From sequence record NC_047884.1: a stretch of DNA of 64,000 bases. One strand, written 5' to 3'. Within the stretch, counting starts at the first letter, position 1. The number at the start of each line of letters is the position of its first letter. Source of the DNA: Escherichia phage saus132. Below are positions 1-64,000 of this stretch, one piece after another. A program made the position numbers and the translations under genes. The notes below the pieces were generated by a model. The model had not been told where the DNA came from, ran no database searches, and was given only the letters and a program-made list of their open reading frames with translations.

Positions 1-8
1 TTTAATTG

Positions 9-743
9 TTAGGCAACTTTTAATTTATCAATGAATTGTTGCGGAGTGGTACTATATTCCGCGCGTTCTTCCTCGGTCATACCTTCCCAACACATTTTTA
101 AACGTTCGGCTAGGAATTGATAATCGTTATCATCATCAAGCGATTCATCAATAAAGGTTTCACCGATCAATGTTACGCCGATTGATAGGATATCATTAAC
201 GGCTTGAGCGTCCAGCGTTTTAAATCCAGCACTTGCCGCCGCCGATAATACACCTTTATGATCATCAATCATTGTAAAATCAGCGTTAGGATATAGCTGT
301 TTAAACAGTTCAAAGTAATAAGATTTATATACAGCGTCTTTGCTGTGATATATTTCGCTAACCTTATTTGCATCAAAGTATTTATGTAATGTATCGCGGG
401 AAAATACGCGAATATTACTATTTCCGCGCCCTCGCAAGCCTTGTTTACGCAAATAAAAGTAATCGCTTTTAGACATTAAGCGAGCGGTACAAATAATATT
501 TAAAGTATTTGCATCATTCATGCACTGGCGCATATATTCAACCAACGGCAATAAAGAATCCTGCATAATTAAATCATGTTTACAGGCTTCGCGGAAATAC
601 TTATTTAAATCTAAATTCCCGTTATCATCAAAGCAAGGCGCTACACGGTGGAAAGAATTAATGATAGTTCCGTCTAAGTCCCAAATCATAACGCGGGAAA
701 TATGCGGGAAAGTGCGGGTAATATTCATATTGACTTGATTCAT
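9..743 (-). CDS. dmp: 5'-deoxyribonucleotidase, HAD-family phosphatase (T5 Dmp-like)
   Basis: 244-aa ORF; HAD motif I DLDGT near N-terminus; first gene of the pre-early block. Confidence 0.75.
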   Translation of the reverse strand: MNQVNMNITRTFPHISRVMIWDLDGTIINSFHRVAPCFDDNGNLDLNKYFREACKHDLIMQDSLLPLVEYMRQCMNDANTLNIICTARLMSKSDYFYLRKQGLRGRGNSNIRVFSRDTLHKYFDANKVSEIYHSKDAVYKSYYFELFKQLYPNADFTMIDDHKGVLSAAASAGFKTLDAQAVNDILSIGVTLIGETFIDESLDDDNDYQFLAERLKMCWEGMTEEERAEYSTTPQQFIDKLKVA

Positions 744-830
744 TTGTTACATTCTCCATTTAAGGGATTTAGGTTAATTCAATCTTGCCAGCTAATTATA
801 TTAGATTAGCTGGCAATGTTCAATTAACTA

Positions 831-1223
831 TTAATTAGTGAGGCCATACGCTAGCGCGTCACCGATAAAGGAAAGATCTTCACCATGTACGCTAGAACGG
901 ATACCCGCGCAAGTGTAAACCATCGCGCTAGCTTCTGGATTGCAGACCGGACACGGCTTAACAACTGCAAACGCTAGACCGGATTTAAGCGCATCAATAA
1001 TAATTGTTTGCACTGTCAAAGTATCAGCGTAAACTCCTTTTGCTTTTGTATGGCTTGCCACTTTGCCGGTATCATAAGCAAAGGTAGTAACCTGCAAAGC
1101 GTCGTTATAATTCAGCAAATCGAAATTAACTTGCCCCGCCTCGACGTGATAACGTTCGCCATTAGAATAAACTAGAACGATGGAAGAAGTAGCACGATCA
1201 AAAGGAATGTTTTGGTTTTTCAT
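831..1223 (-). CDS. hypothetical pre-early protein
   Basis: 130-aa ORF co-directional with dmp and A1; no recognisable motif. Confidence 0.5.
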   Translation of the reverse strand: MKNQNIPFDRATSSIVLVYSNGERYHVEAGQVNFDLLNYNDALQVTTFAYDTGKVASHTKAKGVYADTLTVQTIIIDALKSGLAFAVVKPCPVCNPEASAMVYTCAGIRSSVHGEDLSFIGDALAYGLTN

Positions 1224-1255
1224 GTTTATGACTCCAGATTATTTAATTACGGGAT

Positions 1256-1534
1256 TTATTGAAAAAATACATTTAAAGATAAATCAGTTTTACGAAAATA
1301 TGTTTCGTCGCCGTCTTTCCTTTCTTGATTAAGGTAATCGCCTGTCATTACCTGAATAGAATCTTTTCCGAAAAAGATCATATTTTCGCCAATATTACTA
1401 TCCCATACGGCATACATTCCCGCGTACATTCCACGGGTAACTAAATAAACGCAACTATCAAAAGACATTTCAGACCATGCAATATCTTCTAAACAATTGC
1501 TATCAGGGATAGATATATTAATTTTACTAGCCAT
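1256..1534 (-). CDS. hypothetical pre-early protein
   Basis: 92-aa ORF, tight spacing in same operon. Confidence 0.45.
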   Translation of the reverse strand: MASKINISIPDSNCLEDIAWSEMSFDSCVYLVTRGMYAGMYAVWDSNIGENMIFFGKDSIQVMTGDYLNQERKDGDETYFRKTDLSLNVFFQ

Positions 1535-1586
1535 TTAATAAACCTTTTATTAATGGCGGTATATTTCAACCGCCGATTAAATTTAA

Positions 1587-3251
1587 TTATGCAAAGAATT
1601 TTCCATTCTTAAAGTCAATCAAAGTACGCTGCCCGTTTGCGTATGTAATTAAATGGGTTTGCGTCCAGCTACTAGCGCCAACGTTGTAACCCATATCGAG
1701 ACTACCAGCAACGCCAGCGGTATAAACGCCGCCATAAATACTAGCCGTGTGAGTGTGGCCAGTATTGAGGCGTCCCAACTTTTTGAACTGTTTTGGATTG
1801 CCCCGACTGCCATTAATGCCGTTGTGACCATGAACACCGCATTCAATTCCTGCAATCTTGAAAGATTGGTCAGTGGTTAGGAAAATGGCGTTAAATTCGC
1901 AACCTGCAACGTTTCTAAGCGCGTAATCCAATACGTTAAAGGTATCATCTTGTTTTGCAATAGCTGCATAAATCGCGGCGTTTAGGCTGTGATACAGTTC
2001 GGCGTTTGCGGGGTCGTCTTTAATGTTAGCGTTGCGATCATCAAGCCAACGGGATAACGCCAAATCATGATTGGATTCCACGATGATTGTTTGAGAAAAA
2101 TCGCGCTCCATTGACTCCAACACGCGACCGGTATCAATGAGATCGTCAATAACTTTGTCACGTCCGGCGGCGTACTGTTTAGCTAGGAATACACCAGAGG
2201 CACGATTATGATGATTGCGGGATGTAAAATCGTGTACGTCATGGATAAACTGATATTTCGGTTTAAGAATATCAAGCAAGCTATTTTCGCCCACCCATGA
2301 TGCAACGGCGCAATCATCATCTAATTTTTCGGCGTGAATATCGCCATATTGCAAGCCTAAAACATGATCAGATGTTTTGAAACATCCGGTGGGCACAGCG
2401 CAAACGTTCAAATCGTAGAACATCCCGCTTTCGTCCATAGTTTCAAGCTGGCGAACAAAAAATTCTCCGTCGTCGTCAAATTCTACCAGTAAAGCACCGA
2501 AATTATGCAGCGCCTCGGCCTTTTGTCCTGCCTTTTGCTGAATATAGTTTTTAAGTGTAGCCGTTCCGGTGGAGTACATACGGCGCACTACTTCACCTTT
2601 TAACGCTGGCACACTTTCAGCGGTAATTTTTGCGTGACCAATTGCCAGACCTTCGATGTTTAAAGCCGTTGCAGTTTCTGCGAATCCAGAAAGCGGATAA
2701 TCTGCCGTTGGTAATACATTAATTTCAGCCATGAAAGCAAAACGGCGATTATTCAAAAACACGTTTTTCTCACAAATATATTTATCAAATGCGGGATCAT
2801 ATTTGATTTTTTCGCCGCCTTCCCCGTTCTGAAATCCGTTTTTGTTGTAAATGAATTTGCTAACAAGTAATTCAGCGCCGTAATAACTAGCGTACTGCTC
2901 AAGCGCTTTCAAAAAGTTTTTATGCGGGAAAGTATTGTTTTGAATCGACGTTAGAATAAAACGGCGACCGGATTTAACTTCCCACTGTTCAACGGTGCTA
3001 GAAACAATCCCCGCCGCTTCTGGGCGATCATCGTTTTTAATGGCTTTTACTGCCTTCGCTGCCTTCGGTTTCGCTGGCTTATTTGCTTCCAACCAGTCAC
3101 AAATTGCCGTTGAATGTTTCGGCGTATCATAAACAGCTTTTGAAATATCGTCGCAAACTTCCAATTTAGTAGCGCGTAAACGCTTACCGTAGAAGTTAAA
3201 ATCTGCGGCCATTTTCAAAATTTGAGCTTGTTTTTCTGCGGAAATATTCAT
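1587..3251 (-). CDS. A1: A1-like pre-early protein with metallophosphatase-type motifs (putative nuclease/phosphoesterase)
   Basis: 554-aa ORF; GDIHAE, VHGHNG and GHTHTAS motifs resemble calcineurin-like phosphoesterase signatures; size and position fit T5 A1. Confidence 0.7.
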   Translation of the reverse strand: MNISAEKQAQILKMAADFNFYGKRLRATKLEVCDDISKAVYDTPKHSTAICDWLEANKPAKPKAAKAVKAIKNDDRPEAAGIVSSTVEQWEVKSGRRFILTSIQNNTFPHKNFLKALEQYASYYGAELLVSKFIYNKNGFQNGEGGEKIKYDPAFDKYICEKNVFLNNRRFAFMAEINVLPTADYPLSGFAETATALNIEGLAIGHAKITAESVPALKGEVVRRMYSTGTATLKNYIQQKAGQKAEALHNFGALLVEFDDDGEFFVRQLETMDESGMFYDLNVCAVPTGCFKTSDHVLGLQYGDIHAEKLDDDCAVASWVGENSLLDILKPKYQFIHDVHDFTSRNHHNRASGVFLAKQYAAGRDKVIDDLIDTGRVLESMERDFSQTIIVESNHDLALSRWLDDRNANIKDDPANAELYHSLNAAIYAAIAKQDDTFNVLDYALRNVAGCEFNAIFLTTDQSFKIAGIECGVHGHNGINGSRGNPKQFKKLGRLNTGHTHTASIYGGVYTAGVAGSLDMGYNVGASSWTQTHLITYANGQRTLIDFKNGKFFA

Positions 3252-3359
3252 AACTAAATCAACTCCTATAAAGGGATAAATATTAATACTGGCAATATTG
3301 CCAAATATAACGCCTTACCTGAAGTGAGGACAATTTAAAAGGCGTTATAATTTGCAATA

Positions 3360-3605
3360 TTATTCTAGAATTGGCATAAGACTAGAACTAAAACCGCAAC
3401 TAATAGCCAGCGTTAAAAATATAATCGCCAGATATTTTTGTTTATTAGCTTGACGTTTAAACATATCAGCGGCATAAGCTGAATTAATGCCGATAATAGA
3501 AATTATATATTTGCCGTAATTAAATATAAATATAGCGGCAACTATAAATAAACCTAAAATAAACGCTTCACTAGGGAAGAAGATCATTTTAATAACTCCG
3601 GTCAA
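3360..3605 (-). CDS. small membrane protein
   Basis: 81 aa with two hydrophobic segments. Confidence 0.45.
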   Translation of the reverse strand: MTGVIKMIFFPSEAFILGLFIVAAIFIFNYGKYIISIIGINSAYAADMFKRQANKQKYLAIIFLTLAISCGFSSSLMPILE

Positions 3606-3645
3606 AGGGAAATTATAGCGGGGAATAATCCCCGCTAATTAAAAT

Positions 3646-4062
3646 TTATTCACCTGCGGCCTGTTTTACTTCCTCCGCTACGCCTAACAATTGCGCTACG
3701 GCTTCCAGCGTTTCCAGTTTTGCACTTTCCAGACTTGCCAGATCATCAGCGTCTTTGATAACGCCAGCATCAATGGCATGTTTAGCCATAACGCGCACAT
3801 AGTGAGCTTTACGGACACTAGACCCGCCGCCAACTTTACGCGGTTTATCACTTTTCTGGTACGCTTTTGCGCTTGTCAGTTTAGAACGTACAGAAACAGG
3901 GCTTGCAGCGCCAACGGCGGCGGCAATTTCTTTCAGGCCGTCACTGTTAGCAAATTCAATTCCGCTTTTAGCGACCATTTCAGAATACATAGAAACAGCC
4001 TTTTCGGTGTTTTCTTCGTTCCAAGAGAATTTTGCGGTTTTTTCGGTTTTAACGTTAGACAT
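3646..4062 (-). CDS. A2: A2-like pre-early protein (putative DNA-binding)
   Basis: 138-aa ORF immediately upstream of A1 in transcription order, as in T5; Ala-rich. Confidence 0.5.
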   Translation of the reverse strand: MSNVKTEKTAKFSWNEENTEKAVSMYSEMVAKSGIEFANSDGLKEIAAAVGAASPVSVRSKLTSAKAYQKSDKPRKVGGGSSVRKAHYVRVMAKHAIDAGVIKDADDLASLESAKLETLEAVAQLLGVAEEVKQAAGE

Positions 4063-4348
4063 AATTTAATACTCCATTCAATTATTAATTAAGGGATTAT
4101 GATTAACTAAATGTTAATCGCTATATATTCTATTAGCTAGAATATATAACGGAAACATTTTATTTTTATTTCCAGTTTCAAGCGGTTTATTAATTCCCGA
4201 ATATATTTATATTCTCACCTTATCCGGCTTGCCAGAGAATTAATAAGGCAACATTGTATTTATACGCTGTTTATTATTCCGTTCACGCTAGGAATATTTC
4301 GAGTTATCTTTATTGCCTAACTAAGCATGATATGTAAGGCGCATTAAT

Positions 4349-4600
4349 TTATGCGATAGCTTGCCATTTATCATCTTTCTGAATGATTTTTACAACGTCG
4401 CCAGATTTAACACGGACGTTATAAATAGGCTTGCCGTGGTTACTGCGTTCCGTTTCCGCATAGACCGCTTCAATCTTATCAAAGGGATCAAGCGCCGCAC
4501 CTTTAATACGTTCGGCTTTTCCGGTTAATTCATCCGTTTTAGTTACAAAAGGAATGAATACAGATTGACCTACTTTCGGCGCGGTAATAACGTTTTGCAT
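4349..4600 (-). CDS. hypothetical protein
   Basis: 83-aa ORF in pre-early block. Confidence 0.45.
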   Translation of the reverse strand: MQNVITAPKVGQSVFIPFVTKTDELTGKAERIKGAALDPFDKIEAVYAETERSNHGKPIYNVRVKSGDVVKIIQKDDKWQAIA

Positions 4601-4764
4601 TTTTAATACTCCGGTTTATTGGGGATTATTCCACAATAGCGCCTCGATACTTTGAAACGCTATTAGATTATAATCCGCTAGGAGTTAGCCTAAACATTAC
4701 CGTTATCCAAATTGTTAAAGAGCAGTTACTACGGGGAACATCTTAAAACCTATCGGCTAGCGTG

Positions 4765-4974
4765 TCAAGCGTTTTTTAAACTTTTTTCGATTTGATGTGA
4801 GTTATATAAATCAATCATTATATTACGCCACACCATTTCCAGACCTTGCTGCTTACCTTTCTTGTATTGCTTGAATCTGTATTTTACAGATCTTTGCGCT
4901 ACTGTCAACAAATTTTTTGTTCTGCTATCAAGTGACTTGATAGGCTTGCCAGTGATCAAAAGCGTTTGTTTCAT
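4765..4974 (-). CDS. hypothetical basic protein
   Basis: 69-aa ORF. Confidence 0.4.
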   Translation of the reverse strand: MKQTLLITGKPIKSLDSRTKNLLTVAQRSVKYRFKQYKKGKQQGLEMVWRNIMIDLYNSHQIEKSLKNA

Positions 4975-5129
4975 TTGAGATCCTCCAAAGCATATAAACC
5001 ATCCCCATCATTGCAGATTATTACCGCTTCCGAATGATTAGCATAGTATTCATTTGCAGTCTTTACCCATTGTTCGATTTTTTCGATAGTGTCGTGGGTA
5101 GCTGGATGATCGTTAAATATTATTGTCAT
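4971..5129 (-). CDS. hypothetical small protein (52 aa)
   Basis: ATG ORF whose TGA overlaps the ATG of the downstream gene (ATGA); below the track size cutoff. Confidence 0.3.
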   Translation of the reverse strand: MTIIFNDHPATHDTIEKIEQWVKTANEYYANHSEAVIICNDGDGLYALEDLK

Positions 5130-5504
5130 ATCGTCGATTCCTTATAATGTATAAGTTTACCGCCGATAGGCTTTAAGATGTTCCCTAGTTTTTAAAGAGC
5201 ATGGCGGTAAACTTCCCCGCCGTGTAGTTCGTCATTGCCGCCCTACGTGATAAATATTAGGGGAATACCGAAAAGGGCGCAACCATATTTTTGTAAAGAA
5301 ACGTAAAGACAAACGCCACCGCACCACGTCCAGCGGCGCACTAAATTTAATGAAACGGGCGCGCGAATAACACCAAAACAACCATTTTAGCAAGTAATTT
5401 TTTCATTTATATCTGCTCTAGGGTACTTGACAAAATCTAAAATCCTCGTGGTGAGGTTTTCTCGGTGTGCCCCTTATGGTTGCCTATCTTTTCCTTTGAG
5501 GCGC

Positions 5505-5531
5505 TTAGAATGCGTTACAGAGCGTTTTAGA
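5505..5531. repeat. 27-bp perfect direct repeat, copy 1 (TTAGAATGCGTTACAGAGCGTTTTAGA)
   Basis: identical 27-mer recurs at 8081-8107 in the same orientation. Confidence 0.8.
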
Positions 5532-5854
5532 CCCTGTTAATAACTTATACAAAAAGCAAAAATGAAATTTAATGAGTTATCCACTTGATTTTTCAAAAAA
5601 GTATTTTCTGCTATTATTTTTCATTGACAAATAAGTTTAGACGTGCATTGATTGGTTAGCAGACTAACAATCGCTAGGATGATAATCACGCTGGTGGATT
5701 GTAACAGCTGAAACAGTTAGCAGACTATTAATACTCTAAAAACCTATTAGCCAACTAACTATTTCATATTATATAATATACTTATAAATTAAAGAGAAAT
5801 AATAACTATAAGAAACTATCGGCTAAGTGAGAACCACTATCATTTAGGTTATTC

Positions 5855-5960
5855 ACAAAGTTATCCACAGCACAAAATAACTTGACGCAATAGGCGACGT
5901 TTTGGCGACTTATCCACAGACTTATATACAGGTTATCCTACTGTATAAATATACAGGGTA
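5855..5960. promoter_or_regulatory. left arm of ~105-bp inverted repeat carrying two DnaA boxes and a LexA-type box
   Basis: TTATCCACA at 5861-5869 and 5910-5918; TACTGTATAAATATACAGGG at 5939-5958 (CTGT-N8-ACAG); reverse complement of 8135-8250 is about 75-90 percent identical. Confidence 0.6.
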
Positions 5961-6095
5961 GAATGGTAGCAGTAACAACCGCAATCAAATTTAAGCGGCC
6001 TAGAACACGCTATACGGCGTTTTCTCACTGCTACCCTTATTATAATAAAGCCTTGTGTACGCTTACAGAGAACTAGAAATAGAAAACGCGCGGCA

Positions 6096-6209
6096 ATGGA
6101 AGCGGCAATGTTGGAAATGGTACAAAGTTTCAATATTGCTGAAATGATCGATGAAATGGTAAAAGGTATTGACATTTCAACCTTTACCCAAAATGCTGAA
6201 AGCGAGTAA
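6096..6209 (+). CDS. hypothetical small protein (37 aa)
   Basis: ATG ORF followed by hairpin plus T-run; below the track size cutoff. Confidence 0.3.
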   Translation: MEAAMLEMVQSFNIAEMIDEMVKGIDISTFTQNAESE

Positions 6210-6237
6210 TAATTAGTCTAATGTAAAGTTTTGTAAA

Positions 6238-6263
6238 GGTCGCCCTAATCGGCGGCCTTTTTT
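6238..6263 (+). terminator. putative intrinsic terminator
   Basis: GGTCGCC-CTAATC-GGCGGCC hairpin followed by TTTTTT. Confidence 0.5.
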
Positions 6264-6271
6264 GTTATAAT
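6263..6271 (+). promoter_or_regulatory. extended -10 promoter element (TGTTATAAT)
   Basis: TGnTATAAT about 58 nt upstream of the 6329 ATG; -35 weak. Confidence 0.35.
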
Positions 6272-6328
6272 GCCTTTACACCGAAACGGTGGATTGAAAA
6301 TTTTCCCCTGATTTCTAGGAGGCGTTAA

Positions 6329-6556
6329 ATGGTACATTCATCATCTTCTGCAATTTTTAACGGTATGGAATGGGTATCCGTTCCCGCTATTGTCAGCGTT
6401 ATGGTTTCTGAGTTCGGCATAGGTAAAACTTATGTTACCATTCAGGGGCTTTACGACAATGACAAGATTGACCAGCAAACCGCCGGATTTTTGCTGGATG
6501 AATTGAAAGCTAACCATTGCACTAAAAAGCAAGCGGCAAAAATTGTTTTAATGTAA
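6329..6556 (+). CDS. hypothetical protein
   Basis: 75-aa ORF; AGGAGG RBS upstream of ATG; first gene of an opposite-strand cassette. Confidence 0.55.
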   Translation: MVHSSSSAIFNGMEWVSVPAIVSVMVSEFGIGKTYVTIQGLYDNDKIDQQTAGFLLDELKANHCTKKQAAKIVLM

Positions 6557-6602
6557 TTATTAAAGGGGATATATTATCCCCTAATTTCTAGGAGCTAATA
6601 AA

Positions 6603-6752
6603 ATGGTTATTTTTCGATCTATTCTGGCTAGTATCTTGGGCGCTATTTTATCGTTGTTTGCAATAGCTTTCGGTGTTCATGCCGTTATTATCGGAGCAGG
6701 TATCGCGGGGTTTTCTTACTTGTTAGGCTGTATGACTGGTAAAGGGGAATAA
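6603..6752 (+). CDS. small membrane protein (49 aa)
   Basis: AGGAG RBS; hydrophobic; stop 2 nt before next ATG. Confidence 0.4.
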   Translation: MVIFRSILASILGAILSLFAIAFGVHAVIIGAGIAGFSYLLGCMTGKGE

Positions 6753-6754
6753 AA

Positions 6755-6967
6755 ATGTTAAAGAATGTTTCCCTTGCCCGTTCCAAAGGTTTTAAGCTGG
6801 TGGATGTTAACACGTTCGAGCGTCCAGATTGTAAAATTGAATATGTAGCACGCAACAAAAACGCTTTCCGTGTCACTGAAAAGAAATTTGACAAGCGCGG
6901 CAATTTGGTAGCCGAAACGGTTAAACACTTTGCCACTTTTTACGCTGCATTTCGTGGGGTATTATGA
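6755..6967 (+). CDS. hypothetical protein
   Basis: 70-aa ORF in plus-strand cassette. Confidence 0.5.
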   Translation: MLKNVSLARSKGFKLVDVNTFERPDCKIEYVARNKNAFRVTEKKFDKRGNLVAETVKHFATFYAAFRGVL

Positions 6968-7104
6968 AAACTTTATTTTCTATTTTGCTCGGTGCTGCTG
7001 GTGGCTTTATTGCTACCTGCTTTAAAAGTGATCCTGCACTGTTAGGCGTTTATTCGATTTGTTTTGGCTATTTGCTAGGGAGGCTGGCAGATGGTTATTT
7101 ATGA
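6964..7104 (+). CDS. small membrane protein (46 aa)
   Basis: ATGA overlap with upstream stop; hydrophobic. Confidence 0.35.
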   Translation: MKTLFSILLGAAGGFIATCFKSDPALLGVYSICFGYLLGRLADGYL

Positions 7105-7435
7105 GGGCAATCGCTTTGTTACTAATTGCCGTCCGGCATTATTAGCAAACTATTTAAACCAGCTTTCACCAGTTTATAAAGGCGTAATTAATATCTATGA
7201 GGGCAAAGCACATTATAAGATTAATGCCATTGTTGCCCGTGAACTAGCGTTTCAATTTTTAACTTTTGGATCTTGTGACGTTCAGGTTATGGGGGAAGCG
7301 TTAATAGCAGAAAATGAAAATGAATTTATCGACATTTTCCGCAAAGTATGTACAGAGCGCCTGATTATGAAAGGCGCGTATATTCAATCAACCGCTGAAA
7401 GTATAGAAACAGCGTTTCGAAAGGTGGCGCAATGA
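7091..7435 (+). CDS. hypothetical protein
   Basis: 114-aa ORF. Confidence 0.5.
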   Translation: MVIYEGNRFVTNCRPALLANYLNQLSPVYKGVINIYEGKAHYKINAIVARELAFQFLTFGSCDVQVMGEALIAENENEFIDIFRKVCTERLIMKGAYIQSTAESIETAFRKVAQ

Positions 7436-7629
7436 CTAAAGATGAAGCACTAGAAAAAATGAAACAAGGTTTCAAAGTTCGTCAAGAATACTTCACTAGT
7501 GAGGAATTTTTGTACATGAAAAATGGCGTGATCATGTCAGAAGATGGATATACTTTTAATGACTGGTTTTTCAAGATTACCCCTGCTACACGTTGGAAGC
7601 TAGACGGTTGGAGCGTCTACCGTGAATAG
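7432..7629 (+). CDS. hypothetical protein
   Basis: 65-aa ORF, ATGA overlap with upstream gene. Confidence 0.5.
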   Translation: MTKDEALEKMKQGFKVRQEYFTSEEFLYMKNGVIMSEDGYTFNDWFFKITPATRWKLDGWSVYRE

Positions 7630-7752
7630 CTGGTGGCGAAAAACACAAAGCCATAAATCTAATAATACCGCTGGGAAACATTCCCAGCGTTTACGATTTA
7701 GTAGCGGGCTTGTAATGGTAATAATAATCATTCTCATTCTAGGAGCGATGGC

Positions 7753-7992
7753 ATGGCTGTAAGAATTTTACGATATGTGGAACGTAAAGAAACCGATATT
7801 ATGCAACATCATTTAACTGATGCGCAATACGCGCAATTTTTAGAAATGCAGAAAAGCGGAGCTGATACGGCAACGCTAGGAGCGTGGATCAACTCAGTTT
7901 CAACGTGTACGCATTTTGATTCATACGGGTATACGCCAGCCGAAACCGTCCAGATCTTTGATGACTACGAGAAAGAATACATAGCAGACTAA
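7753..7992 (+). CDS. hypothetical protein
   Basis: 79-aa ORF; GGAG RBS. Confidence 0.5.
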   Translation: MAVRILRYVERKETDIMQHHLTDAQYAQFLEMQKSGADTATLGAWINSVSTCTHFDSYGYTPAETVQIFDDYEKEYIAD

Positions 7993-8080
7993 TAATAACG
8001 GGGCGCAACTATCGGCCCCGCTTTTTCTGGCCTTCCTCAAATTTCCCCTTATTAAAATACCTCCTCCAAAAATAAACGCG

Positions 8081-8107
8081 TTAGAATGCGTTACAGAGCG
8101 TTTTAGA
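8081..8107. repeat. 27-bp perfect direct repeat, copy 2
   Basis: identical to 5505-5531. Confidence 0.8.
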
Positions 8108-8134
8108 GCTATATTAGAGTTATTCACTACGCAG

Positions 8135-8250
8135 GAATACTGTATAAATATACAGTAGAATAACCTGTTGATAAGTCTGTGGATAACGCCTCAAAATCGC
8201 TAGGATTTTGTCAAGTCAAATCGTGCTGTTAATAAACCGGTGGATAACTT
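8135..8250. promoter_or_regulatory. right arm of inverted repeat with LexA-type box and DnaA boxes (inverted)
   Basis: TACTGTATAAATATACAGTA at 8137-8156; TGTGGATAA at 8178-8186; GTGGATAA at 8240-8247. Confidence 0.6.
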
Positions 8251-8279
8251 AAATAACAGTGTTTCTCACTTCGCTTTGT

Positions 8280-8424
8280 AAATGCGAGTCACTCTCATTA
8301 TCATTCGCGTTTCCCTTCCTAAATGCAAATCATTCTCATTCGTATTCCGGTAGTCAAATGATAACTATTCTCATTCGCATTCAACTTCTCAAATGCGAAT
8401 CAATCTCATTATCATTTGCATTTC
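8280..8424. repeat. four tandem ~35-bp imperfectly palindromic direct repeats (AAATGCGA..TCTCATT..TCATTCGC-like)
   Basis: units beginning near 8280, 8321, 8356 and 8391. Confidence 0.7.
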
Positions 8425-8459
8425 GGCAGGCAGGGCATTTTCTATTTGCCCTGCGCTTT

Positions 8460-9061
8460 TGTGCAAATCCGACATTTGCCCCCACGGATTACGTGCCAGC
8501 GTGCATGTGCGAATCCGACAATTTTTGGTAGTGTGCAAATCCGATGGCAAATATTTTTTATATGTGCGAATCCGACAATGAATTTTCCTAAAAACTCCAG
8601 CAATCCGCAACTGCGATGCAATCCAGCTGGGTTTACTAGAGTATGTGCAAATTCGACAAGTGTTAAGGTGTGCGAATCCGACAAGATTTTTGTGACTTCG
8701 ATGAGAGGGTGTGTGATTGTGTGGGTTTGGGGAGAAGTGCGAATCCGATGAGATTTTGGGAGGAACTACGGAAGGAGCAGCGGTGATGGTGCTTTAGCAC
8801 CGGTTTGCTGCATTTTTGGGGATAATGCGGGATGTTTTGGATAGAATTGAGATTATGGGAGATAAAGCGAAATTTTATTAGCAAAATGGGGCAAAATAGC
8901 TTGACAGGTGAAAATTCCTGTGGCTCTAAAAACTCAGGCAAATATGGGCCTTCGGCCCGAAATAATGCTGCTATTTTCAGTGTTCCTAAAAACTTTGGAG
9001 ACTCCTATCAATGTGCAAATCCGACCATAAATTTCTAGAAACATAATGTGCAAATCCGACA
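8460..9061. repeat. array of nine same-orientation 15-bp repeats, consensus TGTGCRAATCCGAY
   Basis: copies at about 8460, 8506, 8532, 8563, 8644, 8669, 8737, 9012 and 9047; irregular spacing; no credible ORF. Confidence 0.75.
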
Positions 9062-9547
9062 GTAATTTCCAGACTGACAAGAGTCAATTATTTTTCCTAG
9101 AAATAACCGCCTCCCTATAACCGCCCTGTATAGGAAACCGCCCTAGGATATGTAACGTTGGAGAGAAACTGCCTTAGAATGCGTGAGTTTTCCTAGAAAC
9201 TTAGGAGTCTACTAGAAAGTGGTGTGCCATCCTAGCAGATGAGCGGCAACCGGTGTATCATCTTGAACACAAATATTGCCTTTAAATATTATAAGGTAAA
9301 TAAAAGTTAATATACCCCCATTTCATGAGAGTTAGTCCCTCTAGGCGCGTGCGATTTGATACATCCTCCTGAGTCTCGGGGAGGAAGAACAATTGACGAG
9401 AACCTGCAAGCAGAACCGTCATCAAGTATTTTCCTACGAGGAATGATGTAAATCTACGGCCTAGAGGTAAAAACAAGTTGATGTTTTTAATCTATGAGAT
9501 TATTATAACATGCAGCTCAAATAATGTCAAGAAGATTTTGCTAACGT

Positions 9548-10273
9548 TTATAGATCGTGATTGACTTTGAGTATGACTCCCCTCGATGCCATGAAAAGGA
9601 ATGTTGCTAGGTAAGATGACTCGGAATTTAGCGCAGAATAATCTACACTTCCTCTAGGTCTAGTTTCTTGTTTAGTGTCAAGAATTGTTTCGATATCAAA
9701 CTTAACAGATCTTGCAACTTTTCTAGCTTGTTCAGGATCACGTAAGATTTCAAAGTGAGCAGCATCTAGAATATGGTTAGATGATGTTGATTCGTCAACT
9801 ATACTTAGATGAACCTGCGCAAGTGTAGATACGATTCCTAGCTTTAATTCAGATAGAGAAGAATATGGTGGTTCTACTTTCTTTGTAAGTCTAGGGAGAT
9901 GATCGTATTTACATTGCTTTTGAGGAATCATCAGAATATTAGGATAACATTCTAAACATGACTTTGCATTTCCTTCTTTAAAATGCGGGAGTTCTTTATC
10001 TGCAAAGACGTGGAATGAATCTGCTGAAAATCCTTTAATAGTAGGATCAACAGCTTGAATCAGACGACGTAAACTAATATATGAAGGAGCTAATGTGACT
10101 TCTTCTGCATCTTTATTATATTTAGGTTGCCCACTAGCATTAATATATGCTGGATAAAACTCTGCACAAAATGCTACTGCATGAGCTTCTAACTCATTAA
10201 GTTCGGAAACATTCTTTCCATTACAAGCTCTAGCTAACTTAATAATCTCTGCTAAATTCTTTTTTATACTCAT
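9548..10273 (-). CDS. hypothetical protein
   Basis: 241-aa ORF, first gene after the repeat region. Confidence 0.55.
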   Translation of the reverse strand: MSIKKNLAEIIKLARACNGKNVSELNELEAHAVAFCAEFYPAYINASGQPKYNKDAEEVTLAPSYISLRRLIQAVDPTIKGFSADSFHVFADKELPHFKEGNAKSCLECYPNILMIPQKQCKYDHLPRLTKKVEPPYSSLSELKLGIVSTLAQVHLSIVDESTSSNHILDAAHFEILRDPEQARKVARSVKFDIETILDTKQETRPRGSVDYSALNSESSYLATFLFMASRGVILKVNHDL

Positions 10274-10578
10274 ATATAATCATCCGGTTTTGGTTTAGTT
10301 TTTGTTACTGATTTCACTGAAGGATCTAACTTAATCCACGTAAACCCTAGCTGCTCAGATAAGTGAGATATATTTCTAGGTGTTATTTTTATATTTGGAG
10401 GTAACTTAAATACTAGGTCTTTAAGTAACTTCATATCATCTGAACCAATGAAGAGAATATACTGCATATCTTCTTTTTGTTCATATTCGTTTTCAGATAA
10501 TGTACTAACTCCGACTGTATGTTTATTGAGTGTGGCCACCTTACAGCGGCCTACAGTAAACTGAGTAATTATATCCAT
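10270..10578 (-). CDS. hypothetical protein
   Basis: 102-aa ORF, overlapping stop/start with neighbours. Confidence 0.5.
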   Translation of the reverse strand: MDIITQFTVGRCKVATLNKHTVGVSTLSENEYEQKEDMQYILFIGSDDMKLLKDLVFKLPPNIKITPRNISHLSEQLGFTWIKLDPSVKSVTKTKPKPDDYI

Positions 10579-11189
10579 TAACGACCTCTAGCCTTATCTG
10601 CATCAATAGCTTCGAATACTTTCGTTAACATTTCTTCAAGCTCACCATCTTTGCTAGGATTGCTCAAATGGATAGTATAAGAGTTCCTAGAAACTACGGA
10701 GTCTTCCTGTGCTCCGCGATCTTTTGCAAAGCTCATCATTGTAACGCCAGCTTTATTCCACTCGTCTACACTAGATGCTTCCCCAAACTTATATGATTGC
10801 GTATTACTTATCACACCACCACAAGGAACATTGTGCATATCCGACATTAATCTTTTATCAGAATTATTCAACATTGCGATTGGCCCCGACTGCCACGGAT
10901 CTCGAATAGTCACTGGAGTACTCGGGCGGTTCACCTCAGTCTTCACGAGTTTGTATCCTGCATCGATTAGTGAATTAATCAGATTATCCGCCGGGATGCG
11001 AGCTGTGCCAAAGATCTTACGAGCATTCATGAGCTTAGCCTGAAACTCTTTGCAAGCCTGAAGATCAATGTGCAAAAACGACAGTTGCATAGATTTAAAC
11101 TGTACTGTAGCAGTCAGATCTTTAAAGCTGTAATCCCATGTGTCGAGTTCGTGGTCTGCAACTACTTTAATGGTTTGTTGTGTAAACAT
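10578..11189 (-). CDS. hypothetical protein
   Basis: 203-aa ORF. Confidence 0.55.
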   Translation of the reverse strand: MFTQQTIKVVADHELDTWDYSFKDLTATVQFKSMQLSFLHIDLQACKEFQAKLMNARKIFGTARIPADNLINSLIDAGYKLVKTEVNRPSTPVTIRDPWQSGPIAMLNNSDKRLMSDMHNVPCGGVISNTQSYKFGEASSVDEWNKAGVTMMSFAKDRGAQEDSVVSRNSYTIHLSNPSKDGELEEMLTKVFEAIDADKARGR

Positions 11190-11374
11190 TATCTATTCTC
11201 CAGTTTATCTAACAGCTTACGAGCTGCGATATTATGTTGTTTAATTTCTCTGTTAAGAATCTCGTTCTCACAGTTTAACTCTAGATTCTTAACATTGAGG
11301 CGACTACATACAATTATCAAGCCTAGAATAGTTAAGAGTGAGCCGCCTAGTAGTACAAGAAGTAATGTTTCCAT
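11189..11374 (-). CDS. small membrane protein
   Basis: 61 aa, hydrophobic N-terminus. Confidence 0.4.
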   Translation of the reverse strand: METLLLVLLGGSLLTILGLIIVCSRLNVKNLELNCENEILNREIKQHNIAARKLLDKLENR

Positions 11375-11607
11375 TATTTGATTCCCATGTAACGTTTAAG
11401 ATATACTATGAAGTCTTCTGCTGTATGTTCTAGGCTACCTTGGGCCACGAATAGCTTGAGAGATTCACGTTGTAATTTAAGAGTAGCCACCTCTCCACGT
11501 AACTTTGTTAGATCCTCTGCTAATTCTCTGGCTCTACGCATAATAACGAAAGATACGCGTATTACTATGAATAACATAACTACTAAGACGCTTGCTACAA
11601 TTTCCAT
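11374..11607 (-). CDS. small membrane protein
   Basis: 77 aa, hydrophobic N-terminus then charged helix. Confidence 0.4.
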   Translation of the reverse strand: MEIVASVLVVMLFIVIRVSFVIMRRARELAEDLTKLRGEVATLKLQRESLKLFVAQGSLEHTAEDFIVYLKRYMGIK

Positions 11608-11894
11608 TAGTTACTCCAAATTAACATCCAACTCTTATCAAAATTAGATGCTCTATTAATTAATTCGCCCATAGAAACATTATTGTCGTCTATGGCTTCT
11701 TGTACAAACTCTTTACCAAAATCATCTAATAAGTATTCTGTATCATTTATAATGATCTTATAGAGAGTTGGGACTAAAGGATGCTGATGATTAAGTGGAT
11801 TCTCGTTAACAGTTATCTCATGCCTCCCCCACGTCGTCTTGAATAGTTTGTGGGAGAGTAGAGCTAAGGGGTTTGACCAGACTACGTACTCCAT
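11607..11894 (-). CDS. hypothetical protein
   Basis: 95-aa ORF; N-terminus overlaps upstream ORF by 77 nt in another frame, start uncertain. Confidence 0.35.
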   Translation of the reverse strand: MEYVVWSNPLALLSHKLFKTTWGRHEITVNENPLNHQHPLVPTLYKIIINDTEYLLDDFGKEFVQEAIDDNNVSMGELINRASNFDKSWMLIWSN

Positions 11895-12360
11895 CTTTCT
11901 TTAACTCCTGTTTTAACTTTTGATCTTTATTATACCAAATTATGTGCTCACCGTCAACTACAAATTTGTGGAAAGATGCTGGTACGGTGTACACTCCATA
12001 TTCTGTTAAGCGTGTCACAACTTTATGGGCGCATAATCGGCAACCGTGTCCTTCTAAGTGAGACCGTGCAGTTTGCAAGAAGTAACCACCGTGATCTGGA
12101 CAATAGATTTCAACTTGCTGTTGCATCGTTCTATACTTAACTCTTTCATACCCAAAGAACTTACCATGTGCTTCTACAGCTCTTCTAATAAAGATAAGAT
12201 TAAGTGCATCTTGCTGAAAGTCTGGATGAAGTTGTTTGAGTTTAGTTCTATTAATAGATCCATCTGACTTAGTGAATCTATTTATGGGGAATTGTAGTGC
12301 TTCCTCATACAGTAATTCATTTATTTTATCACGCATAGTATACACGAAAGGCCAGAACAA
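11818..12360 (-). CDS. hypothetical protein with Cys/His zinc-ribbon-like motif
   Basis: 180 aa; CPDHGGYF...HLEGHGCRLC resembles the Zn-ribbon repeats in the 59519 ORF. Confidence 0.5.
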   Translation of the reverse strand: MFWPFVYTMRDKINELLYEEALQFPINRFTKSDGSINRTKLKQLHPDFQQDALNLIFIRRAVEAHGKFFGYERVKYRTMQQQVEIYCPDHGGYFLQTARSHLEGHGCRLCAHKVVTRLTEYGVYTVPASFHKFVVDGEHIIWYNKDQKLKQELKKDGVRSLVKPLSSTLPQTIQDDVGEA

Positions 12361-12381
12361 TTAAGTCCTGGCCTCTAGAAA

Positions 12382-12804
12382 TTAGGTAGCGTCAATGCTC
12401 ACTAAATCCGTTATAAATTCACCTGATTCCATAGGGATAGAGATCGCAGGGTCACATTCACAGGAGGTTATCCATTCGTCCCATTTACTATCAAGTAAAG
12501 AGATAAAGCTATTAGGACTTCCTCTTTCTTTATACCTAGCTAAATATTCTTCTTTTAGCTCTCGTTCTGGATAAAGCAGAATAAAATCTATTCCAGCAGC
12601 ATGAAGAGCATCTCGTACTTCTTTATGGCTAGAAACTAAGATCAGTTTACCCTCTTCTATAGCTTGTGAAATGTGCTCAATATAGTTCGCTGGAAAGTTA
12701 TCCTTCGGGAATTTAGAAGAATCCGAATCTAGTACACGTGGAAAACACTTAGTAAAGTAAGTCTTACCACACCCTGGAAAAGCAGATATAACATTAAATT
12801 GCAT
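12382..12804 (-). CDS. small P-loop NTPase (putative nucleotide kinase)
   Basis: Walker A GCGKT at residues 11-15; 140 aa. Confidence 0.5.
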   Translation of the reverse strand: MQFNVISAFPGCGKTYFTKCFPRVLDSDSSKFPKDNFPANYIEHISQAIEEGKLILVSSHKEVRDALHAAGIDFILLYPERELKEEYLARYKERGSPNSFISLLDSKWDEWITSCECDPAISIPMESGEFITDLVSIDAT

Positions 12805-12814
12805 AATTATTTCC

Positions 12815-13198
12815 TTAGTGAAGTTGCTTGCCGTTTAAGGTCATATCAGCTGTTTCCAGAAGAGATTCGGTAATCTCACGAGAAACTAGATATTCATCTA
12901 TTGAGTGGCGGCGTTTATAGGCATAAGCATTAACAATCAGATCTAGAGCACCAAGAACATCATGAACAGTTACTTCTCCATTATTATCTAGCTCTTCTTG
13001 TGTAATCTCAATTAACTGGCCAACTGCCATTAAAAGCCCAAGAATATCTGCTGTTTCGCCTGCCACCAGCGGATTAGCACATCCTACTGTAAGATCGAAA
13101 GCATGATTGACAATTGACTGCCCATCAACGCTTCCTTCCTCAATCTGCTTCTCCAACTGCTTCATCTGCTCTAGCACTGGATTTTTCTTTTGTGTCAT
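12815..13198 (-). CDS. hypothetical protein
   Basis: start trimmed to in-frame ATG (MTQKKNPV) with AGGAAA RBS; track start at 13264. Confidence 0.45.
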   Translation of the reverse strand: MTQKKNPVLEQMKQLEKQIEEGSVDGQSIVNHAFDLTVGCANPLVAGETADILGLLMAVGQLIEITQEELDNNGEVTVHDVLGALDLIVNAYAYKRRHSIDEYLVSREITESLLETADMTLNGKQLH

Positions 13199-13607
13199 GG
13201 TAAAGATTTCCTGTATCAGTTGGAAGGAATGCCGATTGTGCCTTCGGCGGATGTTGTTTAGCAATCCAGTTGAGGATCAGTACACGGCTAGGAACGATAT
13301 CGGTATTATACCAGAAATCATGAACCCAATGTCGTGCATTTTCAAACTTACCGAACTTATACGCTTTCTTGAACAGCTCAAAACCAAAACAGTCAGGTGC
13401 AAAATCTACATCACGATAAGGAATTACCTTAGATCCGGTGAGATCTTGAATCGCTGCGTTAATCTCTGTATGCGAGAACTTCGTTTCATGGAAAGTATTA
13501 AAGAAGCGGTAATTAAAACGTCCGTTCGTTTCGACAAACAACTGGATGAATAAATCATTAAATTGGCCATCAAACCAGTAATTCTGTAATCTTTGCAGTG
13601 CTGTCAT
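13140..13607 (-). CDS. hypothetical protein
   Basis: 155-aa ORF; 59-nt overlap with downstream gene. Confidence 0.45.
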   Translation of the reverse strand: MTALQRLQNYWFDGQFNDLFIQLFVETNGRFNYRFFNTFHETKFSHTEINAAIQDLTGSKVIPYRDVDFAPDCFGFELFKKAYKFGKFENARHWVHDFWYNTDIVPSRVLILNWIAKQHPPKAQSAFLPTDTGNLYHDTKEKSSARADEAVGEAD

Positions 13608-13804
13608 TTACGAACCCCATTTATTGCTGCGATAACGCCTTCATACATGAAAGGAAGAACTTGTGAAATGTGGAAATCTTGGACTGTCCAACCAGCTTCT
13701 TGATACATAATGTTAATGATTGCACAACTTAACATAAAAGCTGGTAGAATTATAAAGTAATCCCACGTTGCTTTCTGCAAGTTAGGGTTATAAAAATTAA
13801 TCAT
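13604..13804 (-). CDS. small membrane protein
   Basis: 66 aa, hydrophobic. Confidence 0.4.
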   Translation of the reverse strand: MINFYNPNLQKATWDYFIILPAFMLSCAIINIMYQEAGWTVQDFHISQVLPFMYEGVIAAINGVRK

Positions 13805-13904
13805 CTGTTTTTAAGTCTCCGTATTACTTTGGCCTGCTCAACGATTATGAAAACGGCAACCACTAAACCGAAGATTAGGATTGCCGTAACAGTTGTTAAA
13901 TCAA

Positions 13905-14237
13905 TCAAGGCAGACGCCAAATATAATGGGCTGTCCAAAGTGTTTCTGGTTCATCGTCATGATGCATCACTAGGGACTCTGGAGAATAACTATTAGCCAG
14001 TTCTTTACGAACCATCTCACGTTCTTCACCAGTTTCAATATTTTTAACAATCACTTTCATATTAAGAGGAGTTAGCTCAGAAAGTGGTCGCCATAAGTCT
14101 TCCAGATCTGTTTTAGTTTTATTCTGGATGGATTGCAAGACTTCTAGTGTCTGAGGATCTACATTAATAAACCCACGTTCAGTAACAAAACCTAGAAACT
14201 CGTCCAGCAGGGTTAATTCACTAAAATTAAGCTTCAT
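13905..14237 (-). CDS. hypothetical protein
   Basis: 110-aa ORF. Confidence 0.5.
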   Translation of the reverse strand: MKLNFSELTLLDEFLGFVTERGFINVDPQTLEVLQSIQNKTKTDLEDLWRPLSELTPLNMKVIVKNIETGEEREMVRKELANSYSPESLVMHHDDEPETLWTAHYIWRLP

Positions 14238-14472
14238 CTTTCAGAATATCCTCGATCATGTCAGAAGATTGCTGTAGTTCGTCTACAATGCGTTTAACGT
14301 CAGTTTTTGTCACTTTACCGGCCAACATCGTGAACAGCATTGCAACGATGATGATAGGAACTGGCAGAACAAACAGTGCTACTTTACCAACGTTCTTCGG
14401 GGTCCAGGTATGATACTTAGTAACCAGAACACCAACAATAACCAGATAAAAAGCTAAGATAATTAACATCAT
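14227..14472 (-). CDS. small membrane protein
   Basis: 81 aa, two TM-like segments. Confidence 0.45.
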   Translation of the reverse strand: MMLIILAFYLVIVGVLVTKYHTWTPKNVGKVALFVLPVPIIIVAMLFTMLAGKVTKTDVKRIVDELQQSSDMIEDILKDEA

Positions 14473-14750
14473 TTCTTAATCTCCGTGATTACCTGAGCGC
14501 GCAGGACTTTAATAGGAAGTTTAGTGTTACCAACAAGAGTTTCAATATTCATTAGCTTTTCTTTAAGGAGATCTGAACGTCTTTGGGCTAATTCGATATC
14601 TTCTTCCTGTTCGACAAGGCGTTTAACTAGCCCATCATTGGTGAGGCGCATCCTCTCCATATTTTTATTAGTATTAAGAATGCCAATGATTCCACCAATT
14701 GCTGCTAAAGTCGTGAGAACTAGCAATCCAATTAAAATTTCTGTAATCAT
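14469..14750 (-). CDS. small membrane protein
   Basis: 93 aa, N-terminal TM then coiled coil. Confidence 0.45.
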   Translation of the reverse strand: MITEILIGLLVLTTLAAIGGIIGILNTNKNMERMRLTNDGLVKRLVEQEEDIELAQRRSDLLKEKLMNIETLVGNTKLPIKVLRAQVITEIKK

Positions 14751-15163
14751 TAATCCGTTACTCCATTACTACATTTAATGTAGGGGCTTATAGTTTCATA
14801 AAACTTAATTTTTACTAAGGAGGAATCATTCATTTTACAGAATCTTTTACCCTCTTCAATTTGAAGCTTGACTTCAATTGAGTCTTCCATTTTGTAGGCA
14901 TCTACTACTTCAACCCCAGAATATTTCGATAACGCTTCATCTAATTCTGTTTGTTTAAGTGCAACGTTTGCTTCTGCGAGCACTCTATTACGTTCCGCTA
15001 TTGCTTGTACTTCAGGACTAGTATAAACGTATACTTCTTTAGTTACTGGTTTTGGTAAATCTGCATCTCTTTGACTAAGCATATAGCCCGTCGTGCCCAT
15101 CGAAATACAGAGTGAAACTAAGGCACCAAGCCCTAGTGAATAGAAGAATTGGCTGTAAGTCAT
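14750..15163 (-). CDS. hypothetical membrane-anchored protein
   Basis: 137 aa, N-terminal hydrophobic segment. Confidence 0.5.
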   Translation of the reverse strand: MTYSQFFYSLGLGALVSLCISMGTTGYMLSQRDADLPKPVTKEVYVYTSPEVQAIAERNRVLAEANVALKQTELDEALSKYSGVEVVDAYKMEDSIEVKLQIEEGKRFCKMNDSSLVKIKFYETISPYIKCSNGVTD

Positions 15164-15414
15164 TATTTCTTACCTTTTAGTTGCTTAACTTCACGCTCAA
15201 AAGATGCTGCACGACGTTCGGCAGTTGCTTGATGCTCTTTCGCAAAACGTGCTTCCTGTTTTGCGAGGTTGAATGCCATAGCATTCTTGTTCAGAGAATC
15301 GTACATCTTTTTCATTGCCGGAATAGACATCTTCATGAGCTGACCTTCAAACCCTTGCATGTCCAGCAGGATAGCCAATACGTTTGCCATTTCAGTTTTA
15401 GTCATGTTTTCCAT
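15163..15414 (-). CDS. hypothetical protein
   Basis: start set at ATG after GAGAGGAAG RBS in the conserved promoter leader; track start 15432 is inside the leader. Confidence 0.5.
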   Translation of the reverse strand: MENMTKTEMANVLAILLDMQGFEGQLMKMSIPAMKKMYDSLNKNAMAFNLAKQEARFAKEHQATAERRAASFEREVKQLKGKK

Positions 15415-15446
15415 TTGAACTTCCTCTCTCATTAATTTATAAATAT

Positions 15447-15475
15447 ATTATATAAGATTTCTGGACATTTAGCAA
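15447..15475 (-). promoter_or_regulatory. T5-type early promoter (-35 TTGCTA, 17-bp spacer, -10 TATAAT)
   Basis: minus-strand TATAAT at 15447-15452 and TTGCTA at 15470-15475, followed by the conserved AT-rich leader with GAGAGG RBS. Confidence 0.6.
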
Positions 15476-15480
15476 TTAAA

Positions 15481-16011
15481 TTATTTATTTAATTCTTCTA
15501 ATGCTGGAAGCAACCCGCGAAAGACTTCCTTAACTGCTAGCTCTCCGTGAAGCTCTTCTCTTAATGTATTAGCTGCTTCAACAGCTAAATTTAGATCTTG
15601 GTATCTAAAGTAGCCACCATGTACTGGAGTACTTTCAGAATTTCTGGCTTGGACTCTCCATTGCTGGCGATCTTTCTTCCAGCTAACCCCTAGATATCCA
15701 GAATTAGATTGTGCGACTTTATTACGATTATTTTCCTGAGATGTGGCATCCTTTAGATTACACCATCTGTTATCTTTTCTTATATTATTTAAGTGATGAA
15801 CTAAATCTGGAATATAACCTTCCATATACAGGAAGGCTAATCTATGGGCTGCATATCTTTTTCTGTTTATCCCGATAAATATATAGCCATCTTTATCGGG
15901 ACTGCCAGCGATAGTTCCAGCTTTGGCTCTACCCTTACTGACTTTCCTTATAAAGTCTCCTGTATCGGGATTATATTCAAATAGTTCTTTCAGTAGTTCT
16001 TGTGTTATCAT
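15481..16011 (-). CDS. HNH homing endonuclease
   Basis: 176 aa; N-terminal EYNPDTG motif and AHRLAFLYMEGY..HHLNN.R.DNR HNH-like core; one of four paralogs. Confidence 0.65.
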   Translation of the reverse strand: MITQELLKELFEYNPDTGDFIRKVSKGRAKAGTIAGSPDKDGYIFIGINRKRYAAHRLAFLYMEGYIPDLVHHLNNIRKDNRWCNLKDATSQENNRNKVAQSNSGYLGVSWKKDRQQWRVQARNSESTPVHGGYFRYQDLNLAVEAANTLREELHGELAVKEVFRGLLPALEELNK

Positions 16012-16443
16012 TTACCAATCGTTAACGAAACCTGAGAACTCCGAAGCAAATACTAACTCAAATTTCTCAGCAATTTCAGGATAATCCTTACAGATCAGTT
16101 CGATGCACTTCTCAGGTTCCATACCGTCTTCTTCAGGATCACCGTAATACTTATCCCAAAGATCATCAGGAATAACTTGCTCAGCTAGATCTTGGAAGTT
16201 CACTAACTGATAGCGTGGAGTATCCTCATTAATAAAGATCTCATGCAATTCCTCAGATACTTCTCCCTTATAATCGGAAATTAGCAGAGCATTGCAAGCA
16301 AAACATTCCCACATCATCAAACGCTCAGAAATAGGGTTCGATTTGTCTTGAACATAGGACTGAAAGACTGCCTTAAAAGTAGCTTTAACTTGCTCAAACT
16401 TATCAGCTGTTGCGATTAAGAGTGCTTTATCAATCTTTTGCAT
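16012..16443 (-). CDS. hypothetical acidic protein
   Basis: 143-aa ORF with promoter and RBS upstream. Confidence 0.5.
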   Translation of the reverse strand: MQKIDKALLIATADKFEQVKATFKAVFQSYVQDKSNPISERLMMWECFACNALLISDYKGEVSEELHEIFINEDTPRYQLVNFQDLAEQVIPDDLWDKYYGDPEEDGMEPEKCIELICKDYPEIAEKFELVFASEFSGFVNDW

Positions 16444-16473
16444 TTTGATTCCTTCTCATCAATTTATAAAGTA

Positions 16474-16502
16474 ATTATACAGAAAACTAAGCATTTTAGC
16501 AA
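16474..16502 (-). promoter_or_regulatory. T5-type early promoter
   Basis: TATAAT 16474-16479 and TTGCTA 16497-16502 on minus strand, 17-bp spacer. Confidence 0.55.
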
Positions 16503-16510
16503 ATGAAGTT

Positions 16511-16537
16511 TTAAAATAAAAGGCCTAAGCCTAGGCC
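16511..16537 (-). terminator. putative intrinsic terminator
   Basis: GGCCT..AGGCC hairpin with adjacent A/T run, downstream of the 16605 gene. Confidence 0.4.
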
Positions 16538-16604
16538 CGTAAAGAAAGAGATAAGAACTACTATCCCTATTGCTACAAATATCTCACGAGCCATGCCATC
16601 AAAA

Positions 16605-17072
16605 TCAAACATAATTCCACGTTCTTCCTGTCTTTATATTACTGATAGTAGACTGATCTACTTTATAGATTTTGGCAATTTCGGTATTAGATCTGCCTTG
16701 TATAAGCAGACTTCTAATTTCCCATACTTGTTCTACTGTAAGCGCATCTGTAGTTAACCCATTAATTCTAGCATGCCTATTATTTTCCAGTATAGTAGAC
16801 CATTCTACATTAGATTTATGGTTATTCTGCTTATCCCCATCCTTGTGATTAACAGGTAGGTTTTCCCAGTTATCTGGTAAATCTAGATGGTATTGCGCGA
16901 CTAATCTATGGGCTTTTAACTTTTTAGGTTTACCCTTATTATATAGTGTATAAATAACATATCCATCTCTATCTATATGGGGAGTTAAAAGTCTACCCCG
17001 TGATATATTCTTAACTTCCCCATCTTCTGATACAGCATAGTTAGGATATTCTGTAATTTGTATCCATATCAT
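16605..17072 (-). CDS. HNH endonuclease (distinct subfamily)
   Basis: 155 aa; HKDGDKQNNHKSNVEW HNH motif and C-terminal helix-turn-helix-like tail. Confidence 0.6.
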   Translation of the reverse strand: MIWIQITEYPNYAVSEDGEVKNISRGRLLTPHIDRDGYVIYTLYNKGKPKKLKAHRLVAQYHLDLPDNWENLPVNHKDGDKQNNHKSNVEWSTILENNRHARINGLTTDALTVEQVWEIRSLLIQGRSNTEIAKIYKVDQSTISNIKTGRTWNYV

Positions 17073-17587
17073 TCCAACATCCAGCTAGTTTTATCATGAG
17101 AAGTATACTTACCACTCATAATATCTTCTAATCGTACAGGCGACTTTGCATACTCAACACAAACGTTAATGTAACGTGGATCTCCCATTAATTCAAAGTG
17201 AGTATGCCCATGCAAATTCTTTTTACCCCTTAACTCTCCTGGGTGCACTGGGGCATGAGAAAGCCAGAAGTTCTTATATTTAACTAAAGACTGCACATTA
17301 TCTACTACACCTACTAAGTCTGTAAAAGATAAGCCTTCTCGTTCCAAATCGTGGTTTCCCAGAACTAGAGTAGTCCTAACATTGCTAAATAGTTTTTCAA
17401 ACTTCTCCAGACCCTTTCTAGATACAAATGCGTCCCCTAAAATGAAAAATACAGTACGTTTATCCTTCATAGACGTAATAGTATCCATGATAAATTCGTC
17501 GTGCTCTTCCATACTAGAGAACATAGTTCGAAACTTAGGGATATTAACATGCCCTAAGTGTAGGTCGCTCCAAAAATAAACTTTCAT
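17069..17587 (-). CDS. metallophosphoesterase
   Basis: 172 aa; WSDLHLGH, GDAF, GNHD and GHTH motifs. Confidence 0.65.
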   Translation of the reverse strand: MKVYFWSDLHLGHVNIPKFRTMFSSMEEHDEFIMDTITSMKDKRTVFFILGDAFVSRKGLEKFEKLFSNVRTTLVLGNHDLEREGLSFTDLVGVVDNVQSLVKYKNFWLSHAPVHPGELRGKKNLHGHTHFELMGDPRYINVCVEYAKSPVRLEDIMSGKYTSHDKTSWMLE

Positions 17588-17955
17588 TACAGAACTTCCT
17601 CCGCATATTTATTCCAACCTTGACAATAGCTGCTAATACCACGAAGTTTGAATATTTCATCATGAATCTCGTGATGTTCTTTTGCTTCTTGATATCCTTT
17701 GTCAAGTTCTTCCTGTCGTGCTTGCTCAAAATCAACACGATTCTCTAGCATTTTCCAGACTTCTTCATACTCTGGCCAGTCATGCTCTACCACAACGGTT
17801 TTGAGATCCTTTTTTCCACGTTGTGCTCGACTATACCAGAGCTTAGTTAGTATATGTTCCAAAGTGGTAAAGTTACTCTGAGTGATATGCCCTAATTCTA
17901 GGGCTTTCTCAATATCAGACAACTTTATTACTACATAACGTTCTTCACGTTCCAT
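17587..17955 (-). CDS. hypothetical protein
   Basis: 122-aa ORF. Confidence 0.5.
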   Translation of the reverse strand: MEREERYVVIKLSDIEKALELGHITQSNFTTLEHILTKLWYSRAQRGKKDLKTVVVEHDWPEYEEVWKMLENRVDFEQARQEELDKGYQEAKEHHEIHDEIFKLRGISSYCQGWNKYAEEVL

Positions 17956-18818
17956 TATAGAATCCTCTGCTCACCACAGCTATCATTTTTATCTGTGGTA
18001 AATGTCATGATTTTACCGGCTTCATCATTAACTTGCGCAACCGTCAACTGCCCGTTGAAAACACCGCCAGTATCAAGATAAACACGGTTCTTATATAGAA
18101 TCGGGTAAGGAACACCAGTGTGGCCGTGGAATACGAAATCCACACTTTCAACTTCTGGTACTTCCACCGTCAATTCATCTTTAAAGCCTGTATAACGCTG
18201 GAAATAAGGATGTTCTGCACCTTGCTTAGATAGATGAAAACCAATTTCCTGAATTACATCACGATCCCACAAATATGGTTCAATATAATAACTAGGATGG
18301 TCATTAGGATCATTTTCACTTGCAGCGATATGATCAATAATATCATCCCAGTTAGGTGTATGTACATCGAATCCAGCATCTTTATACTGGAACGGTATTC
18401 CACCATGAACAACACCATATTTCTTGCCACGATGGAGTACGGTCATGAATACCGGCATTTTAGCAGCCATATCTTCTGCGATACCTTTAATTGTATCGGT
18501 ATCCAGATCATTCATTGCCCACATTCCACCATTATACATCCAGTTGGCATAGTCACCAGCAATCATAAACTGATCATGGTTGCCACGAACGCTACGGAAG
18601 CGTGGGTTATATAAGAATTTGGCTAGAACCTGTAAGTTCTGCGGGCCACGGTCAATTAGGTCGCCAACACAGACAACATAGTCACGCTTTTCTTTATATC
18701 CTGCTAGTTTAAGAGCATCTTCCAGCATATCATTACAGCCGTGAATATCTCCTACGAAGAACAGGTTAACATCGTCTGGTACTACTAACATTTCGTGCAG
18801 GTTAAATTCTTTTTTCAT
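17955..18818 (-). CDS. serine/threonine protein phosphatase (lambda-PPase-like)
   Basis: 287 aa; GDIHGC, GDLIDRG, GNHD and GHTG motifs. Confidence 0.7.
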   Translation of the reverse strand: MKKEFNLHEMLVVPDDVNLFFVGDIHGCNDMLEDALKLAGYKEKRDYVVCVGDLIDRGPQNLQVLAKFLYNPRFRSVRGNHDQFMIAGDYANWMYNGGMWAMNDLDTDTIKGIAEDMAAKMPVFMTVLHRGKKYGVVHGGIPFQYKDAGFDVHTPNWDDIIDHIAASENDPNDHPSYYIEPYLWDRDVIQEIGFHLSKQGAEHPYFQRYTGFKDELTVEVPEVESVDFVFHGHTGVPYPILYKNRVYLDTGGVFNGQLTVAQVNDEAGKIMTFTTDKNDSCGEQRIL

Positions 18819-18849
18819 TATCTGGTTCCTTTCTCAAGTTTATAGGTAT

Positions 18850-18878
18850 ATTATATCAAAAATTTTAGCAGAAAGCAA
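18850..18878 (-). promoter_or_regulatory. T5-type early promoter
   Basis: TATAAT 18850-18855, TTGCTT 18873-18878, 17-bp spacer. Confidence 0.55.
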
Positions 18879-18885
18879 CTGAATT

Positions 18886-19407
18886 TTAGGGCTGTTCTTC
18901 ATATTTCTCATACAAAGCAAATTCGCCAAATAATTCAAATCTCAATTCATTGGCTGCCTCCACAGCATCTTTCTTATGAATAAAAGTGCCACCATAAATA
19001 GACTTGCCATCTTTTTGTACTGTTACTTGCCATTTCCCCGTACTTTTATCCCAAGAAACATTTTTATAACCAGAAGTATTATCAGACCGTTTAGTAATAT
19101 TGGCTATATTTTGGGATTGTGTACAAGATCTGAGATTGTCATAAATATTGTTATCTCTAACCCTATCTTTGTGGTCTACCCGTTTTGGTAGGTATCCTTC
19201 CATGTATAAGATAGCCAATCTATGAGCTTGTTGGGCTTTACCATTTACTCGTATATAGATATATCCATTCTGCTTACTACCTGCTTTATTACCCGCATTT
19301 TTCTTATTCCACGCTAGGGATGCATCTGCCCTCTCTTTCCATGTGAACTCTCCAGTGAGAGGATTGTAATCAAGTATTGATTTAATATATTCTTGTGTTA
19401 ATTCCAT
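18886..19407 (-). CDS. HNH homing endonuclease
   Basis: 173 aa; paralog of the 15481 and 19750 ORFs. Confidence 0.65.
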   Translation of the reverse strand: MELTQEYIKSILDYNPLTGEFTWKERADASLAWNKKNAGNKAGSKQNGYIYIRVNGKAQQAHRLAILYMEGYLPKRVDHKDRVRDNNIYDNLRSCTQSQNIANITKRSDNTSGYKNVSWDKSTGKWQVTVQKDGKSIYGGTFIHKKDAVEAANELRFELFGEFALYEKYEEQP

Positions 19408-19466
19408 AATTATTACTTGCCTTTATATAATAAAACCCAGATCAGCTAAGATCTGGGTTGGATTTA

Positions 19467-19757
19467 TTAATCTTCTGGATTATCTTCCAGGAAGTTTTTG
19501 ATTGCATCGTGCATAGTTTCTTTACGAAGCTGACGACCAATCAGAATGTGGTTGGCTTCCACACGACCATTAGGGAGACGATCTGCTAGAACTACTACAG
19601 GAACCTGACGAACGCCAAATTTCTGCATAAGTTCTGTGTTATCAGTCTCTTTATGAACTTCTAGACTGTAGTCCTGTACTACTTTATCGAATACAGGCTC
19701 GAACATTTTGCACGGATTGCAGGTAGATCCCTTTAATAGATATACTAATTTACTCAT
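19467..19757 (-). CDS. thioredoxin-like protein
   Basis: CxxC motif STCNPCK; start set to the in-frame ATG that avoids overlap with the upstream HNH gene. Confidence 0.45.
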   Translation of the reverse strand: MSKLVYLLKGSTCNPCKMFEPVFDKVVQDYSLEVHKETDNTELMQKFGVRQVPVVVLADRLPNGRVEANHILIGRQLRKETMHDAIKNFLEDNPED

Positions 19758-20277
19758 GTTTATCTCCTTTAAATGGTTCATATAGGGCAAATTCCCCAAA
19801 TAATTCAAATCTTAACTCATTGGCAGTTTCTACAGCATCTTTGAGGTTTGTGAAGTATCCTCCCGAGTAGGATTTACCATCTTTCATAACCTGTACTTGC
19901 CATTTACATGTTTTCTTTGTCCAATATACGTTCTTATATCCAGAACTATTGTTCGAATACTTTAACGCATTAGCACCATTTTGAGAGACTGTAGCTTCTC
20001 GTAGGTTAAGCCATTTATTATCAGACCTAACTCTGTTTTCGTGGTCTACTCTTGCAGGCATATAGCCTTCCATGTAAAGAAAGGCTAATCTATGTGCCCC
20101 ATGCACTTCAGAATCAACAGTAATATTGATATAACCGTTATTTTGAGGATTGCCAGCAATTTTTCCTGCAAATTGCTTGTTAAAACCACTTCTATCTACC
20201 TTTCGGCTCTTCCATATAAATATCCCTGTATCTGGATTGTACTCTAGAAGTTCCTTCAATCTTTCTTGGGTAATCAC
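19750..20277 (-). CDS. HNH homing endonuclease
   Basis: 175 aa; same N-terminal and HNH motifs. Confidence 0.65.
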   Translation of the reverse strand: MITQERLKELLEYNPDTGIFIWKSRKVDRSGFNKQFAGKIAGNPQNNGYINITVDSEVHGAHRLAFLYMEGYMPARVDHENRVRSDNKWLNLREATVSQNGANALKYSNNSSGYKNVYWTKKTCKWQVQVMKDGKSYSGGYFTNLKDAVETANELRFELFGEFALYEPFKGDKHE

Positions 20278-20681
20278 AATTTATTAACTGCCTCTAAAAA
20301 CGCACGCATCACTTTAACAGTTGCAGTGCTAAGATCTGCGGTAGCACCTAAGCACTCAGATACAGCAGCCTGATAAGGGGCTTTTAGCCTGCCTTCCGGT
20401 ACTTGTACTTTCTTATAGGTTTTCTTTTTGACTTTATCCAGCATCGTTTCAAGAACATTGAGAGGCAACTTCTGACCTTCAATATTCACGCCAAGCTCTT
20501 CCATTAGCATGGTATTTAAGTCAATACGAGTAAGTTTCTTGCCCTTGCTAGACATACGAATTCCCGCCTTTTTCTCAAGTTTTGCACGCTCTGGTGAATC
20601 GAGGTCACGTAATGCGATGTTCAATTCATACGGAGCCATATTGTAATGGTTAGCCATCTGAGTATAGTAACGATCTGACAT
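20274..20681 (-). CDS. hypothetical protein
   Basis: 135-aa ORF; GAGGAG RBS. Confidence 0.5.
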   Translation of the reverse strand: MSDRYYTQMANHYNMAPYELNIALRDLDSPERAKLEKKAGIRMSSKGKKLTRIDLNTMLMEELGVNIEGQKLPLNVLETMLDKVKKKTYKKVQVPEGRLKAPYQAAVSECLGATADLSTATVKVMRAFLEAVNKL

Positions 20682-20714
20682 TTGTGAAACTCCTCTGATT
20701 CAATTTATACAAAT

Positions 20715-20743
20715 ATTATATAAAAATTTCAGCGGAAAGTCAA
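20715..20743 (-). promoter_or_regulatory. T5-type early promoter
   Basis: TATAAT 20715-20720, TTGACT 20738-20743. Confidence 0.5.
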
Positions 20744-20751
20744 TTACTTTT

Positions 20752-21174
20752 TTATATTAGTGTGCTTGATGTGGGGAATCTCTTCCTAACTAAGTACATA
20801 GTTATTGGATATATTGAATACATAAGTATAGGGGAGAAAAGGGTGGAATAAGCCGTGACTCCCCCAGCTAACATTAGTGGTATCAATGCTAGAGTAAGGG
20901 CCATAAGAATCATACCGAATGTGACAGCCAGGGCTACTGTGATGCAGTTTTCTAACTCCATCCAAAGCCAACAATATTTCGTATTTCTCTGGCAGTTGCA
21001 TTTGCAAACGCCGAATGTGCCCATAATTATATACTCTAGCCCATGAACGACTTTCTTTAATGTATCATTTTGGGTAACTAGTGCGACAACAGTGAGAATT
21101 ATCATTAAGATGAAAACTACTAGACTTATTTTCCATACTCCTAGTAATATCATGGTGAATAGTTCTGCAAACAT
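20752..21174 (-). CDS. membrane protein
   Basis: 140 aa, several TM-like segments. Confidence 0.45.
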   Translation of the reverse strand: MFAELFTMILLGVWKISLVVFILMIILTVVALVTQNDTLKKVVHGLEYIIMGTFGVCKCNCQRNTKYCWLWMELENCITVALAVTFGMILMALTLALIPLMLAGGVTAYSTLFSPILMYSIYPITMYLVRKRFPTSSTLI

Positions 21175-21249
21175 GGCTTTCTCCTATCATTAAGTTTTTA
21201 AAGCCCCCTTTGCTTTAAAAGGCGGGAATTACCCCGCCTTGATTTATTA

Positions 21250-21663
21250 TCAGACTAATTCTACGTGACCACCGTCGTAAGTACCACGATCGATCTCATC
21301 ATGATAATCACCAGAACTATTCCAGTCGGCACCAAAACGAAGTTTGATACCAAGTTCCTTACCGGCTTGTTCAAAAGCCTTCTTAACAGCCCAAAATGCT
21401 TCCAGATCTTTCCAATCAATCTTACCATTAATATATGGTGCAAAATCTATAGCGTCTCCAGTTACATGCTTACTTTTGCTAGGGTCTTTCAAGAATGAAG
21501 TACCATTAGCAATATTTTGGGCACTTTGTGCTACTGTACGAATACCTTGTACGATTGTGAAATCGTATGGGGATAGTTCTAAAGCCCTACGAGCTACCTT
21601 TTGTAGCTCGGGCTTAACAGTTGCTAATTGTTTTTCGCTATTTTTACCAAATTTAAAACTCAT
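21250..21663 (-). CDS. lys: endolysin (L-alanyl-D-glutamate peptidase type)
   Basis: 137 aa; matches recalled T5 endolysin; SKHVTGDAIDF and GGHVEL metal-site-like motifs. Confidence 0.65.
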   Translation of the reverse strand: MSFKFGKNSEKQLATVKPELQKVARRALELSPYDFTIVQGIRTVAQSAQNIANGTSFLKDPSKSKHVTGDAIDFAPYINGKIDWKDLEAFWAVKKAFEQAGKELGIKLRFGADWNSSGDYHDEIDRGTYDGGHVELV

Positions 21664-22316
21664 ATAGATCTACCTAATGATCTCCGTTGTGGGGAACAGA
21701 GCTTTGCTAAGTACTCGTTAAATTGTTCCGAATCAGCTGTATCTACGGGTTTATCCTTCCATGCAATACCTATGTATCCAGCATAGATATTATTTAGGTT
21801 GAAATATGGACAAGTGTAGACGTAATTAAAAGTAATGTTCTTAAACGCTGGTATATTTGACCCCGTATATTTATTTACTTTTACACTTAAATCCGCAGCG
21901 TAGTTAAAGCCTTCCAGGTGACGTCTATAAAGTTCAGACGTCTTATTTACTGCTTTATCGGCCAAGTCAGCCCTATCCAATTGCGCATTGCTTTCCCATG
22001 CAATAATGTTTGAATAATCATTTATAGCATCTGGTTTATACTTTACTACAAAAACGGCATCCGCACCAGTCTGGGAGAAAAGAACCATACTCTTTTCTCG
22101 TGCTACATTAGGAAAGTTATCTATCCTTTGGGTTTGAACATCCTGTAAAACCGAAGACGTGGAGAAAGTCTTTAAAAATGACATCACCTCGCTAGTGTTA
22201 CTTACAAACAAGAAAATAATGACAGCAACTAAGATAGTTAGCAGACGTTTTAGTAGTGAAGCTGGATCTTTCGCTTCTTGTAGCAGTATCGTTAATAGTT
22301 GTATAAACTTTTCCAC
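21660..22316 (-). CDS. holin-like membrane protein
   Basis: 218 aa with N-terminal TM segment, immediately upstream of endolysin with overlapping stop/start. Confidence 0.4.
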   Translation of the reverse strand: MEKFIQLLTILLQEAKDPASLLKRLLTILVAVIIFLFVSNTSEVMSFLKTFSTSSVLQDVQTQRIDNFPNVAREKSMVLFSQTGADAVFVVKYKPDAINDYSNIIAWESNAQLDRADLADKAVNKTSELYRRHLEGFNYAADLSVKVNKYTGSNIPAFKNITFNYVYTCPYFNLNNIYAGYIGIAWKDKPVDTADSEQFNEYLAKLCSPQRRSLGRSI

Positions 22317-22430
22317 TTGTAACCTCCTCTAACCACTACCATTATACTAATTCTAGAGTAAAATTACAATGTGTTTTTTAAGATCACTTCTGGAGCACAA
22401 TTTTTTGTCGTTGTCAAGAAGAATTTTAGG

Positions 22431-22461
22431 CAAAAGAAAAGCCAGAGTCGTTAAACTCTGG
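22431..22461 (-). terminator. putative intrinsic terminator
   Basis: 8-bp stem GCCAGAGT..ACTCTGGC with A/T run, downstream of the ClpP-like gene. Confidence 0.5.
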
Positions 22462-22472
22462 CTTAAAACTAC

Positions 22473-23072
22473 TTACACTTCTCCATGTTCTTCTGGATGC
22501 GGGGCTTGAGCTTTACTACACTGCTCTTTACGATAATTCGCCAAAATTTCAATACGCTTATTGATTTCTTTGCTGTTGAGATAGATATTCTTATTCTCTT
22601 TTACCATGTCCTCGATTTCATCGACAGAGAAGAACGGAAAGTAAATATCTAGCATCATATCTTCTACAAACTGGTTGTAGGATTCATAGGCTTTCTTGAT
22701 TTCTTGACCTTTCTCGCAGAATCCGCCAGAGAACGTATGTCCCATAAGCGTAGCATGTGGATGTACAACCCAACCGTGGCAAGATAGGAAGATTGTGCAG
22801 TAAGCAGAAGCACTAGGACCGAGCAGGTGTCCAATAACCGTTCCACGACAGTTAGCGATTAGGTTAGATAGCTGTGCAGCAGTATCAACATAACCACCAG
22901 GCCCATTAATCATCAGATTAATTTCATCATCTTCACCAGCCTGCATCAGTATCATTGATAGATCACGATACTCATCCGGTGAGCCTAACTCTTCGTCAAA
23001 GAAAAAGGTATACTCATTAGATTGGCGAACAGTGTGAAATAGGTTAGTCTTTTCTTCTTTCTTATTAGTCAT
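22473..23072 (-). CDS. ClpP-family serine peptidase
   Basis: 199 aa; INGPGGYV and GPSASAY align with ClpP INxPGG and active-site Ser region. Confidence 0.55.
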   Translation of the reverse strand: MTNKKEEKTNLFHTVRQSNEYTFFFDEELGSPDEYRDLSMILMQAGEDDEINLMINGPGGYVDTAAQLSNLIANCRGTVIGHLLGPSASAYCTIFLSCHGWVVHPHATLMGHTFSGGFCEKGQEIKKAYESYNQFVEDMMLDIYFPFFSVDEIEDMVKENKNIYLNSKEINKRIEILANYRKEQCSKAQAPHPEEHGEV

Positions 23073-23084
23073 AGTGATCCTTAA

Positions 23085-23837
23085 TTATCCAACTAGTGGT
23101 TCTAGCTCTAAGTCACAGAAGTGGTACACATCGGTACGAAGTGCATCAAGTCCGTTGAAGGTATTCTCAAATTTATGAGAAATGTATTTTTCAGGAATAC
23201 CGCTTTCAGACGGATGATCTGTCTCGATGCGATACTTATTAGTAATACCAGATTCAACCTTAATAAGTATGGAATCCATATCTAGAGTATTGGATTCCAT
23301 GATTAGCTCTCCCTCATTTGGAAAACGCACATCGGTAACGATTGCGACGTCTGGGTCGTCTTTATCGATGGATTGCTCCAGAATTATGAGCCAAATGCGT
23401 TCATGCACCAGCTGCCTTCCTAACTCAGTACCTACAAGCTGTAGCATTTTTCTTGGGGAGATAAATACGCTATACAGCGCATCATCAGCTTGCCCAATTA
23501 ACTGCTGAGGATCAAGGTATTTTCCTTCAAAAATAGGCCAAACGTACGAGAAGTCCTCAAACTTATCGATACCATACTTAAACCATACGTCTCTAGCTCG
23601 CTCCAGCTGAGATTGTGTGACCGTAAACCATTGGTCAATCTCCTTTCCCCTGCGCTCTCCCAGAAACTCTGGAGTTACCCCGAGGATTACGGATGCAAGT
23701 TCGTAAACGGGTTTAGCAAAACTGTAACGACGGGATAAACACGTTGGGAACGTGTCATTACACCAGTCAATCATTAATTCTGCAACGGTATCTTTTCCCG
23801 CACCAGCCTCACCATGTAAACCGACTAATACTGACAT
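23085..23837 (-). CDS. dnk: deoxynucleoside monophosphate kinase
   Basis: 250 aa; Walker A GEAGAGKDT near N-terminus. Confidence 0.55.
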   Translation of the reverse strand: MSVLVGLHGEAGAGKDTVAELMIDWCNDTFPTCLSRRYSFAKPVYELASVILGVTPEFLGERRGKEIDQWFTVTQSQLERARDVWFKYGIDKFEDFSYVWPIFEGKYLDPQQLIGQADDALYSVFISPRKMLQLVGTELGRQLVHERIWLIILEQSIDKDDPDVAIVTDVRFPNEGELIMESNTLDMDSILIKVESGITNKYRIETDHPSESGIPEKYISHKFENTFNGLDALRTDVYHFCDLELEPLVG

Positions 23838-24190
23838 TAATCTTTCCTATTTGTAATGGGTGGATAGTAAACTAAGCAACGTTTTTCTTGTAAATCTTGA
23901 CGATAGAAGCAAACCATACCAGTCAGTCGTGAAATGTAAGAGTAAACTGCTTCCTCGCATTTTGCTTTTGCATTCCAATCTTTGTAAGGTACAACAACTA
24001 CTACGCCATCTTCACCATTTGTAGCTAATTTATTTTCGAATTTGAAATCAAAACTACACGGCTGAAGTCCTTTAGGCCAATCTACATGAGCTTGCTTTAA
24101 CTCATGGGATGGCTCCGGTTTTATTTCTTCTGCACAGCCTGTGATTGTGATTGCGGCTGCAAGCAGTACTCCAAGTTTCCAGTTAAACAC
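23837..24190 (-). CDS. lipoprotein (o-spanin-like)
   Basis: signal peptide with lipobox ITGC; 117 aa; 5' end overlaps the 3' end of upstream ORF in another frame. Confidence 0.4.
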   Translation of the reverse strand: MFNWKLGVLLAAAITITGCAEEIKPEPSHELKQAHVDWPKGLQPCSFDFKFENKLATNGEDGVVVVVPYKDWNAKAKCEEAVYSYISRLTGMVCFYRQDLQEKRCLVYYPPITNRKD

Positions 24191-24564
24191 GCTAATCTTT
24201 CCTCGAACTCTTTATTCTGCTTTTTAGCAATTAATGTTACCAATCCAGGCTTTGCAGCGATAATATCTTGACGACTAAGAGCTTTATCTAACTGCTTAAT
24301 CTTTTTGTCTAGATCTGCTTGCGAAATATTATTCATTGTGAAATACTGATTCATTCGAGTCTCACGAAGTTCACTCTCAGCTTTCACCTTATTAAGGGAG
24401 GTTTCTAGAGAAGAGATTTTTTTAGTAGCTACCGCAAGATCTCCCGCTAAAGTCTCCACTTTATCTACTAAGTGATAAGCACCGAATCCGATACCTATCG
24501 CAAGACCAGCTCCCAGGATATACCACTTACCTTGCCATAGAGAACTAATAAAGTTTTTTATCAT
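24121..24564 (-). CDS. membrane-anchored coiled-coil protein (i-spanin-like)
   Basis: 147 aa; N-terminal TM then helical region; overlaps the lipoprotein ORF. Confidence 0.4.
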   Translation of the reverse strand: MIKNFISSLWQGKWYILGAGLAIGIGFGAYHLVDKVETLAGDLAVATKKISSLETSLNKVKAESELRETRMNQYFTMNNISQADLDKKIKQLDKALSRQDIIAAKPGLVTLIAKKQNKEFEERLACLTGNLEYCLQPQSQSQAVQKK

Positions 24565-25241
24565 CTTTTCATATTCCTGAATGACGTAACCGTATCAAAT
24601 CCATGTGCTGCTAGGCGGTCTTTATCAGAAATGGTAATAATATCTGGTTCTCCTGTTCCAAGCACGCCCCAGATATATTGTTCAATTCTCTGGTGTAATC
24701 GATATAGGTTGCTTTCAATTTCCTGCCACGGAATACCTGATAGGTGTAGACGCGGATTAGTTATAACCTTGAAGTATTTATTGTTATCTTTATCATTTGG
24801 AACTAATGAATCTAGAACTGCTAACGGTACTCTTAGCTCAGATAAGGCTTCTTTAGCTTTCGGGGTAACTTCATCTTGCCATGATAAGATAGACTCTTTT
24901 GGCTTCCCTCTATTTATATCTAGTAGAGAAAATCCCGTTGACCATCCATTCTCTTTCAAAACTTCTAATGCTTTGTCTAGGTTGAAAGTTTTTACTTGGG
25001 TATCCAATACATCAATATGGTACATCCAGTAAATCTCTCCTGCTAGGAAAAACGGTAGAATTTTAAAGTAGCCTTTCTTTTCACCAACACGAGCAATCAT
25101 ACGTTCTTGCATAATCATGTAGTTGCCATCATCTGGAGCCTTTATTATTAGCTCTTCAGTTTTACGCTCCCAAGCACGATCGGGGTCAAACAAGCTGTTC
25201 TGCAAATCATATACATCTGCCCATTTACTAATAATTCTCAT
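24561..25241 (-). CDS. hypothetical protein
   Basis: 226-aa ORF with promoter leader and RBS. Confidence 0.5.
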   Translation of the reverse strand: MRIISKWADVYDLQNSLFDPDRAWERKTEELIIKAPDDGNYMIMQERMIARVGEKKGYFKILPFFLAGEIYWMYHIDVLDTQVKTFNLDKALEVLKENGWSTGFSLLDINRGKPKESILSWQDEVTPKAKEALSELRVPLAVLDSLVPNDKDNNKYFKVITNPRLHLSGIPWQEIESNLYRLHQRIEQYIWGVLGTGEPDIITISDKDRLAAHGFDTVTSFRNMKR

Positions 25242-25393
25242 ATTTAATCCTCTTGCCTCAATCTATAAACATATTATATAATACTTGTGGCATCTGAGCA
25301 ACTGAAATTTTATTACAAAAAATAGCCCAGTCGCAAAATTGCAGGCTGGGCTTTGTCATTATTATTCTTGCTAGGAGGTGATTATCATCACTC

Positions 25394-25735
25394 TTATTTA
25401 CTTAATTCTCTAGCACGACGTAGCGATCCAGCGGTTCTCCATAGTTTAATGTCGTCAATAACTTCTTTATAGGGCGCAATAGTAAGACCTAGCGGTCCTG
25501 CTACCAACAGTCCAAAGAAACCAATTACACGCATGTAGAGCAAGCATTCTTTGGGAGTCATTGACTGGACAGCCTGCCTTTCCTCATCACTGTCGAACTC
25601 GTATTCTTGATCGTCTAAACGTAGGTACTTAATAAACCATTCAGCAGAATATTCATCCAGATGACGAATAACTGCAATAGCATAGCCTAAACCAATAATA
25701 AACCATGCTGCTACAATGAATAAAATAAAGCTCAT
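25394..25735 (-). CDS. membrane protein
   Basis: 113 aa, two to three TM segments. Confidence 0.45.
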   Translation of the reverse strand: MSFILFIVAAWFIIGLGYAIAVIRHLDEYSAEWFIKYLRLDDQEYEFDSDEERQAVQSMTPKECLLYMRVIGFFGLLVAGPLGLTIAPYKEVIDDIKLWRTAGSLRRARELSK

Positions 25736-25851
25736 GATATCTCCAGTTAAAGTTTAGGTCCGCGACCAACTCACCACTTACCGCACTAAGGGGCACGACT
25801 CCCTTATCCGTAACAGTTGCAGGTGACGCAACTCGGTCCTACGCGAGTTCT

Positions 25852-26136
25852 TTACTTGCTCTGCATTTCAGCACGGAATTTTTTCATCTTACGAGTTTTA
25901 CGGAAGAAGAAATAAGTAGCTACTGGCCCGAACAAGGTGTCCATAATAAGCATACCTGACATAATGAATTTGAACATCTTTTCATCGTCAAATCCTGCTA
26001 ATTCTGGTGGACGATATTTGTTTATAACATAAAGAATAACATCTTTATTTTTAGAGATATACAGATCATCAATCAGACTGTAAATCGCGACAACTGCACC
26101 AATAACAAACCACAAAGCAAATGGAGAGATAATCAT
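25852..26136 (-). CDS. small membrane protein
   Basis: 94 aa. Confidence 0.45.
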   Translation of the reverse strand: MIISPFALWFVIGAVVAIYSLIDDLYISKNKDVILYVINKYRPPELAGFDDEKMFKFIMSGMLIMDTLFGPVATYFFFRKTRKMKKFRAEMQSK

Positions 26137-26429
26137 TTAAGATCCTTTTCGTCAATTAGAATAGTAACAAACAATGGTATACAACCTGGGCACAAATCTT
26201 TACCAAACTTTTCCATTACATCCCAAAGTGGTAAGGTAATCATACCATTTTTAACTCTAGGATCTATATACTCAGCTATTCGTTTATCCGCGAATGTTAT
26301 TGCACTAGAAGTTTCTTCGTACTGTTCTGCATAGTTAGTCCAGAACTTAATATGTTCCTGTTTGAGGAAGCCTAGTACAGCATCAGTTGCTGGAATCTGT
26401 ACTAGACTGTTGAGATTTAGCTCTTTCAC
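26133..26429 (-). CDS. hypothetical protein
   Basis: 98-aa ORF. Confidence 0.45.
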   Translation of the reverse strand: MKELNLNSLVQIPATDAVLGFLKQEHIKFWTNYAEQYEETSSAITFADKRIAEYIDPRVKNGMITLPLWDVMEKFGKDLCPGCIPLFVTILIDEKDLK

Positions 26430-26802
26430 GTTCTGCTCTCCGACGTTTGCGTTCTTTCATCATGTAAGCTGCTACAACTTCATGATAGTAGTCATTAATG
26501 TTATCTTCTGGCAAGAAATGTTTAATTGTTTCTAGCTGACAGATAACACGGTAAAGATGTTTATTTGGTAGACATAGTTTCATGCCCATAACAAATCCAG
26601 AGAAGCCTGGAACACTGAACATGGGTTGGGCTTCTACGGTACCCTCGGGATTGATACTAAGTTCAATCGAGATACCCATTTTCATGCTATAAAGCTGACA
26701 ACCTTCACCATTACCGAATTTTGACCAAACAGTGAAATCCTCATCGATTTGATCTTGGATTTCTTCGACTGCATGTTTAATTCTAGGGTCTAAATTACTC
26801 AT
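26383..26802 (-). CDS. hypothetical protein
   Basis: start trimmed to in-frame ATG with AAGGTG RBS; track start 26880. Confidence 0.45.
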   Translation of the reverse strand: MSNLDPRIKHAVEEIQDQIDEDFTVWSKFGNGEGCQLYSMKMGISIELSINPEGTVEAQPMFSVPGFSGFVMGMKLCLPNKHLYRVICQLETIKHFLPEDNINDYYHEVVAAYMMKERKRRRAERERAKSQQSSTDSSN

Positions 26803-27094
26803 CTTCACCTTCAAAGCCGCAGTCATAACGGCAAGTAAAAGAATCAGAACTATTAGTACGTTGAGTAGTGATTTCACCACGTTTACTAACAGTAATAGCC
26901 GGAGTAGAGAAGTTTTTATTAGTATATATTTCTACTTTGCCATTACGTTCTTTTACATCACGTACTTTACCATATTCGGTGGTAATGCCATTCTGCTGAA
27001 CTTTAACATTACCATTTTTCATAGAAACTTTGGTAGATGCCAGAGAACCGAAACTAACTGCTGAGATTACTAGAGCAATAATAAACTTATTCAT
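26795..27094 (-). CDS. secreted/periplasmic protein
   Basis: signal-peptide-like N-terminus MNKFIIALVISAVSFGSLAS; start trimmed. Confidence 0.45.
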   Translation of the reverse strand: MNKFIIALVISAVSFGSLASTKVSMKNGNVKVQQNGITTEYGKVRDVKERNGKVEIYTNKNFSTPAITVSKRGEITTQRTNSSDSFTCRYDCGFEGEDE

Positions 27095-27368
27095 CTTCAT
27101 CGTCCTCTTTACAGTCACGGCATACATCATAATCATTGAAAGAATGTTCGTGAGCTTCACACCACCAAGAACAAGAATCGCACAAGAAAATTTCTGTTTT
27201 CTCTATTGCCTGTCCAAGCAGTTCGTCTGCTTCATCTTCGGTGATTTTCAAACTACAAACATCAGCAACACGTTTAACAATCATTTTACCTGCTTCATGA
27301 TAAGACATACAAGTCCCAACAACATCATGCTCAAGTACGTGAACAGCACAGTCTAGGCGAGTTTTCAT
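27087..27368 (-). CDS. small Cys-rich protein
   Basis: 93 aa; CDSCSWWC and CRDC motifs; promoter leader upstream. Confidence 0.45.
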   Translation of the reverse strand: MKTRLDCAVHVLEHDVVGTCMSYHEAGKMIVKRVADVCSLKITEDEADELLGQAIEKTEIFLCDSCSWWCEAHEHSFNDYDVCRDCKEDDEDE

Positions 27369-27398
27369 TTCAAAGCCCTCTCATCAATTTATATAAAT

Positions 27399-27427
27399 AT
27401 TATATCAAAAGGAGAGGGTTTTAGCAA
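27399..27427 (-). promoter_or_regulatory. T5-type early promoter
   Basis: TATAAT 27399-27404, TTGCTA 27422-27427, 17-bp spacer. Confidence 0.55.
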
Positions 27428-27444
27428 ATGAATTATTTACGAAA

Positions 27445-27798
27445 TTAGTCGTAGCACCACCATAACCCACGCTTACGTAGGTCATGATCGCAGTTGTAGT
27501 CGTAATTTTCCGGATCTTGCATAACACGATGCAGTTCCATACGGTTTCCTTGACGAACCATTTTGTTAGAGTGCCACTTGACGGCTTGGCTGATAGAATC
27601 CCAGTTGTAACCATCCTTCTTCTCATATTTAATGATATCGTCTTGTAATTCCTTTTCAACTTCTTCTCTAGTATACGGGACTGCTGGCTCCTTCAAAGCA
27701 AAGAAACGACGATTGTACCCAAGAGTAAAGTTGAATTTAGAACGATGTGCATCACGCCAGTGACGATTTCCCGATTGTTTACGATATGTACGGCTCAT
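27445..27798 (-). CDS. hypothetical protein
   Basis: 117-aa ORF. Confidence 0.5.
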   Translation of the reverse strand: MSRTYRKQSGNRHWRDAHRSKFNFTLGYNRRFFALKEPAVPYTREEVEKELQDDIIKYEKKDGYNWDSISQAVKWHSNKMVRQGNRMELHRVMQDPENYDYNCDHDLRKRGLWWCYD

Positions 27799-27857
27799 AA
27801 TACCTCCATTAAGTCTGTTAAAGTAACTTAATGTGGTCTAACTTCAAAATATAACAT

Positions 27858-28043
27858 TTAGTAGTCTCCGTTATCGTTGTATACTACCCCACTGCTAGGG
27901 AGTTCTTCTGCTGTCACATTCTCGAATTCTATAGAACTTCTATGATTTCTAGCCAGTTCGATTGCTTCTTCCGCAGTTTCCGCAACAACAATAGCTGTAC
28001 CACCTAACCACAGGCCGCTATAGTTCACTTTAAAAATTTTCAT
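27858..28043 (-). CDS. hypothetical small protein
   Basis: 61-aa ORF. Confidence 0.4.
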   Translation of the reverse strand: MKIFKVNYSGLWLGGTAIVVAETAEEAIELARNHRSSIEFENVTAEELPSSGVVYNDNGDY

Positions 28044-28107
28044 TTCGAAAATCCTATATACAAGAAAACCCCAGACTACGTATTCAATAGCTGGGGTTTA
28101 TTATTAA

Positions 28108-28407
28108 TTAGATAATTTCGACAATATCCTGAGTTACAAAACCGTCGAATTCATCAGAGATACCACCTGTAAAGGTGATGCCCATAATCATTGCATCCAT
28201 CTTTTTAATCTCCGAGATTTTCATGCCTGCTTTACTATTCTTATAGTATTTGCGAGGATTCCCACACATCCAACAAGAACAGATGCAAGGAGTGGTAGTG
28301 ATAATGCCTAACCTCTTAGGGCTTTCTTCATGTGGGAAGACTGTCCAATACTTCTTGCGATTGTTTTTCACACGTTGCCGGTGATGGCGTCTTAATGCTC
28401 GATCCAC
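28108..28407 (-). CDS. small radical-SAM-like protein (NrdG-like glycyl-radical activase candidate)
   Basis: CICSCWMC gives C-x3-C-x2-C; GITFTGG resembles the NrdG ISLSGG region; only 99 aa, so tentative. Confidence 0.4.
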   Translation of the reverse strand: MDRALRRHHRQRVKNNRKKYWTVFPHEESPKRLGIITTTPCICSCWMCGNPRKYYKNSKAGMKISEIKKMDAMIMGITFTGGISDEFDGFVTQDIVEII

Positions 28408-28488
28408 ACATTTCTCCTAAAACTTGGGAGATAAATGGAGTTTGCTCGACTACCTTGCGTAGTTGGGAGAAATCGTATCCAAACCCCA

Positions 28489-28857
28489 TTATATCGCCTG
28501 AGTAAATGTACGACTAATAACGTCGTTCTGTTGTTCACGCGTCAATGCGTTAAATCGAACAGCATAGCCAGAGACACGGATGGTCAACTGAGGATATTTT
28601 TCAGGATGTTTCTGTGCATCCAAAAGCTGATCACGGCTTAACACATTGACATTTAGGTGCTGACCACCCTCGACTTGAGGAACCACTTCTACATCTACAA
28701 TGCGGAAGGCCTCAGGGTCAAAATGAGGTGTGATACCCTCTAGATCTTCAACTAGAACCTTTTGTTTAAGTTCACCATCTTTAGAATATAGCTGAATGAT
28801 CTGGTTATCATGAACAAGGTTAATTACGCCAGACTTAAGACTTTGATATGCTTTCAT
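28489..28857 (-). CDS. grcA: autonomous glycyl radical cofactor GrcA/YfiD homolog
   Basis: 122 aa; C-terminal [32 protein letters not shown] matches recalled E. coli GrcA including the RVSGY glycyl-radical motif. Confidence 0.75.
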
Positions 28858-29040
28858 TAGATCTCCCTGATGTTAGAATTTGGCTCAGCTTTTTGTTAAC
28901 CCAGAAGCAAGATAAAAACTGGGAGGCAGGCTGTTTATTAAGTGAATACCCGATAATCGCTCGTAGTCCGGCTTGTGGATTGATAGTCCCATTCAGTTTA
29001 ATAAACACAGAGATCTGGCACAAAGGCCTGATCTTATCTT

Positions 29041-29116
29041 TGGTAGTTAGTAGTGGAGTTGAACCACTGTAGTCGCTCCGTATGAAGGAGGTGCATAACC
29101 ACTCTGCCAACTAACT
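29041..29116 (-). tRNA. tRNA-Met-type (anticodon CAU; could be Met, fMet or Ile2)
   Basis: 76 nt with encoded CCA; acceptor AGTTAGT/ACTAACT; T-arm AGTGG-TTCAACT-CCACT; anticodon loop TTCATAC. Confidence 0.6.
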
Positions 29117-29122
29117 ATAATT

Positions 29123-29198
29123 TGGTACTCCGACTTGGGATCGAACCAAGATTTGACGATTATCGGTCGCCTGTTCTAACCTGTTGAACTATCAGAGC
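29123..29198 (-). tRNA. tRNA-Ile (anticodon GAU), non-canonical C33
   Basis: encoded CCA; T-arm CTTGG-TTCGATC-CCAAG; anticodon loop CCGATAA; acceptor with G-U pairs. Confidence 0.5.
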
Positions 29199-29199
29199 A

Positions 29200-29493
29200 T
29201 TACATCATTTCATCCAAGTAAGAAGTATACTGGTATTTAGCTTCCCCAGTTTTATCTACTTCGACTTCTGTTCTAGGTACTTTTCGTACCAGACCGTGAA
29301 TCATCTTGTACTGAATAGACTTAGATGGTTCGTGATCTTTTGGAAAGACTTGTTTAACCGTTACTACTTTGAAGCCTTCACGAGGTGTTAATACAACAAC
29401 TTGATCACCTTCTTTAATTTTCCAGGACTCAGGAAATTCATAAGTGTAGCGTTGACCACCAGTTTGGAACACGACAGAAAGATAACGTTTCAT
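29200..29493 (-). CDS. hypothetical protein
   Basis: 97-aa ORF; promoter leader with GAGAGGG RBS. Confidence 0.5.
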   Translation of the reverse strand: MKRYLSVVFQTGGQRYTYEFPESWKIKEGDQVVVLTPREGFKVVTVKQVFPKDHEPSKSIQYKMIHGLVRKVPRTEVEVDKTGEAKYQYTSYLDEMM

Positions 29494-29567
29494 TTGGTTT
29501 CCCTCTCATTAATTTATATAAATATTATAACAAGAAATAAGAGAGAAGGCAAATGAATTTTTAAATT

Positions 29568-29642
29568 TGGTGCTCCCACCAGGAGTCGAACCCAGTTCAG
29601 ATGCTTACAAGGCAACTGCATCGCCAGCAATGCTTTAGGAGC
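29568..29642 (-). tRNA. tRNA-Thr (anticodon UGU)
   Basis: encoded CCA; acceptor GCTCCTA/TGGGAGC; anticodon loop CTTGTAA; T-loop TTCGACT. Confidence 0.6.
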
Positions 29643-29652
29643 AATAAACCCG

Positions 29653-29817
29653 TCATTTCAACGGGATTTCTTTTTCAAATACAGGAGACTTATCAGACAT
29701 TACTGTCATCGCCAACTGCTGAAGAAACTCGAAGGATAGTGCTAGGCGTTCGTCACCAAGCTCAATCTCTACACGTTTCTTTTGTTTGTCAACCTTTAGT
29801 TTCAGGTTATCAGCCAT
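29653..29817 (-). CDS. hypothetical small protein (54 aa)
   Basis: ATG ORF between tRNA genes; below track size cutoff. Confidence 0.3.
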   Translation of the reverse strand: MADNLKLKVDKQKKRVEIELGDERLALSFEFLQQLAMTVMSDKSPVFEKEIPLK

Positions 29818-30031
29818 CTTCGGATTCTAGTTGCTCGGCTACTGCTAGCCAGTCTGGTAAAAGAAACTTAGTACGAAACTCTTCATAAGGTTCTTCTGGA
29901 TAAAAGCTAAAATTTGCTTTCTCATCATTCAAGATAACAGAGCCGTCAGTTTGTTCGTATGCTAGGTATGTTTCTCCAATAACAATAACTCGTTTATTGT
30001 TACTTTTATCACGAAACTCAAAAACGTGCAT
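29810..30031 (-). CDS. hypothetical protein
   Basis: 73-aa ORF. Confidence 0.45.
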   Translation of the reverse strand: MHVFEFRDKSNNKRVIVIGETYLAYEQTDGSVILNDEKANFSFYPEEPYEEFRTKFLLPDWLAVAEQLESEDG

Positions 30032-30048
30032 AAATGTTTCCTTAAAGT

Positions 30049-30124
30049 TGGAGCGGCTAGAGGGAATCGAACCCTACTCAGCGGGGCTTGGAAGGCCTGC
30101 GGCACAACCCGTGTGCTTAACCGC
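30049..30124 (-). tRNA. tRNA-like gene, isotype uncertain (possibly Gly UCC); weak anticodon stem
   Basis: 76 nt; good acceptor and T-arm (TTCGATT) with CCA; only a 3-bp anticodon stem around loop CTTCCAA. Confidence 0.35.
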
Positions 30125-30132
30125 TTATTGTT

Positions 30133-30210
30133 TGGCAGGGGATATTGGATTTGAACCAATGATCTCGACTTCAAAGGCCGAAGCTTTAGGCCAAGCTAAG
30201 CTAATCCCCA
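30133..30210 (-). tRNA. tRNA-Gln (anticodon UUG)
   Basis: T-arm ATTGG-TTCAAAT-CCAAT; anticodon arm TCGGC-CTTTGAA-GTCGA; CCA encoded. Confidence 0.55.
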
Positions 30211-30216
30211 ATTGTT

Positions 30217-30292
30217 TGGCTGGAATGTCTAGGATCGAACTAGAAACCTACGGTGTCAGAAACCGTCGCTCTGCCAGTTGAGCTACACTCCA
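30217..30292 (-). tRNA. tRNA-Gln (anticodon CUG)
   Basis: T-arm TCTAG-TTCGATC-CTAGA; anticodon arm ACGGT-TTCTGAC-ACCGT; D-stem GCTC/GAGC. Confidence 0.6.
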
Positions 30293-30300
30293 ATAATTTT

Positions 30301-30501
30301 TTATTCTACAGGAACCGTGGCGATTGGATCAGGCTCTTCTAGACGTTTACCATTATGATCAACACGGATAATGCCACAACCTTCACAGATTACAACAGCA
30401 CCATAGCCTTCTTTAACTTCGGCTTCTGTAATCAGACCAGAAAGATCACCAGTATCTCTTCCCCACATATCAATAGAGCATTCTTTGCAGAAATCAGCCA
30501 T
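30301..30501 (-). CDS. small Cys-containing protein
   Basis: 66-aa ORF; CKEC...CEGC. Confidence 0.45.
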   Translation of the reverse strand: MADFCKECSIDMWGRDTGDLSGLITEAEVKEGYGAVVICEGCGIIRVDHNGKRLEEPDPIATVPVE

Positions 30502-30525
30502 ATTTTATTTCCTGTTTAAGTTAAT

Positions 30526-30600
30526 TGGTGCATCCTCAGGGAATCGAACCCCGATCGTAAAGTTCGTAGCTTTACATTCTTTCCGTTGAAATAAGGACGC
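30526..30600 (-). tRNA. tRNA-Arg (anticodon ACG)
   Basis: T-loop TTCGATT; anticodon arm TAAAG-CTACGAA-CTTTA; CCA encoded. Confidence 0.55.
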
Positions 30601-30606
30601 AATATT

Positions 30607-30683
30607 TGGGGTGGCTAGTGGAATTCGAATCCACATAGGCCTGATTCACAATCAGGATCATTAACCAATTATGATATAGCCAC
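30607..30683 (-). tRNA. tRNA-His (anticodon GUG)
   Basis: perfect acceptor GTGGCTA/TAGCCAC; T-arm GTGGA-TTCGAAT-TCCAC; anticodon loop TTGTGAA; discriminator C. Confidence 0.65.
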
Positions 30684-31063
30684 AATTGAATACTATTAGG
30701 GGATGATCAGTCCTCCATTTGGCCGTCTAAGGTACCAAAGTTAGTCATTCTGCGCACAGGTTTTTCTCCTGATTCTTTCTTGCGAATGCTCTCTAGTAAT
30801 ACTCAATTGTGGCGGCTCTCCGAAACTCTTCTACTCTAGCCTTAGCAGCTTACTCCCGAACGCATGTCGGGAAAGTCTTACTAAGAACATCAAATAGCAC
30901 CGTTACACTTTGAGCCATTGAATATCAAGAAGCAGAAGGACTTGAACCTTCATGAGATAGACCATTTATCTCAGCCTCGTTTTCGGGTATCTTATGAGGA
31001 GTGGATGTTCCCCTTACGCCCTTTAGGAAGCCCCGTCTACCGATTCCGGCATACTTCAAGATT

Positions 31064-31153
31064 TGGCAGAAGATAATGGAGTCGAACCATCACCGTATCA
31101 CTACAGCGGGCCGGTTTTCAAGACCGGTTACGTACCACTACGTCCTATCTTCT
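31064..31153 (-). tRNA. tRNA-Ser (anticodon UGA), long variable arm
   Basis: 90 nt; anticodon arm CCGGT-CTTGAAA-ACCGG; about 19-nt variable arm; perfect acceptor. Confidence 0.65.
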
Positions 31154-31380
31154 AGTATTTGTTCTACTTCTTTTCGAAGATCTTCTGGATTATCATGATA
31201 GGTTGTTTGCCATACATAAATAACTCCAGCATCACATGCTTTATCAAATATTTCTCGCTCAGGAAGTTTCATGCCCATTGCGTACTTGATATGAAACTCT
31301 AAAGCTTGCTTACTAGGGAATGTATGACGCAAGAAAAACTTATCATTAGCTAAATCCAACATCATAATCTTGACTTTCAT
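31138..31380 (-). CDS. hypothetical protein
   Basis: 80-aa ORF; 3' end overlaps tRNA-Ser 5' end. Confidence 0.45.
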   Translation of the reverse strand: MKVKIMMLDLANDKFFLRHTFPSKQALEFHIKYAMGMKLPEREIFDKACDAGVIYVWQTTYHDNPEDLRKEVEQILEDRT

Positions 31381-31401
31381 TTATATTCCCTATTAGTTGT
31401 T

Positions 31402-31477
31402 TGGTGGAAGAAGAGAGATTCGAACTCTCAAGCCTGCTTTAACAAGTCAGCCACTTTCCAAGCGGTTTTCGTCACCT
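31402..31477 (-). tRNA. tRNA-like remnant (canonical 3' half, 5' half does not pair)
   Basis: CCA, acceptor 3' strand and T-arm GAGAG-TTCGAAT-CTCTC present; Asn-like loop TTGTTAA with weak stem; no complementary 5' acceptor strand. Confidence 0.3.
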
Positions 31478-31653
31478 AATCGATTTGCTCTTCCGTAGAT
31501 CTCAGGATTAAATCATAAACTTCATTAGCGGATACTGGAAGTATGAGATTATACATCTTTTGGTCATACCTCTGACCATACTCTATAAACACATACTCTT
31601 TAGTCAATGTATTAACAGCTAACCAGATATCAGTTATAGGAGTTTTCATCATG
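31476..31653 (-). CDS. hypothetical small protein (59 aa)
   Basis: ATG ORF overlapping the 5' side of the tRNA-like element. Confidence 0.3.
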
Positions 31654-31668
31654 AGTTAATCCAATGTT

Positions 31669-31749
31669 TGGTAGGGATGGAGGGACTCGAACCCACACCC
31701 GAAGACTAGAACCTAAATCTAGCGCGTCTGCCAATTTCGCCACATCCCC
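31669..31749 (-). tRNA. tRNA-Leu (anticodon UAG)
   Basis: anticodon arm CTAGA-TTTAGGT-TCTAG; 9-nt variable region; CCA encoded. Confidence 0.5.
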
Positions 31750-31756
31750 ATTTTAT

Positions 31757-31975
31757 TTAGTTAGAAATAAATAGTAACCCTGCAACAATGGAACCTATGC
31801 CACTGAATACCATTATCAGCATAGCTTCTAAGCTGATAAAGCGGACGTTATATGGAGCGCCCCAAGAATAATCAGTAAAGAAAGTTTTCTTTTCTTTAGC
31901 TAAATCTTTAATAGTTCTAAAATAGATAGCTAGTGCTAAAGCTGCAAGAACTACAGAGGCTGCTAAGAATACCAT
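31757..31975 (-). CDS. small membrane protein
   Basis: 72 aa, two TM segments. Confidence 0.45.
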   Translation of the reverse strand: MVFLAASVVLAALALAIYFRTIKDLAKEKKTFFTDYSWGAPYNVRFISLEAMLIMVFSGIGSIVAGLLFISN

Positions 31976-31994
31976 ATTATTTCCTTAATTTGTT

Positions 31995-32070
31995 TGGTGG
32001 AGTCACTCAGAATTGAACTGAGTTCCACTGCTTGCAAGGCAGTAAGTTTAACCAAATAACCTATGACCCC
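31995..32070 (-). tRNA. tRNA-Ala (anticodon UGC)
   Basis: G3-U70 wobble in acceptor (GGGGTCA/TGACTCC); anticodon arm ACTGC-CTTGCAA-GCAGT; CCA encoded. Confidence 0.65.
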
Positions 32071-32075
32071 GAATT

Positions 32076-32154
32076 TGGTGGAGAATAACGGAATCGAACC
32101 GTTCTGATGTCCTCGGTGCAAGCGAGGTGTCCACTCCATGCAGACCCATTCCCC
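32076..32154 (-). tRNA. tRNA-Ala (anticodon UGC), second divergent copy
   Basis: G3-U70 in acceptor (GGGGAAT/ATTCTCC); anticodon arm CCTCG-CTTGCAC-CGAGG; 7-nt variable loop. Confidence 0.55.
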
Positions 32155-32509
32155 AAAATCTTTAAGTTTACTAAGGCTATTAGCTCGGTGTGCGTATTAC
32201 CCTCAGACATTATCCAGTAGAGGATAACCGCTCTTCACAAACCCGATACACTATTCAGTTGCCGCTGAATCTAGTGGACTAATCTAGAACTTCTCCCGAG
32301 TCGTAGGGATCGTGCTTTTTGGCAGCCAGTCCTAGGTCGAGCTAATACCTTAGTGAACTAAATTGATGGATATCAGACTAATTTTGCTACGGCGTTTATC
32401 CTGAGGATCTCTTTTTCGGTAGCTCTGCTAGTGTAGACGTCATACACCTGATATCTAGGCAGCTATTTTCACATCAATTTATATAAATATTATAACAAGA
32501 AATTAAGCA

Positions 32510-32863
32510 TTAAGCAAGTACATTTTTAGCGATTTCTTGTAGTTCCTTAACGTCGCTAACGAAAAGGTAATCAGAGCTTCCAGAGTGCATACTCTGCATA
32601 ACCACACCACCATCCGGTGCATCTTCTTTCAAAGTAATACCTAACCAGAACTTGGCAAAACTAGGTGTTACCTCACCTTGACTTGCCTTGAACACATCGC
32701 CTTCTGTGATCTCTTGACCAGTGGAGAGTCCCATGTATGGTACGTTCAGATCAATATCTTTGTAGAACTCAGCTAGATCTTGCTCGAAATCCCAACCTTT
32801 AGAGATAGCGAACTCCATTGTTACATGACCGAAATAGCCTTGAACCTTGCTTGATAATTGCAT
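32510..32863 (-). CDS. hypothetical protein
   Basis: start moved to ATG after AAGGA RBS (track start is TTG). Confidence 0.5.
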   Translation of the reverse strand: MQLSSKVQGYFGHVTMEFAISKGWDFEQDLAEFYKDIDLNVPYMGLSTGQEITEGDVFKASQGEVTPSFAKFWLGITLKEDAPDGGVVMQSMHSGSSDYLFVSDVKELQEIAKNVLA

Positions 32864-32888
32864 TTGCAATTCCTTATTTTGAGTTAAT

Positions 32889-32962
32889 TGGTACTCGGTG
32901 ATAGAATCGAACTATCGCAACCGCCGTGTAAAGACGGGGTTCTCCCATTAAACTAACCGAGC
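32889..32962 (-). tRNA. tRNA-Val (anticodon UAC)
   Basis: T-arm GATAG-TTCGATT-CTATC; anticodon loop TTTACAC. Confidence 0.55.
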
Positions 32963-33095
32963 AAAAGACGTCCTATAATATAGGCTTCAACTACAAATTC
33001 ACAGAAACCTGCTAAAAACATACCTATTGTAAAATCGGCAGAGAATACATAGGAATCTTTTATTTTCTGCTTCATTAAGTAAAACCAGATAGTCA

Positions 33096-33413
33096 TTAAA
33101 ATCTCTCCATTCTAAAGCCAATGAAGTAAGGTGCATTACATGGAACATGCTTAAGATCTTTAAGAGTAATTTTACGTCCTAAGCGTCGTTCCATACAAGT
33201 GAAACATAGAACAATATCTTTGGGCTGCTCTTTTCTTATCTGATCCCAGACCCAATCTTCAACCATACACATTTCATGGTATTGTTCACAGTCTCGACAA
33301 TAGTGACACTGATGTTCTGGTACTTTTTGATTTTTAATACACAGTTCAGTAAAGCGTTTTCCGGCTCTGCCAGACATTTCTGATATTGTTTCTAGAACTT
33401 TGTTAATATTCAT
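33096..33413 (-). CDS. Cys-rich zinc-finger-like protein
   Basis: 105 aa; HQCHYCRDCEQYHEMC and CFTC motifs. Confidence 0.5.
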   Translation of the reverse strand: MNINKVLETISEMSGRAGKRFTELCIKNQKVPEHQCHYCRDCEQYHEMCMVEDWVWDQIRKEQPKDIVLCFTCMERRLGRKITLKDLKHVPCNAPYFIGFRMERF

Positions 33414-33430
33414 AACAAATTCCTTTAAAT

Positions 33431-33509
33431 TGGTAGACCGCCTGGGACTCGAACCCAGAACCTTCCGGTTAAAAGCCGGGTGCTGCTAAACCAATTGAGC
33501 TAGCGATCT
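33431..33509 (-). tRNA. tRNA-Lys (anticodon UUU)
   Basis: T-arm CTGGG-TTCGAGT-CCCAG; anticodon loop CTTTTAA. Confidence 0.55.
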
Positions 33510-33511
33510 AT

Positions 33512-33676
33512 TTAGTACATATATACTTCTTTAATAGAGTAGACTTTTAAGTAAGGATGATTAATACCAAATTCCGCCATCACTTCGTTTTCATCTTTAC
33601 CGTAATGGGCTAGTGGATACTTCTTACGATCTTTGCTAGAACGTAGATCACTTACTTTTAAGCGAAATAATTTCAT
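33512..33676 (-). CDS. hypothetical small protein (54 aa)
   Basis: ATG ORF between two tRNA genes. Confidence 0.3.
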   Translation of the reverse strand: MKLFRLKVSDLRSSKDRKKYPLAHYGKDENEVMAEFGINHPYLKVYSIKEVYMY

Positions 33677-33697
33677 TTCGAAATCCTTCTATTAAAT

Positions 33698-33775
33698 TGG
33701 AAGCGGGTGTAGGAATCGAACCTACCTCTTTCTAGCTTATGAGACTAGCGATCTCTACCAGAGATCTAACCCGCA
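33698..33775 (-). tRNA. tRNA-Met-type (anticodon CAU), mismatched 1-72 pair
   Basis: anticodon arm CTAGT-CTCATAA-GCTAG; T-loop TTCGATT; U1/U72 mismatch. Confidence 0.55.
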
Positions 33776-33781
33776 ATTGTT

Positions 33782-33859
33782 TGGTCTCCGTGGGAGGATT
33801 TGAACCCCCGACCCTACCGCCCCAAACGGAACGCTCTGGCCAAACTGAGCTACACGGAG
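33782..33859 (-). tRNA. tRNA-Pro (anticodon UGG)
   Basis: perfect acceptor CTCCGTG/CACGGAG; anticodon loop TTTGGGG; D-stem GCTC/GAGC. Confidence 0.6.
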
Positions 33860-34336
33860 AATATTATCTTTTTAACCATAGTAAGGTTATACCTAACATG
33901 GTAAATCCAGTACCCAGCCCAATACTTTTTTCTATGAAATTGAAGGTATCAGTATTGACTGCGGTAATTAGTATAGGTATAGACCATAGTACCATGAATA
34001 CTTGAGCTATCTTATATTTCACTTTGCTTTCCTTCTTAACATTTTATAAGATATATTATACAGAGAATTAAGCAAAGTAGCAAATGAATTTTTAATAAAT
34101 TTACTTATTGCGTAGGCCACCTGGAGGGTTCAAGCCCCACGGCTGACAAAGAAGTTTGCGAGACTTCTCTTAAACGCCAGAATAGACCCGCCGATCTATC
34201 GGAACCTACTCAATAAGTAAACTTTCATTTACTTACACCTACCTGGTCGGGAGGATTTTCAGCGACTAGAACCGGCCGGAAACTCATCGCCTTGTTTATC
34301 TAGGAGTCCGTTCTCTAGGAAGCAGAAACCTAAATT

Positions 34337-34410
34337 TGGTGCGGTCGGAGGGAATCGAACCCTCAACTTCTGGTTGGCAACCAAAAATTATACCTTTTAA
34401 CTACGAACGC
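34337..34410 (-). tRNA. tRNA-Gly (anticodon GCC)
   Basis: T-arm GAGGG-TTCGATT-CCCTC; anticodon arm TTTGG-TTGCCAA-CCAGA. Confidence 0.6.
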
Positions 34411-34608
34411 ATAATAAGTCAATCTAGGCAGGACTTGAACCTGCTATCACTTGTGCGGATTTACGAGAACCATTCTTTCACTCGAATCGAACGAGCTTCT
34501 ACCCTCGGCAAGCTGGTGTCCCCTCTCCACCACGCTAGAATGTTTGATAAAGAGTCCGGTGTAGCAATCCGTAAGGGTGCACCTACTGTAGCCTTTACTC
34601 TTTAAATT

Positions 34609-34684
34609 TGGTACACCCACTAGGACTTGAACCTAGAACCCTCCGCTTAAGAGGCGGTAGCTCTAACCATTGAGCTATGGATGT
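34609..34684 (-). tRNA. tRNA-Lys (anticodon CUU)
   Basis: T-arm CTAGG-TTCAAGT-CCTAG; anticodon loop CTCTTAA; D-stem GCTC/GAGC. Confidence 0.55.
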
Positions 34685-34690
34685 ATTATT

Positions 34691-34767
34691 TGGCGCGACC
34701 GATGGGATTCGAACCCACATTCTCTCCCGTGACAGGGGAGTACCATTACCAAGCCAGCCCCGATCGC
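34691..34767 (-). tRNA. tRNA-Asp (anticodon GUC)
   Basis: anticodon arm CTCCC-CTGTCAC-GGGAG; discriminator G; CCA encoded. Confidence 0.6.
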
Positions 34768-34776
34768 ATAATTTGT

Positions 34777-34962
34777 TTACTCAGCTTTGAGTTTTTCGAT
34801 AGCTTCCTCAACCTCTTTTAGAGCTTCACGACGTGCATTCTGTTGCTGCATATCTTGAATTAATGTCAGTTTTTGGTTTTCAATTTCTTGATCCCAAACC
34901 TTAATATTATTAATCAGACTATCACGATCAGCTTCTAGTCGAGCAATTGCACGAGTTGTCAT
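34777..34962 (-). CDS. hypothetical coiled-coil protein
   Basis: 61-aa ORF. Confidence 0.4.
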   Translation of the reverse strand: MTTRAIARLEADRDSLINNIKVWDQEIENQKLTLIQDMQQQNARREALKEVEEAIEKLKAE

Positions 34963-35065
34963 ATCTATTTCCTCAGTTGTTAATGAAAAATGGTATCTGT
35001 GACTGAATTCGATATCAGCAATGATAGCTGGTTGGCTACCGGTTTACTTAACTCTACACAGAATT

Positions 35066-35143
35066 TGGCGGTTCCTGCTGGATTCGAACCAGCAACCCTC
35101 AACTTAACAAGATGCCGCTCTAACCAATTAGAGCTAAGGAACC
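35066..35143 (-). tRNA. tRNA-Asn (anticodon GUU), weak anticodon stem
   Basis: perfect acceptor GGTTCCT/AGGAACC; T-arm GCTGG-TTCGAAT-CCAGC; loop TTGTTAA; two stem mismatches. Confidence 0.5.
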
Positions 35144-35638
35144 ATATAAGTCAGAACTAGAGTTAATACGTTCTAGATATTTACTAAGATCCCTAGAATT
35201 TATACTAAACCACTCATGTTCTTTTAAGTCTTTGAAATATTGGTGAATTTGTTTTTCACCTTTTCGTTTGTCAAACCAAAACGACCAATGCTCTAGTTTA
35301 TAGTCCCTATAAGGACTATAAGTTTGATACTGAGCTAATCTCTCTTTTGGATTTTGACTCATACCTATTTTATACTGGTTTTTCCATGCAGGATTACTGA
35401 TACAGTATACAAAACCTTCAGAAATAGGAAGCTTATTTTCCTGTTTAAACTTTATAAAGGAAAGTGCGGCAAGTTTCCTCGAATACAGAGTATTTGTATT
35501 CTTTTTGGTATTACCACTGGTTCCTGAAAGATTTATATACTCTTCCATAAATCTTTGGATTAGTTCTGTGGTTATGTAGAAAGGCTCATTAGTAACAATG
35601 CCTTTCTCTACCAAGCTGTCAAAAACTTTTGTATGCAC
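35120..35638 (-). CDS. T5orf172/GIY-YIG-like domain protein
   Basis: 172 aa; GFVYCISNP...YKIGMSQNPKERLAQY resembles the T5orf172 core. Confidence 0.5.
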   Translation of the reverse strand: MHTKVFDSLVEKGIVTNEPFYITTELIQRFMEEYINLSGTSGNTKKNTNTLYSRKLAALSFIKFKQENKLPISEGFVYCISNPAWKNQYKIGMSQNPKERLAQYQTYSPYRDYKLEHWSFWFDKRKGEKQIHQYFKDLKEHEWFSINSRDLSKYLERINSSSDLYGSLALIG

Positions 35639-35659
35639 TACTTCTTTCCTTTAGTAATT

Positions 35660-35734
35660 TGGAGCATCCTGTTGGAATTGAACCAACCTAGACGATTTTG
35701 CAGACCGTCACCTAAGCCACTCGGACAAGGATGC
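35660..35734 (-). tRNA. tRNA-Cys (anticodon GCA)
   Basis: perfect acceptor GCATCCT/AGGATGC; anticodon loop CTGCAAA; T-loop TTCAATT. Confidence 0.65.
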
Positions 35735-35737
35735 AAA

Positions 35738-36010
35738 TTAATCTACTTCACACATATCATCATAGCCACAAGTTGGGCATTCCCAATGACATTCGTCATG
35801 CTCACCGCATTGAGCACATTCATAAATCTTTGGCTTTTCAACTTCTTCTAGATTAATAAATTCTAGATCATCGAAGTTACCAATGGATCTGGCATAGTAA
35901 CCATCGCCTGCGTCATAACCTGATTTACCACACTCACACATCTTAAACTCACGCAGATGTGTGAAGATATGTTCAGAGCCACAACACTTAAATTTAACTA
36001 ACTTTTTCAT
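35738..36010 (-). CDS. zinc-ribbon protein
   Basis: 90 aa; several CxxC pairs. Confidence 0.5.
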   Translation of the reverse strand: MKKLVKFKCCGSEHIFTHLREFKMCECGKSGYDAGDGYYARSIGNFDDLEFINLEEVEKPKIYECAQCGEHDECHWECPTCGYDDMCEVD

Positions 36011-36059
36011 TTGCTTCTCCAGTTCAATTTATGTAATAATTATACAGAACTTTAAGCGG

Positions 36060-36347
36060 TTAAGCAACTACATTTTTCAGAAATATGATGCCTTTCTTTT
36101 TCTTCTTATACTTCCACGTTAACGGGTTCTGTCGATTATGAACGCTTGAGATCTTTGTCTCGTCAAAGTTCTTCAATACCATGTAATCACAGGCCAACTG
36201 TTCTAGTGGAATGTGATCTCCGTCAAAAGCGTAAACGTAAGGCTGTTGACTGGCACGATAATGATAGACTTTGTTAATTCTGCGTTTCAGTGACTTATCC
36301 GCACAGTAAATAAAGAAGTTTTCAGGATGCATCAGCATCTCCTTCAA
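36060..36347 (-). CDS. hypothetical protein
   Basis: 95-aa ORF; track start is TTG, a likelier ATG lies 9 nt in. Confidence 0.45.
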   Translation of the reverse strand: MKEMLMHPENFFIYCADKSLKRRINKVYHYRASQQPYVYAFDGDHIPLEQLACDYMVLKNFDETKISSVHNRQNPLTWKYKKKKKGIIFLKNVVA

Positions 36348-36349
36348 AT

Positions 36350-36424
36350 TGGTGCACCCTGTTCGAATTGAACGAACCTCTCAAGCTCTTCAGGCAAGCG
36401 CTAATCCATCTCAGCTAAAGGTGC
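36350..36424 (-). tRNA. tRNA-Phe (anticodon GAA), anticodon stem with two U-U mismatches
   Basis: T-arm GTTCG-TTCAATT-CGAAC; loop CTGAAGA; CCA encoded. Confidence 0.45.
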
Positions 36425-36430
36425 AAATAT

Positions 36431-36507
36431 TGGCAAACCTACTAGGACTCGAACCTAGACCGTACGGTTTTGGAGACCGACATGCTGTCCAGTAACACTC
36501 TAGGAAT
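36431..36507 (-). tRNA. tRNA-Trp (anticodon CCA)
   Basis: T-arm CTAGG-TTCGAGT-CCTAG; anticodon arm TCGGT-CTCCAAA-ACCGT; two U-U mismatches in acceptor. Confidence 0.5.
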
Positions 36508-36515
36508 GCAGAAAT

Positions 36516-36592
36516 TGGCGTCCTGTGCGGGGATCGAACCCGCAAATCCTACCTTGAAAGGGTAGTGACTTTACCAGTTTGTCTAACAGGAC
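36516..36592 (-). tRNA. tRNA-Glu (anticodon UUC)
   Basis: perfect acceptor; T-arm GCGGG-TTCGATC-CCCGC; anticodon arm CTACC-CTTTCAA-GGTAG. Confidence 0.65.
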
Positions 36593-36599
36593 TTAAATT

Positions 36600-36690
36600 T
36601 GGTGTTGGATGATGGAGTCGAACCACCCGAGACCCTTCCGAGTCGGCAGATTTACAGTCTACTTCGCTACCTCTACGATACTAATCCAAC
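36600..36690 (-). tRNA. tRNA-Tyr (anticodon GUA), long variable arm
   Basis: 91 nt; perfect acceptor GTTGGAT/ATCCAAC; anticodon loop CTGTAAA; about 18-nt variable arm. Confidence 0.6.
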
Positions 36691-36879
36691 ATATTTGAAT
36701 GAAAAGTAAGTCGGTTAAACTCAAGGTGGAATATTTCAGGATTTCCTGACTTTACCCCTAAAAGCAACTCGCTTAATTACTTCTCATTCAGATATGTTTC
36801 CAAATTAGATAAATATTATATCAAGTTTTAAGGCACTGAGCAAGTCAAATTTTAAAGAACTTGCTCAGTGCTGTATCAG

Positions 36880-37173
36880 TTAATCAAATGAAGGAGTGAC
36901 TTTCAAAGTGAATGGAAGTTCGAATACCTCTTCACCTTCATCAGTAACAGTGACTACTCGACCCTCTAGCTTATTCATGCTGATTTCAACATCAGCCGTA
37001 GCATCAGGAGCCATACCAGCCTCAATACATTGAGCTTTGATCTCTGGAAGAAGTTCTACATTGTAGAAATAAAGCCACTCGATCTCACCTTCCCAACCAC
37101 CCCAGGATTTACATACTGAGCTTTCAATACCAGTTGCTGCAAAACGTTTTAACATTCTGATTCCTCTCATCAA
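36880..37173 (-). CDS. hypothetical protein
   Basis: 97-aa ORF. Confidence 0.45.
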   Translation of the reverse strand: MMRGIRMLKRFAATGIESSVCKSWGGWEGEIEWLYFYNVELLPEIKAQCIEAGMAPDATADVEISMNKLEGRVVTVTDEGEEVFELPFTLKVTPSFD

Positions 37174-37244
37174 CTTATATAACTATTATAGCAGAAATCT
37201 TAAGCAAAAAGCAAGTACATTTTTAAAATTTCTGCTTGGAGGAG

Positions 37245-37517
37245 TTAAACTCCTGATTCTTCAGCCAGATCAAGCCCAACCAATGTGATTGCCATAATAG
37301 CCGCGCCATGTTCTTTCTCTCCTAGCTCTTTGGCTTGAGTGAGAATATTGAGGAATTGCTTTTGAAAATCTGCAACTTCTTCTGTCATGCCTGCTTCAGC
37401 AATAATTCCTTTCAGCATAAAGCGTTGTGCCGTAATTTCAGGATTAGCCATTTGTTTTCTCCAGTTATTTAGAATGTAAGCCAAACTTAGGATCATAGCG
37501 ATCGTAAGTAGTACCAT
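37245..37517 (-). CDS. hypothetical protein
   Basis: 90-aa ORF. Confidence 0.45.
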   Translation of the reverse strand: MVLLTIAMILSLAYILNNWRKQMANPEITAQRFMLKGIIAEAGMTEEVADFQKQFLNILTQAKELGEKEHGAAIMAITLVGLDLAEESGV

Positions 37518-37602
37518 TAGTTGAAGCCTTGATGCTATGAAAACGACAATACATAAATTTACGCAGTGCTTTCTTAATAGCTTTCATTTTATTTCCTTAA
37601 TT

Positions 37603-37679
37603 TGGTAGGGGTGGTGGGATTCGAACCCACAAAACCTGAATTTTAAGTCCAGTACCTATGCCAATTCGATTACACCCCC
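37603..37679 (-). tRNA. tRNA-Leu (anticodon UAA), short variable loop
   Basis: T-arm GTGGG-TTCGAAT-CCCAC; anticodon loop CTTAAAA; 77 nt. Confidence 0.45.
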
Positions 37680-37687
37680 ATGTAATC

Positions 37688-38041
37688 TTAGCGAATCTCT
37701 AAACCCTGGAAATATCGAGGGAATGGAGAGCCAACTTCAAAATTGATGCCCCAGTTAAGTTCAACGAGTTCAGATTTATTAAGATCTAGGCCATTACCTT
37801 CAAAGATATAGCCGTAAACCGCAGGGAACATAGCTGCTAGATCTTCCATATCGGAATGAGCATTGTGTTCTTCACGTAACTGCTCAAACTCTTCAAAGAA
37901 CTTTTCTAGGAAGAACTCAGGTACGATGAACGTTACCACATCAGTAGAATCATCAGTACGATACACCGTAGCTTGGAACAAGCCAACACCTAAAAGGTTT
38001 ATTGCCGGAGTAGTAAAAATATCCATCTTAACCTCGCTCAA
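37688..38041 (-). CDS. hypothetical protein
   Basis: 117-aa ORF. Confidence 0.5.
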   Translation of the reverse strand: MSEVKMDIFTTPAINLLGVGLFQATVYRTDDSTDVVTFIVPEFFLEKFFEEFEQLREEHNAHSDMEDLAAMFPAVYGYIFEGNGLDLNKSELVELNWGINFEVGSPFPRYFQGLEIR

Positions 38042-38213
38042 TGTCTAGAGAAATACCACATTCAGGATTAATACCAGAACCATTACAATATGTACAAACG
38101 TATGTATTATACCGTGTATCACCGGGTTCAGCATCGTTCCACTCACCTACTCCGAAGCATTTTGGGCAGGCACACTCTTCTAGCTCTTGCTTGAGTTCTT
38201 GAAATTTGGACAT
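38028..38213 (-). CDS. small zinc-finger protein
   Basis: 61 aa; CPKCFGVGEW and CTYCNGSG motifs. Confidence 0.4.
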   Translation of the reverse strand: MSKFQELKQELEECACPKCFGVGEWNDAEPGDTRYNTYVCTYCNGSGINPECGISLDIERG

Positions 38214-38221
38214 ATAGTCTC

Positions 38222-38410
38222 CTAGTTAATTACTTTTGAGGCTTCTAAAGCATTGACGTAGTAAACGTCTTCTACTTTATACATATAGTCTACTACTTTG
38301 TCCATAGCATGTAGTTCAGATGTAGCCTTTACTAGTCTGTACCCTTGTTTAAACTCGTCCGAATGTTCTCTATCTTGTGCAAATTTAACAGAAACTATGA
38401 ATAATTCCAT
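38222..38410 (-). CDS. hypothetical small protein
   Basis: 62-aa ORF. Confidence 0.4.
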   Translation of the reverse strand: MELFIVSVKFAQDREHSDEFKQGYRLVKATSELHAMDKVVDYMYKVEDVYYVNALEASKVIN

Positions 38411-38429
38411 TAGTTGTCCTTATTTAATT

Positions 38430-38507
38430 TGGTGGCTCCCGGAGGATTCGAACCTACCTACCTTTCGCTTATGAGGCGACGGCTCATACCAAATGAGCTT
38501 GAGAACC
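38430..38507 (-). tRNA. tRNA-Met-type (anticodon CAU), third CAU copy
   Basis: T-loop TTCGAAT; anticodon arm GTCGC-CTCATAA-GCGAA; CCA encoded. Confidence 0.5.
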
Positions 38508-38512
38508 AAATT

Positions 38513-38606
38513 TGGAGGAAGATGCCAGATTCGAACTGGCACACCGTGTCTCCACAGCTACTGGCTGTTTAGCAAACAGCTCCCTTACCTTTAGGGTTAA
38601 TCTTCC
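38513..38606 (-). tRNA. tRNA-Ser (anticodon GCU), long variable arm
   Basis: 94 nt; perfect acceptor GGAAGAT/ATCTTCC; anticodon arm GCTGT-TTGCTAA-ACAGC. Confidence 0.6.
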
Positions 38607-38626
38607 AAATTTATGAATATATTATA

Positions 38627-39028
38627 TTAGAAATTTAGCTTCATGGCAAGAAAATTTTTCAAGTTTTCTGTATTCATTTCATCTAAATCCATGAGGGAAG
38701 TAAACCCATTTAGTTTTTTAGCAAAATTCTCACCAGCAGAATCATTATCGCCTACGGCTACTACTTTAAAAGGTTGTAATTTTAGCTGCTTTAGCAATGC
38801 TTTGCTAGGGGAAGATCCTAGCATTGCTAGTGCGGGATATCCCGCGTTGTGTAGTGCCACAGCTTTAAATACAGATTCTGCAACTAATACTAGGTCTTCA
38901 TTACCTGTAAGAGTTTCTAAACCCCATAGACATTGAGTAGAAGAATGCGTAAAATATTTAGCTTCAGAAGGACATTTTCCATGACCTTTAGCTGCACTAG
39001 GGTTATATGTTTGATATCCACGTAACAT
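38627..39028 (-). CDS. Toprim-like small protein (possibly N-terminally disrupted)
   Basis: 133 aa; VVAVGDNDSAG acidic motif; short out-of-frame ATG ORF directly upstream. Confidence 0.35.
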   Translation of the reverse strand: MLRGYQTYNPSAAKGHGKCPSEAKYFTHSSTQCLWGLETLTGNEDLVLVAESVFKAVALHNAGYPALAMLGSSPSKALLKQLKLQPFKVVAVGDNDSAGENFAKKLNGFTSLMDLDEMNTENLKNFLAMKLNF

Positions 39029-39213
39029 GCCAGAGAAATCATACAGTGGAACTGTTAACCATCCATGTGGAGAGAGCCAACAGTGATACTTATCACTATC
39101 AAAGCCCCTAGATTAAAGATGTTGTTTTAACTCGTCAACAGTCATATATGACTCCTATCTATAATTTATAGAATATATTATATAGAAAATTTCGGCATTA
39201 AGCAAGTGAAATT

Positions 39214-39510
39214 TTACTGAACACTGCACTGATACACTTGTTTGATACGTGTCACTGACTTCTTAGTTGGATTGATAGAAGAACCTTGCCACCAACGTGA
39301 TTCTGAGCTGAGAACAGCACCAGGAACAGCTTGTTCTTTTGGCAGAACAATATCAAAACATTGCTCACCCATATTATCTTTAATGTGTGACCAAATATCC
39401 AAAGTAAATCGTTCTAGCTTATTACAAACTTGAACTTGACAAAGTTCCTGTTGTGGAGCAGCAAATACAGAAGTAGATACTAGAGTCAATGCAAGTACAA
39501 TGCGTTTCAT
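39214..39510 (-). CDS. secreted protein with signal peptide
   Basis: start set at ATG after GAGAGG RBS; MKRIVLALTLVSTSVFAAPQ signal sequence. Confidence 0.5.
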   Translation of the reverse strand: MKRIVLALTLVSTSVFAAPQQELCQVQVCNKLERFTLDIWSHIKDNMGEQCFDIVLPKEQAVPGAVLSSESRWWQGSSINPTKKSVTRIKQVYQCSVQ

Positions 39511-39540
39511 ATTTGATTCCTCTCTCAAATTTATAAATAT

Positions 39541-39569
39541 ATTATACAGAAATTTTCTATATTAAGCAA
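39541..39569 (-). promoter_or_regulatory. T5-type early promoter
   Basis: TATAAT 39541-39546, TTGCTT 39564-39569, 17-bp spacer, conserved leader. Confidence 0.6.
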
Positions 39570-39616
39570 GTGAAAATTTCTGTATAATAGCCCTCTAAGC
39601 GAGGGCTATAACTACT

Positions 39617-40309
39617 TTATTTGTTAACGCGTACAAAGTATCCTTTATAGGCTCCCATAATAGAGTTACCTAAGAATACTAGCCACATTGCTAGGATTGC
39701 ATAAGATGCACCTGTAGATTGAGCAGTTACAAGCCAAATGTATACAGTACCAATGTTAATAGCAATCCAGATCAGCCATTGTTCAGCATATTGTTTGACC
39801 ATAAGCCACATAGCAATCACACTACCAACCGCAGTAAATGCGTCAAGCATTGGGAATGGATCAGCGGTAGTAGCAAGGAAGCTGCCGTAACCTAAAGTAG
39901 CTACTGCTAGAATCCCTAGAGTCAGCAGAGCTTGGGCTTTAGTCAGAACCTTAGTTGGAACATCTGGCAGATTACTTGGCTTATTTTTATGCCATAAGTA
40001 CATTCCATAAAACTGCATAGGAACGTAGTATAGCAGGTTTAGTGCAGCGTTACCATAAAGATCTGCGTTTAAAGCTGTAATACCATATGTAAGAACACCC
40101 ACTAAGCCCCAAATATAGTTGGAAACACGTCCTTTTGCAACCAGAATAACACAAACCACATTGGTTATTGCAGTAGCCCAATCTAGAGCTGTACCATTAT
40201 AGTTTGCTAAACTAATGAAGACAACCGCTATGAACAGCCACAGATATTCCAGAGGTTTCCAGTTTTTAAAGTCATTTACGAGATAGTTAGTCATATTAAA
40301 ACTCTCCAA
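39617..40309 (-). CDS. pnuC: nicotinamide riboside transporter PnuC-like
   Basis: 230 aa polytopic membrane protein; SNYIWGLVGVLTYG and WHKN region resemble PnuC. Confidence 0.6.
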   Translation of the reverse strand: MESFNMTNYLVNDFKNWKPLEYLWLFIAVVFISLANYNGTALDWATAITNVVCVILVAKGRVSNYIWGLVGVLTYGITALNADLYGNAALNLLYYVPMQFYGMYLWHKNKPSNLPDVPTKVLTKAQALLTLGILAVATLGYGSFLATTADPFPMLDAFTAVGSVIAMWLMVKQYAEQWLIWIAINIGTVYIWLVTAQSTGASYAILAMWLVFLGNSIMGAYKGYFVRVNK

Positions 40310-41351
40310 CGTTAAAGTGATGAATCAGCCAGTCTACTGCGTTTACTGCTTCGTCCATACGAACTTTGTAGTCCGGGGAGTCGATGTAAACAGTACGCCC
40401 TTCAGGGAACTGATTTGGAAATTCTTTCTTCATCTGCTCGAACAGTTCAGAAGTAATTGAACGATCGGAGTTAATACGTAAACCATCATCTACCCACTTG
40501 ACAGTAGGCGCTAGAACAATTACTAAATCGTAATGTTCTTCTTTTGCAATTGCTGTAACCACAGGGTTCTTACTATGTTCATAAAGTCTGTGGTAGAACT
40601 CAGTAATAAAAGCATTTGTATCCACAAACATGATCTTATTTGCAGTACGTTCTGCTTCAAACTCTAGCTCTTTGTGTCTGAACGCAATTTTACTATAGTC
40701 TTCGCTGGTAAGCAGATTTTCGTTACCAACTAGATCAACTTCACAATACGTTCGGCCATATTCTTCTACCCACGAAGTGTTGTATAGCTTCGCAAGGTAT
40801 TTTGTTAAAGTAGTCTTTCCTGAGCTTTCAGTCCCAATGATTACAACCTTACGCACGTAATCTTTACGAACTACGCTAGGAAGAAACTCCCAATACTTCA
40901 TAAGATCATTACGAATCATTGTAGCTGAGATTGGAACACGAGTCCGATCAGAATCTACAATATAATGACCAAACTTCGGCAGATATTTCTTATATTCTGC
41001 ATCATAGTCTAGTTCGCTAGAGAAAATGGTGATCTCAGGCAAATGTCCGTAATTTTCATTAAGGATTCTAGCATATTCCGGCCAACCATTCGGATATTCA
41101 GGAATATCATCTTCAATAGTGTACTCTACCGAAATGTGCTCAATATCCGCGTAAGTTTGTTCTAACCAACGAAGTCGATTCTTTAACTGTAATACTTCCT
41201 GATCACGTGTGTTCTGCTTATCCAACCAACGATTATCATGACTAACTACAACAATAACTCGTTCACACATAGTTGCTGCTGTGTTTATTAGGTTAATATG
41301 ACCACGCGTTAATGGTGCGAACTTACCAATTACTAGACCAGTCTTAATCAT
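40296..41351 (-). CDS. nadR: NadR-like bifunctional NMN adenylyltransferase / ribosylnicotinamide kinase
   Basis: nucleotidyltransferase motif GKFAPLTRGH; Walker A GTESSGKTTL in C-terminal half; start set at ATG after GAGAGG RBS. Confidence 0.65.
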   Translation of the reverse strand: MIKTGLVIGKFAPLTRGHINLINTAATMCERVIVVVSHDNRWLDKQNTRDQEVLQLKNRLRWLEQTYADIEHISVEYTIEDDIPEYPNGWPEYARILNENYGHLPEITIFSSELDYDAEYKKYLPKFGHYIVDSDRTRVPISATMIRNDLMKYWEFLPSVVRKDYVRKVVIIGTESSGKTTLTKYLAKLYNTSWVEEYGRTYCEVDLVGNENLLTSEDYSKIAFRHKELEFEAERTANKIMFVDTNAFITEFYHRLYEHSKNPVVTAIAKEEHYDLVIVLAPTVKWVDDGLRINSDRSITSELFEQMKKEFPNQFPEGRTVYIDSPDYKVRMDEAVNAVDWLIHHFNVGEF

Positions 41352-41381
41352 ATTTGATTCCTCTCTCAAATTTATAAATAT

Positions 41382-41410
41382 ATTATACAGAGAATTTAGC
41401 ATTCAAGCAA
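41382..41410 (-). promoter_or_regulatory. T5-type early promoter
   Basis: TATAAT 41382-41387, TTGCTT 41405-41410, 17-bp spacer. Confidence 0.6.
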
Positions 41411-41623
41411 TCGAATTTTTTAACTTTTTAGTGGAAAAAATCTCAAGGCATTTAGTGGTAGCACGTTGTTGCTACAATAATAGTATATGATTCTAAAGAA
41501 TTAAAGAATTAAATACTAAAGACCTTAGTTGAATAACTTATGGGCTTTTCTTTTGCCTTAAATACAGAAAAGCCCGCGCTCTCGGAGGAAACGCGGGCTT
41601 ATTTCGAAGATTACGTGTAACTA

Positions 41624-42568
41624 TTACTTATTACGCATATCCATAATCATCTGGCCATCATAACCAGTACCTACAACAGTCTGAGGAACGCCACCCTGAT
41701 ATTTTTCAGCGCGTTTCATATCAACTTCCAGCTGTTTCCAGCGAATCATCTCTGGAGTGATGGTACGCTGCAGAGCGGTGTTAGCTTCAGCTTCTTTCTT
41801 AGCCGCATACAGTTTAGCATCTGCGTCACGTTCGTTAGCTACTGCCATATTTTCACGAGCAGAACGATCAGCCTCAGCTTGCTTAACTTTCTGCTGTGCT
41901 TCTTGTTCAACACGAGCTAGTTCAGCTTTTGCAGCGTTAACTTGTTCTTCACGAACTTTGGTGTTTTGTACCTGTTCCATGATTACCGGTGGCAGAGTAA
42001 TATCCTGAAGGAATACTTGCTTAACGGTGTAGCCATAAGGACGCGCATACTCTTCTACTTCTTGCTGAATAGCGGTTTGCAGTTGAGCCTGAATCTTAGC
42101 GTCGAACAGATCTTGTGCTTTTGGTACAGACTTACCAAACTCACGAATCGTAGACAGCATCTTCTCTTCAACGTACTTGTTCAGAGCTTGATCCTGAGTA
42201 CCTGCGTTAACACGGTTCATAGGAGCTTTAGCACCATCAAACTGCAACATAACGGTAATGTCAACTGTAGACTTAAACTTATCCTGGCTAGGAACCTGAA
42301 GTTTATCCAGTTTCATAGAAATATCTTTCGTACTAAAAGTATCAAAAGAGGCGAATGGGTTGACAATATGGAACCCCGGCAATACAGGATTAGGACTAAC
42401 TTTACCCAGGAAAGTCTGAGTTTTAACCGTACCGTCCTGAACAACTGTATAGGAATTGAGAGCCAGAATAAGAGCGCCAAGACCAACTACAGCACCAACA
42501 CCCCAACGTTTAATAGTACGAATTACTTTTTGATCGGAAGTCAGTTCTTTAGTGTTTTTAGTAAACAT
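41624..42568 (-). CDS. SPFH/band-7 (prohibitin/HflC-like) membrane protein
   Basis: 314 aa; N-terminal TM; FLQDITLPPVIMEQV motif and long coiled coil. Confidence 0.55.
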   Translation of the reverse strand: MFTKNTKELTSDQKVIRTIKRWGVGAVVGLGALILALNSYTVVQDGTVKTQTFLGKVSPNPVLPGFHIVNPFASFDTFSTKDISMKLDKLQVPSQDKFKSTVDITVMLQFDGAKAPMNRVNAGTQDQALNKYVEEKMLSTIREFGKSVPKAQDLFDAKIQAQLQTAIQQEVEEYARPYGYTVKQVFLQDITLPPVIMEQVQNTKVREEQVNAAKAELARVEQEAQQKVKQAEADRSARENMAVANERDADAKLYAAKKEAEANTALQRTITPEMIRWKQLEVDMKRAEKYQGGVPQTVVGTGYDGQMIMDMRNK

Positions 42569-42579
42569 ATATTTCCTTA

Positions 42580-42780
42580 TTATTTAGAAGAGTTAGCTAC
42601 TACAGTTACTTTAGTTGCAGAAATAAACAGGCTAGCATCCACAGCAAATTCAGGAGCTTTGATATCTCCGTTATGAAATATGACTATACCGGAGACTACT
42701 TCAAATGCTAGCGCTGTAACATCGGTGGTATTTACTTGTGAATGTTCACCTACTACTTTTACTATATATCGTGTTTTCAC
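42580..42780 (-). CDS. hypothetical small protein
   Basis: 66 aa, GTG start with AGGAAA RBS, downstream of SPFH gene. Confidence 0.4.
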   Translation of the reverse strand: MKTRYIVKVVGEHSQVNTTDVTALAFEVVSGIVIFHNGDIKAPEFAVDASLFISATKVTVVANSSK

Positions 42781-42806
42781 TTTATTTTCCTAGCAGTTAA
42801 TAAAAT

Positions 42807-42881
42807 TGGCCGAGGTGACAGGATTCGAACCTGCATAAAGGAATTTAGAAGACTCCTGCCTATCCCTTAGACTACACCCCG
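42807..42881 (-). tRNA. tRNA-Arg (anticodon UCU)
   Basis: T-arm GCAGG-TTCGAAT-CCTGT; anticodon arm GGAGT-CTTCTAA-ATTCC; CCA encoded. Confidence 0.6.
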
Positions 42882-43777
42882 TTTAGGTATTTTTAAGAAC
42901 TCTTATAAAAGCTCTTAAAGATACCCGACGGTAGGTAGGGTCAGCCCCCTCAGATTAAGCTCTGCAGCCCTTCCGTCAGACAATATCTTCCAGTTTAAGT
43001 CAGGGTGACTTTGTGGTTATGTTCTCCGTATGTGAAGAACTCGGTTAGGCTTAGGTCATGACTCCCAGCCTACTGCTGCCGCTCAACAGGAATTATCGCG
43101 AATTACCTGTACTATTGGGCACCATTAGTGACATCTCTCATGTCAGCGTTTCCCACTCTCATATTCACGCGGTCTGTTAGAATCGCACCTCCGATTTTCG
43201 ATGCGAAGCTGGATGCCTAGTCTCAGGTTAAACGGGGCACACACTAGGCAGTGATCCCGAGTTCCGAGTTTGGTTGAGGCCGTCAGGTTTCCTCGTGGTT
43301 TAGCTGTTTCGATTCTAACCTAATACTGATCAGGTGGCGTACCTCCTGAACTGTCATAGTATGTACTCCAGCAGCGAATGCTTATCCGGTATAAGCCCGA
43401 GTTATCTGATTCTTTCCGACCGCAGGATTCGAACCTGCATCTTCCACCAGTTACGGTTTGATATTACCGTTTATACTAGGACGGCAGTGTTATCACATAA
43501 GTCAGTTCGACACCCCACTAACATAAACTAGAGAAGAGTTTACGAGATTTCGGGACAGCTCCCGAGTTTTCCGCAGATTTTCAGTTCCCTATCAATAGCA
43601 ATAAGCGTTAGCTCGTAGCCTCTCTCAGAGTACTTACTAGTCTCCAACTCACCGACTCTATTCAGTGGAATAGCTATCCTAGTAGGAATCACTAAACTCA
43701 CTCAGCGTAATCGGCTCGCTGTTCTCTAATTTATGAATCTATTATACAGAATTTTGAGGCGTTTAGCAAATCAATTT

Positions 43778-44221
43778 TTAATTAAATTCGCCAGCAACCT
43801 GAGCAGCAATGCCACCGTCGTAACGACCAGGAAACTCTTCCTTAATCGCTTTCATCAGCATACCTTTTGTAATCCCAGGGTTCAACTTAACTAATTCTGC
43901 AAAGTATTTGCGAATCTCAGAATCAGATAACTGAGGCGGCAGATACTGTTGTAGCCATTTGTTCAGTATATACTCATACTGAGCAGACTGCAAGCTATAA
44001 TTATCAAGGTCTTGACCGTGAAGTTTAGCTTTCGTCTGATTAATGCTTTTCAGTTGAGCTTTTAGATAAGATACAAACTGTTCAGAAGTAATGAAGTCTT
44101 TATCAACACGCTGAAGATCTCCGATTATGGTCTGGTAGCTTTTAGCTACTTCTTTATCAGAACCATCAACCTTAGATTCCTGCAAAGCCCTACGCAAAAC
44201 ATCTAGAATATTCTCTTCCAT
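43778..44221 (-). CDS. GatB/YqeY-domain-like protein
   Basis: 147 aa; C-terminal MKAIKEEFPGRYDGGIAAQV resembles YqeY tail. Confidence 0.4.
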   Translation of the reverse strand: MEENILDVLRRALQESKVDGSDKEVAKSYQTIIGDLQRVDKDFITSEQFVSYLKAQLKSINQTKAKLHGQDLDNYSLQSAQYEYILNKWLQQYLPPQLSDSEIRKYFAELVKLNPGITKGMLMKAIKEEFPGRYDGGIAAQVAGEFN

Positions 44222-44391
44222 TATTTAATTCCCAGTGCTTGGTTAAAAGATTGTTCTGTCATAACTGCCGAGACTTTAGCGAAATCAAACTTCTTAGGGT
44301 TTGTAGTAATTTCAGCAACGTTAGTAGTTTTAACTGTTTTCGTAGTACGGATACCACGAGTATTAACACCAATAATTACAACTGATTTCAT
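44221..44391 (-). CDS. hypothetical small protein (56 aa)
   Basis: ATG ORF; TAATG overlap with downstream gene. Confidence 0.3.
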   Translation of the reverse strand: MKSVVIIGVNTRGIRTTKTVKTTNVAEITTNPKKFDFAKVSAVMTEQSFNQALGIK

Positions 44392-44459
44392 ATTTCGCTT
44401 CCTCTCATTAATTTATGAAAGTATTATACAGAAATTTAAGGCTTTAAGCAATCGAATTT

Positions 44460-44909
44460 TTAAGTTTTCTTAACCACAGGCTTGTAGAATGTATGGCCTT
44501 GAATCTTCGTTGTTTTCTTAAACTTCTTTGTCCAGTACGGTTTATCTTTACCACTATGGAAGTATAACGCTCCATGTGTTGGATCTTGTGGTAAATCAAC
44601 GTAGTATATCACTCTAGCTAAATTCTTAGCAACTTGCCAAGCCTCATCGGTTTTATCAACTTTTGGTCTCCTGGCCACCCAAGAGAACTGGTTAGACTGA
44701 TATACTACTTTACAGTAAGAATCAGGAAAAGTACCAGAGTTAACACGGTTTTTAGTAACCTGTGCAACTGCGATCATTCCTTTAGTGCCCTCACCTCGTG
44801 CTTCGAAGTAGATATTTTTTGCAATGCAATCAATCTGCTTTGAGTCGTAGGTCGCATGACTATTGAAGCTATAGGTTAGGGCAGCTATTAAAAGCAAAGC
44901 TGCCTTCAT
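44460..44909 (-). CDS. cell-wall hydrolase (SleB/Hydrolase_2-like) with signal peptide
   Basis: NIYFEARGE...GMIAVAQVTKNRV motif; start set to ATG after GGAG RBS. Confidence 0.5.
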   Translation of the reverse strand: MKAALLLIAALTYSFNSHATYDSKQIDCIAKNIYFEARGEGTKGMIAVAQVTKNRVNSGTFPDSYCKVVYQSNQFSWVARRPKVDKTDEAWQVAKNLARVIYYVDLPQDPTHGALYFHSGKDKPYWTKKFKKTTKIQGHTFYKPVVKKT

Positions 44910-44914
44910 TTTAT

Positions 44915-45232
44915 TTACTCCGGCCAATCGTACTCAATACGATTAGGGCTTTCTTGATACCCTTCGTCTAAGAGATCATTACGCATGGTCTCTTTAGCTA
45001 CTGGGTTCGAGGTTACTAGTACCACTTTCTTGGGTCTCTGACCAAATTCTAGGAGTAAACGAAGAATTTGATAACCTTCCATACCATCTACAGCCAGATC
45101 GTTATCCATATAAACGAAATGACCTGTGGTATCGGTTTTATTCAGAAACTCAACAGCGGCTTCGGGGGTTCGAATGATAATGTCCATTCCATGAAGGTTA
45201 CGCACATCATCAATCAGAATATGAAAAATCAT
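44915..45232 (-). CDS. hypothetical protein
   Basis: 105-aa ORF. Confidence 0.45.
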   Translation of the reverse strand: MIFHILIDDVRNLHGMDIIIRTPEAAVEFLNKTDTTGHFVYMDNDLAVDGMEGYQILRLLLEFGQRPKKVVLVTSNPVAKETMRNDLLDEGYQESPNRIEYDWPE

Positions 45233-45675
45233 AATAGCCTCGTCTCATCAATTTAAAAATATATTATACAGAAAACTAAACTAATTAGCAAATACATTTT
45301 TAAATTGAGAGACTAGTAAACCGATAAACAGCCTAGAGGCGCCACAGGCCATATCTTATGAGCCATGTACCTTTGATCTAGGGTTTGAATCATCAACGAA
45401 TACTTTGCATCTTTTAGCTTTAGAAGGTTAGAAGTTTGAGTGCTTTTAACTTTTCAGCTTTCATACTTGAGCGTTGATCTTTGAAGTTGTGTTGGTACTA
45501 CCAACGACCTTTTGTTTTTACGTGTCAGATTAAATGTCTGATGTAATAAACATAATCTCCAATAGATTATACTTTATAGTATGGTCAGCGGTCTTATTTA
45601 ACCTCGTATTTCAACCGCTGCTGCGAGGTAAGATGCTTGGGCTTTCGTCTACCGATTTACTAGTCTTTTAAATTA

Positions 45676-46314
45676 TTACTCTACTTCGATAAAAGTAGAG
45701 GCGTTGGACTCAGACAGAACAAAGTCAACGTTAGTTGCAAAGTCCTGGTATTCTTCGTCGTGTTGCTTGATCAGCTTTTCCAGCTCCAGCGGATCGATCA
45801 GGAACGGAGTGTTCTTGAGTTCCAGCAGGTTAAGCTGCATCTTAACTTCATCCTCGGAAGTCTTCTTGTCGCGGGTAGCCATGGTATCCTGCAAACGCTC
45901 ATACTTGGCATCAAACTGAGCCTTCTGAGTGTTAAACTTAACAGTAGCAGCATGGAACTGCTTACGCATGTTAGCCAGCAACTGAGCCTTGAGTTCCATA
46001 GAACGCTTAGCTTCGATTGCTTCCGCAACAGTCATAGAGCGAGAGCCGATCTCTACAACAGTTTCAGCATTGCTCTTGATCAGCGCAGCTTTCAGACGAT
46101 CACGCTGGGACATCATATCCAGCAGAGACTGGAAATCAGTCTTAATACGAGTAGACAGAGCATCTACTTCGATTGCAGCGCCAACTACAACTTGGTTCTT
46201 GTCCTTACCTTCACCAACAGCAATCAAAAGCTGTTGTTCAGTAGCTTTACGGATTTTAGCTTCCAGAGACTTGATAGTTGCCAGAGCACGAGTTTTAGAG
46301 ATACGAGTAGTCAT
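45676..46314 (-). CDS. coiled-coil protein, GC-rich gene
   Basis: 212 aa; AAGGAAG RBS; codon usage markedly more GC-rich than neighbours. Confidence 0.5.
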   Translation of the reverse strand: MTTRISKTRALATIKSLEAKIRKATEQQLLIAVGEGKDKNQVVVGAAIEVDALSTRIKTDFQSLLDMMSQRDRLKAALIKSNAETVVEIGSRSMTVAEAIEAKRSMELKAQLLANMRKQFHAATVKFNTQKAQFDAKYERLQDTMATRDKKTSEDEVKMQLNLLELKNTPFLIDPLELEKLIKQHDEEYQDFATNVDFVLSESNASTFIEVE

Positions 46315-46367
46315 TATTTGCTTCCTTATATGAAGTTTGAGATTTGAATTTGTTTTAAAATGGTCTA

Positions 46368-46550
46368 TTACAGACCGATTGCCAGCAGAGTGCGCAGAAC
46401 AGTATCAGAACTGTTATCAATATTCGGATTAGCGCGATTCAGCACGTTAAAGATTTTCTGGATGCCGGACTGACGCTCAGCCATACGACGCAGACCCAGG
46501 TTACGTTTTGCTACTTTACCATTTTTACGGACGTTTTTAGATACTGGCAT
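46368..46550 (-). CDS. hypothetical small basic protein
   Basis: 60-aa ORF. Confidence 0.35.
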   Translation of the reverse strand: MPVSKNVRKNGKVAKRNLGLRRMAERQSGIQKIFNVLNRANPNIDNSSDTVLRTLLAIGL

Positions 46551-46620
46551 AATTATTTTCCTTTTGTTGTTCTCTCAAATTTATGAATATATTATACAGA
46601 ATTTTGGAGCTGAAAGCAAA

Positions 46621-47322
46621 TCAAATTTTGATTTTTTCGATCATGATGGCTACACAATAACTTTCAACTAAAGCATCGAATGCTGGATCATGCTTCACGG
46701 GATAGATTCCATAACGAATGGTGTCCATCTTTTCCATTTTAGCTTTTGCCCAGCTAGCACCTTCGGCTTCTAGATCTTTATAACTATAACCAGCTTGCAT
46801 CCACTGATTACGGAAAGATCGAACGTTACCTAAGTTCCAGAATTTCCACGGAACTATTTCTTCATGGGTTCCGGCATGGAACGTATTTGCAGAGTAGATA
46901 GTCATATCAAACTCTGGGCCATTGCCGTAATACAGAGCATTATCTCCTAGAGACAATTCCATAATGTTCTGAGCCATAGAGAAGGCAGCGTAATTAGAAC
47001 CTACATCATTAGTGCAGTGATGCTTACCATCACGGAAGGCAATCAGTTTCGGATTGCGATTAGTCAATGCTTCTACTATATGGCAAGCTGAAGTACTCAG
47101 TCTAGCTTGTTCCATCCAGAATGCAATAGTAGAGGCAGTTACCTTAGCACCCGCATTAAGCTGATCCTGAACGTCTAGAGTAACGAAAACCAGATCAGGA
47201 TCTTTATCAATTCCGTGCATCGCTACAAAAGCGAAAGAAGGCATTGCGATATGAGTAGTACCGCAATTTCCTGGAGTACCTAGAGATTCAATGTCCAGCA
47301 TACCAAAGGGCTTGAATTTCAT
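46621..47322 (-). CDS. exonuclease (DexA-like)
   Basis: 233 aa; LDIESLG and KFWNLGNVR motifs resemble T4 DexA. Confidence 0.4.
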   Translation of the reverse strand: MKFKPFGMLDIESLGTPGNCGTTHIAMPSFAFVAMHGIDKDPDLVFVTLDVQDQLNAGAKVTASTIAFWMEQARLSTSACHIVEALTNRNPKLIAFRDGKHHCTNDVGSNYAAFSMAQNIMELSLGDNALYYGNGPEFDMTIYSANTFHAGTHEEIVPWKFWNLGNVRSFRNQWMQAGYSYKDLEAEGASWAKAKMEKMDTIRYGIYPVKHDPAFDALVESYCVAIMIEKIKI

Positions 47323-47352
47323 AATTATGTCCTTTATTGTTGTAGAAAACTA

Positions 47353-47565
47353 TTAAAGAGCTGTCTCTTTAATAGACTCCCACTGTTTGGGGTCTTTCAG
47401 AGGAATTTCCTCTTCTTCAAACAGGTCTGTTCCATTTTCGTTAACATCCCAGTTTTCTTCCATGATTTCTTCTAGAAGCTCATGTTTAGAAAGACGAGTG
47501 TAGTCTCTAGCAGACTTATGAGTGCTAGCACGGTTAAAATCATTCTTTGCAACGAAGTTACGCAT
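47353..47565 (-). CDS. hypothetical acidic protein
   Basis: 70-aa ORF. Confidence 0.4.
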   Translation of the reverse strand: MRNFVAKNDFNRASTHKSARDYTRLSKHELLEEIMEENWDVNENGTDLFEEEEIPLKDPKQWESIKETAL

Positions 47566-47570
47566 AGTTT

Positions 47571-47596
47571 CTCCAAATAAGAGGGGCTTTCGCCCC
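47571..47596 (-). terminator. putative intrinsic terminator (GGGGCTTTCGCCCC hairpin)
   Basis: hairpin recurs near 47861 and 53728. Confidence 0.45.
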
Positions 47597-47606
47597 CTGA
47601 TTTAAA

Positions 47607-47822
47607 TTACTTGCCCAGTAGTTTAAGGATATTTTCCTTAATAGTTTGAGCAGATTTTTCACTCTTATTGGTTTCAGCCAGTTTCAGAGCGAGTTCTTCC
47701 TGCTGTTTCTGAATATCAGCAGCAGTTTTCTGGTCAGCTTCAATACGAGCTTGAAGTTCATCAGTAATAGTGGTAAAGGAAGCAACGATTTCAGTAACGG
47801 AACGTGGTTTCTTAGAGAACAT
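47607..47822 (-). CDS. hypothetical coiled-coil protein
   Basis: 71-aa ORF. Confidence 0.4.
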   Translation of the reverse strand: MFSKKPRSVTEIVASFTTITDELQARIEADQKTAADIQKQQEELALKLAETNKSEKSAQTIKENILKLLGK

Positions 47823-47860
47823 AAAAATATCCTTAATTAGTCAGAGAAAGAGTTAATATA

Positions 47861-47876
47861 TGGGGCTTTCGCCCCA
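47861..47876 (-). terminator. putative intrinsic terminator (GGGGCTTTCGCCCC hairpin)
   Basis: same hairpin core. Confidence 0.45.
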
Positions 47877-47883
47877 TCAATCA

Positions 47884-48399
47884 TTACTTCGCTTTACGCT
47901 TACGAGCAGGTTTAGCGGATTTACGATCAGAAGCACCAGTAAACTTAATACCGATACCATAGCACAGAGCGCGAACGTTGTCACGGCTGTACTCTACACC
48001 GAAGATATTCGGTTTAACGGAGCCAAACTGTCCACGCGATTCACGCATTACGTCAGCCATTGGCTTACGCTTCTGATTGACTGCTTTTTCGTAGTCTTTC
48101 AGAGCCATACCGTTGCGGGCGAACATTTCAGCACCGCCGTTAAAGCTCAGAGTTACCGGTACAGACTTATGACCTTCACCCTTGATGAACACAACCTGCT
48201 TAGCAGTTGCGCGAGTAGAGTTCTTGGCCTTCGGCTTCTGGCGAACCGGAGCCGGAGACTTCAGGGCAGTCTGAGCCTGAGCATCAGTAGGATGCTTACG
48301 CAGATGACGTTCCAGACGAGCCTTACGATTGGCTTCGGTCTGAGCGAAAGTTTTAACTGCCGGAGCTGCCTGAGTTTTTGCGTTTTTCTGCTTAGCCAT
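47884..48399 (-). CDS. basic Lys/Ala-rich protein (putative nucleic-acid binding), GC-rich gene
   Basis: 171 aa with K/R/A-rich termini; elevated GC. Confidence 0.5.
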   Translation of the reverse strand: MAKQKNAKTQAAPAVKTFAQTEANRKARLERHLRKHPTDAQAQTALKSPAPVRQKPKAKNSTRATAKQVVFIKGEGHKSVPVTLSFNGGAEMFARNGMALKDYEKAVNQKRKPMADVMRESRGQFGSVKPNIFGVEYSRDNVRALCYGIGIKFTGASDRKSAKPARKRKAK

Positions 48400-48482
48400 T
48401 ATTTGTTTTCCTTTTTGTTGATCAATTTATGAGATATATTATACGAAATTTTGAAGCGTTTAGCAAATGAATTTTTTAAAAA

Positions 48483-48761
48483 TTATCTGCCAATCATCTT
48501 AGCTTGTTCCTCACTGGAAACGTACTGATAACCACCCTTGTTATACGCAGGAGCAGTACACAGTTTCTTGCGCTCAATTTCTTCTTGAGCTTTGCGTTCC
48601 CTTTCGGCTAATTCTTCGTCTAGGTAAACTAGACGTTGCTCCGGAGGTGGTGGAAGCCTAGTTTCTGGCTCACCAATATTTGCCTTTCTGATCTGACGCG
48701 GAGGTTGTGCGCGTTTTCTCAAAGGTTTAAATCCTAATGAATTTGAGTTGTAAATTCGCAT
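48483..48761 (-). CDS. hypothetical protein
   Basis: 92-aa ORF. Confidence 0.4.
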   Translation of the reverse strand: MRIYNSNSLGFKPLRKRAQPPRQIRKANIGEPETRLPPPPEQRLVYLDEELAERERKAQEEIERKKLCTAPAYNKGGYQYVSSEEQAKMIGR

Positions 48762-48837
48762 AAAGCCCTCCTCACTTTCAATACGAATATTATACTAAAT
48801 TCGAGGGCTTTAAGCAAGTGAATTTTTAATTTATTTA

Positions 48838-49326
48838 TTACATCTCAGCAAGTTCTTGCTCAGTAATTACAGTATTGCATAGAGCATCAACTTCTTCGTT
48901 ACCACGAATACCTGAGTGACCTTTAACCTTAACAAAGGTTGGGTTAGTATCATGGAAATTAATATACTGTTGAGTTAGTTTAAACGCTTCTTGCCAGAGT
49001 TCTAGATTAAGAGGAGTTTCACCATCTCCTTTCTTCCATCCTTTCTTCTGCCAAGACCACATCCAGCTTTCCATACCATTTTTGCAGTAAGCAGAATCAG
49101 TGTATATAATTACTGGACGATTATCTTTCTTAGTAGACCAACGAAGAACTTCAACAATTGCAGTGAGTTCCATTTCATTGTTAGTAGTTTTAGGACTGAA
49201 GCCAGATTTAGAGCCAATACGATCATCATTATCATTATAGACAACGAATCCCCACGCACCTAAACCAGGATTGCCTTTACATGCACCATCTGTATATATG
49301 TGGAAAACCGACATTATTTGCTCCAA
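48838..49326 (-). CDS. rnh: ribonuclease H
   Basis: HIYTDGACKGNPG and YTDSAY motifs of RNase HI; real start may be the second ATG. Confidence 0.7.
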   Translation of the reverse strand: MEQIMSVFHIYTDGACKGNPGLGAWGFVVYNDNDDRIGSKSGFSPKTTNNEMELTAIVEVLRWSTKKDNRPVIIYTDSAYCKNGMESWMWSWQKKGWKKGDGETPLNLELWQEAFKLTQQYINFHDTNPTFVKVKGHSGIRGNEEVDALCNTVITEQELAEM

Positions 49327-49583
49327 TCAATTTCAAGCCAAAAACCTTCACGCTGTTCATACTTAGCTTCCACAACATAACCTAGTTTGCTAAGTTTTTG
49401 CATAACGCTATTTCTAGCGTTTTCTGAGTATTCAGTCAATCCCTGGATGTGACAGTTAAATTCTTTATCTTTGATAGCTTTGTCAATCTCTACGGCAATA
49501 AGTGATTCTAAATCAAGTACTTCCTTTTTAATACTAGCAATAGTATTTTGTTTTGCTTCTAAAGCAGATAAAAGAATAGACAT
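49314..49583 (-). CDS. hypothetical protein
   Basis: 89-aa ORF. Confidence 0.4.
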   Translation of the reverse strand: MSILLSALEAKQNTIASIKKEVLDLESLIAVEIDKAIKDKEFNCHIQGLTEYSENARNSVMQKLSKLGYVVEAKYEQREGFWLEIDWSK

Positions 49584-49585
49584 AT

Positions 49586-50164
49586 TTATTCTCCAATTAC
49601 TAAAACATCATGTTGAGAAGATACACCACACATATAATCTGCACAATGCGTAAAAGCCAGATCAATGATTTCAAATATATCATCTACATCTAAATCTGTG
49701 GCTCGACAATCCGCAATAGCTAAACCTGTACGAATACTGGAAAGTACATCTTCTCCTCCACAGCCTACACCGGCATATTCAACTTCTAGGATAGAAGCAT
49801 TAGATTGGAAAATAAAGATTCTTCCTTTGTAGAGCATAATAAATTGTCCCAGATTAGGTTCAGCATATTTTTCATTTTTCTTTTCGCCAAAATCTTTCTG
49901 GTTAAACATATCACGTAATTTAGGTACTATTTCCGTATATAAATATTTATCATCGGAAATATCTGCTAAACGTGGTGGTATAGTAAAGCTATGCTCTAGT
50001 AATTGTCCCATGTAGAAGGAACTAGTGTATCCGAAGTACAAATCATCGGAGATTTTGAATACTTTCGGATTTTTAACCAGCAGTTTCGTATAGCCATTAG
50101 AACCCATACGATCACCAGCTAAGTATACTTTATCTTTATATTTAAATGCTACTATGGCTGTCAT
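49586..50164 (-). CDS. HslV/proteasome-like Ntn-hydrolase
   Basis: N-terminal MTAIVAFKYKDKVYLAGD resembles HslV MTTIVSVRRNGHVVIAGD; GVGCGGED. Confidence 0.4.
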   Translation of the reverse strand: MTAIVAFKYKDKVYLAGDRMGSNGYTKLLVKNPKVFKISDDLYFGYTSSFYMGQLLEHSFTIPPRLADISDDKYLYTEIVPKLRDMFNQKDFGEKKNEKYAEPNLGQFIMLYKGRIFIFQSNASILEVEYAGVGCGGEDVLSSIRTGLAIADCRATDLDVDDIFEIIDLAFTHCADYMCGVSSQHDVLVIGE

Positions 50165-50262
50165 TATTAAATCCTTCTGTCAAATTAGAAGTATATTATA
50201 TTTGAATTTCACTAAGTAAGCAAATGAAATTTAAATATAATAGCCCCGAAGGGCTATTTGAA

Positions 50263-50616
50263 TTAGATTATAATCAAGATTATTAGGGCGTATGTCAGAT
50301 AATGCAGTAACTGATCAAATCCTAAAGCTATCCAAAACTTAGCATCGCTTATAGCATATTTACAGCGTTGTGCTTTCCAATAATCTATAATAAAGTGTAG
50401 AATTAATTCCATAATAGCTAAAGCTATAGACATTCCTGGTGATGTGAATAGGATTAGAATTGCAAATGTTAACCCAGCATGTACTAGCGAATGGGTTAAT
50501 AATGGAAGTTTCCACCCTATTTTATGCGTCTTTCTTAGCATATATGGTGTTTGGAGTGGATAATCGGCCATAAAATGTTTTAGAAAGAATATGACAAATA
50601 ATAGTATAATTAACAT
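50263..50616 (-). CDS. membrane protein
   Basis: 117 aa, three to four TM segments. Confidence 0.4.
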   Translation of the reverse strand: MLIILLFVIFFLKHFMADYPLQTPYMLRKTHKIGWKLPLLTHSLVHAGLTFAILILFTSPGMSIALAIMELILHFIIDYWKAQRCKYAISDAKFWIALGFDQLLHYLTYALIILIII

Positions 50617-50619
50617 ATG

Positions 50620-51474
50620 TTACACCGTAAATGGATATGCAATAGCAGGATGGTGTTCATAGCCATGAACAGTAAAATCATCCTTACTTACCCACGTTAA
50701 TACATCATCCAAAGTTCTAATATTTGGATTGATTTCTAAAGTAGGAGGTGCAAAAGGTTCACGATCGAATTGCTTGTGCTCCATCAGAACATTATACTGA
50801 TCTTCATAGATATGAAGATTGATAATCTTTTGACGAGCAATACCTGGCTTAAGACCTGTAATCTGTGCCATAATAGCTAGAAGTGCATAGCATTGTACCA
50901 TATTAAATACTTGGCCCAGCAAGAAATCATTAGACCTCTGGAAAGAGTTTAGGTATAGTGTATCACCTAAAATAGAGAATTGATGGGTATGCATACACGG
51001 ACGTAGGCATCCTTTACGAAATTCCCCAGGGTTCCAAAAAGTTAAAATTTCTCCACGATCGTCAATCCCTCTTTTCAAATTATGATAGACTTTGGCTAAC
51101 TGATCAAATACCATACCATCAGAATTAGTCCAATGACGTCCTTGAACACCATAGACTCGTCCCATATCATCCTCGCCTTTACGGAATGGATTACCTAGCC
51201 AGGCAATATTTTCATTTGCATTAGCATTCCATGTATTAACACCAATAGCGCGGAATTGTGCTGCTGAGTCGTACCCACGGAGATATCCGATCATTTCCAT
51301 TATTGCTTGTTTAGCAAATGCTTTACGAGTAGTTACTAGCGGCAGTTCTCCTGCTCCTACGTTAAAGGTAAAGTCTGCATCAATAATGGTTAGGCAACGA
51401 ACCCCTGTTCTAGGATTCGTTACCCATACACCCTCTTCAATAATACGTTTTCCAGTTTCAATATATTGGCGCAT
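50620..51474 (-). CDS. thyA: thymidylate synthase
   Basis: 284 aa; [10 protein letters not shown] and [22 protein letters not shown] align with ThyA catalytic Cys and folate-binding regions. Confidence 0.75.
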
Positions 51475-52001
51475 TAATAAGTCACCAGTTCTTGTACAAA
51501 AGATAAACTTTTGTCTGCATTATGCCCTACTGCATAGTCCATCCTAGTTGCTGTTGAATTAGTCATAGTAATATGATGGTGAAGATGTACATCAGCAGAT
51601 AATGGTGTAACTGAATTAATAGTAGATACATACGCCATATCTAGATGATTATTGACGTACATTTCAAGAAGCAGAGTTGCTCCTCCTAATACTACAGTTA
51701 CTTCTTCCTTGAGGAAATCAGGCAGACTGTACCCAATATTACTTATGCGTGTGGCTGATCCTACAGAGTTCGGTAGTGGTCTATTTGCATAAATAAATAG
51801 GTCAGAATCCCCTAGTATTCTTTTTTGCAGAGTCTCAGGGAATGCTAACCAAGTTCCTGCTCCTACAATAATATTGTCAGGTGCTAGAGAATCCAAAGTA
51901 GCATAGAAGATATCTAGTTCTTCTTTGAAAGAACCCCAAGGGAGTTTACCATTGAGGCCGAACTCCCCATTCGGCCCAGTTGCATAGATTGCTGCTATCA
52001 T
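51474..52001 (-). CDS. frd: dihydrofolate reductase
   Basis: 175 aa; N-terminal [22 protein letters not shown]; ATGA-coupled to thyA. Confidence 0.7.
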
Positions 52002-53146
52002 TAGAACATACCCTCAAATTCGTTGCCAAGATCTTTCAGAGTATCCATAGATGTTTCTGTGACTTGACCTACACGATATGCTGCGCCAATCTGAATCTCT
52101 TGCGGAGCAGGTTGTAAAGATGTAGTATCCAACCAGTTCATGATCCACGGAATAGGGTTCTTAGTAATTACAGGTAAGTGGCTTGGCCATTCTACACCAA
52201 TGTGCATAAATGCGTTACGTCCTACAAAGTAAAGGTATTCTTCAAGCAGTTCTGCGTTCAAACCAATCAGACTACGGCCTTTAAAGATAAAGTGACCCCA
52301 TTCAATCTCAGTTTTCAGAGTTTTTAGGAGTTGTGTTGGTGCTTTAGCTAATGCTTCATCTACCAGATCTTTATCAAATTGCTGAAACATAATCTGGATG
52401 ATAGCTTTAGACATTTGAGTATGTAGAGCTTCATCTTTAGCGATTAATTGCAGGTTCTTAGCAATACCTTGCAGAATATCGTTCTCTGCTAGAGCAAAGG
52501 TACATGCAAAGGATGCGTAGAACTGCATTGCTTCCAGACCGTAGATTGCAAAGTAAGCATCTAACAGCTTAGCCTGAGTTTCACGTTTAACTTCAGGGAA
52601 CTCAGTTTCTGGATAAGTATTATCACCACGATGATCACGTACTGCAAGGAAATACTGACCTAACAGATACAATTCATCAAACAGTTCAACAGAATCTGCG
52701 ATACGTGCAAATGCTTCTTGGTTTTTAGTTACAGAATCAATAAATTCTGCTGGATCAGTCAGAACGTTACGAATAATATTACTATACGCACGGCTGTGCA
52801 GATCTTCGAAGTAGCTCCACTGCTTGAGCATACCCTCCAATTCAGGACGGCTTACAAGCGGCATAATAGCTGCTTCAGGAGCACGGCTAATGAAAGAATC
52901 TGTTTGGGTCTGCCATGCTAAGTTCAGGAGAGTAATTTCCTGAATATCACGCGGAAGGTTTGGCCATTGTTTCTTATCGGCTTCCAGACTGATTTCAGTT
53001 TCAGTCCAAAATTGAGAACGTTGCAGAAGTGCTAGACGCTCAAGTTCAGGATGTGCTACACGAACGTAATCTGCGATACCAAGAGAATCGCCCAGGAAAA
53101 GGTCAGCGTTAGTATGATCCCAATTCAGGTTTAGTAAAGTAGTCAT
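52001..53146 (-). CDS. nrdB: ribonucleotide reductase small subunit
   Basis: 381 aa; di-iron helix motifs; overlapping stop/start with frd. Confidence 0.8.
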   Translation of the reverse strand: MTTLLNLNWDHTNADLFLGDSLGIADYVRVAHPELERLALLQRSQFWTETEISLEADKKQWPNLPRDIQEITLLNLAWQTQTDSFISRAPEAAIMPLVSRPELEGMLKQWSYFEDLHSRAYSNIIRNVLTDPAEFIDSVTKNQEAFARIADSVELFDELYLLGQYFLAVRDHRGDNTYPETEFPEVKRETQAKLLDAYFAIYGLEAMQFYASFACTFALAENDILQGIAKNLQLIAKDEALHTQMSKAIIQIMFQQFDKDLVDEALAKAPTQLLKTLKTEIEWGHFIFKGRSLIGLNAELLEEYLYFVGRNAFMHIGVEWPSHLPVITKNPIPWIMNWLDTTSLQPAPQEIQIGAAYRVGQVTETSMDTLKDLGNEFEGMF

Positions 53147-53212
53147 TGATTTTCCTCTTTCTCACTATTTCAGGAATATTATAGCAAATCTGGTAGCGAT
53201 TAGCAAGTAAAA

Positions 53213-53695
53213 TTATAAACTATCAAGCTCCAATAGTTTAGCATCGCGCCATTCTATAGCATCCTCTAATTCTTTAAATGTTTTAGTATGTTTTACACCT
53301 TTCCTAGCTATTTGGACTTGATAAGATCCACTTGCTTTTTGGTGTATATTTTTAATACCTAACTTATTGTCCTTATGTGCTCCAACGTTCTTTCCATTAC
53401 TAAATCTGTTAGAGGCTAGTAAATTAATTGCTCTATTATCATGACGTATTCTATTATCATGATCTACTTCTTTTGGGATGTACCCATGCGTAATATAGAA
53501 TGCTAGGATATGTGCGTAGTATTTTGTACCTCTTACCTGCATTACTATGTATCCTGAGCATTTTTCCAAAGAGCCTGCCTCTTTGCCTGCAAACTTAGTA
53601 TTAAATGATTTATCTTCTCTAGGTTTGTGGGTAAAGATTCCGGTTTCTGGATTATAGTCAAATAACTCAGCTATTTCTTTGTATTTTTCTTCCAT
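53213..53695 (-). CDS. HNH homing endonuclease between nrdA and nrdB
   Basis: 160 aa; EYNPETG and AHILAFYITHGY..DHDNRIRHDNR motifs. Confidence 0.6.
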   Translation of the reverse strand: MEEKYKEIAELFDYNPETGIFTHKPREDKSFNTKFAGKEAGSLEKCSGYIVMQVRGTKYYAHILAFYITHGYIPKEVDHDNRIRHDNRAINLLASNRFSNGKNVGAHKDNKLGIKNIHQKASGSYQVQIARKGVKHTKTFKELEDAIEWRDAKLLELDSL

Positions 53696-53727
53696 AATCT
53701 AAAATTACAGCCATTATAGGCCTAATA

Positions 53728-53745
53728 AAGGGGCTTTCGCCCCTT
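53728..53745 (-). terminator. putative intrinsic terminator (GGGGCTTTCGCCCC hairpin)
   Basis: third copy of the hairpin, downstream of nrdA. Confidence 0.45.
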
Positions 53746-53750
53746 ATTTA

Positions 53751-56084
53751 TTATAATTGACAACCACCAGATGCGCATCCAGCAGCAGCTTCCTCTCCTG
53801 CACCTCCACCATTTTCAGTGTTGAAGTTTGCATAATAAAAGGTTTTCCAACCGTACTTAACAGCAGTCATAAAGTCACGAACTACTACTGGGCCGGGAAT
53901 GATTTCATTCTCGAACTTGGTGTAGTCATAGTACATATTCGTACTGATAGACTGGCTGAAGAATTTCTGCATGGTTGCTACCCATTTGATCCACTCGATA
54001 CGATCTACATCATAAGCCAGTTTATAGCTCATTAATGTATCCCAATCAGTTGCACCTGGAGCAATTGCAATTACTTTATTCACTGCACTACCCTTGATAG
54101 ATACGATCTTACGGGGCGGTTCGATAGAGTTAGTAACACCTAGCAGTACAGAGGAACTTTCACCTGGCATCTGAGCAGTCAGAACAGAGTTGCGCATACC
54201 ATATTTCAGAATATCTGCACGCAGAGATTCCCAATCCATTTCTAGACCTACAGTTACCAGTTCATCAACAGTTTTCTTGTACGTGTCGATTACCAGAGTT
54301 CCTTGCGAAGGCTTAGTACGATTAAACCAGTCACATGCACCTTGTTCTTTAGCCAGACGTACAGAGGCTTTATGTAGGAAGTAGGACAGCTTTTCAGCTT
54401 CACGGTGAATCCAGTTACGTGCTTCAACACCTTCGTAAGCCAAACCTTCTGCTGCCATTGCACCTGCTGCGTTCATCAGACCAATACCAACGTTACGACG
54501 TTTCTTAGCCGTGTATTCCATAGTTGGGAATGGATAATCCTGAATCTCGATGATTGTATCAACGAATTTCAGAAGGATGTAGCAAGTTTTCTCCCATTCA
54601 GCCAGAGATTCCATGCGGCCTAGTACAACACCACCTAAGTTACACAGAGATACTTCACCAATATCTTCTGGACGCATATCGTCTAACTGATCTTGGGTTT
54701 TATACAGTTCCGTAACGTGATGGAATGGACGGGTTGGCTGAGTAATTTCAACACAAAGGTTGGTCATACGAATCGGGTCAAGGAAGTTACCATGACGGTT
54801 AGATTCACCAATGTGATGAGCATACATACGCCCTGTTTCCATACGGATACGTAACCAAGTATCTAGGATTTCTTTTGCAGAGATTCTAGGAGCTGCTGGA
54901 ATTGTTTTTCCTTCGTGGTCGATCTTTGTAAGAGATGCCACACGTTTCTCCGCTGCCACGTAGATTTCTTCAAACTTAGCCTCATCTTCACCATAAAACG
55001 CTTCATGAACTTCTGGTGCGTAGAAGTAGGACATTAGCGTAATATCTTCGTTTTTCAGGTAACGTTTTAACAGAAGGTTGTTAAAGCTCAGAGAATAATC
55101 CATCTTATCGATTTTATTCTCGTCTGTAGCACGTTGCTGCTTAACCTGCATCAACTGAATGATTTCAGGATCGAAGTATGGATAAGACACAGTAGCAGAA
55201 CCGCCACGGGTTTGCTGAGTGTTAGCTTTTACTGAACGGTCAATGTGTCGATAATATGGCAGTTTTCCGGAATGCGGGAATGCCCCATTTCGCACCGGAT
55301 CAGCAATTGATCGGCTTTCAAGATGATACCCGATTCCCGCTCTGGCTGCGACCATTTTGAAGACGATATGCTCGGCTGTGTCGATTGAATCCAGCGTGTC
55401 AGTGGAATCCACGAGGCAACAACTAGCAAATCCACGGTCACTAGAGCGCAGGCCAACCAGTGGCGGCGTAGGAACGTTGATTTTGTGGAGCGACATTGCA
55501 TTGTAGAGGTCGATTGCATCTAGAATTGTCCAGTTAGGTTGAGATAACATCGCCATTGCCATACCCATGTAGGCAAACTGCGGGGTTTCATAAATTTCAC
55601 CAGTTGCAATATTACGACGAGAATACTTGTCGAAGAACTGTTTCAGTCCACCACTGGTGAATAAACGATCGCGATCATGATCAATAACTTGGTTCAGAGC
55701 GTCAAACTGATCATCGCTAATCCATGCACTCATGTCTTCCCAAGCGCCAACACGAACCATATGATCGTGGAAGAAACGCAGAGAAGGTGGTTCGAAGGAA
55801 TCATATAGGCGTTTACGCATCTGCGCAAGACGTAATTCCTTTGCTGGCACATCGTATGCTGGGTTATCTTTGATAAGACCTTCAGCGGCTTTAATTAACG
55901 CATCCATTAGGGTATCGGAATCTACAACACCTTTAGGTAGAGTTTTTTGAGCAGACATAGTGATGGCTGACCAGCTCACATCAACTGTTTTGCAGCCATA
56001 TACTGCCCAACCATTGAGTTTTTCAGGAGCAAAGTCTTCTACAGTACCGTCACGTTTAATTACTTTTGTAATTCTAAAGTCCAT
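53751..56084 (-). CDS. nrdA: ribonucleotide reductase large subunit
   Basis: ATP-cone VIKRDG near N-terminus and class I RNR catalytic core; start set at ATG after AAGGAA RBS (track start 56144). Confidence 0.8.
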   Translation of the reverse strand: MDFRITKVIKRDGTVEDFAPEKLNGWAVYGCKTVDVSWSAITMSAQKTLPKGVVDSDTLMDALIKAAEGLIKDNPAYDVPAKELRLAQMRKRLYDSFEPPSLRFFHDHMVRVGAWEDMSAWISDDQFDALNQVIDHDRDRLFTSGGLKQFFDKYSRRNIATGEIYETPQFAYMGMAMAMLSQPNWTILDAIDLYNAMSLHKINVPTPPLVGLRSSDRGFASCCLVDSTDTLDSIDTAEHIVFKMVAARAGIGYHLESRSIADPVRNGAFPHSGKLPYYRHIDRSVKANTQQTRGGSATVSYPYFDPEIIQLMQVKQQRATDENKIDKMDYSLSFNNLLLKRYLKNEDITLMSYFYAPEVHEAFYGEDEAKFEEIYVAAEKRVASLTKIDHEGKTIPAAPRISAKEILDTWLRIRMETGRMYAHHIGESNRHGNFLDPIRMTNLCVEITQPTRPFHHVTELYKTQDQLDDMRPEDIGEVSLCNLGGVVLGRMESLAEWEKTCYILLKFVDTIIEIQDYPFPTMEYTAKKRRNVGIGLMNAAGAMAAEGLAYEGVEARNWIHREAEKLSYFLHKASVRLAKEQGACDWFNRTKPSQGTLVIDTYKKTVDELVTVGLEMDWESLRADILKYGMRNSVLTAQMPGESSSVLLGVTNSIEPPRKIVSIKGSAVNKVIAIAPGATDWDTLMSYKLAYDVDRIEWIKWVATMQKFFSQSISTNMYYDYTKFENEIIPGPVVVRDFMTAVKYGWKTFYYANFNTENGGGAGEEAAAGCASGGCQL

Positions 56085-56207
56085 TGCGGTTTCCTTTTTA
56101 TAGTTCTCAGGATTTAGATAGTATTCTACTTTGTTTTGAGTCATTATGCAAGTACAATTTTTCAGATAAAAAGAGCCCGGATATTTTCATACCCAGGCTC
56201 GTCTGTC

Positions 56208-56450
56208 TTACCATTTAAGTTTATCGGCTTGATCAAGTAACTGCTGTTGTATTTCTCGGTTAAAGAGAATATCTACAGAAGTACTTAGTTCATTATAGTT
56301 GAAAGGCCGATTTGGATTAGAGGCTACAATTTTCCACGCTAGGGTAGTCTTAGGACTTTCTTCTCCTTCCTTACGTGTAATCATATTAGCAGCACTCAAT
56401 GAAGTACGGTGGATCTTAGTTTTGCGGTGCAGATGTACGACGTTTCCCAT
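56208..56450 (-). CDS. hypothetical protein
   Basis: 80-aa ORF between phoH and nrdA. Confidence 0.4.
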   Translation of the reverse strand: MGNVVHLHRKTKIHRTSLSAANMITRKEGEESPKTTLAWKIVASNPNRPFNYNELSTSVDILFNREIQQQLLDQADKLKW

Positions 56451-56451
56451 A

Positions 56452-57204
56452 TTACACCTTCCCCATATCCTTAAAGATATCGTAGAATGCTTTAGACTCT
56501 GGTGAGCGAACGTTGTCGATCAGTTCGATCATAGAGAAAGGAGAGTTTTCGTACTTCTCATAGACTTCCATAAGAAGTGCTAGACCTGAATCACCCTTGA
56601 TGTCTTTCTGAGCTATATCTCCACAGATAATTAGACGACAATCTTGTCCGACACGAGTCAAGAGACAGATCATTGCTTCAACGGAGATATTCTGAGCTTC
56701 ATCGACAATTACATAGGAGTTGTTGAAAGTTCGGCCACGGGCATGTTCGATAGCCAGGAATTTGATTTTCTGACGTTCGACATATCCTTTGTAGGCGTGA
56801 TCACCGATTGCCCATTTCATGCCATCGGCTATTGGTTCCAACCAAGGCTCTAGCTTTTCTGCTAGATCACCTGGGAGCATACCAAGAGATTTACCTAGAG
56901 GTTCGTTCGGACGCACGAGGATCACTTGCTCAATATCTGAGTGAATGTCTACGAGTTCCTGAGCTGCAAGAACGGACGGAATAAAGGTTTTACCAGTACC
57001 TGGTTCACCGATACCCACAGTCACTGTGTTGTTCTTGATCATATTGATATATGATTTTTGCTCACGGTTTTTACCAACTAGGGATTTAGCAACTGGATTG
57101 GCGTAATCACCAGAGAAATCTGCTTGAATTACGTTACTCTCATACTTGTTGCCACGCTTTCTTGAACCATTGCGGTTCTCTCTTTTTTGACGTGCTTTTC
57201 CCAT
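56452..57204 (-). CDS. phoH: PhoH-like ATPase
   Basis: Walker A GEPGTGKTF; start set at ATG after AGGAG RBS (track start is GTG at 57213). Confidence 0.75.
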   Translation of the reverse strand: MGKARQKRENRNGSRKRGNKYESNVIQADFSGDYANPVAKSLVGKNREQKSYINMIKNNTVTVGIGEPGTGKTFIPSVLAAQELVDIHSDIEQVILVRPNEPLGKSLGMLPGDLAEKLEPWLEPIADGMKWAIGDHAYKGYVERQKIKFLAIEHARGRTFNNSYVIVDEAQNISVEAMICLLTRVGQDCRLIICGDIAQKDIKGDSGLALLMEVYEKYENSPFSMIELIDNVRSPESKAFYDIFKDMGKV

Positions 57205-57277
57205 AAATAACACTCCTATAGTGTACTTCGCTAACAGAGGATCAACAAAAAGATCTTGTTTATCAACTTACAAATAT

Positions 57278-57306
57278 ATTATACCAATATATGCGGGAGA
57301 AAGCAA
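57278..57306 (-). promoter_or_regulatory. T5-type early promoter for phoH
   Basis: TATAAT 57278-57283, TTGCTT 57301-57306, 17-bp spacer. Confidence 0.5.
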
Positions 57307-57498
57307 CTACAATTTTAAATAAGCCTATGATATTGCATTTAAATAAAAAATTTGCTTGCTTTTATTGGGAGATGTATGGTACTAGATAATCATTTTATAT
57401 CGCGTACACGGGCGCGTGATTATACTATTTTTAATAGAGGTTGGCAAATAAAATTTTTTGACTCAGATCATGTTACAGAACTTTATAGTAAAATATTG

Positions 57499-57527
57499 TT
57501 GACATCCGCCTTCGAATGAGTTATAAT
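57499..57527 (+). promoter_or_regulatory. consensus sigma70 promoter for nrdD (TTGACA-17-TATAAT)
   Basis: TTGACA 57499-57504, 17-bp spacer, TATAAT 57522-57527; GAAGGAGGG RBS before ATG 57557. Confidence 0.65.
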
Positions 57528-57556
57528 AGTAGTCTTAGTTAGAGAAGGAGGGTATA

Positions 57557-59431
57557 ATGAATCGCAATGAAGAACTAAAATATAAAGGAATGCAGTCCTT
57601 AATTCGAAACTGCAAAGAAATTATCGAAGGTTCAGCAGATGAAGAGCTGCTGTTTAATAATGCCAATAAGCCCTCAGAACGTTTCCCTACACAAAGGGAT
57701 ATGCTTGCAGGGGAATTGAGTAAATATCTGATTCTGGAAGAAATGCCAATCCAGATTCGAAATGCTCACATGATTGGTGATATTCACTTCCATGATGCTG
57801 ATTACGCTGCGTTAGGTATGACTAACTGTTGCCTGGTTGCTTTGGAAGATATGTTGAAGAATGGTATGAAGGTTGGTAATGCTGAAATCAGTACGCCAAA
57901 CTCCATTACTACTGCGGCTGCTATTACAGCTCAGATTATCACTCAGGTTAGCTCACACCAATATGGTGGTACTTCTGTAGACCGATTAGATGAAGTATTG
58001 GCTCCTTATGTTCGTAAGTCTTACGATAAGAATCATGCGTTTGCAAAACGTTGGACTAAGGATGAAGCCAAAGCATCTGTAATGGCTACGGAAATGACTG
58101 AGAAAGAAGTTTACGATGCCTGTCAAGGTCTAGAGTATGAAATCAATACGATGTTCAACTCTAATGGTCAGAGTCCATTTATTACCTTTGGTTTTGGTCT
58201 AGGAACTTCCTGGGAAGCACGTCTTGTACAGAAAGCAATCTTAGAAGTGCGTATGGATGGTTTGGGTATCAATAAACGTACAGCTATCTTCCCTAAACTG
58301 GTATTTGTTTTGCGTGATGGCGTAAATATGAAACCTGGTGATGTTAACTATGATATCAAGAAGTTAGCTATGAAATGTACTGCTGAACGTATGTATCCTG
58401 ACTACATCAGTTATGATAAGGTTGTAGAAGTTACGGGAGACTACAAAGTCTCTATGGGCTGTCGTTCATTCCTGGCTGCTGCGGAAGATGGTGAAACTTC
58501 TGGTCGTAACAACTTAGGCGTTGTTTCCGTAAACCTTCCTCGAATCGCTATCGAAGCGGAAGGAAATATTGATCTATTCTTCGATCTGCTTGAGCTGCGT
58601 GTGGATACCGCGTTAAAAGCATTGGAGTGGAGGGTTGATCGCTTAAAATACATCCAAGCTAAAGCTGCGCCCATCCTCTATATGTCAGGAGCCTTTGGAT
58701 TACGTCTGGGGCCAGATGAATATGTGTTTGATCATTTCTACAAGCGTGCTTCTGTATCTCTAGGATATATTGGTTGCCACGAAATGTTGCAGCTCATGTT
58801 TGGTAAAGATGTAGATACAATGTCTGAGTCTTGTATCAAGTTCGTTCAACGTGTGCTACAATACATGCGTGATCGTGCTGATCAGAAGAAGGAAGAGACT
58901 CAATTAGGGTATAGTCTGTATGCTACACCATCTGAATCTCTATGTGATCGCTTCTGTCGTCTAGATCGTGAGTATTTCCCAGAGCATGAAGATATTCTGG
59001 CTAAAGGATATTACACTAACTCTCATCACCTTGATGTGGAGCGTAAGGTTGCTCCGAACGTGAAGTTCGATTATGAGTCTAACTTTACCCCAATTGCTTC
59101 TGGTGGGTGCATTTCCTATGTGGAATTGCCTGATATGAAACGATTCCCAGATGCGCTGGAGTGGGTTATTAACTATGCTGCAAGTAAAGTTCATTACTTC
59201 GGTATTAATACTCCAGTAGACTCTTGTGGGGAATGTGGATTCTTGGGTGAAACTATAGCTTCTGAGGATGGTTTCAAATGCCCAATTTGTGGCAACCATG
59301 ATCCTGAGACTCTTGAGGTAACTCGTCGAGTTTGCGGATATCTTGGAAATCCAGGTGCTCGTCCATTTAACCCAGGTAAACAACATGAGGTTATGGGTCG
59401 AGTGAAACATCAGGACATTCGCGCTAAATAA
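57557..59431 (+). CDS. nrdD: anaerobic ribonucleoside-triphosphate reductase (class III RNR)
   Basis: 624 aa; C-terminal CPICG zinc site and TRRVCGYLG glycyl-radical motif. Confidence 0.8.
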   Translation: MNRNEELKYKGMQSLIRNCKEIIEGSADEELLFNNANKPSERFPTQRDMLAGELSKYLILEEMPIQIRNAHMIGDIHFHDADYAALGMTNCCLVALEDMLKNGMKVGNAEISTPNSITTAAAITAQIITQVSSHQYGGTSVDRLDEVLAPYVRKSYDKNHAFAKRWTKDEAKASVMATEMTEKEVYDACQGLEYEINTMFNSNGQSPFITFGFGLGTSWEARLVQKAILEVRMDGLGINKRTAIFPKLVFVLRDGVNMKPGDVNYDIKKLAMKCTAERMYPDYISYDKVVEVTGDYKVSMGCRSFLAAAEDGETSGRNNLGVVSVNLPRIAIEAEGNIDLFFDLLELRVDTALKALEWRVDRLKYIQAKAAPILYMSGAFGLRLGPDEYVFDHFYKRASVSLGYIGCHEMLQLMFGKDVDTMSESCIKFVQRVLQYMRDRADQKKEETQLGYSLYATPSESLCDRFCRLDREYFPEHEDILAKGYYTNSHHLDVERKVAPNVKFDYESNFTPIASGGCISYVELPDMKRFPDALEWVINYAASKVHYFGINTPVDSCGECGFLGETIASEDGFKCPICGNHDPETLEVTRRVCGYLGNPGARPFNPGKQHEVMGRVKHQDIRAK

Positions 59432-59518
59432 TGAATCAGCCAGGTTGCTAGTCGACCTGGCTTTTATTTTATTTGCTTTCGAGCTAAAACTTAGGTATAA
59501 TTGTACAAGGAGGGCTAA

Positions 59519-60205
59519 ATGGTACGAAGGAAGTTAGATAAAGACACTATCAATAAAGATTTAGAGCCTAGAAGAATTAAGCTAATAAGTGAGTATTCTG
59601 GAATCCTTAATAAAGGCACATTCATATGTAGTGTAGGTCATACATGGGAAGCTACTGTTAATAATGTAAGGAATAGCAAATCTGGCTGTCCAATATGCGC
59701 AGGTACTTTTAAACTTACTAAAGATTCGGTAAATGAAGGGTTACGTAGTAGGGGTATTACTCTTATTGGAGAGTATAAAAATAATGCTACTAAAACTCTT
59801 TTTGAATGTGAGCATGGGCATAGGTGGGAAGCCACAGTAGGCAATGTAAAGAATAAAAATTCTGGGTGTCCTGTGTGCGATACTGATTGGAATACCCCTG
59901 GTTTTATATACATTATGTGTAGTAGTATGGGAACTAAAATAGGAATTAGTATCTCTCCTGAAAGACGGTGGAAAGAGATAGTTAAAAGCTCCAATATACT
60001 AGATTTATATATTTTTGGTGTCTATTCAATAGATTCTGGTACCAAATCTAAAAGTAGGTCTATCGAGAAACAGACTCATGAATATTTTTCAGAATATAGA
60101 TTAAAGTATACAGGATTTGCTGGATGTACTGAATTCTTTGATATATCTCCCATAGCCGTAGAAAAGCACTTAATTAATAATGGGTGTATAAAGGTAGAAA
60201 AATAA
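59519..60205 (+). CDS. T5orf172-domain protein with two zinc-ribbon repeats
   Basis: two repeats GH(T/R)WEATV.NV.N..SGCP.C, then GFIYIMCSSMGTKIGISISPERRWKEI core. Confidence 0.55.
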   Translation: MVRRKLDKDTINKDLEPRRIKLISEYSGILNKGTFICSVGHTWEATVNNVRNSKSGCPICAGTFKLTKDSVNEGLRSRGITLIGEYKNNATKTLFECEHGHRWEATVGNVKNKNSGCPVCDTDWNTPGFIYIMCSSMGTKIGISISPERRWKEIVKSSNILDLYIFGVYSIDSGTKSKSRSIEKQTHEYFSEYRLKYTGFAGCTEFFDISPIAVEKHLINNGCIKVEK

Positions 60206-60270
60206 ATAAAGTACTTGCTTATATTACTTTTATTTGATATTATATTATTATAAATTAGAGAGGAGGGTGT

Positions 60271-60630
60271 ATGAAATTAAAACCATTTATTGTTGTATCT
60301 AAACTAGGGCATTATCACGTAGGAGTAGATACAATTCAGGAAGCTATTTTTGCTGCTACAGGTGATTACTCATTACTAGAAGGTATTGGGTATCCTACAT
60401 TACTAGGAGACTTCGTAGAGCAAGAACTAGATATTACTGTCTATAATCCTATATATGAAGAACCTGAAGACTTAAAAGAGACTCTAGAATTTGTATACTG
60501 GAACCACTTACAAGTATTTAATGTTACCTCTAATGGCACAGAGGATTTCTCTTCTGCTATTAAGTATTATATTAAACAAGTTTACTATGATTATTTCTAT
60601 GAGGATATTGGAGCGGAGCTAAAAGTATGA
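60271..60630 (+). CDS. hypothetical acidic protein
   Basis: 119-aa ORF; GAGGAGGG RBS. Confidence 0.5.
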   Translation: MKLKPFIVVSKLGHYHVGVDTIQEAIFAATGDYSLLEGIGYPTLLGDFVEQELDITVYNPIYEEPEDLKETLEFVYWNHLQVFNVTSNGTEDFSSAIKYYIKQVYYDYFYEDIGAELKV

Positions 60631-60830
60631 AAAACGTAAAACATCTTAAGTATCGCTTAATTTACAACGGACGTATGGAAATAGAAGATCTAGCTCAGCT
60701 AGCGATCAATTCAGATGAAGTTACAGTTCGTGCTTTGTCCATCGAGAAGCTGCGTGCTTCTTACGAAAATCGTATTATGGAATTAGAGGAGAAACTTTAT
60801 GGCATTCTCGAGTCAGAAGCTACCAGGTGA
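60627..60830 (+). CDS. hypothetical protein
   Basis: 67-aa ORF, ATGA overlap. Confidence 0.4.
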   Translation: MKNVKHLKYRLIYNGRMEIEDLAQLAINSDEVTVRALSIEKLRASYENRIMELEEKLYGILESEATR

Positions 60831-61044
60831 AAATGTTAGTCTTATTGATCTGAATAAGCTCAATCAAGAGTTTCAGGGAGTTTTAATGAAGCACTGGGAA
60901 ACTGGTTATAAGGATGGTGTTGAATCCTGTGCTACTATGCTAGAAGTTCTTGCTGATAACCTAGTGGAGAAAGGCAATAAAGAATTAGCTGAGCTGTTAG
61001 ACAGTATTGGGCAAAACTTTAGAGAACAGGTGAAAAATGCGTAG
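60799..61044 (+). CDS. hypothetical protein
   Basis: 81-aa ORF; start uncertain. Confidence 0.4.
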   Translation: MAFSSQKLPGENVSLIDLNKLNQEFQGVLMKHWETGYKDGVESCATMLEVLADNLVEKGNKELAELLDSIGQNFREQVKNA

Positions 61045-61888
61045 ACTAATCGTTGTTAGTGGTGCAGGTTTGAGTGTAGATAGTGGTGTTCGTGCTTTCC
61101 GTACTGATACTGCTAGTGGGAAATCCTTGTGGGATGAGTACGATCTAGAGGAAGTATGTAGCTTGCCTAACTTTGAAGCTGGCTTCCGTCGCTTCTGTGG
61201 TGAAGATGATCCTAACTACTTCAGTGCTCGTTTCCCTGGCATTGATGAAGATGGTAACGATCTGTATCTCAAGACTCATGAGTTCTACAACATGCGTCGT
61301 CAGGAATTACAGACTGTTGAGCCTAACATTGCCCATCTGCGAATTGCAGAATGGTTCCAGCGTTATGGTGCGGATAGCGTGAAGAACTTCACTACTAACG
61401 TTGATGACCTTCTGGAGCGCGCTGGTATCCCTCGTGATGAAATCATCCATGCTCACGGATACTTGAAAGAGGTGATCTATCGTCGGGGTCGCAATCAAAT
61501 CATCGAAGATGTTGGATACACTGCAATTGTTCCTGAAGATTACGAATGGGTAAAACCAAACGTGGTGTTCTTTGGTGAAACAGCTCCGTGGTACATGGGT
61601 CAGATCAACCTGTTTGATACGCTTACTAGCAATGATATGGTTATTGTGGTGGGTTGTAGCAACCAAGTTATCAACTTCAACTGGGAATTATTCCCTGCTG
61701 TATGTCGTGGAACTAAGATGATGGTTGTTAACCCTCAAGTTCGTTATGATGAACAGCTTGAGTATGAGAAACGTGGTGTTACTGTATGGCGGGCTGGAGC
61801 TGCCGAAGTTTTTGGTAACAAGAATTTCATTGGTCAAGTAGAAGCCTTTATGGAAGGAACTATTTATGCACCGCAAGAGCATGTGTGA
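61037..61888 (+). CDS. Sir2-family NAD-dependent protein (deacylase/ADP-ribosyltransferase-like)
   Basis: GAGLSVDSGVRAFR NAD-binding motif, TTNVDDL, HAHG catalytic His, FFGE and VVGCS motifs; no CxxC zinc module. Confidence 0.65.
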   Translation: MRRLIVVSGAGLSVDSGVRAFRTDTASGKSLWDEYDLEEVCSLPNFEAGFRRFCGEDDPNYFSARFPGIDEDGNDLYLKTHEFYNMRRQELQTVEPNIAHLRIAEWFQRYGADSVKNFTTNVDDLLERAGIPRDEIIHAHGYLKEVIYRRGRNQIIEDVGYTAIVPEDYEWVKPNVVFFGETAPWYMGQINLFDTLTSNDMVIVVGCSNQVINFNWELFPAVCRGTKMMVVNPQVRYDEQLEYEKRGVTVWRAGAAEVFGNKNFIGQVEAFMEGTIYAPQEHV

Positions 61889-62048
61889 TCTTTTAGTATG
61901 GCCGGACGGTAGTTGGTGCTACCGTTTCGAATTTGCTACCGATGACTTCTCATGGAAGAGTGATGATTTCTGCGTTATCTATGAGGATACAGCAGAATGG
62001 AAAGAGTTCCTTATTAAGGAGGGAGAATATGGTGAAGAAGATTTTTAA
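61866..62048 (+). CDS. hypothetical small protein
   Basis: 60-aa ORF. Confidence 0.35.
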   Translation: MHRKSMCDLLVWPDGSWCYRFEFATDDFSWKSDDFCVIYEDTAEWKEFLIKEGEYGEEDF

Positions 62049-62214
62049 GGGTATCTGGAAGGGTCTAGTATGGTTTGTCAACCTAATTGGTATGATTACC
62101 ATTTATTCTCTGTTCCTATCTGTTATGTGGGGTAAAGGTGAGCTGAAGGTTCCGGTTCCTTTTACTGATGAAGTTAAAGTCTGGACGTGGGATGCTACTG
62201 GTGGAAATAAGTAA
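62029..62214 (+). CDS. small membrane protein
   Basis: start at ATG after AGGAGGGAG RBS; hydrophobic core. Confidence 0.4.
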   Translation: MVKKIFKGIWKGLVWFVNLIGMITIYSLFLSVMWGKGELKVPVPFTDEVKVWTWDATGGNK

Positions 62215-62707
62215 TACTCCTGTGATTTTCCTGGATATTGATGGGGTACTCAATTCGAGCATCTCTCACCATCATGCTCTAGACAGTGAAAAGCTGTTCT
62301 TTGGCAGTGATTGGGTTTATAAGCCATTACTCCAGGTTTTTCAGAACTTTCTTAAACCCTCCCCAATAATGATTGTTGGGGTCTCTTCATGGTTTTCTGT
62401 ACGAAATGAAATGGAGAACGTTCAGATTATGACCGGACTCGGTTTGATCGATCGTTTCCTTGGTACAACAGATTTTACTGGAGGTGGTTTATATCGGGGT
62501 AATTCTGTTTTACGTTTCGTCGAAAAACATAAGCTCAAGCATTGGTGTGTCTTAGACGATGCTGGTGCTATGATGTATCAATTTCCTACTGTTATTGTAA
62601 ATGGCAGGACTGGAGTAAACCTTCAAGATTTAAATGCTATAAGCTATATGCTGGAATTTAGTCCAGATCTTGAAATGTGTAAGGCTCTTCAGAAACTTAA
62701 GGTATAA
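62192..62707 (+). CDS. HAD-like hydrolase (putative phosphatase)
   Basis: FLDIDGVLN HAD motif I near N-terminus; start set to in-frame ATG. Confidence 0.5.
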   Translation: MLLVEISNTPVIFLDIDGVLNSSISHHHALDSEKLFFGSDWVYKPLLQVFQNFLKPSPIMIVGVSSWFSVRNEMENVQIMTGLGLIDRFLGTTDFTGGGLYRGNSVLRFVEKHKLKHWCVLDDAGAMMYQFPTVIVNGRTGVNLQDLNAISYMLEFSPDLEMCKALQKLKV

Positions 62708-62709
62708 GC

Positions 62710-63138
62710 ATGTTCAATAATATTTTCATGAAAGAGGTAAATCCTATGCTCCTCAACTTCTGGCGTTCTCTCCCTAATGGTATGTATAATGAAACCATCA
62801 ATCTGCTTAAGATTTGGTGTGAGAATAATGATATCTTCTTATCCTTTAAAGGCCCACTAGAGGAAGCTCCATGTATTGGAGTTAGTGTGGATTTAGGTGA
62901 GGGAGTAGAAGAGATTGTAGACTGGAAAGAACTCGATGAAATGGGTCTGGTTTTTGCCTTAAATCATAAGCTGTTTATGCCTGCAAATCACCGTCTTATT
63001 GTAAATTATCGCACTGGTGAAGCTCCTGCTTTCCAGGTAAATGAACGTGAGGGCTGGTCATATTCGCCCGAGGAAGTAAATGAGGGGATTCAGAAACTTC
63101 GTCGTTTCGGGTATATGATCCCAGGTTTAACTGCTTAA
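62710..63138 (+). CDS. hypothetical protein, paralog A
   Basis: 142 aa; AAGGAGG-type RBS; similar in sequence to the next ORF. Confidence 0.5.
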   Translation: MFNNIFMKEVNPMLLNFWRSLPNGMYNETINLLKIWCENNDIFLSFKGPLEEAPCIGVSVDLGEGVEEIVDWKELDEMGLVFALNHKLFMPANHRLIVNYRTGEAPAFQVNEREGWSYSPEEVNEGIQKLRRFGYMIPGLTA

Positions 63139-63147
63139 GGAGGCAGA

Positions 63148-63543
63148 ATGGAACAAGTATTTTGGCGTCAGATAGATCCTAGTTTGGTAGAGCGTGCTGA
63201 GGGGCTCCTTGCACGTTGGTTGGGGGTTGACAAGGTTAGTGTAACATTTCCGTTTACTTCTGTAACAGACCCTAGTGTAGGTGTCTTTGTGGACGAAGAT
63301 GAAGATGATGGTTGGGAAGCTGACTGGAATGAATTGTCCAGTATGGGCTTGATTGTTGCCCTCAACTTCTCTATATTCCATCCACGTGGCTTAGCCATTA
63401 CACGTGACCCCGAAACTGGTGAATCCCCTTATCTTTTGCAAGTAGAAGATGATATTTGGGAGTACACCGAAGATATTCTCGAAGAAGCTAAAGGTCAATT
63501 AAATCGCATTGGGATCTATGTTCCAGGCCTAAATGATGATTGA
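63148..63543 (+). CDS. hypothetical protein, paralog B
   Basis: 131 aa; shares WxELxxMGL(V/I)xALN and C-terminal IxVPGLxxx pattern with 62710 ORF. Confidence 0.5.
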   Translation: MEQVFWRQIDPSLVERAEGLLARWLGVDKVSVTFPFTSVTDPSVGVFVDEDEDDGWEADWNELSSMGLIVALNFSIFHPRGLAITRDPETGESPYLLQVEDDIWEYTEDILEEAKGQLNRIGIYVPGLNDD

Positions 63544-63567
63544 TTTTCATTAGTCCAATCCTGATTA

Positions 63568-63596
63568 CCGAGTCATTTTGGCTCGGTTTTCTCTGT
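63568..63596 (+). terminator. putative intrinsic terminator
   Basis: ACCGAGTCATTTTGGCTCGGT hairpin followed by TTTTCTCTG. Confidence 0.5.
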
Positions 63597-63633
63597 GCTC
63601 AAAGACACTGATAGCACCTTCGGAAAAATTTTA

Positions 63634-63662
63634 CTTGCAGGATGCTCAAAATCTTGATATAA
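63634..63662 (+). promoter_or_regulatory. T5-type promoter on the plus strand (TTGCAG-17-TATAAT)
   Basis: same -10 plus leader motif (TATAATATTTATATTGAATTGAGAGAC) as the minus-strand promoters, oriented rightwards. Confidence 0.5.
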
Positions 63663-64000
63663 TATTTATATTGAATTGAGAGACATTAGTAAAAATTGAT
63701 TTTGCTAATTTTTCTTGTTTACAATCCGCAATACGGAACAGTTAGGCTGCCCCATTAAGGGTTGTTTTAACTATTACTAGTGTTTATACTGCATTAGTTA
63801 ATTATCAATTAAGTGATCTGCGTACCCTGAATTCGGAAAGGTAAATCCAAACCGTGCATATTTAGCTCGTTATATAGGCAGAGCTTTATATGGGGGTGCG
63901 AACGAAAAGAGCAGCGAATGGTGACACGTCCAGTAGCCACCTACCAATAGGATAGTGAGGGCAATCAGAATCGGCTTAGCGGCCAATGACCTAGGTTCTG

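What the first reader, a model, noticed from the sequence alone, without database searches (positions are those of the whole stretch)
39617..41351. Phage-encoded NAD+ salvage pair (PnuC-like transporter plus NadR-like NMNAT/NR kinase)
Adjacent co-transcribed genes encode a PnuC-like transporter and a NadR-like enzyme with both the (H/T)xGH adenylyltransferase motif and a Walker A kinase domain. Rebuilding NAD+ from nicotinamide riboside would counter NAD+-depleting immunity (Thoeris, Sir2/TIR effectors) or feed an NAD+-consuming phage enzyme.
Basis: partly seen in the sequence, partly recalled or inferred. Interest (0 to 1): 0.7.

Follow-up and report, generated by a model that had tools for sequence, protein, structure and literature searches.

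The report
Known phage NAD+ salvage pair (NARP3)
These two genes of a T5-like phage import nicotinamide riboside and turn it into NAD+, and they are almost letter-for-letter the "NARP3" counter-defence pair published with structures and assays in August 2026, so the finding is correct but not new.

Summary
Window 39617-40294(-) encodes a 225-aa PnuC-family transporter. Window 40296-41351(-) encodes a 351-aa NadR-like NMN adenylyltransferase / ribosylnicotinamide kinase without the regulatory HTH domain. The genes are 1 nt apart, behind one consensus-like promoter, between an upstream terminator and a downstream hairpin. The window is bases 1-64000 of bacteriophage T5-like chee130_1 (MF431736.1, Epseptimavirus), where both genes are already annotated. 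The transporter is 225/225 identical to Bas30_87. The enzyme is 350/351 identical to Bas30_86 (PDB 9X6F/9X6H). That pair is the "NARP3" system of Yan et al., Sci Adv 2026 (PMC13464706). There it imports NR, makes NR->NMN->NAD+, and rescues phages T7 and lambda from Sir2-HerA and DSR1 in an NR-dependent way. All 20 residues named in that paper are conserved here. Still open: NARP3 has never been tested in its native phage. T5 proper carries the same NAD+ consumers (Sir2, NAD+-ligase) without the pair, so the pair is accessory. One possibly new item: the next gene (39214-39510) encodes a conserved secreted protein that sits beside nadR/pnuC in three unrelated phage lineages but is unlinked in at least eight other contexts.

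The parts
41570..41600 (-). Intrinsic terminator ending the upstream SPFH/Band_7 gene, which isolates the nadR-pnuC unit from upstream transcription
   Evidence: 12-bp stem with 7 GC pairs followed by a T-run. Conserved in Bas30 apart from one loop base.
41382..41410 (-). Sigma-70-type promoter: TTGCTT (41410-41405), 17-nt spacer, TATAAT (41387-41382)
   Evidence: Read directly from the sequence. The scan tool calls an overlapping variant. Base-for-base identical in Bas30.
41352..41381 (-). 5' leader with ribosome-binding site (ATAAATTTGAGAGAGGAATCAAAT). It is part of a 41-nt exact repeat also found upstream of the next transcription unit.
   Evidence: Exact repeat at 41349-41389 and 39508-39548, with 0 expected by chance. 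Looser copies of the leader motif lie at 18827-18843 and 46568-46584.
40296..41351 (-). NadR-like bifunctional enzyme (351 aa): N-terminal NMN adenylyltransferase plus C-terminal ribosylnicotinamide kinase, with no HTH domain. Orthologue of Bas30_86.
   Evidence: family assignments; 9X6F/9X6H at E=8e-241; H. influenzae NadR 1LW7 at E=2e-54; 350/351 identical to Bas30_86 (T78 versus I78); all 17 published functional residues conserved.
39617..40294 (-). PnuC-family nicotinamide riboside transporter (225 aa). Orthologue of Bas30_87.
   Evidence: family assignments. N. mucosa PnuC 4QTN at E=1e-32; 225/225 identical to Bas30_87. N45, Q94 and N180 present; multiple hydrophobic segments; 21 synonymous and 0 nonsynonymous codon differences versus Bas30.
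39587..39609 (-). 9-bp stem-loop (ATAGCCCTC-GCTTA-GAGGGCTAT) 8 nt after the pnuC stop. Likely transcript end or stabiliser, but the U-tract is weak.
   Evidence: Read from the sequence. Not called by the terminator scan because the T-run is short. Identical in Bas30.
39214..39569 (-). Possibly associated neighbour: its own TTGCTT-17-TATAAT promoter (39569-39541), a duplicate leader, and a gene (39214-39510) for a 98-aa secreted protein with four invariant cysteines. Function unknown; membership in the module is unproven.
   Evidence: promoter and duplicate leader. PHROG 6894 of unknown function. No Pfam, NCBIfam or PDB sequence match. Linked to nadR/pnuC in three phage lineages and unlinked in others.

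Best explanation
This is a NARP3 module, an early-expressed two-gene operon of a T5-like (Epseptimavirus) phage. The PnuC-like membrane protein lets nicotinamide riboside (NR) from the medium or periplasm into the infected cell. The HTH-less NadR-like enzyme traps NR by ATP-dependent phosphorylation to NMN in its kinase domain. It then adenylylates NMN with ATP to NAD+ in its NMNAT domain.

The enzyme lacks the repressor domain and is driven by a strong phage promoter. The pathway is therefore probably free of the host's NAD+ homeostatic control, and can refill the NAD+ pool when Sir2-, TIR- or SEFIR-type defence effectors cleave it, so that phage replication proceeds.

Shown in the literature for 100%/99.7% identical proteins: NR binding, both enzymatic steps, NAD+ restoration, NR-dependent rescue of T7 and lambda from Sir2-HerA, and rescue from DSR1. 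Shown here: identity, conserved residues and operon anatomy. Inferred: early expression, freedom from host regulation, and that the same benefit applies to this phage in its natural hosts.
For: - Family assignment above the curated cutoffs.
- 225/225 identity to Bas30_87 and 350/351 identity to Bas30_86. The enzyme matches PDB 9X6F/9X6H at E=8e-241.
- All residues whose mutation abolished function in PMC13464706 are present. These are K10, F11, S37, E80, P84, G89, F110, S112, D115, V139, I141, E230 and D275 in the enzyme, and N45, Q94 and N180 in the transporter. The modelled NR/NMN-site residues K163, D164, R167 and K168 are also present.
- The HTH is absent: the alignment to the NadR model NF005988 starts at profile position 54 of 411.
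- The promoter, leader, 1-nt gene junction and downstream hairpin are identical to Bas30.
- Strong purifying selection versus Bas30: 37 synonymous against 1 nonsynonymous codon change across the two genes.
- Published biochemistry and counter-defence assays.
- The pair is accessory. 441 phage records match part of the 3.7-kb region but only 208 carry the pair. T5 proper has other genes at the site.
Against: - No experiment exists on this phage or on any native NARP3-carrying phage. The authors acknowledge this.
- Rescue requires exogenous NR at low-micromolar levels, with EC50 of 3.6-5.6 uM. Availability of NR in natural settings is unknown.
- The hosts (E. coli, Salmonella) already have PnuC and NadR, so the size of the added benefit in a real infection is inferred.
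- Thoeris and other NADase systems were not tested.
- The T78/I78 difference lies two residues from E80 and has not been tested. T78 aligns with a leucine in H. influenzae NadR, so the position seems tolerant.
Confidence: 0.87

Rival explanations
1. General metabolic booster rather than counter-defence. The pair raises NAD+ to supply the phage's own NAD+ consumers (split LigA/LigB NAD+-dependent DNA ligase, SIR2-family protein) or host redox metabolism during a large burst, whether or not any defence system is present. This is not mutually exclusive with the best explanation.
For: The phage encodes a SIR2-family protein in the window (61037-61888, PF02146 E=1e-21). It also encodes an NAD+-dependent ligase in two pieces just outside the window (PF01653 and PF03120, then BRCT). 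The pair has an early-type strong promoter. Expression carries little cost.
Against: T5 proper has the same consumers (T5.102 Sir2, T5.116/117 ligA/ligB) but no nadR-pnuC at the syntenic site. Only 36 Escherichia-named phage records have any NadR homologue, against 128 that match part of the region. The consumers therefore do not need the pair. The published phenotype appears specifically under NADase defence.
Confidence: 0.25
2. Three-component module. The downstream 98-aa secreted protein (39214-39510) works with the pair in the periplasm, for example by increasing the NR supply or acting on the transporter. On this reading NARP3 is really a three-gene system in some phages.
For: The small gene has an exact 41-nt copy of the nadR promoter and leader. 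It lies within 0.7 kb of nadR or pnuC in three unrelated lineages with three different gene orders:
- T5-like phages: nadR-pnuC-small.
- ~355-371-kb jumbo phages of Erwinia and Xanthomonas: small-(x)-nadR-pnuC.
- ~142-148-kb Mydovirus-like phages: small-x-nadR-...-pnuC.
Only about 1.6% of phage records have a NadR homologue at all (790 of 50,697). The protein is 47-67% identical across these lineages, with 17 invariant positions. The NARP3 paper does not mention it.
Against: It is unlinked to NadR/PnuC within 4-8 kb in at least eight other contexts. These are Aeromonas T4-like phages, Pseudomonas OBP, K64-1-like jumbo phages, pSal-SNUABM-01-like phages, several metagenomic contigs and one bacterial-looking contig. 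The two-gene operon alone sufficed for full rescue in E. coli. An ~80-aa mature protein is unlikely to be an enzyme. The leader motif is a class feature seen at four sites in the window. No fold or family match gives a functional hint.
Confidence: 0.15
3. Transcriptional regulator, as the GenBank product name 'NadR transcriptional regulator' implies. On this reading the protein would repress host NAD+ biosynthesis genes.
For: Only the deposited product name.
Against: The N-terminal HTH domain that defines the regulatory function of enterobacterial NadR is absent. The alignment to NF005988 starts at profile position 54, and the protein begins directly with the GKFxPxxxGH nucleotidyltransferase motif. 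The paper describes Bas30_86 as a truncated NadR lacking the HTH.
Confidence: 0.02

Closest known systems
NARP3 (Bas30_86/Bas30_87 of Escherichia phage TrudiRoth, MZ501109; Yan et al., Sci Adv 2026, PMC13464706; PDB 9X6H, 9X6F)
   Same: Same genus (Epseptimavirus), same syntenic position, same gene order and lengths, and the same 1-nt junction. The promoter, leader and downstream hairpin are identical. The transporter is 100% identical and the enzyme 99.7% identical. All functionally tested residues are conserved.
   Different: One amino-acid difference (T78 here, I78 in Bas30_86) and 40 nucleotide differences in the two genes, almost all silent. The phage was isolated from cheese rather than sewage. 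No experiment has been done on this isolate.
Bacterial PnuC-NadR nicotinamide riboside salvage (H. influenzae NadR 1LW7; N. mucosa PnuC 4QTN; E. coli/Salmonella NadR)
   Same: Same two protein families and the same chemistry: facilitated NR entry, then metabolic trapping by the kinase, then adenylylation. Matches: E=2e-54 to 1LW7 and E=1e-32 to 4QTN.
   Different: The phage enzyme lacks the HTH repressor domain of enterobacterial NadR. The phage genes are fused into one operon behind a phage promoter, whereas E. coli pnuC and nadR are at separate loci. Identity to the cellular proteins is low; the alignments show many substitutions.
NARP2 (phage Nampt/NadV + NMNAT) and the KVP40 NadV/NatV pathway
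   Same: Phage-encoded salvage ending in NMN adenylylation to NAD+. Same proposed purpose of countering NAD+ depletion.
   Different: NARP2 starts from intracellular nicotinamide plus PRPP and needs no transporter. Here the entry point is imported NR, phosphorylated by a kinase domain, and no Nampt is part of the unit.
NARP1 (Adps + Namat)
   Same: A two-gene phage operon that rebuilds NAD+ under NADase attack.
   Different: The chemistry is entirely different (ADPR -> ADPR-PP -> NAD+, using the cleavage products themselves). The protein families are unrelated, and there is no dependence on an external precursor.

Membership tests
NARP3 (phage NadR-like + PnuC-like NAD+ reconstitution pathway) | Adjacent, co-oriented nadR-like then pnuC-like genes forming one unit in a phage genome | tested here: met
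   40296-41351(-) then 39617-40294(-), with a 1-nt gap, one promoter, and flanking terminator and hairpin. The genome is a Demerecviridae phage.
NARP3 (phage NadR-like + PnuC-like NAD+ reconstitution pathway) | NadR-like enzyme truncated at the N terminus (no HTH), retaining the NMNAT and RNK domains | tested here: met
   The NF005988 alignment covers profile positions 54-407 of 411. CTP_transf_like and AAA_28 domains are both present.
NARP3 (phage NadR-like + PnuC-like NAD+ reconstitution pathway) | Enzyme residues shown by mutation to be required (K10, F11, S37, E80, P84, G89, F110, S112, D115, V139, I141, E230, D275), plus the modelled NR/NMN-site residues K163, D164, R167 and K168 | tested here: met
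   All 17 are identical at the same numbering. The residue list is from PMC13464706.
NARP3 (phage NadR-like + PnuC-like NAD+ reconstitution pathway) | Transporter NR-binding residues N45, Q94 and N180 | tested here: met
   All three are present. The protein is 225/225 identical to Bas30_87.
NARP3 (phage NadR-like + PnuC-like NAD+ reconstitution pathway) | Restores NAD+ and rescues phage replication from NAD+-depleting defence in an NR-dependent way | not testable with these tools
   Shown for the 100%/99.7% identical Bas30 proteins expressed from plasmids. Not tested in any native phage.
NadR family (bacterial NadR, NF005988 / TIGR01526) | NMNAT domain with the (H/T)xGH and ISxTxxR signatures | tested here: met
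   TRGH at 15-18 and ISATMIR at 141-147. NF005988 scores 258.9 bits, above the 201 cutoff.
NadR family (bacterial NadR, NF005988 / TIGR01526) | C-terminal P-loop ribosylnicotinamide kinase domain | tested here: met
   Walker A GTESSGKT at 173-180. AAA_28 E=1e-31.
NadR family (bacterial NadR, NF005988 / TIGR01526) | N-terminal HTH DNA-binding (repressor) domain of the trifunctional enterobacterial protein | tested here: not met
   No residues align to profile positions 1-53. The GenBank product name 'NadR transcriptional regulator' is therefore misleading.
NadR family (bacterial NadR, NF005988 / TIGR01526) | Score above the TIGR01526 equivalog-domain cutoff | tested here: not met
   270.1 bits against a cutoff of 341.15. 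This is a diverged phage branch of the family.
PnuC family (PF04973 / TIGR01528) | Full-length match above the curated cutoffs | tested here: met
   PF04973 scores 148.2 bits against 27.3. TIGR01528 scores 121.2 bits against 42.45. 4QTN matches at E=1e-32 over residues 9-215.
PnuC family (PF04973 / TIGR01528) | Polytopic inner-membrane protein | tested here: met
   A crude Kyte-Doolittle scan finds hydrophobic segments spanning residues 11-79 and 115-216. This is consistent with the multi-helix PnuC fold, but the helix count was not resolved.
NARP2 | Nampt (NadV) partner that makes NMN from nicotinamide and PRPP | tested here: not met
   The partner gene in this unit is a transporter, not a phosphoribosyltransferase. 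The rest of the genome was not searched for NadV.

The most novel reading that the evidence does not exclude
The most novel reading not excluded is that the small secreted four-cysteine protein encoded next to the pair (39214-39510) is a third, periplasmic component of the pathway. It has the same promoter and leader as nadR, and it sits beside nadR/pnuC in T5-like, jumbo and Mydovirus-like phages. It could, for example, raise local NR availability or act on the transporter. On this reading, the published 'two-gene' NARP3 description would be incomplete for natural infections at limiting NR.
Probability: 0.15. Interest if true: 0.5.

Novelty: already known. Interest (0 to 1): 0.2.

Why it matters
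NAD+ depletion is one of the commonest bacterial anti-phage strategies, and phage pathways that rebuild NAD+ help decide which phages can infect which strains. This locus is a bona fide copy of the third such pathway (NARP3). It sits in a food-borne T5-like phage that belongs to a group used in biocontrol and phage therapy.

The finding adds no new principle. The idea was proposed in 2022 and 2024 and demonstrated in 2026. What is still worth doing is the native-phage knockout that the published study could not perform. This isolate, or any of about 200 sister phages, could be used for it. The recurrent small secreted neighbour should also be tested.

Tried and rejected
- **SPFH/Band_7 as partner.** I tested whether the upstream SPFH/Band_7 gene (41624-42568) is part of the unit or is the real partner of the small secreted protein. 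It is separated from nadR by a strong terminator. It is near the small gene only in T5-like phages and one metagenomic contig. Rejected.
- **A mistake, corrected.** I first concluded that the Klebsiella Mydovirus locus L008 lacks NadR/PnuC, relying on its deposited annotation. tblastn showed both genes are there and the annotation is wrong.
- **A tool misreading.** I thought the sandbox lacked loci L003 and later. They were bundled in multi-record files.
- **Non-coding RNA.** Rfam found only tRNAs in 38900-43900.
- **Shared leader as a specific link.** The shared leader between nadR and the small gene is only weak evidence of a specific link. The leader motif also occurs at two other sites, with 2 mismatches each. 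From memory, it resembles the classic T5 early promoter/leader class.
- **Transcriptional-regulator reading.** Rejected, because the HTH domain is absent.
Full report
**What is at the coordinates**

The minus strand carries two ORFs exactly where the finding places them. The window matches bacteriophage T5-like chee130_1 (MF431736.1; Demerecviridae, Markadamsvirinae, Epseptimavirus) at 100% identity and at the same coordinates. In that record the two ORFs are annotated as P1301_0075 'PnuC-like ribosyl nicotinamide transporter' (39617-40294) and P1301_0076 'NadR transcriptional regulator' (40296-41351). The finding's coordinates are therefore those of the deposited CDSs.

**Family assignment**

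The 225-aa protein matches the following:
- Pfam NMN_transporter PF04973: E=3e-43, 148 bits against a cutoff of 27.3.
- NCBIfam TIGR01528 PnuC: 121 bits against a cutoff of 42.45.
- PHROG 1880.
- The solved Neisseria mucosa PnuC, 4QTN: E=1e-32.

The 351-aa protein has an N-terminal cytidylyltransferase-like domain and a C-terminal AAA_28 P-loop domain.
- It scores 258.9 bits against the NadR model NF005988 (cutoff 201). The alignment starts at profile position 54, so the HTH repressor domain is missing.
- It falls below the TIGR01526 equivalog cutoff, 270 against 341.
- It matches H. influenzae NadR 1LW7 at E=2e-54.

**Operon anatomy (read from the sequence)**
- A 12-bp terminator at 41600-41570 closes the upstream SPFH/Band_7 gene.
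- A TTGCTT-17-TATAAT promoter lies at 41410-41382, followed by a leader with a GAGAGAGGAA ribosome-binding site and the nadR ATG at 41351.
- The nadR stop and the pnuC ATG are 1 nt apart, with a GGAGAG site inside the end of nadR.
- A 9-bp stem-loop at 39609-39587 follows pnuC.
- The mechanically longest ORF starts (41402 and 40309) are not the real ones, because 41402 lies upstream of the -10 element.

Co-transcription is thus well supported by the sequence, but it has not been measured.

**It is the published NARP3 system**

[quoted passage not shown] It defines NARP3 as the two-gene cassette Bas30_86 (HTH-less NadR-like enzyme) and Bas30_87 (PnuC-like NR transporter) of Escherichia phage TrudiRoth. 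The paper reports:
- Bas30_87 is a trimer that binds NR with a Kd of about 0.66 uM. N45A, Q94A and N180A abolish binding and function.
- Bas30_86 converts NR to NMN to NAD+ in vitro.
- Crystal structures 9X6H and 9X6F place NAD+ in the NMNAT pocket. Mutations in either domain abolish NAD+ restoration.
- The operon restores NAD+/NADH depleted 7- to 17-fold by Sir2-HerA. It raises plating of T7 and lambda by 10^3-10^4-fold, and it also counters DSR1.
- Rescue depends on exogenous NR, with EC50 values of 3.6-5.6 uM.

I fetched TrudiRoth (MZ501109, also an Epseptimavirus) and compared it directly:
- The window's transporter is 225/225 identical to Bas30_87.
- The enzyme is 350/351 identical to Bas30_86, with T78 in place of I78.
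- All 17 enzyme residues and all 3 transporter residues named in the paper are conserved at the same numbering.
- The promoter, leader, gene junction and hairpin are base-for-base identical.
- The two genes differ at 40 nucleotides: 37 codons with synonymous changes and 1 with a nonsynonymous change.

**Priority of the idea**

Iyer et al. 2022 (PMC9503650) listed phage NadR among enzymes that reconstitute NAD+ against NADase effectors. Osterman et al. 2024 (bioRxiv 10.1101/2024.02.11.579819) explicitly hypothesised that the phage NadR+PnuC operon is a further NAD+ reconstitution pathway.

**Distribution**

- The two-gene unit is found at 80% or higher nucleotide identity in 208 of 50,697 phage records, mostly Salmonella and Escherichia T5-like phages.
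- NadR-like proteins occur in 790 records across many lineages, including Vibrio ICP1, jumbo phages, and Bacillus, Enterococcus and Lactobacillus phages.
- The pair is accessory within T5-like phages. 441 records match part of the 3.7-kb region, but only about half carry the pair.
- T5 proper has three unrelated opposite-strand genes (T5.077-079, no Pfam domains) between the Toprim gene and the SPFH gene.

**Rival: feeding phage NAD+ consumers**

This phage encodes a SIR2-family protein inside the window (61037-61888, PF02146 E=1e-21). It also encodes a split NAD+-dependent DNA ligase just outside the window. T5 proper has the same consumers (T5.102, T5.116/117) without the pair at this site. 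The consumers are therefore core genes and the salvage pair is an optional addition. That fits a conditional benefit, such as defence evasion, better than an obligatory supply role. The two roles are not exclusive.

**What remains open**

The authors state that NARP3 was not examined in its native phage, and Thoeris was not tested. The benefit over the host's own PnuC and NadR in a real infection is inferred. The authors attribute it to the loss of the regulatory HTH domain and to operon coupling.

**A side observation beyond the paper**

The next gene downstream (39214-39510) encodes a 98-aa protein with a signal peptide (MKRIVLALTLVSTSVFA/AP) and four cysteines. It has its own TTGCTT-17-TATAAT promoter and an exact 41-nt copy of the nadR promoter and leader. 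Looser copies of the leader motif lie at 18827-18843 and 46568-46584.

The protein family:
- It has 75 clusters of about 92-123 aa with no Pfam domain and no informative name.
- It is 47-67% identical across very different phages, with 17 invariant positions including all four cysteines.
- An AlphaFold2 model from a 37-sequence alignment (pLDDT 74.6) shows four long strands and a helix.

By tblastn and gene-context look-ups, the small gene lies within 0.7 kb of nadR or pnuC in three unrelated lineages, with three different gene orders:
- T5-like phages: nadR-pnuC-small.
- ~355-371-kb jumbo phages of Erwinia and Xanthomonas: small-(x)-nadR-pnuC.
- ~142-148-kb Mydovirus-like phages: small-x-nadR-...-pnuC.

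It is unlinked within 4-8 kb in Aeromonas T4-like phages, Pseudomonas OBP, K64-1-like and pSal-SNUABM-01-like phages, several metagenomic contigs and one bacterial-looking contig.

The NARP3 paper does not mention this gene or the periplasm, and the two genes alone sufficed for rescue. I rate a functional third component at about 15%. It is more likely a frequently co-travelling early accessory gene.

**Verdict**

This is a near-identical copy of an experimentally and structurally characterised system, in a genome where both genes were already annotated. Novelty: already known. Interest is low (0.2). The residual value lies in the untested native-phage phenotype and in the small secreted neighbour.

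Noticed in passing
window 39214-39569 (-): A 98-aa secreted protein with four invariant cysteines (PHROG 6894, no known family or fold match). Its promoter and leader are an exact 41-nt duplicate of the nadR promoter and leader. It recurs next to nadR/pnuC in T5-like, jumbo (Erwinia, Xanthomonas) and Mydovirus-like phages, but is unlinked in at least eight other contexts.
   Followed up: yes
window 61037-61888 (+); L005 23943-24914 and 25117-25896 (MF431736.1 69942-71895): The phage encodes its own NAD+ consumers: a SIR2-family protein (PF02146 E=1e-21) and an NAD+-dependent DNA ligase split into two genes (adenylation + OB, then HhH/BRCT). T5 proper has both as well (T5.102, T5.116/117).
   Followed up: partly
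window 39029-41623 versus L004 3799-5791 (T5 NC_005859 37798-39790): Variable accessory site. Between the Toprim gene and the SPFH gene, T5 proper carries three opposite-strand genes (T5.077-079; 321, 138 and 64 aa; no Pfam domains) with their own promoter and a bidirectional terminator. Epseptimaviruses carry nadR-pnuC-small at this site instead. The function of T5.077-079 is unknown.
   Followed up: partly
window 18827-18843, 39518-39534, 41359-41375, 46568-46584 (all -): The leader motif ATAAATTTGAGAGAGGA occurs four times (two exact copies, two with 2 mismatches) against 0.04 expected by chance. From memory it resembles the leader of the classic strong T5 early promoters (PN25 type), which suggests these genes share an early, highly expressed class.
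   Followed up: partly
window 42882-43777 (-), especially 43414-43485: A ~900-bp stretch with no annotated gene, positionally equivalent to T5 'rnaX' (a stable RNA of unknown function, annotated next to tRNA-Arg in T5). Rfam finds a borderline tRNA-like match there (29.3 bits against a gathering score of 29) that ARAGORN did not call.
   Followed up: no
window 29041-42881 (-): An array of 28 tRNA genes on the minus strand, interspersed with small ORFs. The NARP3 unit sits inside the distal end of this tRNA region, with tRNA-Ser and tRNA-Met at 38430-38606 and tRNA-Arg at 42807-42881.
   Followed up: no
window 38627-39028 (-): A 133-aa Toprim-only ORF (PF13155 E=2e-7; PHROG 849 'DNA primase', matching only profile positions 195-337 of 435). 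It is annotated as hypothetical here and as 'DNA primase' (T5.076, 172 aa) in T5. It looks like a stand-alone Toprim fragment rather than a full primase.
   Followed up: no
L007 1-532 and L032 1784-2710: In the Erwinia and Xanthomonas jumbo phages, an ADP-ribosylglycohydrolase gene (PF03747) lies about 3.3-3.5 kb upstream of the small-nadR-pnuC cluster. This hints at a broader NAD+/ADP-ribose gene neighbourhood in those genomes.
   Followed up: no
L008 (OY978796.1 41467-49769); L012 (PQ002171.1): Public-record problems. In Klebsiella phage K45PH128C2, the CDS annotated over the start of the NadR region (4360-5607, labelled 'tRNA nucleotidyltransferase') is flagged as a pseudogene and contains 18 in-frame stops when translated. 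tblastn nevertheless finds intact NadR at 4584-5654 and PnuC at 7518-8210 (92-95% identical to those of SEW_6S). Salmonella phage SEW_6S is filed under Demerecviridae although these genes are 92-95% identical to those of this Mydovirus (Vequintavirinae). The product name 'NadR transcriptional regulator' in MF431736.1 is also misleading, because the HTH is absent.
   Followed up: partly
window 41624-42568 (-); L034 3918-5234: An SPFH/Band_7 membrane protein (PF01145 E=8e-20; variously annotated as 'lipoprotein' or 'modulator of FtsH protease') lies immediately upstream of the NARP3 unit but is separated from it by a strong terminator. A Band_7 gene also lies 0.8 kb upstream of the small secreted-protein gene in one unrelated 101-kb contig.
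   Followed up: partly

What the first reader, a model, noticed from the sequence alone, without database searches (positions are those of the whole stretch)
41624..42780. SPFH (prohibitin-like) membrane protein with small downstream partner
A 314-aa band-7/SPFH protein is followed by a 66-aa ORF that could be an NfeD-like partner. SPFH proteins organise membrane microdomains; a phage copy may modulate host membrane proteases or superinfection exclusion.
Basis: partly seen in the sequence, partly recalled or inferred. Interest (0 to 1): 0.4.

Follow-up and report, generated by a model that had tools for sequence, protein, structure and literature searches.

The report
Phage SPFH membrane protein, no partner
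A T5-like phage carries a real, already-annotated SPFH (prohibitin/HflC-like) inner-membrane scaffold gene that lab phage T5 can lose, and the small neighbouring ORF is an unrelated, lineage-restricted insert rather than an NfeD-type partner.

Summary
The window is the left 64 kb of a published T5-like phage (Epseptimavirus, 100% identical to MF431736). Both ORFs exist at the stated coordinates, but on the minus strand, so the 66-aa ORF lies upstream of the SPFH gene, not downstream.

**SPFH call: confirmed**
- Pfam Band_7, E=8e-20.
- The AlphaFold model shows TM, SPFH, a long coiled coil and C-terminal strands.
- It aligns over its full length with erlin, prohibitin, HflK/C, stomatin and QmcA cage protomers.

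**NfeD-partner idea: not supported**
- The 66-aa ORF has no NfeD, Pfam or PDB similarity and no TM segment.
- It is an orphan found only in a subset of Epseptimavirus-type phages.
- It is a clean ~205-nt indel, uncoupled from the SPFH allele.
- It carries a nonsense codon in one phage.
- It is absent from every other phage or bacterial genome that has this SPFH clade.

**What the SPFH gene is**
- It is phage T5 gene T5.080. The viable T5 st0 deletion strain lacks it.
- It is under strong purifying selection and is shared at 55–80% identity among unrelated virulent phages.
- I read it as an accessory, early-expressed, probably periplasm-facing SPFH cage. Its target is unknown.

Already annotated; low-to-moderate interest.

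The parts
41624..42568 (-). SPFH/Band-7 protein gene, 314 aa, 35 kDa. It is the orthologue of phage T5 gene T5.080.
   Evidence: ORF. Pfam Band_7 E=8.1e-20; phrog_200 E=3.5e-85. AF2 model has pLDDT 77.5. Foldseek gives full-length matches to erlin, PHB, HflK/C, stomatin and QmcA. The DT57C annotation equates it with T5.080.
42443..42505 (-). Single N-terminal transmembrane helix (about aa 22-42), preceded by a basic 21-aa tail.
   Evidence: Best KD19 window is residues 24-42, score 1.81. The N flank has 6 K/R against 2 in the 20 aa after the TM. AF2 places a helix at 11-37.
41897..42421 (-). SPFH (Band_7) domain, aa 50-224.
   Evidence: Pfam envelope 50-224. AF2 shows beta strands at 40-110, helices at 112-178 and a strand at 180-191.
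41702..41989 (-). Long Ala/Glu/Lys/Gln-rich helices (aa 194-269 and 272-289). They correspond to the CC1/CC2 wall of SPFH cages and are followed by a conserved C-terminal strand region, GGVPQTVVG...MDMR.
   Evidence: AF2 helices H194-269 and H272-289, strands 299-301 and 307-309. AEKQR fraction is 0.64 in aa 201-275. The C-terminal motif is nearly invariant in 29 homologues.
42580..42780 (-). 66-aa orphan ORF (phrog_11609) located upstream of the SPFH gene. Probably coding, dispensable, and not an NfeD.
   Evidence: ORF. No family hits; phrog_11609, function unknown. Two protein clusters only. Codon-position bias and pN/pS 0.1-0.33, but a nonsense codon at codon 4 in phage MSP1. Clean indel relative to T5, DT57C and the S124-like locus.
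42807..42881 (-). tRNA-Arg(UCU), apparently in the same transcription unit, immediately upstream of the two ORFs.
   Evidence: ARAGORN. Rfam tRNA 49.3 bits. 74-75 of 75 bases identical in 9 relatives.
42882..43740 (-). ORF-free region homologous to 'rnaX' (stable RNA of unknown function) of T5-type phages. It contains a tRNA-like element at 43414-43485.
   Evidence: DT57C annotation. Alignment A3. Rfam tRNA 29.3 bits, at the gathering threshold.
43741..43769 (-). Sigma-70-type promoter-like site (TTGCTA-17-TATAAT) that would drive rnaX, tRNA-Arg, the 66-aa ORF and the SPFH gene.
   Evidence: 10 of 12 consensus positions matched. This is a consensus match only; transcription was not shown.
41570..41600 (-). 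Intrinsic terminator-like hairpin (12-bp stem, 7 GC pairs, T-run) 24 nt after the SPFH stop codon. It closes the unit before the separately promoted NadR-like gene.
   Evidence: A terminator is annotated at the equivalent place in PP836394 and S114.

Best explanation
The 314-aa gene is the Epseptimavirus orthologue of phage T5 gene T5.080. It belongs to a small, divergent, stand-alone clade of the SPFH superfamily, closest in architecture to prohibitin, erlin and HflC.

**Shown**
- It has one N-terminal TM helix, an SPFH domain, a ~95-residue coiled-coil wall and a conserved C-terminal strand segment. This is the full parts list of the cage-forming SPFH protomers.

**Inferred**
- The basic N-tail stays in the cytoplasm and the body faces the periplasm.
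- It self-assembles into a homo-oligomeric dome over a patch of host inner membrane.
- It is made early, from a sigma-70-type promoter, on one transcript with rnaX and tRNA-Arg.
- It improves infection under natural conditions by corralling or stabilising envelope components. Candidates are the control of FtsH-type proteolysis, lysis timing or lysis inhibition, and resistance to membrane damage. It is not needed for basic lytic growth.

The 66-aa ORF is a separate small gene of unknown function. A ~205-nt indel placed it between tRNA-Arg and the SPFH ribosome-binding site in part of one phage lineage. It is not an NfeD homologue and not a co-evolving partner.
For: **Identity**
- Pfam Band_7, E=8e-20.
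- PDB sequence hits: QmcA 3e-7, prohibitins ~1e-4, HflC 7.5e-3.
- AF2 pLDDT 77.5, with the elements TM 11-37, SPFH 40-191, helices 194-269 and 272-289, and C-terminal strands.
- Foldseek full-length alignments (270-310 columns, 14-20% identity) to erlin1/2, PHB1/2, HflK/C, stomatin, QmcA and flotillin cages.

**Topology**
- 6 K/R before the TM against 2 after it. The N flank is richer in K/R in 19 of 29 homologues.

**Selection**
- pN/pS is about 0.02-0.09, and 130 of 161 variable sites are at third codon positions.

**Spread**
- 722 phage records: T5-like, RB16/RB43-type and Aeromonas T4-like, Privateer/7-11-like and Vibrio phages.
- Chromosomal stand-alone homologues in Morganella and Providencia (55-58% identity) and in methylotrophs (35-41%), among housekeeping genes.
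- Absent from 5,426 E. coli genomes and 72,556 plasmids.

**Dispensability**
- The T5 st0 deletion genome lacks the gene.

**Envelope hint**
- A SleB-like secreted hydrolase lies beside it in three siphophage or other lineages. The rI antiholin lies beside it in two T4-like lineages.

**Transcription unit**
- Promoter-like site and terminator-like hairpin.

**Small ORF not a partner**
-.
Against: - No experiment or multimer model shows oligomerisation.
- Topology rests on the positive-inside rule, which is only modest across the family: 19 of 29 homologues.
- The best sequence match in the PDB is QmcA, whose SPFH domain is cytoplasmic, so the orientation could be the opposite.
- The neighbour associations (SleB-like hydrolase, rI, NAD-salvage genes) lie in hyperplastic accessory regions and may be coincidental.
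- No hit to any known defence or anti-defence family, and no functional literature was found.
- The physiological target is therefore a guess.
- The AF2 model of the 66-aa protein is unusable (pLDDT 41.8), so a cryptic OB-like fold cannot be formally excluded.
Confidence: 0.6

Rival explanations
1. One reading: an SPFH-NfeD-type two-gene module, in which the 66-aa protein is a minimal NfeD that docks on the SPFH assembly, as YbbJ does on QmcA.
For: The two ORFs are 11 nt apart on the same strand, in one apparent transcription unit. The small protein is predicted to be mostly beta, as an OB fold would be. NfeD genes often precede their SPFH gene (PMC2636767).
Against: - No NfeD/PF01957 hit at E<=10.
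- No similarity to any PDB chain, a set that contains the QmcA-YbbJ complex.
- No TM segment.
- It is an orphan with two clusters in 5.8e9 proteins.
- Its presence is uncoupled from the SPFH allele. It is absent from T5, DT57C and S124-like phages and from all other lineages and bacterial homologues.
- One phage carries a nonsense codon in it.
- NfeD partners are described only for the SPFH1/2/5 subfamilies, not for the prohibitin/HflKC-like ones.
Confidence: 0.04
2. The phage SPFH protein is specifically an HflK/C mimic or competitor. It would cage or displace host FtsH and so change the turnover of FtsH substrates (membrane proteins, LpxC, sigma-32, phage proteins).
For: It shares architecture and probable periplasm-facing topology with HflK/C and with prohibitins, both of which enclose AAA proteases (PMC12048511 and PMC2636767, seen). 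One GenBank record labels it 'modulator of FtsH protease HflK'.
Against: - No NCBIfam HflK or HflC hit, even at E<=1.
- HflC is only a marginal PDB hit (E=7.5e-3), behind QmcA and the prohibitins.
- It is a single gene, not a K/C pair.
- Sequence identity to HflK/C is 17-19%.
- There are no interaction data. The GenBank label is an automatic annotation.
Confidence: 0.2
3. It is a lipoprotein of the Llp type that blocks the phage receptor (superinfection exclusion). RefSeq and PHROG label it 'lipoprotein', and one paper speculates this.
For: phrog_200 and several RefSeq records carry the label 'lipoprotein'. PMC12887010 suggests an Llp-like role.
Against: The protein contains no cysteine at all, so it has no lipobox. 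27 of 29 homologues are also Cys-free. It is an SPFH-fold protein with a TM anchor. It occurs in phages that use quite different receptors.
Confidence: 0.03
4. The 66-aa ORF is not translated. In this reading the ~205-nt insert is a non-coding spacer or RNA element between tRNA-Arg and the SPFH gene.
For: - Synonymous divergence is only about half that of the adjacent SPFH gene, suggesting possible nucleotide-level constraint or a recent sweep.
- Phage MSP1 has a nonsense codon at codon 4.
- Several annotators did not call the ORF.
- It sits in an RNA-rich region.
Against: - 14 of 25 variable sites are at third codon positions, and pN/pS is 0.1-0.33.
- The start codon toggles between two valid starts.
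- The Shine-Dalgarno sequence is conserved.
- The frame is intact in 9 of the 10 variants read codon by codon.
- tblastn covered the full 66 aa, with no gap in coverage, in all 193 records.
Confidence: 0.15

Closest known systems
Prohibitin-like / HflC-like stand-alone bacterial SPFH proteins ('SPFH4'-type in Hinderhofer et al. 2009, PMC2636767); eukaryotic prohibitins and erlins
   Same: Single N-terminal TM anchor, SPFH domain, long coiled coil and C-terminal segment. Probable orientation away from the cytoplasm. Single-gene cistron without NfeD. These are the top structural matches (erlin1/2 and PHB1/2, E 5e-15 to 1e-12, full length).
   Different: Only 15-20% identity. It forms its own narrow clade: 34 clusters at E<=1e-30 and 175 at E<=1e-10 out of 1.84e9 representatives. 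Members are carried mainly by virulent phages. No NCBIfam model recognises it. No AAA-protease link has been demonstrated.
E. coli HflK/HflC-FtsH complex
   Same: Type II membrane topology (inferred), SPFH plus coiled-coil cage architecture, and a historical link to phage biology (lambda CII stability).
   Different: One gene rather than a K/C pair. HflC is a marginal sequence hit (E=7.5e-3). HflK/HflC family models do not match. The gene sits in a virulent phage that has no lysogeny decision.
QmcA-YbbJ (SPFH-NfeD) and other stomatin/flotillin-NfeD operons
   Same: QmcA is the best sequence hit in the PDB (E=3e-7 with the family profile). A small ORF sits beside the SPFH gene in one operon.
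   Different: The small ORF has none of the NfeD features: no Pfam hit, no TM, no co-occurrence. The predicted topology is opposite to that of QmcA.
Phage T5 gene T5.080 and its homologues RB43 ORF139c / RB16p130 / Privateer gp101
   Same: The same family at 55-92% identity. Already annotated as SPFH/band 7 in GenBank, and listed in Pfam tables of T4-like genomes in 2006 (PMC1524935).
   Different: Nothing substantive. The window's protein is 100% identical to those of phages bombadil and Seafire.

Membership tests
SPFH / Band 7 superfamily (PF01145) | Significant match to the Band_7 profile above the gathering threshold | tested here: met
   E=8.1e-20, 72 bits against a 23.6-bit cutoff, residues 50-224.
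SPFH / Band 7 superfamily (PF01145) | N-terminal membrane anchor followed by the SPFH alpha/beta domain and a coiled-coil region | tested here: met
   KD19 score 1.81 at residues 24-42. AF2 elements. Full-length Foldseek alignments to solved SPFH protomers.
SPFH / Band 7 superfamily (PF01145) | Assembly into a large ring or dome oligomer on a membrane | not testable with these tools
   Only a monomer model could be made. The conserved C-terminal strand motif is compatible with assembly but does not prove it.
HflK/HflC (FtsH modulators) | Match to the HflK or HflC family models | tested here: not met
   No NCBIfam hit at E<=1. HflC is only E=7.5e-3 in the PDB profile search, over the N-terminal 50 residues.
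HflK/HflC (FtsH modulators) | Paired hflK-hflC genes forming a hetero-oligomer | tested here: not met
   One SPFH gene only in the unit. Homologues in other phages and in bacteria are also single.
HflK/HflC (FtsH modulators) | Physical association with FtsH | not testable with these tools
   Needs pull-down or cryo-EM.
NfeD (PF01957) partner of SPFH proteins - for the 66-aa ORF | NfeD C-terminal OB-fold domain detectable by profile or structure | tested here: not met
   No Pfam hit at E<=10. No PDB chain hit other than chance L23 matches at E~1.5. The AF2 model is too poor to test the fold (pLDDT 41.8), so the structural half is inconclusive.
NfeD (PF01957) partner of SPFH proteins - for the 66-aa ORF | Hydrophobic membrane-spanning segment(s) | tested here: not met
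   The best 19-residue window scores 1.39 and contains Asp and Glu.
NfeD (PF01957) partner of SPFH proteins - for the 66-aa ORF | Conserved co-occurrence or co-evolution with the SPFH gene in one operon | tested here: not met
   193 records carry it against 722 with the SPFH gene. 2 of 28 T5-like IMG/VR loci have it. The indel is independent of the SPFH allele. It is absent beside all other homologues.
Bacterial lipoprotein (the database label 'lipoprotein', Llp-like) | Lipobox with an invariant cysteine after a signal peptide | tested here: not met
   Zero cysteines in the protein. 27 of 29 homologues are Cys-free.
Known anti-phage defence proteins (PADLOC) | Match to a defence-system protein model | tested here: not met
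   Only a chance DpdA hit at E=0.18.

The most novel reading that the evidence does not exclude
This phage-borne SPFH clade would be a horizontally traded 'membrane armour' or lysis-timing module. In this reading, a periplasm-facing cage built early in infection does one of two things. It either sequesters a host inner-membrane machine such as FtsH, or it shields the membrane from pore-forming abortive-infection effectors, superinfecting phages or premature holin action. That would explain why unrelated virulent phages (T5-like, T4-like, Privateer-like) keep near-identical copies next to envelope and lysis genes although the gene is dispensable in the laboratory.
Probability: 0.2. Interest if true: 0.6.

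Novelty: already known. Interest (0 to 1): 0.22.

Why it matters
SPFH cages are under active structural study, and no function has been assigned to a virus-encoded one in the literature I could search. A clade that virulent phages exchange and conserve strongly, yet can lose in the lab, is a reasonable candidate for a host-interaction or counter-defence gene. T5 st0 against wild type already offers a natural knockout.

The finding as written adds nothing new. The gene is already annotated as SPFH in identical genomes, and the proposed partner is not one.

A practical by-product is an annotation correction. The widespread 'lipoprotein' label (phrog_200, RefSeq) and the 'modulator of FtsH protease HflK' label are unsupported by the sequence.

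Tried and rejected
- **AF2 of the 66-aa protein.** Run from the single sequence, because only near-identical homologues exist. It gave pLDDT 41.8, so I did not attempt a fold search for an OB/NfeD fold.
- **Deeper homologues of the 66-aa ORF.** Three searches: 5.8e9 proteins, IMG/VR and phmmer --max against 1,628 neighbour ORFs. They returned only near-identical copies.
- **A conserved neighbour of the SPFH gene.** I clustered ORFs in 110 loci. The one cluster shared between the bacterial groups, c16, turned out to be generic ABC ATPases joined by single linkage and was rejected.
- **SPFH and NAD-salvage genes travelling as a cassette.** NadR-like here and NatV in RB16 are different families, and the gene here has its own promoter and terminator. 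Rejected as a functional link and kept only as a note.
- **Literature.** Searches for T5.080, T5p078, phage-encoded SPFH and prohibitin in T5-like phages found no functional study. The proteogenomic paper on phiR2-01 does not mention the gene.
- **Other libraries.** PADLOC and NCBIfam gave nothing.
- **Weak Rfam hit.** The Thr_leader hit at 41493-41607 is just the terminator hairpin.

Full report
**Source and observation**

The 1.6 kb around the finding is 100% identical, at the same coordinates, to Bacteriophage T5-like chee130_1 (MF431736, Epseptimavirus, Demerecviridae). It is 98-99.9% identical to dozens of Salmonella and Escherichia T5-like phages.

Both ORFs exist as described: 41624-42568 (314 aa) and 42580-42780 (66 aa, GTG start). 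Both are on the minus strand, so the 66-aa ORF is upstream of the SPFH gene, not downstream.

The sequence and the consensus scans suggest one transcription unit on the minus strand:
- a sigma-70-like promoter (TTGCTA-17-TATAAT) at 43769..43741;
- about 860 nt without ORFs;
- tRNA-Arg(UCU) at 42881..42807;
- the 66-aa ORF, with AGGAAA 8 nt before its start;
- 11 nt of spacer, then the SPFH gene (AAGGAAATAT-ATG);
- a strong hairpin plus T-run at 41600..41570.

The NadR-like gene further down has its own promoter-like site. Transcription itself was not shown.

**The SPFH protein**

Family and fold:
- Pfam Band_7 matches residues 50-224 at E=8.1e-20, 72 bits against a 23.6-bit cutoff.
- PHROGs places the protein in phrog_200, E=3.5e-85. 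NCBIfam, which has HflK/HflC models, and PADLOC give nothing.
- Against PDB sequences the family profile hits QmcA (3e-7), the prohibitins (~1e-4) and, marginally, HflC (7.5e-3).
- An AlphaFold model built on 29 homologues (pLDDT 77.5) shows helix 11-37, a beta-rich then alpha/beta SPFH body at 40-191, a 76-residue helix at 194-269, a second helix at 272-289, and short C-terminal strands.
- Foldseek aligns the model over nearly its whole length (270-310 columns, 14-20% identity) with the cryo-EM protomers of erlin1/2, PHB1/2, HflK/C, stomatin, QmcA and flotillin, at E from 5e-15 to about 1e-7.

The protein therefore has every element of a cage-forming SPFH protomer, but it belongs to none of the named subfamilies.

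Topology and lipidation:
- The TM segment is residues 24-42 (KD 1.81).
- There are 6 K/R in the 21 residues before the TM and 2 in the 20 after it.
- The same bias holds in 19 of 29 homologues.
- By the positive-inside rule the body probably faces the periplasm, as in HflK/C, prohibitin and erlin. This is inference only.
- The protein has no cysteine. The 'lipoprotein' label of phrog_200 and RefSeq, and the Llp-like role suggested in PMC12887010, are therefore wrong.

**Distribution**

- The word-indexed protein search found 187 clusters. The listed ones are all phage-like, at 54-92% identity.
- tblastn finds the gene in 722 of 50,697 phage records:
  - T5-like phages of both Epseptimavirus and Tequintavirus; in DT57C the gene is cross-referenced to T5.080;
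  - RB16/RB43-type and Aeromonas T4-like phages;
  - Privateer/7-11-type phages;
  - some Vibrio phages.
- The RB43, 44RR and Aeh1 copies were already listed as SPFH/Band 7 in 2006 (PMC1524935).
- The exhaustive HMMER scan of 1.84e9 representatives shows a narrow clade: 34 clusters at E<=1e-30, 175 at E<=1e-10 and 936 at E<=1e-3.
- GTDB genomes hold chromosomal homologues in Morganella and Providencia (55-58%) and in Methylococcaceae, Methylophaga and other Gammaproteobacteria (32-41%).
- In those bacteria the gene stands alone among ordinary genes: accD-folC, ndh, ABC-F, TetR and oxidoreductase, microcin export. No NfeD and no recurrent small neighbour is present.
- There is no DNA match in 5,426 complete E. 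coli genomes and no protein match in 72,556 plasmids. The phage therefore brings in an SPFH type that E. coli, one of the recorded hosts of these phages, shows no DNA-level copy of.

**Selection and dispensability**

- Across 10 Epseptimavirus variants the SPFH gene has 161 variable sites, 130 of them at third positions, and pN/pS of about 0.02-0.09. This indicates strong purifying selection.
- The genome of the classical viable deletion strain T5 st0 (AY692264, 113,238 bp) lacks the gene.
  - The annotated st0 recombination site joins truncated T5p066 to truncated T5p079.
  - The wild-type locus aligns only up to position 2860, inside T5.081.
  - tblastn with the SPFH protein finds nothing in the st0 region.
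- T5.080 is therefore an accessory gene, not needed for lytic growth on laboratory E. coli.

**The 66-aa ORF**

Similarity:
- No Pfam hit even at E<=10, and no NCBIfam or PADLOC hit. The only family is phrog_11609, of unknown function.
- No PDB chain resembles it (E<=10 returns only chance L23 hits). That PDB set contains the QmcA-YbbJ SPFH-NfeD complex.
- No TM segment: the maximum KD19 is 1.39, in a window containing D and E.
- The single-sequence AF2 model is unusable (pLDDT 41.8), so the fold cannot be judged.
- In 5.8e9 proteins it has two clusters, both more than 93% identical. IMG/VR adds two identical copies.

Occurrence:
- In phage GenBank records it occurs in 193 records, all 93-100% identical in DNA.
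- Alignment A2 shows a clean ~205-nt indel between the tRNA-Arg 3' flank and the SPFH ribosome-binding site.
- T5, DT57C and S124-like phages lack it. The S124-like phages carry an SPFH allele 98.4% identical to the window's.
- Shigella phage SHSML-45 has it together with the T5-type SPFH allele (90.8%).
- Only 2 of 28 T5-like IMG/VR loci carry it.
- The small ORFs that flank the SPFH gene in other lineages are unrelated to it and to each other. These are Privateer gp100 and a prepilin-like 79-aa protein plus DUF1190 in Aeromonas phages.

Is it a gene at all? Probably:
- 14 of 25 variable sites are at third positions, and pN/pS is 0.1-0.33.
- The start codon toggles GTG/ATG, and the Shine-Dalgarno sequence is conserved.

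Against that, phage MSP1 has a stop at codon 4. Synonymous divergence is also about half that of the SPFH gene.

I conclude it is a dispensable, lineage-restricted small gene (moron-like insert), not an NfeD and not a co-evolving SPFH partner. This also fits the published survey in which NfeD partners accompany only the stomatin-, flotillin- and YqfA-type subfamilies, and none was found for HflK/C- or prohibitin-like ones (PMC2636767).

**Mechanism**

Shown:
- SPFH family membership.
- The complete protomer architecture.
- Strong constraint on the sequence.
- Horizontal sharing among unrelated virulent phages.
- Dispensability in T5 st0.

Inferred:
- Early expression from the sigma-70-type promoter, together with rnaX and tRNA-Arg.
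- N-in/C-out topology.
- Self-assembly into a dome over a patch of inner membrane, by analogy with every solved full-length SPFH protein.

What the cage does is unknown. The only contextual hints are envelope and lysis neighbours:
- A secreted SleB-like hydrolase (PF07486) and a cREC-domain gene lie within 1-2 kb in T5-like phages, Privateer-like phages and a 153-kb phage.
- The rI antiholin and rI.-1 lie next to the gene in RB16-type and Aeromonas T4-like phages.

These are plastic accessory regions, so the associations are weak evidence.

My best guess (confidence 0.6 for the overall statement, far lower for any specific target) is an accessory membrane-organising cage. It would stabilise or partition envelope components during infection. 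FtsH modulation (0.2) is the leading specific rival.

**Novelty and verdict**

- Identical proteins are already annotated 'putative SPFH domain-containing protein/band 7 family protein' (bombadil).
- The family has been noted in phage genomes since 2006.
- I found no functional study.
- The finding's distinctive claim, a small NfeD-like partner, does not hold.
- Interest is low to moderate. The gene is a reasonable knockout candidate, but nothing here would surprise a specialist.

Noticed in passing
window 42882-43740 (-), with a tRNA-like element at 43414-43485: About 860 nt with no ORF lie between a promoter-like site and tRNA-Arg. The stretch is homologous to 'rnaX, stable RNA with unknown functions' annotated in phage DT57C. 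It shows blocks of near-identity, a tRNA-like element that only just reaches the Rfam tRNA threshold (29.3 bits; called tRNA-Sec or tRNA-OTHER in other records), and an extra ~180 nt at the 5' end in this phage. Relatives carry an HNH endonuclease or a 170-aa ORF inserted here.
   Followed up: partly
window 39617-41402 (-): An NAD+ salvage pair sits directly after the SPFH terminator: a NadR-like NMN adenylyltransferase/ribosylnicotinamide kinase (AAA_28 plus CTP_transf_like) and a PnuC transporter. T5 and DT57C lack it at this position. RB16-type T4-like phages have a different NMNAT (NatV-type, with Nudix) immediately after their SPFH gene. This is probably coincidence in plastic regions.
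   Followed up: partly
window 43778-45232 (-): A block of four small accessory genes: cREC_REC (cyclic-phosphate processing receiver domain, E=1e-14), a SleB-like cell-wall hydrolase (PF07486) with an apparent signal peptide, DUF7616, and a YqeY/GatB-like protein. The cREC plus SleB-like pair recurs within 1-2 kb of the SPFH gene in Privateer-like phages, there beside RtcB and an AAA ATPase, and in a 153-kb phage.
   Followed up: partly
window 41624-42568 (-) and public annotation: The family carries inconsistent database names: 'lipoprotein' (phrog_200, many RefSeq records), 'modulator of FtsH protease HflK', 'putative membrane protease' and 'hypothetical protein'. The lipoprotein name is impossible because the protein has no cysteine, yet it has already led a 2026 paper to suggest an Llp-like receptor-blocking role.
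   Followed up: yes
window 42580-42780 (-) compared with loci L007-L016: The small ORF shows lower synonymous divergence (pS 0-0.18) than the adjacent SPFH gene (pS 0.04-0.39) in the same phage pairs. It occurs with both SPFH allele types. This suggests recent spread by recombination or some nucleotide-level constraint.
   Followed up: partly
window 29041-38606 (-): A dense cluster of 27 tRNA genes, typical of T5-like phages. tRNA-Arg(UCU) at 42807-42881 is a separate outlier next to the finding.
   Followed up: no
window 38028-38213 (-) and 45676-46314 (-): The GenBank record names a 61-aa ORF in the tRNA region 'antitermination protein Q' and a 212-aa early-region ORF 'tail fiber protein'. 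Both names look unlikely for their size and position. I did not check them.
   Followed up: no
L006 3388-4236 (Aeromonas phage avDM4): In Aeromonas T4-like phages the SPFH gene is followed by a 79-aa protein with a weak prepilin-type N-terminal methylation motif (PF07963, 18.2 bits, below the 21.2-bit gathering cutoff) and a DUF1190 protein that starts like a lipoprotein. The 2006 tables list 44RR ORF097c (methylation motif) next to ORF098c (SPFH). This is a lineage-specific envelope-related neighbourhood.
   Followed up: partly
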